IMG/VR virus record: IMGVR_UViG_3300033141_001877
Location: 1 to 24,327 of that record
Origin: a virus
Taxonomy: Duplodnaviria > Caudoviricetes
Reading direction: 5' to 3' (one strand)
Length of the DNA: 24,327 nucleotides
The notes below the pieces were generated by a model. It worked only from the letters and a program-made list of their open reading frames with translations. It did no database searches and had not been told where the DNA came from. How positions within the stretch are numbered: position 1 is the first letter of the stretch; each line of letters starts with the position of its first letter. Below are positions 1 to 24,327 of the stretch, piece after piece. Made by a program: the position numbers and the translations under genes.

Positions 1-169
1 TTACAACGTTTGCAGACTTCAACATAACGCCCGATGTCAGGTCCGGCTTTTTCTCCTGGACTATAACCGGCTTTTTCGGTTTTGTTTTTATGCTGCTCTT
101 ATTCCTTGTTACTTCAAGGCCTTTCTTTTCAACCTTCTTCTTAAGAGCCGCTTGCGACATTCGTTTCAT
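1..169 (-). CDS. Hypothetical Lys-rich protein, 5' part only (runs off the window edge)
   Basis: Read by hand. The ATG at 169 overlaps the TAA of the upstream gene (TAATG). The frame MKRMSQAALKKKVEKKGLEVTRNKSSIKTKPKKPVIVQEKKPDLTSGVMLKSANVV stays open to position 1. Confidence 0.65.
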   Translation of the reverse strand, partial: MKRMSQAALKKKVEKKGLEVTRNKSSIKTKPKKPVIVQEKKPDLTSGVMLKSANVV

Positions 170-3100
170 TAAATACAATCCCTTAAGATTTTGAGTGAAA
201 GTATCCTCTCGTCGATATCTTCAAGAGCTTGCCCGGCATCCTCTTTCACTTTAACAACTTCGCCGGTTTCGGAGATCTGAACTTCTGATTCATACTTTAA
301 GCCCTTGCCATGCTCGGGCGTGATTTCTATTTGTTCCCGTTTTAGGAGCGCCTTGGCTTCCTGTGGGGCCTTTTCTGCGACCTTTTCCGTTTTAGGTGTC
401 TCGGGTAGGGCCTTTCTTTGTAAATCAGGATAATCTTTAAGGACTGATTCTGGAACGGGTTTGCCCTGGTTAATAGCCGTATGCACAGCGTTTTTGTGAA
501 AGGTATTCTCAGTATAGGACGTTGCCCCCTTCCGTGGCTTTCCGTGTAGCGATTCATATTCAGAAAGTGTCATTTCCCACGTTTCTTTGCCCTTCTCAGA
601 GGCCGGAGGTTGGACGATCTTTTCTGCCTTAGTTTTCTCCAATTTATCTGTTGGAGATCTCCAACTTTCTGTTGGATATCCAACAGGTTTTTTCTGTTTT
701 CCCCAGGAAAGCCAGTTCTTAAACTTCTCAACTGACATTTCAGTAATATCACCAAAGCCCTGCCAGCCTTCTTCATAATTGGCAAGATAACCCTCTTTGG
801 CAGCTTCTTCACTTGAAAAGCCGGTCATTACCTTGTGCTCGTCAAACTTGCCTGTTCCTGGTTCAACCTGATCAACAATATAAACATTAGGACTTTCAGT
901 ATCGGGACCGACAAAGGTATCAATCTGATCACCGTCTTTGCCTTCGGTACGGTTGAAATATCCGTAATGATGTTTCATTTCGATTGACCATTTTTTCCCG
1001 TCAGGAGCAACGCCTTTGCGCTGAGATCCTTTCGGGTTTTCAATGGCAATCTCCATGCCCTGAATATGGATTGCCCCTTTTAAATAATTTCCTGCTTGCT
1101 TTTGTTTTTCAGATGGGTTAATATCAACCTTAATTTCTTGATCACCAATTTTAGAGGAAGCTATATGTCTACCATCAGGAAGTATGTCTGTTTTAATTGT
1201 GGAATCACTTTTAGTAGAAATTGGAGTTCCAGGAAAGGTCAAGTCCGCTTTTTCTGTTGCGTCTCTTGCAGAAATTCTTTTGATTGTGGAAGAAAGAGAA
1301 TCAACGAAACTGATTACAGGCTTAGGTATAGATACGTCACTCGGAATGGAAAGCCTATGGGTGAGCATCGTTTTGTTATGGAGCAAACCATCGGGCGTCC
1401 ACTGGCTTCCGACGAGGCCGTTCATCACATCAACGGGGATAGTCTTGATAATCGCCCTGAGAACTTGCGGATCGTTGAACGAGGATCTCACAGAAGAAAG
1501 TATCATCTGCTGTCTGTCCCGCTTGAGCGAATTAAAACTCTCAGACTGCAGGGTTTTAGTATTAGAGCGATTGCCAAAAAGATTGGAGTTAGCAAGAACA
1601 CTATCACCAACAGACTCGTCGACCTTGGATTTCCTCTCTGTAGGCCGTAATTCAATAGTCGTACCCGCACCCGCAAGAGCTACATCAGTCTTTTTGGGTG
1701 CGGGCACTTTCGCTACGCGGCGATCTGCTTCAGAGATTACAGGCGGTTGCCCTTCGTCTCTTTTCTTTTGTTGTTCCTGGATATCAGTTTTAACGGTAGC
1801 CCAATATTTCTCATTTGCTTGCCGTTCTGCTTCCTCTGCAACTTCGACCTGTTGTAATGTCGTTGGTCTTGCTCCATACTTTTTCCGGCCCTTGGCAATC
1901 TCGCCTTCTTTTCGCTGCTGTTCAATATTAGCTTCAACGCCCTTCCAGTATTTATCTTCCTCGCGCTTTTCTGTAATGAATTCACCGGCTTGTGTTATTT
2001 GTTCCTCGATACCGCCCAGCTTTTCAACCCGCTGATCTTCCTCTTGCTCCGCTTCAAACTCTTTGATTTTCTCTTGATTACGCCTTCTTGTCTGAAAGTC
2101 TGTAGTCGTTGGTTCTTCAACCGTCGGCTTTTCGGCCTTCGTGGGTTTTGTGGTTGAAAGGACCTCGTTTATTGCGTCGTAAAGAATATCATCTTTCGGT
2201 AGGTCTTTAAGCTCGCCTTCTAATTGTTCGCGAGTAATTTGCCCACCGTCAAGAGCCTCTTTTAATTGCTCTGTTTTCCTGGTCAGGTCGGTTTCTTTCT
2301 CGTCTTTATTGGCTTTAAGTTCTCTTTTATAATCGGCAATAACAAAGGGAGATCCTGCAACCTGGACGCCACCGGTAAGCATAGCACCACCAACGGCTCC
2401 CACCTTCATAGCCTTCTTTGCTTTTTTATGAATCGCCGGAAATTCGTTTAAAACTATCTTGGCTATTTCTGCGCCGGTCTTCTCATGGTTAGCTGCATAG
2501 AGATTGGCTATTTCATCAGGATATTGCTGTAAATATTCCTCTAAGCCTTCACCTGTGATATTGGCACCCAAAACACCTATGAACTGTCTGAGGCGTTTTC
2601 CAAAACCCATTTTGGCCCCGGTCTTGGAAAAGATCGTCTTCAACATTTTGATTTGAAAGATAGATCCGGCCTGTTCCAAAGGTGTATTTATTGCAGAGGT
2701 AAGCAGGCCAATTTCCCTTGCAAGCTCTTTATCAATACCAGCATCAACCAGCTCTTTGCGTTTCTGCCCGTATATCTGATTAAACATCGATATCGTGCCA
2801 GCGGGGATATTAAGGGCAGTTAAGGCCATACCAGGACCGAATCTTGACACACCGCCTGCAGCGGTTTCAATTATTCCTGAGCTACCAGGTAGAGGTTCCG
2901 GCAATGTTTCTACCCATTTTTCATAAGTCTCTATGCTCTCGTCCCTGATTTTTACAGAATAATCTCTTTTTAGGTCCTCGCGTTCCCTGGAAGTTAATGG
3001 AGATCCCTTGTCTTTTTCTGCTTGCCGCAGCTCTTTACCAAAAAGAGCTTTTTCGGTATCTGATAAAACGTTAAATGCAATTTCCGGCTTTCTTAATTCA

Positions 3101-3492
3101 TACGCCTGGCTCGGTCCTTCTTTTTTCTTGTATGGCTCAGGTTCGCTTTTTGCATAGCTTTTCATGTGTTCCGCTTCACCTATCGCACCCTGGGCCATAT
3201 CTCCTAACCCCTGGGCCGCATTGCGAAACATCTGTGTGCCAACTCTTTTAAATGTGAGTTCTGGGACTAATCCTGTAGCTGGGTCAACTTCGGCATAATC
3301 GGACTCTCCTTGTTCTTCGCCTTCGAACAAAGATTCGCCAAATTCCATGAAGGCACCGGCCATTTGTTTGCCAAGGCCCACAGCCTTTTGAGGCTCTTTC
3401 GGCTCAGGTTCTTCCCCTTCCCAGGTTATCTTTGTTGGATCTATTTCAGGGGGTTCGTTGTACCACGTTATTTTCTTTGGATTAATTGACAT
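169..3492 (-). CDS. Large polyvalent (probably virion-packaged/ejected) protein with an inorganic pyrophosphatase (InPase) domain
   Basis: 1107-aa ORF. The C-terminal third has the polyvalent-protein InPase signature NPSEKQKQAGNYLKG..IENPKGSQRKG...W...M.HHYGY...TEGKDGDQID.FVGP...YIVDQV...FDEHKVM.GF. The N-terminal half is Gly/Ala-rich and helical (GEGLEEYLQQ, GAVGGAMLTGG), as in podovirus DNA-transfer proteins. It lies downstream of the tail genes. Confidence 0.8.
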   Translation of the reverse strand: MSINPKKITWYNEPPEIDPTKITWEGEEPEPKEPQKAVGLGKQMAGAFMEFGESLFEGEEQGESDYAEVDPATGLVPELTFKRVGTQMFRNAAQGLGDMAQGAIGEAEHMKSYAKSEPEPYKKKEGPSQAYELRKPEIAFNVLSDTEKALFGKELRQAEKDKGSPLTSREREDLKRDYSVKIRDESIETYEKWVETLPEPLPGSSGIIETAAGGVSRFGPGMALTALNIPAGTISMFNQIYGQKRKELVDAGIDKELAREIGLLTSAINTPLEQAGSIFQIKMLKTIFSKTGAKMGFGKRLRQFIGVLGANITGEGLEEYLQQYPDEIANLYAANHEKTGAEIAKIVLNEFPAIHKKAKKAMKVGAVGGAMLTGGVQVAGSPFVIADYKRELKANKDEKETDLTRKTEQLKEALDGGQITREQLEGELKDLPKDDILYDAINEVLSTTKPTKAEKPTVEEPTTTDFQTRRRNQEKIKEFEAEQEEDQRVEKLGGIEEQITQAGEFITEKREEDKYWKGVEANIEQQRKEGEIAKGRKKYGARPTTLQQVEVAEEAERQANEKYWATVKTDIQEQQKKRDEGQPPVISEADRRVAKVPAPKKTDVALAGAGTTIELRPTERKSKVDESVGDSVLANSNLFGNRSNTKTLQSESFNSLKRDRQQMILSSVRSSFNDPQVLRAIIKTIPVDVMNGLVGSQWTPDGLLHNKTMLTHRLSIPSDVSIPKPVISFVDSLSSTIKRISARDATEKADLTFPGTPISTKSDSTIKTDILPDGRHIASSKIGDQEIKVDINPSEKQKQAGNYLKGAIHIQGMEIAIENPKGSQRKGVAPDGKKWSIEMKHHYGYFNRTEGKDGDQIDTFVGPDTESPNVYIVDQVEPGTGKFDEHKVMTGFSSEEAAKEGYLANYEEGWQGFGDITEMSVEKFKNWLSWGKQKKPVGYPTESWRSPTDKLEKTKAEKIVQPPASEKGKETWEMTLSEYESLHGKPRKGATSYTENTFHKNAVHTAINQGKPVPESVLKDYPDLQRKALPETPKTEKVAEKAPQEAKALLKREQIEITPEHGKGLKYESEVQISETGEVVKVKEDAGQALEDIDERILSLKILRDCI
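1096..1124 (+). promoter_or_regulatory. Candidate sigma70-type promoter for the antisense HNH gene
   Basis: TTGCTT (1096-1101), 17-bp spacer, TAATAT (1119-1124), ending 40 nt before the ATG at 1165. The consensus match is only partial. Confidence 0.3.
1165..1650 (+). CDS. HNH homing endonuclease (Cys4 zinc finger + HNH_3-type nuclease + C-terminal HTH), nested antisense inside the polyvalent protein gene
   Basis: Motifs CFNC..F...FCCVSC; EHRFVMEQTIGRPLASDEAVHHINGDSLDNRPENL; GFSIRAIAKKIGVSKNTI. An AGAGGA Shine-Dalgarno at 1153-1158 precedes ATG 1165, which I prefer over the TTG at 1096. 161 aa. Confidence 0.85.
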   Translation: MSTIRKYVCFNCGITFSRNWSSRKGQVRFFCCVSCRNSFDCGRKRINETDYRLRYRYVTRNGKPMGEHRFVMEQTIGRPLASDEAVHHINGDSLDNRPENLRIVERGSHRRKYHLLSVPLERIKTLRLQGFSIRAIAKKIGVSKNTITNRLVDLGFPLCRP

Positions 3493-3497
3493 AATTT

Positions 3498-4634
3498 TTA
3501 ATGTTTTGACTCATGATTTTGTTCTTTTGCATACCCATAAGTACCATCATCGTACTGGACTACCTCTTTGCCGTTTTCATCTACACCCCGTTTAACAATC
3601 GTCTTTTGTTGTGGTTTTAAGCTTGTCGATATAAACTTATCAATTTGATATACGTCTTTAAGTCTTTTGGTTTCTTCTGCATTTTTGATCGGATCATATT
3701 TCTTTGTTGGATCCATCCCATCAATTGCTTTTATAAAAGCTGTTACCATATTAGCAGCTTTCTTATCGCCCATAAGCTTTTCCATAGCCTGTTCTTCATT
3801 AAGACCAGGAACAATGCTTGCCATGTATTGAGCGTTCTTCTGTAGTGTCGATCTGGTATCTTTGGCCGATATTGAAGCTTTGATCCGCGCGTTTTTCGTT
3901 ACCAAGGCCGCTGCTCTCATTTCGGTTTGTAGCTTTTCAATCCTTGCATTATCTTTTGCAATCCCGGCTTTCCCCCACTTTGTAGCCGCGTATGGATTGA
4001 GTGAGGATATTCTTGTTTGCGCCTGCTGAATAAGTTTTTGAGGATTGTTTGAGTCAGCTTCAATCTGAGCAATGTTTTTATTATATTGAGCTTGATTGAT
4101 CTGGTTGTCAGCTAAGGCTTCGTCAAGCTTCTCTATCTTTGCCCTTTTCGCTCTTTTGCCGCTTGTGTTAGCAATCGCCCAGGCCTGCACTTCGGGACCA
4201 GCTTCACCATGAATAACAGGCCTATTCGTTCCTTTGTGAAAGTATTTATACTTGCCTGGTTCATCTTTATTAACATCATAATTCAAATCAGTAGCAAGCT
4301 TGTCGATATTAATAGTGCCGTCTTTATTCTTATAGAACATAAATTCAGCGCCTTCGGCTGACCGAACAAGATCTGAAGACGATAATTGCCGATTATAAGC
4401 CTGTGAAGCTGCAACATCTTCTTTGCTTTTCAGCTCGCGCCCTGGTTTTTCCTGTTCGTACATTTCGGATGCTCTATCATCGATCACAGATTGACGGCCT
4501 ATGTCATACTCTTGCTGTCTTCCCCTCAATCCAAGGCTCTTTAATGCTATATCCGACCGGCTTTTATCCCTACCTAAACCACGAACTGTACGAGATAAAA
4601 CATCTAAAGCGTGTACGACTTGTTGATTACCCAT
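3498..4634 (-). CDS. Putative internal virion/ejection protein
   Basis: 378-aa Ala/Gln/Lys-rich helical ORF located between the GNAT-like gene and the large polyvalent gene. The call rests on position and composition. Confidence 0.5.
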   Translation of the reverse strand: MGNQQVVHALDVLSRTVRGLGRDKSRSDIALKSLGLRGRQQEYDIGRQSVIDDRASEMYEQEKPGRELKSKEDVAASQAYNRQLSSSDLVRSAEGAEFMFYKNKDGTINIDKLATDLNYDVNKDEPGKYKYFHKGTNRPVIHGEAGPEVQAWAIANTSGKRAKRAKIEKLDEALADNQINQAQYNKNIAQIEADSNNPQKLIQQAQTRISSLNPYAATKWGKAGIAKDNARIEKLQTEMRAAALVTKNARIKASISAKDTRSTLQKNAQYMASIVPGLNEEQAMEKLMGDKKAANMVTAFIKAIDGMDPTKKYDPIKNAEETKRLKDVYQIDKFISTSLKPQQKTIVKRGVDENGKEVVQYDDGTYGYAKEQNHESKH

Positions 4635-4643
4635 GATCCACCC

Positions 4644-5048
4644 CTACAATTTTTGTGTTATTATTAGATATTGTTTACCATCGCTGGCTGTTCTAAAGCC
4701 TGTGATTAAATAACCTGAAAGAAGCGCTGTAAACAAGGCTTTTTTATTCTTGTTTTCGATATGGCCCATAAGGTGCTTTGCTCCCATCTTCTTAAACGTT
4801 TGGTGAAATTCCTTATTGATTTGTGCCGCCCGCTTTTTGGTCCTGTATTCTGGAAGCATCCCGGTTGCATTGATATAGATTGTGGTGCTGTTGAAAGAAA
4901 ATCCCGCCGTAAAACCATATGTTTTAAACTCGTCTTCGGCTGTAAGCATCACCGGAGGCATTAAAATAGGCGCTTGTTTGTCAAAGCACCCAAAGTATAG
5001 CTTAGGATAAATCTCTTTAATCTCGTTATGATTAAGCCGCTTTATCAT
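4644..5048 (-). CDS. GNAT-family acetyltransferase-like protein
   Basis: 134 aa with the GNAT pattern YGFTAG...IYINATGMLPEYRTKKRA...GAKHLMGHIENKNKKAL...GY. GNAT-like genes are common among podovirus internal-protein genes. Confidence 0.65.
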   Translation of the reverse strand: MIKRLNHNEIKEIYPKLYFGCFDKQAPILMPPVMLTAEDEFKTYGFTAGFSFNSTTIYINATGMLPEYRTKKRAAQINKEFHQTFKKMGAKHLMGHIENKNKKALFTALLSGYLITGFRTASDGKQYLIITQKL

Positions 5049-6223
5049 TTCGCGTCACTTTCTCCGCCACCAGACCCGTCAATATCGGCACTGATACCGC
5101 TAAAATCGTCGTCAAGGTTTTGTGTCCCGGGTGCTGTTGTATCTGGACCGTCTTCTCGCCCTCCAACGTTCCAGCTACCATCATCCTTATATCCGCCGTA
5201 TCTGCTATCAAAGTCCACAACACCTTCCGCGTCCGTTCCTAAAGCTGACATTTCAGAGGGATCAACATCTGCCGCTGCTTGTCGGTCAGCTTGTCGATCA
5301 GACTTTCGATCTCCGAAAACGTCAACCCCGGCTTCAATAGCGGCCATTTCGTTTTCTATTCCTATTCCTGCCGCTTCATATCCTGGTGTCCCAGGGCCAT
5401 GCTTATTGTCCGGTCCCCATGGGTCACTAATATTAAAATCAGCGTCCCCTTCTCTTTCGGCTTGATTTCTGACTCGCTTTGACAGTCCAAACTTATCCGC
5501 CCAGGTAGGATCGTGAGAAATTGCCTCCAAAACCCCTGGGTCTAAATGTTCAGAGGGTGGAGCCGTGTATGCGGCCATAACATCAGGATCTTTTGAATAT
5601 TCATCATAATCTTGTGCTTGCGTTATTTGATCTTGAACATAGGTATCACCAAAACCAAAACCCTGTTCTGAAAAAACATTTTCAAGCTGCTTTCCTCTGT
5701 GTTGCGCATCTGTTGCGGCGTCTACTGCTTTATAAAGACCATATCCAGCGCCATATGTCGGGTTCATCATTGCCGGGACTACTCCGCCAAGTCCTGCATT
5801 AAGATATGCTCCACCCGCAGCGGCCAATAAACCTTTCCCGGCAATTTTTTTACCGAAGCTTTCAAGCTCAGGGTTCATATAGTCCCTGCTCATTCGTGCC
5901 TGGATAGGGTTTGAGTCAGGCATATCTGGCGAGGTAGGGCCTCTGCCTTCGCCTTGCGGATTTGTATCAATTACAGCCCTATCAGGCCTGGTCGGAGCTT
6001 CTACTGTCTCGGCTTCCGGTATAGCCTCATCCGGTATAGCCTCAGCTTCCGGTCTGGACCTTCGCAACCCCAGGCCAACGCCTAATTGTCTTGGATCGAT
6101 ATCACCAGATAGAAGTCTTCGGCTCCGTCTTCCAGTTATCCCGCCCTTCTGCCTGTTTAATCCTTGCCTTTGCGCAAGAGCAATTATACGCTTTAACATT
6201 TCTTCTTTTGATATTGTCTTCAT
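5045..6223 (-). CDS. Putative internal virion/ejection protein with an acidic, low-complexity C-terminus
   Basis: 392 aa: basic N-terminus, a Gly/Ala hydrophobic stretch (GLLAAAGGAYLNAGLGGVVPAM) and an Asp/Gly-rich tail. ATGA overlap with the GNAT-like gene. Confidence 0.5.
   Translation of the reverse strand: MKTISKEEMLKRIIALAQRQGLNRQKGGITGRRSRRLLSGDIDPRQLGVGLGLRRSRPEAEAIPDEAIPEAETVEAPTRPDRAVIDTNPQGEGRGPTSPDMPDSNPIQARMSRDYMNPELESFGKKIAGKGLLAAAGGAYLNAGLGGVVPAMMNPTYGAGYGLYKAVDAATDAQHRGKQLENVFSEQGFGFGDTYVQDQITQAQDYDEYSKDPDVMAAYTAPPSEHLDPGVLEAISHDPTWADKFGLSKRVRNQAEREGDADFNISDPWGPDNKHGPGTPGYEAAGIGIENEMAAIEAGVDVFGDRKSDRQADRQAAADVDPSEMSALGTDAEGVVDFDSRYGGYKDDGSWNVGGREDGPDTTAPGTQNLDDDFSGISADIDGSGGGESDAK
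6015..6044. repeat. Perfect 15-bp in-frame tandem duplication
   Basis: tccggtatagcctca at 6015-6029 and 6030-6044, encoding EAIPD/EAIPE on the minus strand. Confidence 0.9.
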
Positions 6224-6232
6224 AATTTTTTC

Positions 6233-6565
6233 CTAAAAAAAGTCCATTATTGCATCATAGATATCGCCCATAGCCCCGGTTTCACTTAAAATATTAAGCC
6301 CGAGGTTGGCATATCCGAGATTGTTTGCCCTGTTCTGGTGCTTTCTTGCATCGTGAGCTGTCTCGTCGTCTATAGCAAGTTGCTTCTCACCTAAAGCAAA
6401 GTCCCTATCAGCTTGCGCTTCGCTGGCTATAAAAGCTTTTTCGGCAAACTCTTTATCTTTCTTTGCTTGCACCCTGGCAGGAAGATAAGGCGTTTGGGCG
6501 TTTATAATATCTTCAGCGCTTGACCTTCTTCTCAACCCCGTAACTGCTCCTATTTGATCGTACAT
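6233..6565 (-). CDS. Hypothetical protein, putative small ejection protein
   Basis: 110-aa ORF with AGGAG upstream, in the internal-protein region. Confidence 0.55.
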   Translation of the reverse strand: MYDQIGAVTGLRRRSSAEDIINAQTPYLPARVQAKKDKEFAEKAFIASEAQADRDFALGEKQLAIDDETAHDARKHQNRANNLGYANLGLNILSETGAMGDIYDAIMDFF

Positions 6566-6576
6566 GGCTTGATCTC

Positions 6577-7092
6577 CTATTGTTCCATATCGAGGTAATC
6601 AGGAATATCGCCCCTATAATTTTTAAACCGATGAATTCCCAACGTCCCCAGCCTGTCCATGTCTCTAATACCACGGTTAAGACCGGCATTATCATAGCGG
6701 TCATTCATTGTTTCCAGTTCTTCCAGGATCTTATCGTCCCTTCCCTTCTGTTTGTGTGCCCCATATGACGACAAACCAAGATTGCCTAAGCCAATAGCAA
6801 AGGCCTTTTTTCCCTGGCCTTTACCATAAGACAAGTCTCTATCAGCCATAGCGACGCGTTTGTCGGACAGGATATTACGCCTTTTTCTTTCTTTTTGCAG
6901 AGACTTAAACCCTCTTTCTCTGTTGGTATTCTGTGTGTTTAGGATCATGCTTTGAATACCTTTCCTCATGTTTTCGGCTGCGAATTCCGGATCTGCCGAC
7001 ACGGTGCTTAAAATCGCCCTGTGCTCAGGCCTTAAAGTCATAATCTTTTGTCGTGCTCTCTGGTATCTTGGATTGTTGGCCCAGGATCTCAT
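6577..7092 (-). CDS. Hypothetical basic protein, putative internal virion protein
   Basis: 171-aa ORF with GGGAG upstream. Arg/Lys-rich, with a short Gly-rich hydrophobic patch (AFAIGLGNLGLSSYGA). Confidence 0.55.
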   Translation of the reverse strand: MRSWANNPRYQRARQKIMTLRPEHRAILSTVSADPEFAAENMRKGIQSMILNTQNTNRERGFKSLQKERKRRNILSDKRVAMADRDLSYGKGQGKKAFAIGLGNLGLSSYGAHKQKGRDDKILEELETMNDRYDNAGLNRGIRDMDRLGTLGIHRFKNYRGDIPDYLDMEQ

Positions 7093-7095
7093 TGT

Positions 7096-7410
7096 TTAGC
7101 TCCCTTTTTGAAGTTGGATATTTCTTATTTGTTCAAGCGCTTTTTCAACAGCCTTTAAGGTGTCTTTAAGATCTCGATATCTTTTCCTTATTATTTCAGG
7201 CATTTTCGTTTCGTCTGTGCCGTATTGCTTTTCTATATCATATATTTGAGTTGCCGTATCGTTCCGAATATCCCTGTTGATTTTATAATCAAGCCTTAAG
7301 TTGGTGGCATGAAGTTCGGAGGCTTTCGCAAGATATTTTTCAGCGCCAACAACAGCGGTTACGATACTGATAAGAATAACGACTGAGCCTAAAACAGTTT
7401 TAATATTCAT
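7096..7410 (-). CDS. Single-TM protein with coiled-coil C-terminus (possible lysis/holin-type accessory)
   Basis: Start reassigned to ATG 7410 (MNIKTVLGSVVILISIVTAVVGAEKY, AAGGGA upstream), which removes the overlap with the previous gene. Heptad-like tail. Confidence 0.55.
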   Translation of the reverse strand: MNIKTVLGSVVILISIVTAVVGAEKYLAKASELHATNLRLDYKINRDIRNDTATQIYDIEKQYGTDETKMPEIIRKRYRDLKDTLKAVEKALEQIRNIQLQKGS

Positions 7411-7423
7411 CTTGTTTCCCTTC

Positions 7424-7744
7424 TTAGGTATGATTTTCCAACATGCCCTCAATCCTACCTAAAGCCCGGCTCATCTTCTCTTTCCATATCGAATCTTCCC
7501 TCCGGGCTAACTCTCGTTTACCGTCCATTTCTTTCATATCTTTTCTAAAACCGTCGAATTTATCGCATATAGATTTATCAAGTTTAACGTGCGAATCTTT
7601 ACACTCACCTTTAGTAACGTACACTGAAATACCATCCTTTTTATATAAAGCTGTTCTTAAACTGCCCTGGTTTTTGCGAACTTGCCACCACACAAAAGCC
7701 ATCATTCCTGCCAAGACTAATCCTATTATGTCAGTTCCACTCAT
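7424..7744 (-). CDS. Single-TM protein with coiled-coil C-terminus (holin/XhlA-like architecture)
   Basis: IIGLVLAGMMAFVWW transmembrane segment followed by YVTKGEC and a charged coiled coil ending LGRIEGML. Confidence 0.5.
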   Translation of the reverse strand: MSGTDIIGLVLAGMMAFVWWQVRKNQGSLRTALYKKDGISVYVTKGECKDSHVKLDKSICDKFDGFRKDMKEMDGKRELARREDSIWKEKMSRALGRIEGMLENHT

Positions 7745-7914
7745 TTCGAATTCCCCAATTTTTCTTTTGTGACAACCCCGCTGCCATTACAAAATTCACA
7801 TGGTTCTTTTATTGCTGTTATTCTATCCGCATAGTAGCAAATTTTACCATTTAAGATTTTCTCTACGATATGTTCCCCTTCGCAGACAGGGCAAGTTTCC
7901 AGTTCTGTTTCCAC
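7741..7914 (-). CDS. Small DnaJ-type zinc-finger protein (57 aa, absent from the ORF track)
   Basis: Read by hand. GTG start at 7914: METELETCPVCEGEHIVEKILNGKICYYADRITAIKEPCEFCNGSGVVTKEKLGNSK. It has two CxxCxG motifs, fills the intergenic gap, and its TGA overlaps the next ATG (ATGA). Confidence 0.75.
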   Translation of the reverse strand: METELETCPVCEGEHIVEKILNGKICYYADRITAIKEPCEFCNGSGVVTKEKLGNSK

Positions 7915-7919
7915 TCAAT

Positions 7920-10892
7920 TCAATTCTCCAGATCATCCCTGACGTACTGCCATTGTAATCCCCACACAATCGGCTCAAAGGCTCTCTCAACAGTATTGCC
8001 TGAAAGTTGAAACTTAAACCTGTACGACCATCCATATATATTTAAGGGAGCTGTAACCTTCGCCAACCTGAGATTGTCCGTGGCAAGGCTTATGTCGTTA
8101 AACACCGCACCCCCTGACGTGTTAGCCGTGTCTTGATAATTATAAACATCAAGGGTGTCCTCACTGTTCGCCCTGGTAATAATCTTTATCTGTCGGAGAA
8201 GTGTTTTGTCCCATATATTTTTGGATGGCAAGAAATCACCTGTAGTGAAGCTATAAAGCATTGTCGATCCAAAGCTGTCGCCATATTCTAACCGCATCAT
8301 ATAGCCTGTATCTATTCCGGCATACACATATTTATTACCCTCGCCGTCGGCAACCTGGAACGCAGCTTGTGGCGTTTCCGCTACCCCTGTATATTTTTTA
8401 AACCATTTTTTCTTTACTATATCGTAAGCCAGCCAAAGATTATTAGCGACCTGGGACGAACCGGAGGGGAGGAGGATATTGTATTCTCGATAAGTGGTGT
8501 CATACCAGCCCCTTGCATTTTCTAAATATTCAAAGTTGACACACACAGACTCGGCGGGATCAAAGTATTTATCAACCCCAGGAATAGGGAATAAAACAGA
8601 TCCATCAAACATAACCGGCCCTGAATGAGAAACCCAAAAGGCAACGTTTCTTTGAATACCCTGGACAGCTTCAAATCCAACCTCTGCCGTGGCCAAAGTT
8701 AAGGGAGCTGGACAACCAACCGTAAATGATACCGGAAACACCTTAAAATCTTCGGGAGTATCACCGGTTAAAATGTATGTGCTGGTTTCCTTAAGTGCCA
8801 GCCATATAGCAAAAACATTTGAACCGTATCTATTATAAAGTTGAGTGCCTGCTGTAAGAGTGTCAGAGTTGCCAAAATATAGAGACTGAAGACCGTCCAT
8901 ACTCGAATCAAACCCGTTAAAAACATCTGGTGCGTTCGAGGATGAATAATCAACCCTATTTCCCTCCTTTCCTTCGGTAAAAGCGCACAAAAGCACTCGG
9001 TTTTTATATACAGATGGAAACTTAAAGGGTTTTACGACTTTCTGTGCAGGTATTCCGGTGACAAGATCGACAAGAACCTCTGGATCTTCCGTTAAAGGAA
9101 CGCCCTTTGTCCCGGATAAAGTCGCGCTGAAAGTGAATTGATAGGCATAACCGGTCACACCAAACAACGTTATGGGGTGTTCATCTTCTATGTCAGGCGG
9201 ACTCCAAGAAATTAAGCCTGTCTTTCCAATGGTATCGCCTGCGTTGTCTGTTTCATCTATTAATGATGCACCTACGGTTGCCCAATCTGATCCGGTATGA
9301 TATTTAACAGTAGCGTCCGCCGCGTTTTCATTAATTAACCCCGCAAGCATTTGAAAACGAATACCAGCCATCCGGTCGCTGAACATAACCACAACGTTAT
9401 CTGTGCTTAAAAGGCCGTCTAAAACGCCACCGATAGGAATTTCGATATCTGATTGATAATTAACTGCGAGCGTATAATCTTCGAACTGAGAAGCAGACTC
9501 AACCTGGAACTGTATTGGTTGTCTTAAAACGCCGTCCCATACATCTACAACTGGTTGCCATGGTGCATCGGCTGAAACGTGGGAAATTTCAGCGCTACCG
9601 TCAGAAAGTATAAATAAATAAGCATAAAGGTAAATACCTTCCAAGTGGTACGGTTTGGCTATACTAACCGTTGAATCAAACGTCATTGAGCCGCTTTGCC
9701 CTAATGAATATGAAGTTACCCCTTTCGTGCCGTCGTCGAAGTTTGAAACTCCGGTAAATGCGTCTCCCGTCCATACAGCGCAAAGTGTTTGTGATCCAGC
9801 TGTGTTGACTGTTTTAATTGTATAATTAAAGCCCTGCACTGGCCGAGTAGTGAATATCATCCACAGCTTTCGGGTTCCAATAGGAATGATATTGCCTGCA
9901 GTATCAAGAGAATTATTAGCCTGTTCGGTATAGTCTATTGGATTATTAAAAGGGTAGCCAATGCTTTTAACCGAAAAGTTGTCAAAGTCACCCTCCGCCC
10001 CAAAAATACCAGATTTAAAAGAAAGTCCTCCGGTGCCTTGGGCAAGATAAGGAAGTGAGTATGCCCCGTTAGAATTAACAGAGCCTATTCTATAAGTATA
10101 TGCTTCTTCAAAAGTCCAATAATCTTCAATGTTTGCAGCATCAAAGGCAATGCGGTATAGATGCCCGGTTGTCATGGGTACATATGTGCTTGAAATGCCG
10201 CCTTCCAGACCAGATGTGCTTGCTGTTATGCTAAGATCGTCGGTTTCGTCCCATGAGGTAAGGTTGAAATTCTCCCAATTTGACGGCGACGAAAAGTCTC
10301 GATTTTCCTGGGCGGGTATTAGTTCGGAGCCCAACTGTTCTTCTACGGTAAACAGAGCCCCAATCCTGATTTCCTCGCCGCCGTAGATATAAGACTCTTT
10401 TCCATTACAATATGCCACGTTGCCTTGCGGAGCGTCTGAAAACCGGCCCAACCCTGCGCCTGCTGCGTCGATATGTATCGGCGCAGTTTCAAAGTTTCCC
10501 TGAGCTGGGACTACAGCTAAGTTTTGGAAGACTCTGCCGTTTCCTGAGCTGTCTTGTGAGTTAACAAGAACGTATGACTTTTGCGCTCCGTCTGTCCTGA
10601 GCTGGTGTCCATTTCTAATATCTGTGTACGTTGTAATGATAGATGTTGAAATTTCCGTATAGCCCAGCACTCCAACAGGATGGTTTGCGCCATACCGCAG
10701 ATTTACAATATCTGAAAAGTTTGAAGGTCCTATTTCCGCCGGGTCGTGATCAGGTAGCCATGCACCATCAAGCTTGAATTGCTCTTTGTGCAGCTTATCA
10801 TCTGGAATTTGAGACTGTTTTTGCTGTTCTTGTGCCAAAGCTCCTGAAAACAGAAAGAAAAACAGCGATATGTATATAAGTAATTTTTTCAT
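7920..10892 (-). CDS. Putative tail nozzle / tail tubular protein B-like protein with an N-terminal signal peptide and inserted beta-sandwich domains
   Basis: 990 aa, beta-rich, directly after the adaptor genes. It has a nozzle-like N-terminus (F.LDGAWLPDHDPAEIG...SDIVNL), propeller-like segments (YKNRVLL, VGCPAPLTL, FWVSHSGPVMFDG, WLAYDIVKKKW) and a typical C-terminus (FTTGDF...KTLLRQIKI...YRFKFQ). Starts MKKLLIYISLFFFLFSGALA. Confidence 0.7.
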   Translation of the reverse strand: MKKLLIYISLFFFLFSGALAQEQQKQSQIPDDKLHKEQFKLDGAWLPDHDPAEIGPSNFSDIVNLRYGANHPVGVLGYTEISTSIITTYTDIRNGHQLRTDGAQKSYVLVNSQDSSGNGRVFQNLAVVPAQGNFETAPIHIDAAGAGLGRFSDAPQGNVAYCNGKESYIYGGEEIRIGALFTVEEQLGSELIPAQENRDFSSPSNWENFNLTSWDETDDLSITASTSGLEGGISSTYVPMTTGHLYRIAFDAANIEDYWTFEEAYTYRIGSVNSNGAYSLPYLAQGTGGLSFKSGIFGAEGDFDNFSVKSIGYPFNNPIDYTEQANNSLDTAGNIIPIGTRKLWMIFTTRPVQGFNYTIKTVNTAGSQTLCAVWTGDAFTGVSNFDDGTKGVTSYSLGQSGSMTFDSTVSIAKPYHLEGIYLYAYLFILSDGSAEISHVSADAPWQPVVDVWDGVLRQPIQFQVESASQFEDYTLAVNYQSDIEIPIGGVLDGLLSTDNVVVMFSDRMAGIRFQMLAGLINENAADATVKYHTGSDWATVGASLIDETDNAGDTIGKTGLISWSPPDIEDEHPITLFGVTGYAYQFTFSATLSGTKGVPLTEDPEVLVDLVTGIPAQKVVKPFKFPSVYKNRVLLCAFTEGKEGNRVDYSSSNAPDVFNGFDSSMDGLQSLYFGNSDTLTAGTQLYNRYGSNVFAIWLALKETSTYILTGDTPEDFKVFPVSFTVGCPAPLTLATAEVGFEAVQGIQRNVAFWVSHSGPVMFDGSVLFPIPGVDKYFDPAESVCVNFEYLENARGWYDTTYREYNILLPSGSSQVANNLWLAYDIVKKKWFKKYTGVAETPQAAFQVADGEGNKYVYAGIDTGYMMRLEYGDSFGSTMLYSFTTGDFLPSKNIWDKTLLRQIKIITRANSEDTLDVYNYQDTANTSGGAVFNDISLATDNLRLAKVTAPLNIYGWSYRFKFQLSGNTVERAFEPIVWGLQWQYVRDDLEN

Positions 10893-11569
10893 TATTGCGT
10901 GGGCTCCTTCGGCATAGTAAGAAAGTCTTGCCTACTTCTATCAAGCTCCGCCTGGTACAGCGCCATGATCTTGGCAGATTTTTCCATCTGGTTGCTTTTG
11001 GCCCAGGCCTGGGCAACAACATACATAACAAGTGCTTTATCGTATATTGCTGGAATCGGAATTGAAGCGCTTATAATAATAGCCTCGGGCCTGGTTACTA
11101 AATAAACAGTAATTTTTTCAGTGGTTACGCCGGTCAATGCAGGATAAGCGCCAAGTTTCCCGGCCCAATCGTACCAATAAGCAGGCTCTCCTATGTTGCT
11201 TACAAGGCCGACACTTTCCGGAGCACCCCTGATAAGAGCTTTCGATACACCTGTTGCCGAAACATAATGAACCGCTTTTACAACAATATAGGTTGATGTA
11301 ATTGCATATTCGGTTTGATTTGCAATCAGGCTGATATCTTCTGTATTTTCGAGGCAGTGGCTTCTACTAACCAGGTCCACAAGACCGTCATTGAGCCAAC
11401 GCAACAGCCTTTCATCATTCCAAAATACATCTGAACCTGTGCCGCTAAGATACGATCTTGCGTTTTCGATTATTGTTTCGGCTGTCGTTGAGGACGTTTG
11501 CTGAGATCCTGCAAAAGCTGAAACCGTTATAAATAAAGCGATAATTATTATAGATATTTTTTTCAGCAT
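10892..11569 (-). CDS. Phage head-tail adaptor/tail ring protein (DUF6682-like), paralog 2, with signal peptide
   Basis: Adaptor pattern TIIENARSYL...FWNDERLLRWLNDG...L.ANQTEYAI...P.YWY...YP...IPAIYDKALVMYVVAQAWAK. Starts MLKKISIIIIALFITVSAFA. Confidence 0.75.
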   Translation of the reverse strand: MLKKISIIIIALFITVSAFAGSQQTSSTTAETIIENARSYLSGTGSDVFWNDERLLRWLNDGLVDLVSRSHCLENTEDISLIANQTEYAITSTYIVVKAVHYVSATGVSKALIRGAPESVGLVSNIGEPAYWYDWAGKLGAYPALTGVTTEKITVYLVTRPEAIIISASIPIPAIYDKALVMYVVAQAWAKSNQMEKSAKIMALYQAELDRSRQDFLTMPKEPTQ

Positions 11570-11587
11570 AATAAACCTCTTTTGAAT

Positions 11588-12262
11588 TTATTGTTTCGGC
11601 TTTTCCGTTGTTACAAGAAGATCCTGCCGGTACCGATCAAGTTCAGCATGATATCGGCCTATCGCCTGGCCATATTTACTCATTTGCCTATCCTTCGCCC
11701 AGGCCTGAGCAACAATGTATAAAGTAAGCGCTTTGTCATATATTGCCGGAGTCGGCACAGCGACACCGGAAGCTATGGCCGTAGGTCTTGTTACGAGGTA
11801 AAGAGTAACCTTTTCGCTCGTAACGCTGCTAAGAGTAGGATAAACCCCTATTTCCCCGGCCCAATCATACCAATGCACAGGCACCTGCACGTTTTCAATC
11901 CAGCCAACTTCCGCCGGTTTTCCTGTTTTCAACCCTCTTTCTATATCGTTAGAGTCAACATATCGTACTGCTTTCACGACAAGATAGGTTGATGTAATGG
12001 AATATTCCACCTGGTTCGCGACAAGATTGATATCTTCTGTATCTTCGAGGCAATGACTCCGGCCTACTAAATCAACAAGACCATCGTTAAGCCACTGTAA
12101 CATTTCAACATCGGTCCAAAACGTAGCCGTTGCTTCGTTTAGATATGCCCTGGCATTTACAATGATTGCTGATGCAAGAGTTGAAGACGCTTGCTGAGAT
12201 CCCGCGTGAGCAAAACTCACAGCCATAAAAACGATTAAAATTGCATGAATGATTTTTTTCAT
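11588..12262 (-). CDS. Phage head-tail adaptor/tail ring protein (DUF6682-like), paralog 1, with signal peptide
   Basis: Same pattern (IIVNARAYLNE...FWTDVEMLQWLNDG...PAIYDKALTLYIVAQAWAKD). Start reassigned to ATG 12262 (GAAGGT upstream, 1 nt after the previous stop). Starts MKKIIHAILIVFMAVSFAHA. Confidence 0.75.
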   Translation of the reverse strand: MKKIIHAILIVFMAVSFAHAGSQQASSTLASAIIVNARAYLNEATATFWTDVEMLQWLNDGLVDLVGRSHCLEDTEDINLVANQVEYSITSTYLVVKAVRYVDSNDIERGLKTGKPAEVGWIENVQVPVHWYDWAGEIGVYPTLSSVTSEKVTLYLVTRPTAIASGVAVPTPAIYDKALTLYIVAQAWAKDRQMSKYGQAIGRYHAELDRYRQDLLVTTEKPKQ

Positions 12263-12263
12263 A

Positions 12264-12599
12264 TTACCTTCTTTCGGCAAGCTCTATAACAACCTTAGCC
12301 CCGGCTGTATAAACACCATCGCCAAAATCTAAGAAAGGGTGTTTCTTTTTGCCATGAAAATACTTTATTTTTGAATCGTAAACGTCTGCACAAAGCGGAT
12401 TGAAGATTTCGGGACCGTCTTCATCCCCTTCTTTTATAACACATTTATCACCTGTTGCCGCTGGTGAGAACTGTATTGACATAATTTTCAACCCGCGGTC
12501 GTTAGGATCGTCGGCATAGCTCCAATCCGAATCAATCGCACCTGCACCCACACCGGCGATTTCAATGGTCAAGTTGTTTTCAGTGACTTCGTTTGCCAT
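12264..12599 (-). CDS. Hypothetical small beta-rich protein, probably structural
   Basis: 111-aa ORF with AAGGGA upstream, within the structural operon. Confidence 0.55.
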   Translation of the reverse strand: MANEVTENNLTIEIAGVGAGAIDSDWSYADDPNDRGLKIMSIQFSPAATGDKCVIKEGDEDGPEIFNPLCADVYDSKIKYFHGKKKHPFLDFGDGVYTAGAKVVIELAERR

Positions 12600-12610
12600 G
12601 ATATTCCCTT

Positions 12611-13201
12611 TTAAGCTGCTGTGTCGCCTTCGATCCTGATCGTGAAGTCAACCGCTGCCGCTGCCGGAGCCGCCGCACCTATAATCCGCTTAATCCATAC
12701 GAATATAAGTTCATTAACACCCAGGTTAACGTCATGCGCACCAAGATCAATCGAAACGCCTGTTGCATATGATGTGGCCGTTGACCAATCACTTATACCT
12801 GAACCGGTCCCGTTATGATTCGTAGTGTCAATATCAGACGGCTCGGTAGATTCGTCTACTATTGATTGAGCATCCCCGTCTGTAAGGCCTGTCGTCTCGG
12901 GCACTTCCACTGCAAACTCTATGGAATTACCGCCTCCAACGTCGCCCTCTTGTATAAAAACCTTCGCGTTTTGGAGCTCCAAAGAACCGTGTTTATTCTG
13001 AATACAAAAACATCGATACTCGGTATCTCCCGGTTCTGATTCGGCCCCTTCAACATCGTCAAACAGGTTTTCATCTGTATCATCAACAATCTCTGAAGAT
13101 GATCTATAGCTCCCAAGGGAAGCGTCAGGGTCAGCCTGTACGCCGCCGTCAGACCCGGCACCTGTCAAAAATTTATCTAAGTCGCCCGCTACAATAGCCA
13201 T
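12611..13201 (-). CDS. Hypothetical acidic beta-rich virion protein
   Basis: 196 aa with an AAGGAG RBS. The motifs SLG...S..EI..NLFDDV...E...GDTEYRC and VWIKR resemble a phage hypothetical family I recall but cannot name. Confidence 0.6.
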   Translation of the reverse strand: MAIVAGDLDKFLTGAGSDGGVQADPDASLGSYRSSSEIVDDTDENLFDDVEGAESEPGDTEYRCFCIQNKHGSLELQNAKVFIQEGDVGGGNSIEFAVEVPETTGLTDGDAQSIVDESTEPSDIDTTNHNGTGSGISDWSTATSYATGVSIDLGAHDVNLGVNELIFVWIKRIIGAAAPAAAAVDFTIRIEGDTAA

Positions 13202-13203
13202 GG

Positions 13204-13440
13204 TTAATCTCCTTTATGAAAGTAATTTTTAATATGGTAAAGCGCCCTTCTAAGCTTCCATCGTATTCCCGGAAATAAAATCGTTTTAACAATCTTGCCA
13301 TTTTTCAGCTTTGCAAAAGATCCCGGCCATACCGCCTTTTCATCTTTAAAGTCTTTATATCTGAAGGCTATCTTTCTACCATTGCTTATTTGATAGAACC
13401 CCTTGCCTGTTTGTGGATCGTATCTGTCAATTTTTATCAT
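13204..13440 (-). CDS. Small basic protein with a cold-shock/OB-fold-like N-terminus
   Basis: 78 aa, coupled to the upstream gene (TAATG). KIDRYDPQTGKGFYQISNGRKIAFRYKDF parallels the cold-shock pattern VKWFNxxKGFGFIxxxxGxDVFVHFS. Confidence 0.45.
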   Translation of the reverse strand: MIKIDRYDPQTGKGFYQISNGRKIAFRYKDFKDEKAVWPGSFAKLKNGKIVKTILFPGIRWKLRRALYHIKNYFHKGD

Positions 13441-15809
13441 TAGTCCAACCTCGTTGATAAGCCTAATCTATTTAAGCCCTTTCCAGCCCCAGCATCCGAA
13501 AAGACATCATAAACAATATTGGCGTCCGAAAGAGCTTTGGTTGATTCTATATCAAAGACGAGTTCCAGGTCGCTTAGAGTCTTTATATTAATGTCAAAAA
13601 CATGCTCCGAGTCAGAATTCATTTTATTAAGAACATCGAATAGCGCTTCCAGATCCGAATTAACTTTGTTGTATATATCGTAAACAGCTTCAAGATCCGA
13701 ATCCATCTTTTCGAATTGATCATAAACAAGTTCCAGGTCACTTAGAATCCTATGATAAACGTCATATTTAAGAACAGAGTCGGCATTTATCTTATTTAGA
13801 ACGTCGAAAACAAACTCAATGGACGAATCGATTCTGCCGATCATGTCATAAACAAGCTCTGAGTCCGACGTTACCTTGCCCACTACATCAAAAACGGCCT
13901 CAATATCGCTTGATATCTTTTCGAATTGATCATATTTAAGGGTAATATCAGCATAAATTGAATTTAAAACGTCAAAAACTCCCTCAATATCAGAGGAAAT
14001 AATATTTTTAACGTCATATACGAGCTCTGAGTCGGACGAGACTTGCCCGGCCTGGTCATAAACCGCCTCCATATCGCTTGATACACTCTCGCGCTGATCA
14101 TAAACGATAATCGAGTCTGCCCTGACTGTGTTGATAATATCAAATACCATCTCAACATCAGATCTTGCCACGCTAAATATATCAAAGACCGCTTCAATGT
14201 CAGATATAACCCAGCCCCAAGTATCATAGACAAGCTCTAAATCAGAGGATACCTTGTTAAATATATCAAAGACCGCTTCAGCATCGGAAGATATCTTGTT
14301 GCGCACATCATAAACCGTCTCAATGTCGGAATTTATCTTGTTAAATATGTCAAACACTGACTCTGAGTCAGAGGTTGTCCTCCCGGACTGATCATAAACA
14401 AGCTCAACGTCTGATGTTATTTTATTATAAACGTCAAAGACCAACTCGACATCGGAAGCAAGCTTATTGTAAACATCAAAAAGCGATTCTGAATCCGACG
14501 TTATCCTGGAATAACCGTCATATACAAGTTCGAGGTCGGAAGTAACTTTCGTCGTGCCAGAGGCAGGCGTAAAAACAATAGTAAGATCTGCATCACCTTC
14601 AAGCCACCAAATCCTTTGATTATATGCGCTGTTAACATCTTCCCAAACAAATGCCAACTTGTCGCCACTTTCAAAAGGATCTGCACCATCATCGCCATCA
14701 ATTCTTTGCTGAATAAACAAATTTAACTCTGGACTGTCTTGGCTTCCAGTGCTTCCTTCATCCCAATCTACCGTCACAGAAGTATGTTTCGTTAACTGAG
14801 AAGGTCTGTTGCTTGAGCCCCACGTTCCGGGAGATCTGTTATCAATCAACTTAAGAATAGCGTCGCAACCAGAGCCATCAACTCCGGTTACATCGATATT
14901 TATCTTTGTTCCGGTGTTTATTGTTGCTCCCGGCAAATCAGTGTCGGTAACTGTCCACATAAGACCGGAGTCAAGCACAGAGTCTTCGAAATCACCACAA
15001 ACAATATAGCCGACGTTATCATCGTACCAGGTAGTATCATCTTGTTCGAAACCGTCGTCAGCATCCGTTACAGTAGTTGGTCCCCAAGTATCAGGGCTTA
15101 CAACTATATCGTCATTATCCGAAAGACTAAAAGCACCTATAAAAATATCAAGCTTCTTGCCGCCTGCCTGATCCTCAACGGTGTAGTTCGAATGTATATC
15201 TATTTCGTCAGAGTCCCATTGAAACTTAATATTATCAAAAAGCAGCTTATAAATCCCAAGATTGTCGCCGCTTAAAGTTGTGGTCGGAACTTCAACCATA
15301 TCACCGGCAATACCTGAATTTTGAAACCTGATCCGATAGAGATTCGCGTTAACCACATGAAGGCGGAAAGTATTTTTGACTTTCTCGAACGGTCTGAAAA
15401 GAAACTCAACGTCAAGAGTGTTGCCGTCGCCATCAGAAAGATTACGGGTAATTACGCAATGCTCGTCTTGCTGGTCTACCGTCAACCCTATCTGCCACAA
15501 ATCAAGTGTGCGCCATTGTGGAGCATCCCAATACTGGACCTCAAACCTTTGATCATCTATAAGAGTCTCAATAGAACCAAACTCCCGAATGATCTGATAG
15601 CCTGCTGAATAAAACTCACAAGACAGCTCTCCGTAACGGATAGACTGACTTGGTTCATCCCATACATAGGGAGCGAAAACACCATCACCAAGATCAACGT
15701 TTTTCCGGCCCATAAAGGTTTTAAGCACCCTCTGGCCTGTGTCCTGGCCGTCCTGAGTAACCTTAAACTTACGGCAATCTGGCGTATATGTTAGGTGTTC
15801 CAGTGGCAT
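13440..15809 (-). CDS. Putative fibre/adhesin protein: two N-terminal beta domains plus a 25 x 14-aa repeat stalk
   Basis: 789 aa, very acidic. The middle domain resembles DNRLRE/CBM96-like sandwiches (DADDGFE...G...SGLMW...LPGATI...SPEL...IQQ...DLTIVF). The C-terminal ~350 aa are tandem repeats. Confidence 0.6.
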   Translation of the reverse strand: MPLEHLTYTPDCRKFKVTQDGQDTGQRVLKTFMGRKNVDLGDGVFAPYVWDEPSQSIRYGELSCEFYSAGYQIIREFGSIETLIDDQRFEVQYWDAPQWRTLDLWQIGLTVDQQDEHCVITRNLSDGDGNTLDVEFLFRPFEKVKNTFRLHVVNANLYRIRFQNSGIAGDMVEVPTTTLSGDNLGIYKLLFDNIKFQWDSDEIDIHSNYTVEDQAGGKKLDIFIGAFSLSDNDDIVVSPDTWGPTTVTDADDGFEQDDTTWYDDNVGYIVCGDFEDSVLDSGLMWTVTDTDLPGATINTGTKINIDVTGVDGSGCDAILKLIDNRSPGTWGSSNRPSQLTKHTSVTVDWDEGSTGSQDSPELNLFIQQRIDGDDGADPFESGDKLAFVWEDVNSAYNQRIWWLEGDADLTIVFTPASGTTKVTSDLELVYDGYSRITSDSESLFDVYNKLASDVELVFDVYNKITSDVELVYDQSGRTTSDSESVFDIFNKINSDIETVYDVRNKISSDAEAVFDIFNKVSSDLELVYDTWGWVISDIEAVFDIFSVARSDVEMVFDIINTVRADSIIVYDQRESVSSDMEAVYDQAGQVSSDSELVYDVKNIISSDIEGVFDVLNSIYADITLKYDQFEKISSDIEAVFDVVGKVTSDSELVYDMIGRIDSSIEFVFDVLNKINADSVLKYDVYHRILSDLELVYDQFEKMDSDLEAVYDIYNKVNSDLEALFDVLNKMNSDSEHVFDINIKTLSDLELVFDIESTKALSDANIVYDVFSDAGAGKGLNRLGLSTRLD
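13494..14546 (-). repeat. Coding tandem repeat, 25 units of 42 bp / 14 aa
   Basis: Consensus (I/V)xSD(L/I/S)E(L/A)V(Y/F)D(V/I/Q)xxK. Counted from VTSDLELVYDGYSR to ALSDANIVYDVFSD: 351 codons = 25 x 14 + 1. Confidence 0.9.
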
Positions 15810-16657
15810 TAGATCCGCGTTTTAATCCTTTTCACATCGCTTAAATTGTTTGATTCAGCACTTGACCTGAAATCCCCCGCAGACTCAATACAGTTGGCCC
15901 ATAAGGCTTTGTGATTTTTGTTCACCAGGTACTTATCAGGATAGTGCTGAGTGCCGAATTTGGGTAGTTTAATGAGGCCGATCACACCGTAAGACACAAT
16001 TCCGTAATGAAATCGATCTGGAATATCTGTAATTGCGATGGGCAACGTGATATATTCGATTATGATATCATTTTCAAAGGTAACATCGTCTATAACAAGG
16101 TTTCTAACCCTGGTATAATATGTATCAAAATCATAATTGCTTGATTCTCCCAGCGGTTTACGGACTATTTTTGAGAAATTCGCTGTTTCCCTGAAAGCTT
16201 TTCCTCCTGAAGTATAGGTGTTTTCAAACACCGAGCCGTCAAGCGTATAGTTCAGGGTATCAATAACAGTGATTGCAAAGGTGTCGTTAGCTTCGACCGT
16301 CCCGCCAATGTCGTGATGTGTGACAATGTGGCCAGTTTCCCAGGGATGAACAGAATTAAGAGTAATCTTTATCCCGCCCGAACCATCATCAACCGCACCA
16401 CTCACAACCAAAGCATTGTCACCCATATCTTTAACATCTGAGAATTCATATATACTTGAAGGTAGGATAAAGATATTAGTGAGGGATGAAAGGGATTTTC
16501 GGACATTGAAATAGGTGGGGTTAGCTCCGACAAGCTTCAAGCCGAGGAGGTTAACGGCATCAGCTATTACTCGCGTAAAATCGTCGGAGCCAACCCTGAC
16601 GGCTCCGATTTCCCTTATATCTCTGCGTATTAACCGTTCAATTTCAATAGCATCCAT
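15809..16657 (-). CDS. Head-tail adaptor-like protein with an inserted FCCH-like beta domain (no signal peptide)
   Basis: Adaptor-like ends (EIERLIRRDIRE...VIADAVN; DIPDRFHYGIVSYG) flank KITLNSVHPWETGHIV...IGGTVEAN.TFAITVID...YTLDGS...YTSGG, the phage E1-FCCH-like motif. Confidence 0.6.
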   Translation of the reverse strand: MDAIEIERLIRRDIREIGAVRVGSDDFTRVIADAVNLLGLKLVGANPTYFNVRKSLSSLTNIFILPSSIYEFSDVKDMGDNALVVSGAVDDGSGGIKITLNSVHPWETGHIVTHHDIGGTVEANDTFAITVIDTLNYTLDGSVFENTYTSGGKAFRETANFSKIVRKPLGESSNYDFDTYYTRVRNLVIDDVTFENDIIIEYITLPIAITDIPDRFHYGIVSYGVIGLIKLPKFGTQHYPDKYLVNKNHKALWANCIESAGDFRSSAESNNLSDVKRIKTRI

Positions 16658-16669
16658 GGCAGGATCCTT

Positions 16670-17074
16670 TTAAGCTGCTGCTGCGATTACAAGGGTGTCG
16701 GAAATAACAGCTTCTTTGTTTTTGGTCACATTAAGTTCAATCCCAAACTTTTCAAGGACCATTTCACCGATTTCGGCCTTTGTCAGTTCGTCAAGGGTTT
16801 CCCTGGTGATTGCATCAGGACCAAGATCCGGATCGGATTTTTTATCATTATCGATTGGTTTCAAATCTGGTACTTCTTTTTCTTCTTCAACAAAAACAAA
16901 CCCACCCTGATCACCGAGGACTTTCAGCATGTTAGGATTTTCCGCAAGCATCTTTTTGGCGTCACCGGTTTTAACATGAATCGGATCTTTATTGTTTTTA
17001 AATAGATAGTGTTTGCTCAAATAACCCATTTTAAATGTTATCGGAGCTTTCTTGCCGACATATAGTATTTTCAT
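16670..17074 (-). CDS. Hypothetical protein with a C-terminal Rho_N/HeH-like helical motif
   Basis: 134 aa with an AAGGAGG RBS. C-terminus TRETLDELTKAEIGEMVLEKFGIELNVTKNKEAVI. Such genes often follow capsid genes. Confidence 0.55.
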   Translation of the reverse strand: MKILYVGKKAPITFKMGYLSKHYLFKNNKDPIHVKTGDAKKMLAENPNMLKVLGDQGGFVFVEEEKEVPDLKPIDNDKKSDPDLGPDAITRETLDELTKAEIGEMVLEKFGIELNVTKNKEAVISDTLVIAAAA

Positions 17075-17098
17075 TGCGCGTTCCTCCTTGTTTGATAA

Positions 17099-17119
17099 CG
17101 GGGCGGAATACCCGCCCCG
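17099..17119 (-). other. GC-rich intergenic hairpin after the cement-like gene
   Basis: cggggcgg-aatac-ccgccccg, a perfect 8-bp stem with no U-tract on the minus strand. Confidence 0.6.
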
Positions 17120-17144
17120 GTTAGAATATTATAAAAACAAATAC

Positions 17145-17585
17145 TTAACCTTCGTCACCAATAACGCCGGTCATTTTGTAATACACGTTCATTTTGAGTG
17201 TAACGGTAATCGGCCACACCCCGCCCGCAAGCACAATGTCAATCGTGTCCTCGCCAGTATACTCGTAATTAAAACCTTCAACATGATCGCCATCTGCGAG
17301 CATTGTTTTTGCCGCTGCAGCCGCAACGTCCAAAGCTGCAAAGAATCGATCAGCATTGCCGCCGTCACCGATATTAAGAGTCCTGGAAGCGCCAAAAGCT
17401 TGATATGACAAGTCAATACCAAGAATCTTCATATTATCGAAAACAGGGCACATCTGCACACTATCGGCTATCGCCAATTCTGTGCCTGGTGTAAATTCTA
17501 TTGTGCGGCACAGGACCACACCCGCTAACGAATGATCGGGCATAATTCCTGCTACAACCGCATCAGACTGATAAACTATAGCCAT
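17145..17585 (-). CDS. Putative capsid cement/decoration protein (jelly-roll, Bbp16-like)
   Basis: 146 aa immediately after the major capsid gene, with an AAGGAG RBS. Pattern D.VQM..V...KILGI.L....F....TLNIGDG...DRFFAA.D...YT.EDTIDI. Confidence 0.6.
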   Translation of the reverse strand: MAIVYQSDAVVAGIMPDHSLAGVVLCRTIEFTPGTELAIADSVQMCPVFDNMKILGIDLSYQAFGASRTLNIGDGGNADRFFAALDVAAAAAKTMLADGDHVEGFNYEYTGEDTIDIVLAGGVWPITVTLKMNVYYKMTGVIGDEG

Positions 17586-17619
17586 GATAATTTCTCCTTA
17601 TATGGTTTTCAAGGTTAAT

Positions 17620-17640
17620 CCCCGGTCCTCTATTCCGGGG
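17620..17640 (-). other. Intergenic hairpin after the major capsid gene
   Basis: ccccgg-tcctctatt-ccgggg, with no U-tract. Confidence 0.5.
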
Positions 17641-17658
17641 AATTGAGGTTTTTATGGT

Positions 17659-18744
17659 CTATGCGTTCGGATCTGCGATATAAGTATCAACTGCTATTAC
17701 ACCGAAATCCAAGCTGTTAAACCTGGCCTTGGAACAACCGAACATAGCCCCTGCGGTAATGACAAGAGCGTTACCACGGTCGTCTGTTTCCTCATTCCAG
17801 GAGTAACGGCCAAAGGCTCCGCCTCCGCCCCATGCGATTACAGCCGCCTGTGCGCCTAAGAAAAGCGCTCTTGCAGCATCAACGTCGCTACCTGAACCAT
17901 AATCATCAAAACGAATTACATTTCGGTGTTTATGCAGGATAACGTCGGCGTATTCGCCCAAAGCGTTATGATACAGGTGATTTCCGTCACCGCGCAGGCC
18001 TGCGTTCTTCTGAATATCAACCCAATCATTCTCAGAGGTTGACGTTCTTAGTGAGTAAGCCTGGAAGGTGTGCATAAGGAAGACAAACTTATTCTCTCCC
18101 TGTACGCGGAAAGGCTGGATCATTGGATCGAGAGTTTCAGCTTTTGCGACCAGCTTTTCAACAATTCCCAAAGCCAGGCCATCAGCCGAATCAAGATCGC
18201 CCTTACCGGTAGCAGCGCCGCCATAAATCTGATGTGCTGCGTCCGGGGCTCTTAAACTGTTGTTTGCTCGCCCTGCCCATGAAAGCCCAACATGGAAGGA
18301 AGTATCAACACCACGAGCCCCAGCCAGGTACATCATAAGCTGTTGGTCGTAATCTTCTGCCCACCATGTAGAAAGAGCGTTACGGCCTTCAAGCCGCATA
18401 TTGTAGGGCACTCTCTGCTCTGACATTTTGCCCTTTGATTTCGTGCCTTTACGTCTTTGGCTGATGAAAACAAAATCATTAAAGAATTCCAGCGCTTCCT
18501 CTGCGCTCGTTCCTTCAATTTGATCATCATCCTCAGCACCGTCTCCGCCGAGTTTCATACGCAGGGCAAAGATGATTTTCTCACCAGCCTGCTTATTGAG
18601 CTCAGTTTTGACTTTAATAAGGGCATCGTCGCCCGTACCCATAAACTTGCGGAAATATTGCTTTACTTCCGCTTCTTTGGCAAGGCTGGTTGACCAGCGC
18701 TGAACTGCCAAAGGATCATTTAATGCAAATTCTGTTGCAGCCAT
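17659..18744 (-). CDS. Major capsid protein, N4-gp56 / DUF4043 family
   Basis: 361 aa with family-typical motifs NDPLAVQRWS...YF.KFMG...EL.KQAGE.I.F.L...L.G.G...EG..EEAL.F, MSEQR..YN.R, RALFLGAQA..IAWG and KARFNSLDFGVIAVD. AAGGAG RBS; follows the scaffold gene. Confidence 0.92.
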   Translation of the reverse strand: MAATEFALNDPLAVQRWSTSLAKEAEVKQYFRKFMGTGDDALIKVKTELNKQAGEKIIFALRMKLGGDGAEDDDQIEGTSAEEALEFFNDFVFISQRRKGTKSKGKMSEQRVPYNMRLEGRNALSTWWAEDYDQQLMMYLAGARGVDTSFHVGLSWAGRANNSLRAPDAAHQIYGGAATGKGDLDSADGLALGIVEKLVAKAETLDPMIQPFRVQGENKFVFLMHTFQAYSLRTSTSENDWVDIQKNAGLRGDGNHLYHNALGEYADVILHKHRNVIRFDDYGSGSDVDAARALFLGAQAAVIAWGGGGAFGRYSWNEETDDRGNALVITAGAMFGCSKARFNSLDFGVIAVDTYIADPNA

Positions 18745-18767
18745 AATATTTCTCCTTTACGCCGCAG

Positions 18768-19907
18768 CTATCCGCCTAAAGCTTTACGTTCCGCATCGGG
18801 AGACATTTTGTGGAAATCCCCTTCCGAAAGGTTTGTCTTGTCGTCAATTTCCCCACCTTCTCCCGGTATATTGCCTATAAAGCGGCCATCACCGCGTGCG
18901 GTTTCTTGAAATTTCTGTAAGAACTCCTTGTTTTCTTCTTTTACCTCTGCCTCAACTTCTTTCCTTATTGTGGCTCGCAGAGTAGCACTTTCATTCTTCG
19001 CGACCATAGACTTGTTGATAAATGTCACAAGAGAAGCTGCACCTTCACCCATAAGAAAGGCTTTTTTGCTTCCTGGGAGTATAAATTTCGTGGCAGGGTT
19101 GGTCATGGCATTGAGATATGCAGCGTTAAAACCACTTTCCTCTGCATACTCTACAAGATTATTCATAACCTCTTTGCCTTCATCATATATTCCCGGAACG
19201 GCTGTTTCAATTTCAGCAACAACTTTATTAATATTTCCAATCTCGGCTTGTTCTGCCTTGGTTCGATTGTCTTTCGTTGTTTTATCAGCACGGTCCTTGC
19301 CTTCCTGTTGCCTGAGCTTTCGCTCATAGAGTGTTGCAGCGTCAGGATCTTCCTCTAAAAGTTCCTCAAATTCATCATCAGACAAATCTTTTAGGTCCTC
19401 TTTCTCAATTTCATCACCTTCAGGCTTGAGTTCCCCTGTGCCTTCTTCAATTAGTGCCTGAAGTGTCTCGATTTCACCTTTCAGCTCTAAAACTGTCCGT
19501 CGCTCCTTTTGAAGCGCAGGTAATGCGACAAAGCCTTTTGGCGGAGGTTTGGAATAGTCGGGCGGTTCCTCTTCCTCTGCGGGCTTGCCTTCGCCTTCAA
19601 TCGGTTTTGCTTCCCCTTCTATTACAGGGGCCTTAACCTCTCCGGCTTCACCTGGCTTTGCTTCGTCAGGTTTTTTTGCTTCTGCGCCTTCCTCTTTGGG
19701 TTTGGCTTTGTCGTCTATCGACTTGGAGCTGGCCGGTTTTTCCTCCGGTGACGGTTCCTCTCCCTTAAGTTCAGACTCGGACACTGATTCATTGTCGAAA
19801 AGTGAGTCAAACTTAATCGGCTTACCTTGATCTGTTGGTAAATCGGTTATGTTTGTCGGACTTGCCTCTGCCTCTTTTACGATTACTGCTGCTTCTGCGT
19901 CTGCCAT
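18768..19907 (-). CDS. Capsid scaffolding protein
   Basis: 379 aa, highly acidic Glu/Lys/Pro-rich N-terminus, VALPALQKERR coiled-coil motif, C-terminal SEGDFHKMSPDAERKALG helix. Directly upstream of the capsid gene with an AGGAGG RBS. Confidence 0.8.
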   Translation of the reverse strand: MADAEAAVIVKEAEASPTNITDLPTDQGKPIKFDSLFDNESVSESELKGEEPSPEEKPASSKSIDDKAKPKEEGAEAKKPDEAKPGEAGEVKAPVIEGEAKPIEGEGKPAEEEEPPDYSKPPPKGFVALPALQKERRTVLELKGEIETLQALIEEGTGELKPEGDEIEKEDLKDLSDDEFEELLEEDPDAATLYERKLRQQEGKDRADKTTKDNRTKAEQAEIGNINKVVAEIETAVPGIYDEGKEVMNNLVEYAEESGFNAAYLNAMTNPATKFILPGSKKAFLMGEGAASLVTFINKSMVAKNESATLRATIRKEVEAEVKEENKEFLQKFQETARGDGRFIGNIPGEGGEIDDKTNLSEGDFHKMSPDAERKALGG

Positions 19908-19923
19908 TACATCCTCCTGTTTA

Positions 19924-20004
19924 GGTCATTGGACGAGTGACCCCTGCCGTTATCGATGGACAGGTCAACGAATTATATACTTCAGACCGTTTTTCGTTAC
20001 GGCC
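19924..20004 (-). promoter_or_regulatory. Structured 5' leader of the scaffold gene (three short hairpins)
   Basis: On the minus strand: GGCCGU-aacgaaaa-ACGGUC, CCUGUC-caucgauaac-GGCAGG and GGUCA-cucguccaa-UGACC, ending 5 nt before the RBS. Confidence 0.5.
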
Positions 20005-20012
20005 AACGATGC

Positions 20013-20068
20013 AAAATAAAAAAGCCCCATCAAATAAAAATCGTTAGAATTTTATCCGAGGAGGCTTT
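20013..20068 (-). terminator. Long-stem intrinsic terminator/attenuator candidate between the accessory cluster and the scaffold gene
   Basis: Minus-strand AAAGCCUCCUCGGAUAAAA pairs with UUUUAUUUGAUGGGGCUUU (about 18 bp including G-U pairs, one mismatch) and runs into UUUUUUAUUUU. Confidence 0.6.
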
Positions 20069-20159
20069 ATGCGTTTTCGGCTTGGCCCGTAGTGCTCAAC
20101 CTAATGCGATCCATGTTAATAAGGTTCGAGGTTACAGGTGTTATGTGTTTATTTTTAAG

Positions 20160-20912
20160 TCATGAGTTCCTATCGTCAAAGTATTTGTGTGCAAATATCT
20201 TCCTTCCGCCAACATCAAACAGCGGGTTTTCGTTTATATAGTTAAACGGAATTTTATTCTTTAGTAAAAAAGCCCTGGCTTCGTTCTCGAAGTTCCCGCT
20301 TCTACAGGTCCATATTATAATAATGTTTTCCTGGTTTTGCCATAAGAGCTTGATCTTATTCACCGTTTCCGGGATAACCGGCCCAATCGTAGGAAAGTCG
20401 TTTTCAACAATGGTACCGTCAAAGTCAAACGCGTAAAACTTATATCTTTCTGGTCCTGTGTAGATTACGTCAAAACCTTCATCAAGAGACGGCTTTTCAT
20501 AGTTGTTAGACATAGTATGGAATACAGTCTCCCAGGTTGCTGCGGGGATCCCGTTAGAATCATCCTGTCTGCGTTCTAAGCACTCTGGATAGCCTGGTCC
20601 CCAATCATAAGCTATAATCTTACAACCGAATCGGTTGCCATACTCAACATACCTGGCTCGCCTTGCTTTATCCATATTGGTACGATCAACGACAACATCA
20701 TTCCCGGTCCTTAGCGCCGGTAAAATGGCCGTCGCTTCTATATTTTGGTAAATCTCCTTCGTTTTATAATCATATAGCCCATATTCGCCACCCCCGACCA
20801 TTTGTTGAATCGAATCCATATTGACTATAACGTCTCCATCTTTGGCGAATCTGTTTGCCAGTACTGATTTACCGCTGCCTATATTACCAATAAAGACATT
20901 TAATGTACTCAA
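20160..20912 (-). CDS. Polynucleotide kinase/phosphatase-like protein (AAA_33 P-loop kinase + HAD phosphatase)
   Basis: Walker A GNIGSGKS, VVVDRTNM...R, HAD motif FDFDGT, IIIWTCR and YFDDR. TTG start overlaps the previous stop, with GGGGAG upstream. Confidence 0.8.
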   Translation of the reverse strand: MSTLNVFIGNIGSGKSVLANRFAKDGDVIVNMDSIQQMVGGGEYGLYDYKTKEIYQNIEATAILPALRTGNDVVVDRTNMDKARRARYVEYGNRFGCKIIAYDWGPGYPECLERRQDDSNGIPAATWETVFHTMSNNYEKPSLDEGFDVIYTGPERYKFYAFDFDGTIVENDFPTIGPVIPETVNKIKLLWQNQENIIIIWTCRSGNFENEARAFLLKNKIPFNYINENPLFDVGGRKIFAHKYFDDRNS

Positions 20913-21007
20913 ACTTTCTCCCCTTTTTCAAACTTTTCAAGCAGCTTCACAAGGTGTAAGGCTATTCTTTTTAATATCTTAACGATTGTTTTTGTTTCTT
21001 CAGTCAT
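20909..21007 (-). CDS. 32-aa amphipathic helical peptide (absent from the ORF track)
   Basis: Read by hand: MTEETKTIVKILKRIALHLVKLLEKFEKGEKV. Coupled at both ends (TAATG and TTGA). Confidence 0.65.
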   Translation of the reverse strand: MTEETKTIVKILKRIALHLVKLLEKFEKGEKV

Positions 21008-21288
21008 TATATTACCCGAATTAGGTGCTTTTTATCTTTTCCCATAATTGCGTCAAAGTATGAATTGGACTTCGCTTCTTTATAAAAAGATTTAGACCAG
21101 ACTTTCGCTGCGAGCTTGTTATTAACCGCTACGACTCCATAATCTTTATTGTTGAACCTGACCTTCCCGGGACCTGTGATTACACCTCCGGCAATAACAG
21201 GCTTAGGAGCTGCAAGCAACGCCTTTGGAGCGACCAGGGCGAGCCCGGCTAAAACTCCAAGTTTTTTAAGAAAGATTCGTCTATTCAT
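21007..21288 (-). CDS. Tat-signal protein carrying circularly permuted major-capsid fragments
   Basis: MNRRIFLKKLGVLAGLALVAPKALLA is an RRxFLK twin-arginine signal. The remainder aligns without gaps to the capsid C-terminus and then the capsid N-terminus (see findings). Coupled at both ends. Confidence 0.75.
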   Translation of the reverse strand: MNRRIFLKKLGVLAGLALVAPKALLAAPKPVIAGGVITGPGKVRFNNKDYGVVAVNNKLAAKVWSKSFYKEAKSNSYFDAIMGKDKKHLIRVI

Positions 21289-21581
21289 TTACTTACAACC
21301 TTGATATCAGGTTTCTTTTCTTCCTCTTTCTTTTTAATGTTCACATCAACCAGGGTAGCCGTGAATCTCAACCGTGAAACGTTCGTAACTGAAACTTCAT
21401 AGACGAACGGGCCGATGGTAAGTTGTAATCCAACCGGAGGAACGAAAGCCTGCTTTTCCTTTAAGGGAAGGCTTAGAAGCTCCTTTATTCGCAGTTTAGC
21501 GTTCAAAGGTACATTGTCGGCCTCTTTGATCTTTAACGATTCCTGCTTACCGCTGCCTATGATCTTATTCTCTGGTTCCAT
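21285..21581 (-). CDS. Hypothetical protein
   Basis: 98-aa ORF with a GAGGT RBS, coupled to the next gene by ATGA. Confidence 0.65.
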   Translation of the reverse strand: MEPENKIIGSGKQESLKIKEADNVPLNAKLRIKELLSLPLKEKQAFVPPVGLQLTIGPFVYEVSVTNVSRLRFTATLVDVNIKKKEEEKKPDIKVVSK

Positions 21582-21590
21582 TATCTAACC

Positions 21591-21746
21591 TCATTTTGGA
21601 ATAACTATGTGGTATTCCTTGTGGATTGGATTATACCACGCATCTGCCTTATAGAAGGTCGGCATGTCTGCAATATACATAAGAACGTATGCAGACCCGC
21701 AAAAGACAATGATGAATAGTGTGTATTTAATAAATTTACTAACCAT
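21591..21746 (-). CDS. Small single-TM protein (51 aa)
   Basis: Start reassigned to ATG 21746 (MVSKFIKYTLFIIVFCGSAYVLMYIAD), which overlaps the end of the previous gene by only 8 nt. Confidence 0.55.
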   Translation of the reverse strand: MVSKFIKYTLFIIVFCGSAYVLMYIADMPTFYKADAWYNPIHKEYHIVIPK

Positions 21747-21963
21747 TCTTTTTCCCAAACCTCTGATCAAACCATTCAGGGGATCCGGGCGAGGCCGGGA
21801 AGGTATCATCGTACTTATCCCGGAAAGATCCTGTATTGTCAGATCTGAATCTTTCAGAAAAGCACCTGAAATCCCTGCCGTTTGGAAATATTCTTTGACT
21901 GCGCATTTCCTTGTCGGCCTGTTTCTCAAAAGCCACATCTTCTGCCGCTGTTAATTGTCTCAT
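21739..21963 (-). CDS. Hypothetical protein (74 aa)
   Basis: Strong GGAGG RBS and TAATG coupling to the upstream peptide gene. Confidence 0.65.
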   Translation of the reverse strand: MRQLTAAEDVAFEKQADKEMRSQRIFPNGRDFRCFSERFRSDNTGSFRDKYDDTFPASPGSPEWFDQRFGKKNG

Positions 21964-22058
21964 TAAATTCCTCCCCTAAATACAAGCTGCGCGATACCAA
22001 ACAGTATCAATGCAAACAAAAAGCCCACTGCAAAGTCTATCAATTTGGTCCAGCTCAT
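21963..22058 (-). CDS. 31-aa single-TM peptide (absent from the ORF track)
   Basis: Read by hand: MSWTKLIDFAVGFLFALILFGIAQLVFRGGI. The ATG overlaps the portal stop (ATGA) and the TAA overlaps the next ATG. Confidence 0.65.
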   Translation of the reverse strand: MSWTKLIDFAVGFLFALILFGIAQLVFRGGI

Positions 22059-24109
22059 TGAATAGCCCCCTGGGGTTTAGATATGTGCTCTAATGCTTTC
22101 TGTGTCATTTCAAAGCCTTTCGCGATTGCATCCACCCTGAATTGATCACCTTTGAGCTTCGCTTCTTCCATATCTATTTTGGCATCTATTAATATTTTCT
22201 GTATTTTGGCCTTAAGCTCAATATTTTCAAGTTGTTTTTGGTTCAGTTCCAGGTGGATACCAGCCTTCTGAAGTTGCTCGGCTTCCTGTTGTTTCTTTTG
22301 AGCCGCCTCCATTTGTTTCTGATTTCTATCCTTAATTTCTTCTGGCGTCAAGTCTTCATCCTCATACTTCTCACCTAACAATGGTTTAATCTTAGCAAGT
22401 AGCATATCTTTGTTTGGAATATTAGACATTTCGAACGCCATGGACATCAATTGAGGGATGATTTCCGGGGGAGATTTCTTGACCCACTCAATAATCAAGT
22501 TCATGTTTTGTTCACGGACAGTATCGCTCTGTGGTTGATCTGATATGACCGTATCATACTTGCCCTGAGTGATATCATTCCGAATTGTAATCTGTTTATT
22601 CTCGCCAATAACCTTTTGATTAAGCTGAACAAATCTTTCAGCGCCACTTAATCTATCGGTTATCCTCAACACCTTTGGAGCAGACCAAAATCCTTGAACA
22701 TTGGCCACTACCTGCTCACCAATCATGTGTAAGGATCTGCGCTTATTATCAAATAAAGTAGCTGTTGTGGTTGCGCCCTGGGTAATTTTCTTTTCAAGGG
22801 CTATACCGGAAAGTGCAGGCGTTTTAAATCCAGAGCTTTCACTGTTGGCCCCGGACATTTCCTGGATCTCTCGTTCATCCTGCTGTAAGATTGCGGTCTG
22901 TGAGGGTGCAAGTTCAGCTTGTTCGTGAATCTTTATTTTATCTATCATTCCTTTTTTAACAACAACAAAGCCGTCTAACTTGTTTGCTTCTTCATAAACT
23001 CGCTGCAGGCCGTCTTTATCCTTTGCAACACCTTCCTCTACCGTTACTCTCCTGGATTTTAGGAAAGCAAGCGCCATGGACCGTCTTTTATTAACTTCTT
23101 CATCCTGGCCCATTATTTGTTTTGGCACTCCGTATGGAGTATTAAACCTGTCAATATATCCAAGGAAGGGAATAAACGGATATTCATCATGCGGGAACGG
23201 TGAGCGCTGTTGCATTAATATTAAATCATCAATGAAGGTACAGACATACATTTTCTTAACTGTTGCCATAACGACCTGTTGCGCCTGTTGAACGATTTGG
23301 AATTGTTCGTTCAGATCTAATTCATCCAACTCGATCACGGTACCGTCCAAGAAGGATGCAAACGTCCGCGTTTCGTCCATAGGATACCACATTTCTACAG
23401 GCCTTACCCTTTTCCTCTCTGCCTCAACCCAACCGGATCCGGCCATTTGTCGCCTGTTTTCTTCGATATAGCTTGCTTCATCATCAAAAAAAGAGCTGTA
23501 TGTGTCTGACTGTGCGCCTGATAGCTCGTCAAACTTGGCTTGAAGCGCTTGTGACTTCTCTTTAAACATCGCCTTAACAGAGGAAAGGTCAACCCAACGC
23601 TGTTGAAAGACATATTTTGTGGAATCAGGGCTCCACCATGGCGGAGAAAAAGGATCTCCCCACATTTCTTTCCAATCACGGTACTTAAGGGTAATCTTTT
23701 CCTTGCGAGGATCACGGTTAAGAGTTGGAGACAGACAGCCAAAGCCAGGTATAATCTGATCTTTAAAGGCCTGGGATATAAGATATGTGCCGCTGCATTG
23801 ATCCATTATAAACTTAATGCTCTCGGTCATTATCTGAGATACTTCGGAATCTTTGATCGTCCTGGCCTTCGCCGTGATATCATATTTATTGATAGCTTCA
23901 TATCCCAACAATAGATTGACCGCAGGAAATGTTCTATTAATGGTGACAGGATCGATCCCAGCATCAATGGCAGCGTCATAATCCTCTTGCGTCCATTGAG
24001 CCTTACCACCATCATACATTTCTGAACAACGCCATGCTTGCGCTCTCCAATCCCTTGCCGCCCATTGAGCTTCTTGGACCCATGTATTTAATGTTGCTAT
24101 TTCAATCAT
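22055..24109 (-). CDS. Portal protein, P22-like
   Basis: 684 aa directly after the terminase. Motifs WR......Y.G..QW, P.TINR..P.VN...G, AF.D.II.GFG, YPFIPF.G, PYGV......Q.EVNKRRS, SGIA, NDITQGKYD.VI...P...TVR, and a C-terminal Gln-rich barrel helix. Confidence 0.92.
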   Translation of the reverse strand: MIEIATLNTWVQEAQWAARDWRAQAWRCSEMYDGGKAQWTQEDYDAAIDAGIDPVTINRTFPAVNLLLGYEAINKYDITAKARTIKDSEVSQIMTESIKFIMDQCSGTYLISQAFKDQIIPGFGCLSPTLNRDPRKEKITLKYRDWKEMWGDPFSPPWWSPDSTKYVFQQRWVDLSSVKAMFKEKSQALQAKFDELSGAQSDTYSSFFDDEASYIEENRRQMAGSGWVEAERKRVRPVEMWYPMDETRTFASFLDGTVIELDELDLNEQFQIVQQAQQVVMATVKKMYVCTFIDDLILMQQRSPFPHDEYPFIPFLGYIDRFNTPYGVPKQIMGQDEEVNKRRSMALAFLKSRRVTVEEGVAKDKDGLQRVYEEANKLDGFVVVKKGMIDKIKIHEQAELAPSQTAILQQDEREIQEMSGANSESSGFKTPALSGIALEKKITQGATTTATLFDNKRRSLHMIGEQVVANVQGFWSAPKVLRITDRLSGAERFVQLNQKVIGENKQITIRNDITQGKYDTVISDQPQSDTVREQNMNLIIEWVKKSPPEIIPQLMSMAFEMSNIPNKDMLLAKIKPLLGEKYEDEDLTPEEIKDRNQKQMEAAQKKQQEAEQLQKAGIHLELNQKQLENIELKAKIQKILIDAKIDMEEAKLKGDQFRVDAIAKGFEMTQKALEHISKPQGAIQ

Positions 24110-24327
24110 TATGCTGCTCTTTTTCTTTTAGGTGAAAAGTCTGCCGCAGTATTTGCAAACTCATGTGCTACTGCCATGGTTATAAACGCATCAGCCGGGT
24201 TACTGGACCAATTGTGATAAGGTTTGTCTCGATATGTGCCGCGCTTATCGTCCCATTCTCTGCGATCGTTCTCTAAAGCCTTAATTCCGGCTGCGCAGTT
24301 CTTCTCATGGAAGATACAGTGAGGCAG
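24109..24327 (-). CDS. terL: Terminase large subunit, C-terminal end (partial)
   Basis: Read by hand: LPHCIFHEKNCAAGIKALENDRREWDDKRGTYRDKPYHNWSSNPADAFITMAV...RAA*. It matches the TerL nuclease tail (G...L...R.EWD.K.G.....P.H.WSS..ADAF), and the stop overlaps the portal ATG. Confidence 0.85.
   Translation of the reverse strand: MPHCIFHEKNCAAGIKALENDRREWDDKRGTYRDKPYHNWSSNPADAFITMAVAHEFANTAADFSPKRKRAA

Follow-up and report, generated by a model that had tools for sequence, protein, structure and literature searches.

The locus studied here raises the question of how a complete HNH endonuclease gene can lie on the opposite strand of a large virion gene, inside its reading frame, while that frame stays open. 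The window, the whole stretch of 24,327 nucleotides that was analyzed, belongs to a 62,246-base phage contig whose portal, capsid and adaptor genes lie on the minus strand. A sequence-only reading of this DNA had described a 161-aa HNH gene placed antisense and in register within a 1107-aa ORF, and both the ORF coordinates and the codon positions agree with it: the gene lies fully within the host ORF, and its codons sit exactly opposite those of host residues 615-776. The locus is composed as follows.

169..3492, minus strand: host gene for a polyvalent protein of 1107 aa, with one Cys, open across the insert
709..1110, minus strand: InPase domain (PF18823; Pfam, E 7.6e-57), host residues 795-928
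1165..1650, minus strand: host residues 615-776, the insert read in the host frame, with no stop, Cys or Tyr
1165..1650, plus strand: HNH endonuclease gene of 161 aa, from ORF and Pfam evidence, with zinc finger, HNH_3 and HTH
HNH residues C9, C12, C31 and C35: N-terminal C4 zinc finger
HNH residues 68-109: HNH_3 core (Pfam, E 9.9e-10)
HNH residues 121-149: C-terminal helix-turn-helix, HTH_38 (Pfam)
1153..1160, plus strand: Shine-Dalgarno-like AGAGGAAG before the HNH ATG (-6.0 kcal/mol against the anti-SD motif)
1096..1124, plus strand: candidate sigma-70-like promoter, TTGCTT-17-TAATAT, in the codons that start the InPase domain

The HNH protein resembles I-HmuI in its HNH_3 core, its intact catalytic residues and its DNA-binding modules. 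In the AlphaFold model (pLDDT 86.8), residues 43-116 align with I-HmuI (1u3e) over 68 residues with a Z of 6.3 and an rmsd of 3.1; 1u3e was also the best Foldseek match, though at an E of 0.097. This is the single HNH of its type in the genome of the window phage. Outside the window, the same phage carries a second giant ORF of 3,651 codons (G000:C123:2483-13435, minus strand) with no such HNH opposite. The exact HNH sequence is absent from a collection of 15 billion proteins, while the host protein is on record, which indicates that gene callers miss the HNH. The identical 1107-aa host protein was recorded from 6 contigs, and an assembly slip is therefore unlikely.

The host gene follows the portal, capsid, adaptor and tail genes. 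Its polyvalent domains, its position in the virion module and its cysteine suppression are features of polyvalent or ejection-type proteins, and the product is probably packaged in the virion and ejected. Cysteine suppression has been described as a trait of ejection proteins and ascribed to their passage through the periplasm, in the part of the source available to us (PMC11445570). Upstream of the host gene, two ORFs of 378 and 392 aa (window 3498-6223, minus strand) are Cys-free, consistent with an ejection-protein operon. Elsewhere in the window (13440-15809, minus strand), the C-terminal half of a 789-aa protein is an array of repeats of about 14 residues (S-D-x-E-x-V-[YF]-D).

Because the two frames are in register, TTA, CTA and TCA codons in the HNH would place stops in the host frame. 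The window HNH has 12 Leu and 12 Ser and uses none of the three; the odds of about 1 in 1000 first given for this came out at 8.6e-4 when recomputed with uniform codon use and at 4.4e-4 with the codon use of the window. Likewise, none of its 12 Ala and Thr codons is GCA or ACA (chance 0.01), which leaves the host segment Cys-free. The claim that this segment is rich in Ser and poor in Glu was also correct, with Ser at 14.8% and Glu at 2.5% against 4.3% and 12.9% in the flanks.

We then asked how the HNH might be expressed. Its own Shine-Dalgarno sequence, proposed from the start, is present ahead of the ATG. The proposed promoter fared less evenly: it has 7 of the 12 consensus bases, which is below the threshold of a consensus scan, so that the scan did not report it, but the comparison of carriers with non-carriers speaks for it. 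At the homologous position, a position chosen from the window itself, five carriers match 7, 7, 6, 6 and 5 of the 12 bases, while 30 non-carriers average 2.6 with a maximum of 5. Four of the 5 carriers, but no other row, have a TAnnnT box there. Across the nested genes of the family described below, a Shine-Dalgarno of -6 kcal/mol or stronger precedes 10 of 21 ATG starts, compared with 6% of 2,087 background ATGs, a difference inflated by start codons having been picked partly by their Shine-Dalgarno match (for 4 of the 25 genes no ATG was picked). Among the members with a weak Shine-Dalgarno, 6 of 12 have a -10 box 5-9 nt before the ATG, against 84 of 1,668 in the background, which suggests leaderless HNH messages in these members. 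Thus, the HNH is likely expressed from antisense signals of its own.

Next, we looked for the same layout in other phages. A search with the HNH alone retrieved a second case (L093), in a different host of 1589 aa and also immediately before InPase. Four more loci came from profile scans, L120, L122, L123 and L133; in L133, a single frame of at least 2,848 codons holds two HNH genes of this kind. In a wider scan with an HNH profile, a sharp score break set apart 31 genes (29 distinct) above 110 bits; duplicates of the window and of L002, the loci L158 and L160 (protein identical to that of L156) and a truncated copy in L150 are excluded from the counts. The sequence-only reading had suggested such a scan for antisense HNH genes within long ORFs, and it was productive: 25 of the 29 distinct genes are nested antisense and in register, and their host frames range from 645 to over 3,500 codons. 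Eighteen of the 21 members outside the profile, retrieved by HNH similarity alone, are also nested. Below 100 bits, no in-register antisense frame exceeds 469 codons, except that of the truncated L150 copy. These family data remove the doubt that a single window might be a lucky survivor. The hosts carry InPase, ART-PolyVal, LPD1/3/5/38, RadC, ddrB-ParB, MuF_C and SNF2/methylase domains, and the nested layout thus recurs in unrelated host genes.

A minority of members (L002, L147, L156 and L157) are free-standing or split their host. In L002 (3739-6200), a close relative lies between a stand-alone InPase ORF and a RadC/JAB ORF, and one stop divides InPase from an open antisense frame of 234 codons. 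The free-standing members in L157 (1564-2922) and L156 (1-693) are found just beyond the 3' end of the host gene; a short copy of the host C-terminal motif flanks the HNH on both sides in L157 and follows it in L156, an arrangement that would resemble 3'-end replacement. The truncated L150 copy (7492-7749, plus strand) is a second HNH copy of 86 codons after a stop, in the same open host frame, possibly a nuclease decaying while the host frame stays intact. Another carrier phage (L153) has an array of 11 tRNA genes at 21-1092.

The layout can also be sought from the protein side. At E ≤ 0.001, a HMMER profile built from eight antisense translations has 2,035 matches among representative proteins (clustered at 50% identity), of which 353 reach E ≤ 1e-10. 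Among the best 150 of these 353, 123 proteins are at least 1000 aa long, 5 carry two segments and only 2 are loci already in the set; the antisense image of the HNH motif is present in 139 of their 155 matched segments. An intact HNH gene would be expected opposite these 150 protein matches. Word-index protein searches with the antisense segment gave no match where the full HMMER search gave hundreds, which reflects a limit of sensitivity. A tblastn search of annotated phages with the antisense segment also gave no match. HNH queries against annotated phages and plasmids returned no polyvalent-annotated gene among the matches listed, and no cultured carrier was therefore identified. Besides the window, the antisense profile found only two weak short-frame matches in 401 genomes of the phylum, and a later viral scan with a 30-sequence profile returned mostly contigs already in the set.

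The HNH frame is under purifying selection. The four zinc Cys and the H-H, N, N and H residues are kept in all 30 aligned members, and the full HNH motif in 28 of 29. In 12 pairs, HNH dN is 0.25-0.45, with dS at least 1.27 or saturated. When dN and dS were compared in both frames, a check that had been proposed for this locus, HNH dN lay far below dS and host-frame dN close to it. By analogy with characterized relatives, we infer that the family proteins are active nucleases.

In the HNH tree, monophyly of the antisense group as a whole is weakly supported (57/77 in one tree, 14 in another). Subclades that track the insertion site are strongly supported, as follows.

Immediately before InPase: the window, L120, L122, L123 and L093, with the split L002 (support 99/98)
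Variable loop that follows the GTGEGAQ motif: L153, L155, L169 and L170, with L150 and the free L156 (support 100/99)
ART-PolyVal-like domain, between its end motifs: L148 and L151 (support 100/98)

Alleles without the insert, a search for which had been proposed, were found at related sites. Of 80 loci fetched for the GTGEG site, 79 are empty, and the loop measures 61-136 residues in the 64 measurable empty loci against 216 in the filled one. Among the protein matches, some inserts fall inside InPase, where the motif spacing is 9 in 75 of 76 ordinary copies and 168-170 in two filled ones; inside another conserved domain the spacing of 18-19 becomes 171-173 when filled. Sites were assigned for part of the 155 segments, 97 having no assigned site. 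For the window host gene itself, neither viral contigs nor another 300 genomes of the order yielded a close empty allele or a relative of the N-terminal 614 aa of the host.

In the five InPase-site carriers, the HNH ATG lies 13-16 codons from the same proline, and the N-terminal host flanks have no BLASTP match to one another. For 10 of 10 carrier pairs, identity is higher in the HNH than in InPase. The first InPase motif is likely the target region of the HNH. When carriers were tested for altered target motifs, the signal was not specific, with p 0.01 for the first motif and p 0.03 for the rest of the domain. By analogy with homing endonucleases, the HNH cassette would move by homing. In one protein match (P0133, residues ~781-810), the antisense segment is followed by what appears to be the first InPase motif only; an InPase domain was not detected there, which would fit a cassette that brought its promoter tract into another host.

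The same observations have to be weighed against module shuffling without homing, in which one insertion per host domain would have traveled passively with that domain (for example, HNH plus InPase) and been retained because the phage profits from it, for instance in attacks on competitor DNA. Although the InPase tree scatters the carriers, a single carrier clade is not rejected (AU p 0.22), and the first InPase codons are common to carriers. Polyvalent proteins are known to swap domains (in the available part of PMC5512222), and the purifying selection on the HNH fits such a benefit. However, the carrier InPases are only 41-53% identical to one another and each is nearer to some non-carrier, within a biased sampling; filled alleles are rare among empties; and the sites are many and independent, some of them inside conserved domains with precise empty counterparts. 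We consider module shuffling improbable, though it is the strongest of the alternatives.

We next examined the host frame for signs of selection. Within the 25 nested genes, TTA, CTA and TCA occupy 0 of 693 Leu and Ser positions where about 100 would be expected, a count that is partly circular since nesting is itself defined by the open frame. ACA (0 of 248 Thr) and GCA (0 of 295 Ala) are also missing, giving 0 host-frame Cys where 100-135 would be expected, and this zero does not depend on the definition of nesting. In 41 control HNH genes, ACA makes up 23% of Thr and GCA 26% of Ala codons. These triplets are common when read in the other two frames of the nested genes, and the four free-standing members have 10 Cys and 7 stops in the host frame. 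Stops and Cys are thus excluded from the host frame; Trp, Tyr and Phe are likewise depleted. The hosts as a whole hold 15 Cys in 51,994 aa, and the residues matched by the antisense profile include 6 Cys in 23,233 in proteins of at least 500 aa against 16 in 1,951 in short ones. Since RNA that is spliced out would not need Cys exclusion, translation through the insert is favored over splicing, and the host protein is likely translated straight through it. No residue-specific selection beyond composition was seen in a conservative-substitution test (p 0.23), which fits a tolerated passenger segment.

A different reading of the host frame is that its product has come to function as a folded domain, an overprinted helical bundle, and that the layout is maintained by selection on this domain rather than by tolerance. 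The AlphaFold model of the host-frame segment has a helical core at about host residues 635-734 (pLDDT 66-86) with low-confidence linkers on either side; in the model, InPase folds separately from this core, and the flanks are predicted to be disordered. Four-fold third positions are also more conserved in nested pairs (0.46) than in control HNH pairs (0.30). A fold search with the core gave no clear match (top Z 5.2), and the ESM Atlas had no usable match for the segment. Against this reading, the model was built from 6 sequences only, whose covariation is imposed by the HNH. Host substitutions at HNH-synonymous codons are no more conservative than in controls in the substitution test above, the near equality of dN and dS also speaks against such a domain, and 79 of 80 GTGEG-domain loci manage without the insert. 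A selected domain therefore seems quite unlikely to us.

Less likely still is that the insert is removed by unrecognized RNA or protein splicing or by a protease, the open frame being a by-product. Some polyvalent proteins are proteolytically processed (PMC5512222, available part), and inteins can hold antisense endonuclease genes (bioRxiv 10.1101/2025.01.02.630785, available part). In contrast, no Rfam intron was found in window 1-4000 (E ≤ 5) or in 12 family loci (gathering score), and no Hint/intein domain in any host scanned with Pfam. The junction residues are not intein-like, the segment is Cys-free, and selection on the host frame at the amino-acid level would not be expected under RNA splicing. 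Proteolytic trimming after translation may nevertheless be compatible with the data. A chance-open antisense frame, with the long ORF an artificial join of two genes, has next to no probability, and the family data refute it. GC-rich genes do often have an open in-register antisense frame, and 6 of 34 control HNH genes lack a forbidden codon, but at GC ≤ 0.56 this holds for only 1 of 23 controls, the 25 nested cases show none of the roughly 100 stops expected, the zero Cys does not hinge on how nesting is defined, and inserts within conserved domains rejoin in frame.

Consequently, the model that we favor, and hold to be fairly probable, is that of a mobile, homing-type HNH nickase cassette that is expressed antisense and spares its host by read-through of a passenger segment, with no splicing. 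The idea of an antisense insertion tolerated as a translated linker came with the first description of the locus, and the exclusion of stops and Cys, the empty related alleles and the lack of intron or intein signals support it. According to this model, the HNH mRNA would start from the antisense promoter written into the first InPase codons; in other members, the -10 box just before a leaderless ATG would take this role. The I-HmuI-like protein would then bind and nick the conserved motif beside the insertion point in the empty alleles of co-infecting phages, and recombination repair would copy the cassette, together with a short promoter-bearing flanking tract, into the empty allele. The insert would fall in linkers and variable loops, so that the host protein still folds, and synonymous HNH codons would be chosen that leave the host frame without stops and Cys, as in ejected proteins that cross the periplasm. 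The expression, cleavage and homing steps are modeled on the anatomy of the locus and on known HNH homing endonucleases, as far as the available part of that source describes them (PMC2988022).

More tentatively, and with the odds in our view against it, the cassettes might form a portable class of read-through elements, free of stops and Cys, that land in register almost anywhere in giant ejection genes, catalytic domains included, and move among many sites in a transposon-like manner, each time overprinting a segment of 150-250 residues; they would then not be homing genes fixed to particular sites. If so, overprinted segments, possibly folded helical domains, would exist in hundreds to thousands of phage lineages.

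The favored model would give a selfish nuclease a route to persist in large, probably important virion genes without splicing machinery. With 353 representatives, the family is common yet hidden from annotation, and "unknown" stretches in giant phage proteins are therefore mirror images of HNH genes. It also offers many natural, independent, fully antisense dual-coding regions in which to study the origin of overlapping genes and the constraint shared by two frames, as well as small nucleases whose target regions can be predicted.

How do these genes compare with known systems? The hosts belong to the class of phage polyvalent proteins with InPase, ART-PolyVal and LPD domains, for whose InPase versions packaging and injection have been proposed (Iyer et al. 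2017, PMC5512222). The available part of that paper describes no nested antisense genes and mentions HNH once, in another context. The T4-type free-standing HNH homing endonucleases, such as mobE in Aeh1 nrdA and mobA in T4 gene 60 (PMC2988022), are also intron-less, cut conserved neighboring sequence, can insert within genes and have an I-HmuI-like fold. To the extent that the source covers them, however, their insertions split the host into separate ORFs, whereas the host of the window family mostly stays one ORF. Inteins with anti-sense LAGLIDADG or VSR-like endonuclease genes (bioRxiv 10.1101/2025.01.02.630785) share with the window family an endonuclease on the opposite strand and an open host frame. 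In those inteins, going by the same partial source, the segment is excised from the host protein, while in the window family an intein domain is undetected and the nuclease is an HNH.

The closest parallel is the ShiLan domain, a stop-free, in-frame insertion in mycobacteriophage DNA methylases with an HNH encoded in another frame (Arsenault, Gosselin and Gogarten 2025, PMC11855218). As far as the available text of that work goes, both systems have neither intron nor intein, and the insert is proposed to remain in the host protein, as a loop in ShiLan. The two HNH proteins are homologous, with 35% identity over residues 6-113 of the window HNH, and the L169 HNH is 37% identical to that of ShiLan over 4-143. 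The same available text indicates that the ShiLan HNH lies on the same strand as its host, at a frame offset of 2, and lacks an RBS of its own, whereas the window family is antisense, in register and has its own Shine-Dalgarno or leaderless signals. The ShiLan HNH ends in a zinc finger and the window HNH in an HTH; the ShiLan host is a dispensable methylase, and the hosts here are giant virion polyvalent genes with many sites. In the tree, the ShiLan HNH falls in a separate part, alongside other same-strand methylase inserts. Work by Gosselin in 2023 (PMC9957025) reportedly also concerned the hidden HNH insertion in mycobacteriophage DNA methylases.

Further ShiLan-type cases turned up in our scans: L163, L164, L180, L201, L126, L101, L134 and gp59 of phage Cr-LKS3 (L375), a cultured cyanophage, carry same-strand hidden HNH genes in long ORFs, and those scanned are N6/N4 methylases. 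A further N6/N4 DNA methylase ORF of 768 codons (L190:5333-7636, minus strand) has two antisense HNH frames (5902-6381 and 6592-7191, plus strand), in a different register (offset 1) and outside the polyvalent group in the tree.

The available text of the ShiLan paper (PMC11855218) contains no antisense case, and no antisense, intein-free HNH in polyvalent genes was found in the literature covered, a scope outside which most subscription journals lay. The proposal that the window locus represents a different lifestyle stands in part: neither intron nor intein was detected and the insert is likely a translated linker, but the same-strand version has been published as ShiLan and antisense endonuclease genes are known in inteins. 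The antisense version, in a new and large host class, is new, whereas the hidden-insert lifestyle itself was already published on the same strand. Translation of the insert had been left a prediction in the ShiLan work, and the exclusion of Cys and stops provides sequence evidence for it. What sets the present family apart is its host class, its scale, the number of its sites and the direct evidence for selection on both strands.

What the first reader, a model, noticed from the sequence alone, without database searches (positions are those of the whole stretch)
7920..12262. Three consecutive core tail proteins carry cleavable Sec-type signal peptides: a tail hub possibly built outside the cytoplasm
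Seen: both adaptor/ring paralogs and the nozzle begin with exactly 20 residues of n-region (KK), hydrophobic h-region and an A-x-A site: MKKIIHAILIVFMAVSFAHA|GSQQ, MLKKISIIIIALFITVSAFA|GSQQ and MKKLLIYISLFFFLFSGALA|QEQQ. The leaders have diverged in sequence but kept this architecture. The portal, capsid, scaffold and the third adaptor-like gene (15809-16657) have no such leader. Established: in model podoviruses (P22 gp4/gp10, T7 gp11/gp12) these parts are cytoplasmic and have no signal peptide. Inference: the distal tail may be exported and assembled in the periplasm or at the membrane, then joined to filled heads at or after inner-membrane disruption. This could time maturation, hide tail proteins from cytoplasmic defence sensors, or support a non-canonical exit route.
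Basis: partly seen in the sequence, partly recalled or inferred. Interest (0 to 1): 0.9.

Follow-up and report, generated by a model that had tools for sequence, protein, structure and literature searches.

The report
Phage tail core carries export signals
In this short-tailed phage, and in many relatives including a prophage of a cultured sulfate-reducing bacterium, the two outer neck rings and the tail nozzle begin with a bacterial secretion-type leader that the head proteins lack, so the tail tip is likely made outside the cytoplasm and would join the DNA-filled head only as the cell breaks open, a route I found described for no tailed phage.

Summary
Confirmed. The three genes encode two SU10-type adaptor rings and a podovirus nozzle (predicted folds match solved tails). 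Each starts with a 20-residue Sec/SPase-I-type leader. Portal, capsid, scaffold, first ring and ejection proteins have none. The leader is a whole-module trait: of 57 loci, adaptor and nozzle both carry it in 23 and both lack it in 34 (two hand corrections; one odd locus set aside). It switched at least 7-11 times on the nozzle tree, and leaderless orthologues often start exactly at the predicted cut. A cultured Desulfatibacillum aliphaticivorans carries a leader-bearing prophage (Dalk_4550/4551), so the idea is testable. Best reading (0.6): the distal tail is exported, cleaved, assembled in the periplasm and docks on filled heads once the holin opens the inner membrane. The genome has an ordinary lysis cassette, which argues against non-lytic exit. 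SignalP could not be run; export, cleavage and site of assembly are untested; how heads hold DNA meanwhile is open. No glycosylation signal in this phage. No paper found in ten searches. This scan has reported the same trait before in other genomes.

The parts
11588..12262 (-). Adaptor ring paralogue 1 (224 aa) with 20-residue Sec-type leader; probably the second neck ring
   Evidence: PF24175 SU10_adaptor E 1.5e-18 from residue 31; phrog_399; ring order inferred from gene order
12203..12262 (-). Leader of adaptor paralogue 1 (codons 1-20, ends Ala-His-Ala)
10892..11569 (-). Adaptor ring paralogue 2 (225 aa) with 20-residue leader; probably the ring that holds the nozzle
   Evidence: PF24175 E 3.2e-19 from residue 28; AlphaFold model pLDDT 82.8 matches adaptors of cyanophage A4, GP4, KHP30, SU10 (Foldseek E 1.7e-9 to 6e-8); profile hit to GP4 12-mer ring 8jov_2
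11510..11569 (-). Leader of adaptor paralogue 2 (codons 1-20, ends Ala-Phe-Ala)
7920..10892 (-). Tail nozzle (990 aa) with 20-residue leader and an inserted beta domain near residues 185-310
   Evidence: AlphaFold model pLDDT 88.1; best Foldseek matches are tail chains of A4 (E 1.9e-18), SU10 (8e-17) and the crAss001 muzzle (8.4e-17), TM 0.35-0.39; no Pfam or PHROG hit
10833..10892 (-). Leader of the nozzle (codons 1-20, ends Ala-Leu-Ala)
15809..16657 (-). Leaderless first adaptor ring (282 aa) with an FCCH-like insert; predicted cytoplasmic docking partner on the portal
   Evidence: Atlas nearest clusters are SU10 adaptor proteins, score 0.98, structure TM 0.54-0.66; profile-profile match to the other rings is weak (P 0.1); 0 of 16 homologues have a leader
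22055..24109 (-). P22-like portal, no leader
   Evidence: PF16510 E 1.3e-104
18768..19907 (-). Acidic scaffold-like protein, no leader
   Evidence: position between portal and capsid, composition; no family hit
17659..18744 (-). Major capsid protein, no leader
   Evidence: phrog_334 E 5.2e-93; PF13252
17145..17585 (-). Capsid decoration-like protein, no leader here; 2 of 12 homologues carry one
   Evidence: phrog_486 weak
12611..15809 (-). Fibre-like repeat protein (789 aa), 78-aa ORF and 196-aa partner; all leaderless
   Evidence: function inferred from position and repeats
7096..7744 (-). Two small single-helix membrane proteins (105 and 106 aa) after the nozzle; role unknown
   Evidence: no family hits above cut-off
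169..7092 (-). Ejection-protein-like genes (171, 110, 392, 378, 1107 aa) and a 134-aa ORF; all leaderless
   Evidence: position before a 3643-aa DarB-like gene; role inferred; 0 of 20, 0 of 19 and 0 of 12 homologues of three of them have a leader

Best explanation
The three genes encode the two outer neck rings and the nozzle of a short-tailed phage, and each begins with a Sec-type leader that likely sends the protein across the inner membrane, where signal peptidase I is predicted to cut after residue 20, so that the tail tip would assemble in the periplasm and would join DNA-filled heads when lysis opens the inner membrane. Steps: (1) shown: the parts are adaptor and nozzle homologues in the structural operon, the only such copies found in the contig apart from the leaderless first ring; (2) shown: the leader pattern, its restriction to distal or surface parts, its all-or-none distribution; (3) inferred, strong (about 0.85): Sec export and cleavage, giving the same N-terminus that leaderless relatives get by starting there; (4) inferred (about 0.7 given step 3): procapsid, ejection proteins, packaging and the first ring stay cytoplasmic, and filled heads are held shut by the portal or first ring; (5) inferred: holin holes that release the cytoplasmic amidase also let heads meet pre-built ring-nozzle units before or as the outer membrane fails. 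Why do it: most likely to keep these folds away from cytoplasmic sensors and tail-assembly blockers, with periplasmic modification as an added use in some relatives; purpose untested.
For: Folds and families. Leader in 29 of 33 adaptor homologues incl. the two own, 111 of the best 150 clusters at 50% identity (the profile included the leader, so this is biased upward) and 41 of 120 nozzle homologues. Adaptor-nozzle concordance in 57 loci: 22 both, 34 neither, 1 filter miss whose adaptor does have a leader; on the tree all usable contrasts agree but there are only 5 starred pairs (p 0.06). At least 11 changes forced on a 176-row FastTree, 7 on a 36-row IQ-TREE subset, one clade rejected. Leaderless orthologues start at the predicted -1 position in 18 of 79 printed comparisons and one residue before it in 7 more; locus L020/L060 lacks the leader on five genes at once with in-frame stops just upstream of the ring, nozzle, fibre and post-capsid genes. 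Position -1 is Ala or Gly in 26 of 30 curated adaptors. No conserved internal start: 0 of 31 adaptors, 2 of 23 nozzles. Head and ejection homologues never carry it. Lysis cassette with leaderless amidase. T7's closed portal holds DNA briefly before the tail binds (PMC6702177, passages).
Against: No experiment and no SignalP run; calls rest on my own rules. The T7 valve is described for a brief interval and reopens when the adaptor binds, so a head with its first ring but no nozzle should leak unless this first ring or another protein plugs it; no plug was identified. No independent mark of periplasmic residence: N-x-S/T sequons are not enriched (ratio 1.17 with leader, 1.13 without), nor D-S/T-x motifs; cysteine is lower with leader (5.7 vs 9.3 per 1000) but not after tree correction (10 of 14 contrasts, p 0.18). 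Locus L055/L056 breaks the rule: leaderless ring, nozzle leader without a standard start codon, fibres with leaders. The window's nozzle has a TTG at codon 19 close behind AGGA (2 of 23 nozzles). No evidence that this phage makes infectious particles. The link to the binned host is weak.
Confidence: 0.6

Rival explanations
1. Membrane staging on the inside: the leaders engage Sec or the membrane only as tethers or slow-export signals; a working fraction stays on the cytoplasmic side, is trimmed by another protease (for example the phage's C14 peptidase), and tails join heads in the cytoplasm as usual.
For: Solves the DNA-retention problem; the contig encodes a caspase-family peptidase (PF00656); no periplasmic signature in the mature parts.
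Against: Lys-rich n-region plus Ala-x-Ala is the signal peptidase I pattern, whose site lies on the outer face (established knowledge); the cut site has no Asp or Arg as C14 enzymes prefer (recalled); all-or-none switching fits a change of compartment; the Desulfatibacillum provirus showed no such peptidase among the ORFs I looked at (by eye only).
Confidence: 0.15
2. Export for modification: the main purpose is glycosylation or another periplasmic modification of the virion surface; late joining is the price, not the aim.
For: Six O-antigen-ligase-like genes (PF04932; 4 over the cut-off) in five distinct related phages, several directly beside a leader-bearing gene, one in the Desulfatibacillum provirus; leader-bearing decoration-like genes occur even where the tail is leaderless (L036, L058).
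Against: No PF04932 and no STT3 match in this contig or its bin (bin 87% complete); no sequon excess; inner rings are poor surface targets; one of the five phages (L036) has a leaderless nozzle.
Confidence: 0.12
3. Non-lytic or two-step exit: heads cross the inner membrane by budding or extrusion and are finished in the periplasm of a living cell.
For: Would give time and concentration for docking; two unexplained small membrane proteins follow the nozzle gene.
Against: Amidase endolysin, holin-like two-helix ORF and a lipoprotein are present; the provirus has an M15 peptidase; no extrusion machinery among 58 proteins scanned; the two membrane genes are seen only in the closest relatives.
Confidence: 0.06
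4. Repurposed or dispensable proteins: exported ring and nozzle copies block receptors or incoming phage, and the phage takes its tail from a helper or is defective.
For: No cultured relative and no proof of particle formation.
Against: They are the only nozzle and distal rings found, full length, in the usual operon position, in at least 23 distinct loci with several different capsid types; the nozzle core is conserved as in leaderless relatives.
Confidence: 0.04
5. Wrong starts or dual start: translation begins at or after the predicted cut, so a leaderless form is what builds the tail.
For: A TTG at codon 19 of the nozzle with AGGA three bases upstream, in this phage and its closest relative.
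Against: Ribosome-binding sites and stop-start coupling at the annotated ATGs; no alternative start codon in the leader of adaptor 2 or the following 12 codons; 0 of 31 adaptors with a supported internal start.
Confidence: 0.03

Closest known systems
Multi-ring podovirus tails: Kuravirus SU10 (gp11 adaptor, gp17 nozzle), Ralstonia phage GP4, phi24B (gp64 and gp62 rings, gp57 nozzle), cyanophage A4, crAss001 (rings R1-R5, muzzle)
   Same: Same folds and the same order portal - rings - nozzle; P22-like portal and N4-gp56-type capsid; ejection-type genes downstream (passages of PMC9509320, 10.64898/2026.04.10.717836, PMC10172136 read).
   Different: No signal peptide is mentioned in the passages read; the GP4 ring aligns from its residue 5 to profile position 30, so it lacks the leader. 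Here two rings and the nozzle carry one.
Filamentous phages (Ff pIII, pVIII)
   Same: Virion proteins with Sec or YidC-type leaders that are cut by signal peptidase I (established knowledge, recalled).
   Different: Those are membrane-anchored coat proteins of a non-lytic ssDNA phage; here the mature parts are soluble tail rings of an HK97-type dsDNA phage with a lysis cassette.
Signal-peptide and SAR endolysins of tailed phages
   Same: A tailed phage using host Sec late in infection (PMC8951688, passages).
   Different: Lysis enzymes, not virion parts; this phage's amidase has no leader.
Post-lysis or in-vitro addition of parts (P22 tailspike, T4 fibres and Soc/Hoc)
   Same: Shows that parts can dock on finished heads without cytoplasmic help (recalled, not checked in a call).
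   Different: Those parts are made in the cytoplasm and are not the DNA seal; here the sealing nozzle itself has the leader.

Membership tests
SU10-type adaptor (PF24175) | Profile match over the curated cut-off | tested here: met
   70.6 and 68.4 bits against cut-off 27
SU10-type adaptor (PF24175) | Helix bundle plus beta-sandwich fold | tested here: met
   Model of paralogue 2, Foldseek TM 0.57-0.66 to adaptor chains
SU10-type adaptor (PF24175) | Dodecameric ring stacked on portal or another ring | not tested
Podovirus nozzle (T7 gp12, P22 gp10, SU10 gp17) | Beta-propeller nozzle fold; best structural matches are nozzle chains | tested here: met
   Top Foldseek ranks are all phage tail chains, E 1.9e-18 to 2.4e-8; whole-chain TM only 0.35-0.39 because of inserts; no sequence match in PDB
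Podovirus nozzle (T7 gp12, P22 gp10, SU10 gp17) | Gene directly after the adaptor, before ejection genes | tested here: met
Sec / signal peptidase I signal peptide | Positive n-region, uncharged h-region, small residues at -3 and -1 | tested here: met
   Sequence; rule-based scores; -1 Ala or Gly in 26 of 30 adaptors
Sec / signal peptidase I signal peptide | Leader is the true translated N-terminus | tested here: met
   Ribosome-binding sites, stop-start coupling, no conserved internal start; sequence-level test only
Sec / signal peptidase I signal peptide | SignalP-class prediction; SecA-dependent translocation; cleavage in vivo | not testable with these tools
   No SignalP among the tools; needs experiment
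Lipoprotein (SPase II) or Tat signal | Lipobox Cys or twin-arginine motif | tested here: not met
   Absent from the three leaders
Periplasmic glycoprotein substrate | Excess of glycosylation sequons, or a transferase gene in phage or bin | tested here: not met
   bin incomplete, true host uncertain
Non-lytic secreted phage (inovirus-like) | No lysis genes; extrusion ATPase | tested here: not met
   Amidase endolysin present; terminase, portal, HK97-type capsid

The most novel reading that the evidence does not exclude
A two-compartment assembly line for tailed phages: heads are filled and capped with one ring in the cytoplasm, the DNA-sealing tail tip is secreted and built in the periplasm, and the virion is completed only when lysis mixes the compartments. 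Phages switch this route on and off by adding or dropping leaders on the whole module, likely to dodge cytoplasmic sensors of adaptor and nozzle folds.
Probability: 0.55. Interest if true: 0.93.

Novelty: categorically new. Interest (0 to 1): 0.85.

Why it matters
Tailed phages are taught to be built wholly in the cytoplasm. Export of the nozzle, the part that seals the DNA, would mean a different morphogenesis route with an unknown way of holding DNA in unfinished heads and a lysis step that doubles as an assembly step. It would also be a counter-defence by compartment: Avs12 and Avs13 sense exactly these two folds. The parts are ordinary; the route is what is new. The trait is common in a large uncultured lineage, switches often, and occurs in a prophage of a cultured Desulfatibacillum, while another strain of that species has a leaderless relative, which gives a natural control.

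Tried and rejected
Glycosylation as the reason in this phage: no sequon excess, no transferase found. Disulfide or cysteine signature: fewer, not more, cysteines, and not significant on the tree. Single origin of the leader on the nozzle tree: rejected. Dual start: not supported. Host link by shared sequence: no shared 25-mer between the contig and the rest of the bin, composition rank 95 of 108; no 16S in the bin. Prophage relatives in the host's class: 0 of 400 other genomes searched; adaptor scan of genome contigs gave none, nozzle scan four short MAG contigs. Cultured phages: no nozzle match, two weak adaptor hits. Sequencing runs: none was listed. Complex prediction of first ring with the exported ring: tool not available, no result. 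PDB sequence search for the nozzle: nothing. Profile comparison of first ring with distal rings: weak. Literature: ten searches gave no paper on signal peptides in core tail proteins; seen as listings with abstract starts except the papers opened; the library lacks most subscription papers, and no supplements were opened.


Full report
Setting. The window is part of a 62,246-base contig in a metagenome bin. The contig is a nearly whole phage genome: terminase subunits, P22-like portal, N4-gp56-type capsid, a 3643-aa DarB-like gene, replication genes, and a helicase split across both ends. No integrase was seen among the 58 proteins scanned. The bin is a sulfate reducer (dsrA) with two signal peptidase I genes over the cut-off, but the phage-host link is only the binning: no shared 25-mer, composition rank 95 of 108 contigs.

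Observation. The three ORFs and their leaders are as described. Ribosome-binding sites and stop-start coupling support the annotated ATGs. I had no SignalP, so I wrote a rule (basic n-region, hydrophobic 9-mer, small residues at -3 and -1). It flags 6 of 54 genes in the contig, among them these three in a row, and 235 of 2055 genes in the rest of the bin.

What the proteins are. Both 224-225-aa proteins match PF24175 from residue 28-31 on. A model of the second matches adaptor chains of A4, GP4, KHP30, N4 and SU10. The 990-aa protein has no family hit, but its model (pLDDT 88) is closest to tail chains of A4, SU10, crAss001, P22 and T7 (low whole-chain TM because of inserted domains). The leaderless 282-aa gene falls among SU10-adaptor clusters in the Atlas, although its profile match to the other rings is weak. 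In both models the residues around the predicted cut have the lowest confidence, as expected for a leader and linker. So the layout is portal, one leaderless ring, two leader-bearing rings, leader-bearing nozzle. Ring order is inferred from gene order. Two- to five-ring tails are known from phi24B and crAss001 (passages).

Spread. The leader is in 29 of 33 adaptor homologues including the two own, 111 of the best 150 clusters of a profile search that found 3302 hits (biased because the profile held the leader), and 41 of 120 listed nozzle homologues. In viral contigs it sits on adaptors, nozzles and often the fibre genes after the nozzle, in phages with several visibly different capsid genes (judged by eye from N-termini and BLAST to the window's capsid). 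Homologues of the head and core genes lack it: portal 0 of 4, scaffold 0 of 6, first ring 0 of 16, three ejection-type genes 0 of 20, 19 and 12; the one capsid-labelled hit of 21 is a small Tat-like ORF, not a capsid gene.

All or none. From 102 loci I removed 30 as redundant or partial, 3 had no nozzle, 11 no detected adaptor, and L055 was set aside. Of the 57 left, 22 have leaders on both nozzle and adjacent adaptor, 34 on neither, and one (L076) was a filter miss whose adaptor plainly has a leader. L061 was corrected by hand from a false call at an upstream ATG. Kin are not independent: only 5 well-supported independent pairs exist; they agree, p 0.06. L055/L056 is the exception: a leaderless ring, a nozzle leader with no standard start codon, and fibres with leaders; it may be a loss in progress or an assembly error.

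Repeated switching. A tree of 176 nozzle cores, N-termini left out, needs 15 changes, at least 11 on starred branches (55 with leader, 113 without, 8 unscored; some database entries may have miscalled starts). A 36-row IQ-TREE subset, chosen after seeing the first tree and mostly from loci where I could see the DNA, needs 10, at least 7; one clade of leader-bearers is rejected (the subset choice favours this). The root is unknown, so gains and losses cannot be told apart, but L020/L060 sits next to a leader-bearing sister and lacks leaders on five genes.

The cut site. Leaderless orthologues tend to begin where the leader is predicted to be cut: Met at the -1 position in 18 of 79 printed comparisons and one residue earlier in 7 (rows are not independent, four are misfiled leader-bearing genes, most others start 4-9 residues later). 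Adaptors P0020 and P0026 begin Met-Gly-Ser-Gln and Met-Ala-Ser-Gln. After Met removal these give the same N-terminus as cleavage would. This is the best sequence-level evidence for a real cut. No supported internal start exists in 31 adaptors and only 2 of 23 nozzles show a doubtful one, this phage among them.

A cultured host. Locus L054 is a provirus whose adaptor, nozzle and capsid are Dalk_4551, Dalk_4550 and a neighbour in Desulfatibacillum aliphaticivorans (that the Dalk tag means strain AK-01 is recalled). It has a leaderless SU10 ring, then leader-bearing ring and nozzle, further leader-bearing genes, an M15 peptidase and an O-antigen-ligase-like gene. Another record of the same species (L048) and Desulfocurvibacter africanus have leaderless nozzles. 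So the trait is not forced by an unusual host cell plan.

How it most likely works. Sec exports the two rings and the nozzle; signal peptidase I cuts them; they fold and oligomerise in the periplasm. Everything that must be inside or on the head before and during packaging has no leader and stays in the cytoplasm. The genome has a leaderless amidase, a 61-aa two-helix holin-like ORF and a lipoprotein (holin role by look only), so the inner membrane must be opened for lysis; that would let heads and tail tips meet. The weak step is DNA retention. T7's portal closes for a brief time before the tail binds and reopens on adaptor binding (PMC6702177, passages), and the nozzle or muzzle is the lasting gate in T7 and crAss001. 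Here the portal, the first ring or an unknown plug would have to hold for longer.

Why. Avs12 and Avs13 sense portal adaptor and tail nozzle (10.64898/2026.01.04.697583, passages), and Tai systems block tail assembly (PMC11364771, abstract); export would take these folds out of reach, though the first ring remains. Earlier scan notes pointed to glycosylation and paired cysteines. I tested both. Sequons are not enriched, cysteines are fewer and not significantly so on the tree, and neither this contig nor the bin shows a transferase. But six ligase-like genes occur in five related phages, often beside a leader-bearing gene, and decoration-like genes carry leaders even in phages with leaderless tails (L036, L058), which suggests a stepwise path from optional surface parts to the core tail.

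Novelty. Ten literature searches found no description; most hits were seen only as listings, eight papers as passages or abstract, no supplements. No cultured phage is close. This scan has noted the same trait in other genomes; those are unchecked notes, and none was a look-alike of this sequence. The parts are ordinary podovirus proteins; the implied route lies outside known tailed-phage assembly. Leader real: near certain. Export and cleavage: about 0.85. Assembly outside the cytoplasm with joining at lysis: about 0.6. Interest 0.85.

Noticed in passing
window 21007-21288 (-): 93-aa ORF with a twin-arginine (Tat-like) leader (TIGR01409 just under cut-off) whose C-terminal half matches the N-terminus of the major capsid family (phrog_334, E 7e-6).
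   Followed up: partly
window 13440-15809 (-): 789-aa protein whose last 360 residues are near-perfect 14-residue repeats of a Ser-Asp-x-Glu-x-Val-Tyr/Phe-Asp type; leaderless; likely a fibre or whisker.
   Followed up: no
window 169-3492 (-), about 1096-2035: The 1107-aa ejection-type gene holds an insert of host-like text (residues about 630-790) before an InPase domain, and an HNH-HTH ORF lies inside it on the opposite strand (1096-1650, +).
   Followed up: no
window 20160-20912 (-): Polynucleotide-kinase-like AAA plus HAD phosphatase gene between portal and scaffold.
   Followed up: no
L104:4703-5560 (-), outside the window: Caspase-family (C14) peptidase inside the lysis cassette, between amidase and lipoprotein.
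   Followed up: partly
L023:991-2172, L036:1823-2959, L055:2629-4853, L065:1656-2783, L111:12986-14359: Phage-borne O-antigen-ligase-like membrane proteins (PF04932) in or near head modules, mostly beside a leader-bearing gene.
   Followed up: partly
L058:7437-7964 and L069: Capsid decoration-like protein (homologue of window 17145-17585) with a Sec-type leader in phages whose tail is leaderless.
   Followed up: partly
L055:9990-10060: Nozzle leader present in frame but without a standard start codon, behind a leaderless ring; downstream fibres keep leaders.
   Followed up: partly
L048:8311-13243 and L031: Nozzle split into separate genes in a leaderless Desulfatibacillum prophage and a Desulfobacterales MAG contig.
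   Followed up: no
window 15809-16657 (-), residues 96-154: FCCH-like domain (as in ubiquitin E1 enzymes) inserted in the first ring; also in some distal rings and nozzles of relatives.
   Followed up: partly
L004, L005, L025, L082 head modules: Glycosyltransferase- and sugar-enzyme-like genes between capsid and first ring in several leader-bearing phages (judged from N-termini only).
   Followed up: no

Follow-up and report, generated by a model that had tools for sequence, protein, structure and literature searches.

A phage gene that joins a twin-arginine-type leader to two reordered pieces of the major capsid protein

Introduction

Why would a tailed phage carry, among its head genes, a small gene that sets an export-type leader in front of two capsid pieces in reversed order? 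Such a gene lies at 21007..21288 (-) of the 24,327-nucleotide stretch of Caudoviricetes DNA analysed here (the window), and it encodes a 93-residue protein (the mini, P0001) composed of the leader, a C-terminal capsid piece and an N-terminal capsid piece. A sequence-only reading of the window had described this architecture and had proposed three roles for it: a decoy for capsid-sensing defences, a tether that anchors procapsids at the membrane, and an inhibitor of a competing phage.

Results

Genome setting and neighbouring genes

The window corresponds to G000:C123:17876-42202 within a 62,246-base contig that was phage sequence throughout and identical to the record IMGVR_UViG_3300033142_001129. 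The ends of the contig divide one helicase gene, which suggests that it represents a complete circular genome. The genes on the minus strand follow the order terminase, P22-like portal, small-gene cluster, kinase-phosphatase gene, acidic scaffold-like gene and N4-gp56-family capsid. The portal (22055..24109 (-); PF16510, E 1e-104) and the acidic 379-residue gene before the capsid (18768..19907 (-)) form the upstream and downstream bounds of the accessory interval, respectively; the latter is probably the scaffold, judging from its position, and had no family match. The major capsid protein has 361 residues (17659..18744 (-)) and belongs to the N4-gp56 family (TIGR04387, E 9e-41; PF13252; PDB 8H89, E 1e-87). 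As the sequence-only reading had stated, the mini gene is intact and coupled on both sides, with a 4-nt overlap with an upstream 98-residue gene to which no function was assigned (21285..21581 (-)) and a 1-nt overlap with a downstream 32-residue ORF (20909..21007 (-)) that this reading had left unmentioned. No tyrosine integrase was found on the contig or among 30 further ORFs scanned, promoter and terminator scans returned nothing near the start of the mini gene, and an Rfam search gave no match of note. The genome bin that holds the contig encodes a TatC adjoining a TatA/B-like gene, bin membership being the only link between contig and host.

Several other features were observed in the window. 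A non-coding stretch before the scaffold-like gene (about 19908-20150 (-)) was strongly conserved with the locus L056, where the flanking genes have dS of at least 1; it is a possible late promoter or structured leader RNA and had no Rfam match. An HNH/HTH ORF (1096-1650 (+)) lies antisense within a 1107-residue ORF (169-3492 (-)) that carries an InPase domain. A tandem pair of SU10-type adaptor paralogues occupies 10892-12280 (-), and the C-terminal half of a 789-residue ORF (13440-15809 (-)) is a run of acidic repeats, each of about 15 residues.

Architecture of the mini

Residues 1-26 of the mini (21211..21288 (-)) form a twin-arginine-type leader made up of NRRIFLK, 12 uncharged residues and Pro-Lys. 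The twin-arginine (Tat) consensus is S/T-R-R-x-F-L-K near the N-terminus, which mini residues 2-8 (N-R-R-I-F-L-K) fit, and the RR pair, F, L and K were invariant in seven aligned members of the family. Against TIGR01409 the leader scored 16.2 bits, slightly below the cut-off of 16.7, and there was no Pfam match at E <= 0.1. The h-region of Tat signals is uncharged and hydrophobic and has about 13 or more residues; the uncharged h-region measured 12 residues in five of the seven members and 16 and 18 in the other two, and 12 chromosomal Tat-like leaders of the bin had a median of 18. No A-x-A signal-peptidase site after the h-region was conserved across the seven members, so that an uncleaved anchor would be likelier than a released protein. 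The leader was the best-conserved part of the family (21 of 26 residues identical to the orthologue described below), and one relative, P0005, bears the NCBI name of a twin-arginine signal protein.

The C-terminal capsid piece (residues 30-56, corresponding to capsid 327-353; 21121..21201 (-)) was delimited by profile match, and the N-terminal piece, from the N-arm (residues 54-92, corresponding to capsid 7-45; 21013..21129 (-)), had a profile iE of 8e-10 in a single comparison. The corresponding stretches of the capsid gene are 17686-17766 and 18610-18726. The ungapped identities claimed by the sequence-only reading were reproduced, namely 11 of 21 residues between mini 35-55 and capsid 332-352 and 16 of 38 between mini 55-92 and capsid 8-45, and a profile built from 34 related capsids found both pieces in the reversed order that this reading had expected. 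BLASTP of the mini against the capsid gave E 5e-8 and 7e-7 for the two pieces, and their local scores of 67 and 71 were equalled by 0 of 5,000 shuffles each (shuffle maxima 42 and 47). When either piece was compared with every six-frame segment of the 62-kb contig, nothing but the mini itself matched it better than the capsid. PHROG 334 (major head) matched mini residues 52-93 (E 7e-6); TIGR04387 and PF13252 did not match the mini, nor did any Pfam family. A DNA-level role of the mini as a target-site decoy was rejected, as third-codon identity to its own capsid was 8/21 and 14/38.

By homology to the GP4 capsid (PDB 8H89, E 1e-87), the C piece comprises the last P-domain strand and the start of the C-arm; the N-arm of the GP4 capsid spans residues 2-47, according to the domain limits in PMC9698820. 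The model of the phage's own capsid (pLDDT 83) has strands at 326-339 and 349-355, and its strands and helices agree with the GP4 domain map. For the mini, AlphaFold gave a pLDDT of 52 and a pTM of 0.32 from a 7-row alignment, shallow alignments being known to score low as well, and the Atlas model had a pLDDT of 0.42, with all Atlas matches <0.9. A fold search with the low-confidence mini model returned no match. The models thus predict no folding of the mini protein, which, lacking a predicted fold, is best seen as a leader followed by short linear pieces.

Relatives, orthologue and selection

Searches of 5.8 billion proteins returned 11 proteins at E <= 0.01, eight of which carry capsid pieces. 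The C-then-N order (capsid 327-353 followed by 7-45) was common to P0001, P0003, P0007 and P0011, whereas other members contained the N piece only (P0009), a longer C piece (P0005), capsid 83-99 (a weak match, iE 0.003) with the C piece (P0004), or capsid 244-278 with the C piece (P0008). P0014 gave a weak terminase match (iE 0.0045), and the passengers of P0012 and P0013 match none of the capsid, portal and terminase profiles; their leader is similar but reads KRNEF and has no RR pair. Capsid pieces are, on this comparison, swapped between family members behind one leader.

P0007, encoded in L056, has the same upstream and downstream genes as P0001 and likewise lies ahead of a scaffold-like gene: the 98-residue gene, which is also present in L170 and L155, precedes it, and a clear counterpart of the 32-residue ORF follows it. 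Between P0001 and P0007, dN was 0.33 and dS 1.63, which gives a dN/dS of about 0.2 for a single pair (L056 being the sole orthologue with DNA obtained) with synonymous sites near saturation. A ratio near 1, by which the sequence-only reading would have recognised a decaying duplication junction, was thus not seen, and the value points to purifying selection. The neighbouring genes gave dN and dS of 0.19/1.64 and 0.31/1.01 in the same comparison (ratios of 0.12 and 0.31). Within the pair, the leader had a dN of 0.10 against 0.38 for the passenger, the pN/pS of the passenger was 0.43 (bootstrap 0.29-0.63), and both orthologues still match the capsid profile at dS >1.6.

The retained W, YF and MG residues had been taken as a sign of selection. 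They are weak evidence that likeness to the capsid itself is selected: W17, S18, F31, M35 and G36 were invariant in the four minis compared, but identity from mini to mini was not significantly higher at capsid-conserved columns (Fisher p 0.09-0.84; Spearman p 0.08). Residues kept in minis had at first correlated with capsid conservation (rho 0.44, p 6e-4), a result that was set aside because it measures agreement with the capsid consensus itself, the comparison of minis with one another being fairer. Nor was capture confined to the best-conserved parts of the capsid, for the pieces ranked at the 40th, 54th, 82nd, 85th and 100th percentile.

Since the C piece was closer to another capsid (14/21 identical) than to its own (11/21), the donor need not be the capsid of the same phage. 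The minis also share residues that are rare among 38 near capsids, and both observations together argue for an old fusion rather than a fresh copy. A scan of genome contigs for the mini gave two leader-only matches, and tblastn against 50,697 deposited phage records gave no match at E <= 1, so that no cultured model was found.

Optional presence at the head-gene locus

We compared 46 loci with capsids 59-75% identical, 28 of which span portal to capsid. RR-leader genes were present in the portal-capsid interval of one of these 28 loci (L170), and the other 27 had none; the mini is an optional gene of patchy distribution. L170 contains two RR-leader genes, and in one of them another leader precedes capsid 79-106 and, after it, 6-35, an order that is again reversed. 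Homologues thus adjoin head genes in both L056 and L170; the sequence-only reading had suggested looking for them near portal genes. Across 11,275 six-frame segments drawn from these loci, L056 and the phage's own contig, capsid profiles matched no ORF outside the capsids at iE < 0.1 except three RR genes; L170 is the sole blind match, because the other two were known beforehand.

Two further ORFs were observed in L201. A 113-residue ORF between terminase genes (L201:1465-1806 (-); G000:C123:43464-43805) matches, at 11 of its first 16 residues, the linker of P0004 assigned to capsid 83-99; compared directly with the capsid, the ORF gave no significant match (E 0.076), and it is possibly a leaderless capsid-piece gene. 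A 285-residue ORF adjoining the amidase gene (L201:4606-5460 (-)) had no PHROG match and looks caspase-like by eye.

A wider class of RR-leader minis

Two pattern-only scans of viral contigs for MNRRxFLK yielded 81 and 82 loci with 70 and 69 distinct ORFs. After ORFs outside 55-250 residues were left out (9 and 13), 61 and 56 remained, including some near-duplicates. An own-locus match was counted when, after removal of the leader, a mini matched a large ORF of its own locus at E < 1e-3. Such matches were found for 7 of 61 and 3 of 56 RR minis, compared with 0 of 112 and 0 of 92 neighbouring small ORFs (p 5e-4 for the first set, 0.052 for the replication set, and 3e-5 for the pooled 10/117 against 0/204), and shuffles of the first set gave 0/305. 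The ten targets were six major head proteins, one ribonucleotide reductase and three proteins without a family. PHROG matches at E < 0.01 were obtained for 7/61 and 4/56 RR minis, with capsid, sheath, scaffold, tail collar, tail fibre, virion protein and DnaB-like helicase among the passengers. Altogether, a recognisable piece was present in 19 of 117 RR minis, and none was recognised in the other 98. This tally leaves out resemblances of further minis to capsid, portal and terminase that were judged by eye. In the L241 mini (P0010) a reductase motif (12/25 identical to the phage's own gene) is joined to a helicase P-loop, a string that no assembly role explains. Searching with motif regexes failed to distinguish minis from controls (Walker A 2/117 versus 5/204), and a cross-locus search separated them weakly (short best matches in 7/117 minis versus 4/204 controls). 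The mini is one member of a much wider phage class, which the sequence-only reading had missed, and its design recurs in unrelated phages.

The scans also returned genes of other kinds. A 524-residue terminase large subunit carries an RR-FLK leader at its start (L082:10001-11572 (+)). A conserved family of 224-237 residues with RR-FLK N-termini (L204, L206, L208, L211, L222, L223, L224, L233, L264 and L280) had no PHROG match and no core-protein pieces, and is distinct from the fragment-bearing minis. In L243, L247, L274 and L283, several genes share a nearly identical RR leader in front of unrelated passengers, which resembles a reusable leader cassette. An RR mini at L219:10355-10963 (-) had no family match, and regexes alone pointed to a glycine motif like that of capsids and to a motif resembling the terminase Walker B.

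Discussion

On these sequence comparisons, the mini is a real, selected and optional gene, and its design has evolved repeatedly. As to its role, we tentatively favour the possibility that it serves as bait for capsid-recognising host proteins, which are then removed via Tat. The mini would be made late, together with the head genes, and its capsid pieces would bind capsid-recognising proteins of the host or of resident elements, such as immune sensors or assembly blockers. The leader would be recognised by TatC and bring the complex to the Tat translocase, where it would be pinned at the membrane by the uncleaved anchor or exported, as in hitchhiker transport, and removal of the bound proteins would increase phage yield.

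We favour bait because the passenger is under selection, because pieces are exchanged behind one leader and, in L170, reversed pieces stand behind a different one, and because own-locus matches occur across the class with passengers drawn from conserved core phage proteins. The gene is also placed to be made with the capsid and is patchy, as anti-defence genes are. The known triggers of STAND sensors include capsid, portal, tail parts and helicase (PMC13581612), and we count the overlap of the passengers with these proteins in favour of bait. For Lit/Gol, a 29-residue capsid peptide is enough as a trigger (PMC3014915). Proteins without a signal are exported through Tat when bound to one that has it, engineered partners included (PMC4273604), and Tat tolerates small unfolded substrates (PMC13673990). 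The TatC beside a TatA/B-like gene in the bin was counted on the same side, with the host link given by bin membership only. The main objection is that Avs7, the one capsid-sensor structure considered, binds a folded HK97 shell subunit by shape, over 3,700 square angstroms (PMC13581612); it reads a large folded surface, and the mini has no predicted fold. A capsid mimic could also set off a sensor rather than block it. Further points against bait are that conservation of the mini is not significantly tied to that of the capsid, that 98 of 117 RR minis have no recognisable piece and the replication set alone gave p 0.052, that motif regexes were non-discriminating and the cross-locus search weak, and that the non-virion passenger comes from one gene.

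Somewhat unlikely, in our judgement, is that the leader acts by itself, occupying TatBC or disturbing the membrane late in infection, with the passenger a tolerated, partly hydrophobic plug taken from neighbouring genes. The high conservation of the leader (dN 0.10 versus 0.38) fits this, as do the free swapping of passengers, including those of P0012 and P0013 that match no tested profile behind a similar leader, the 98/117 RR minis without a recognisable piece and the lack of a significant tie to capsid conservation; moreover, unfolded proteins that carry a signal and expose hydrophobic stretches become stuck late in Tat transport and impair growth (PMC13673990). A mere plug is harder to reconcile with purifying selection on the passenger (pN/pS 0.43), with the capsid-profile matches of both orthologues at dS >1.6, or with in-frame capsid pieces that occur behind RR leaders and are absent from neighbouring small genes. 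It is unlikely that the mini binds capsid subunits by arm or strand exchange, whether to poison the assembly of a co-infecting relative or to clear free subunits; the leader would then keep the complex at the membrane. Both pieces are indeed arm and strand elements, the N-terminal loop 14-19 of GP4 pairs with the neighbouring subunit (PMC9698820), the majority of recognisable passengers come from virion proteins, Tab is a precedent for defence by blocked assembly (PMC10884400), and the C piece is nearer to other capsids than to its own. On the other hand, a mini coupled into the gene run of its own capsid risks self-poisoning, the contig without tyrosine integrase makes no lysogen-stage role evident, and binding to capsid subunits would not account for the reductase and helicase pieces in L241. 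Assembly proceeds in 27 of 28 relatives with no RR gene between portal and capsid, which argues against a tether for the phage's own procapsids and makes this the least likely of the three roles first proposed.

Two other explanations fared worse. Export or surface exposure of the peptide as a signal or ligand acting beyond the cytoplasm, such as on neighbouring cells or the timing of lysis, is very unlikely: the leader resembles a Tat signal and Tat can let small unfolded substrates through, but no cleavage site is conserved, terminase-, helicase- and reductase-like pieces have no reason to be outside, and no receptor gene was identified. That the gene is a decaying duplication junction without function is hardly credible. 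Although it is optional and its predicted structure is of low confidence, its dN/dS of about 0.2 resembles that of its neighbours (0.12 and 0.31), the coupled frame is intact in a syntenic orthologue at dS >1, and the same junction recurs in four proteins.

Returning to bait, a broader version would have uncultured phages repeatedly building strings of immune-watched epitopes from core proteins (capsid, terminase, sheath, helicase and reductase) on Tat leaders and ejecting the sensors by hitchhiker transport; we regard this joint claim as improbable. The literature search supported the earlier statement that the design has no described equivalent, within sources available in part and with a mention in a supplementary table still possible: neither phage-encoded Tat substrates of this kind nor decoys made from pieces of a phage's own core proteins were found. 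The main text of the EVADES preprint (bioRxiv 10.1101/2025.06.06.658234) contains no mention of capsid, twin-arginine, signal peptide or export, and the phage mentions in the accessible part of a 2026 Tat review (PMC13673990) are unrelated to such minis. The design has so far been annotated only as 'twin-arginine signal domain protein'. If bait is correct, phages would have a new means of defeating pattern recognition in bacterial immunity, and the passengers would tell which epitopes are under immune surveillance in unculturable hosts. The string of epitopes, if true, would be an anti-defence principle of a new kind and would provide a natural map of host-recognised phage peptides. Action by the leader itself would still be a first case of phages targeting the Tat translocase.

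Among known systems, CapRel-SJ46 is reportedly a capsid-triggered defence, and satellite capsid-remodelling proteins are virion-assembly blockers. Like Tat signal peptides and hitchhiker systems (TIGR01409, PF10518; HybO-HybC and PaoABC; PMC4273604), the mini has an N-terminal RR-x-FLK, a short hydrophobic stretch and a basic residue after it, and as the signal-bearing chain it could by analogy carry a bound partner. It differs from Tat substrates in being phage-encoded, in having neither a folded or cofactor-bearing passenger nor a conserved cleavage site, and in scoring below the cut-off. Its pieces share homology with two parts of N4-gp56/HK97-fold capsids, the N-arm and the last P-domain strand plus C-arm (TIGR04387, PF13252, PDB 8H89), yet it holds about 66 of 361 residues, reversed and without E-loop, spine helix or A-domain core, and cannot form the fold.

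Capsid-triggered defences such as Lit/Gol (PMC3014915) and Avs7/8/10 (PMC13581612) represent a selective pressure that capsid bait would answer; they are host sensors rather than phage decoys, and the folded surface recognised by Avs7 is missing from the mini. Ocr, Tad and Acb (PMC12409349, PMC13728456, bioRxiv 10.1101/2025.06.06.658234) are also small accessory phage proteins that titrate immune components. They mimic DNA, soak up nucleotides or bind sensors via folds of their own, in which the mini differs. It shares with decoy-type anti-defence proteins that it is small, accessory, patchy (1/28) and under selection (dN/dS of about 0.2). Like Tab (PMC10884400), the mini possibly acts on the assembly of a rival phage, and such blockers are also candidate targets of bait. 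Whereas Tab is expressed constitutively from a prophage, the mini lies in the head gene run, is built of target-derived pieces and carries an export-type leader.
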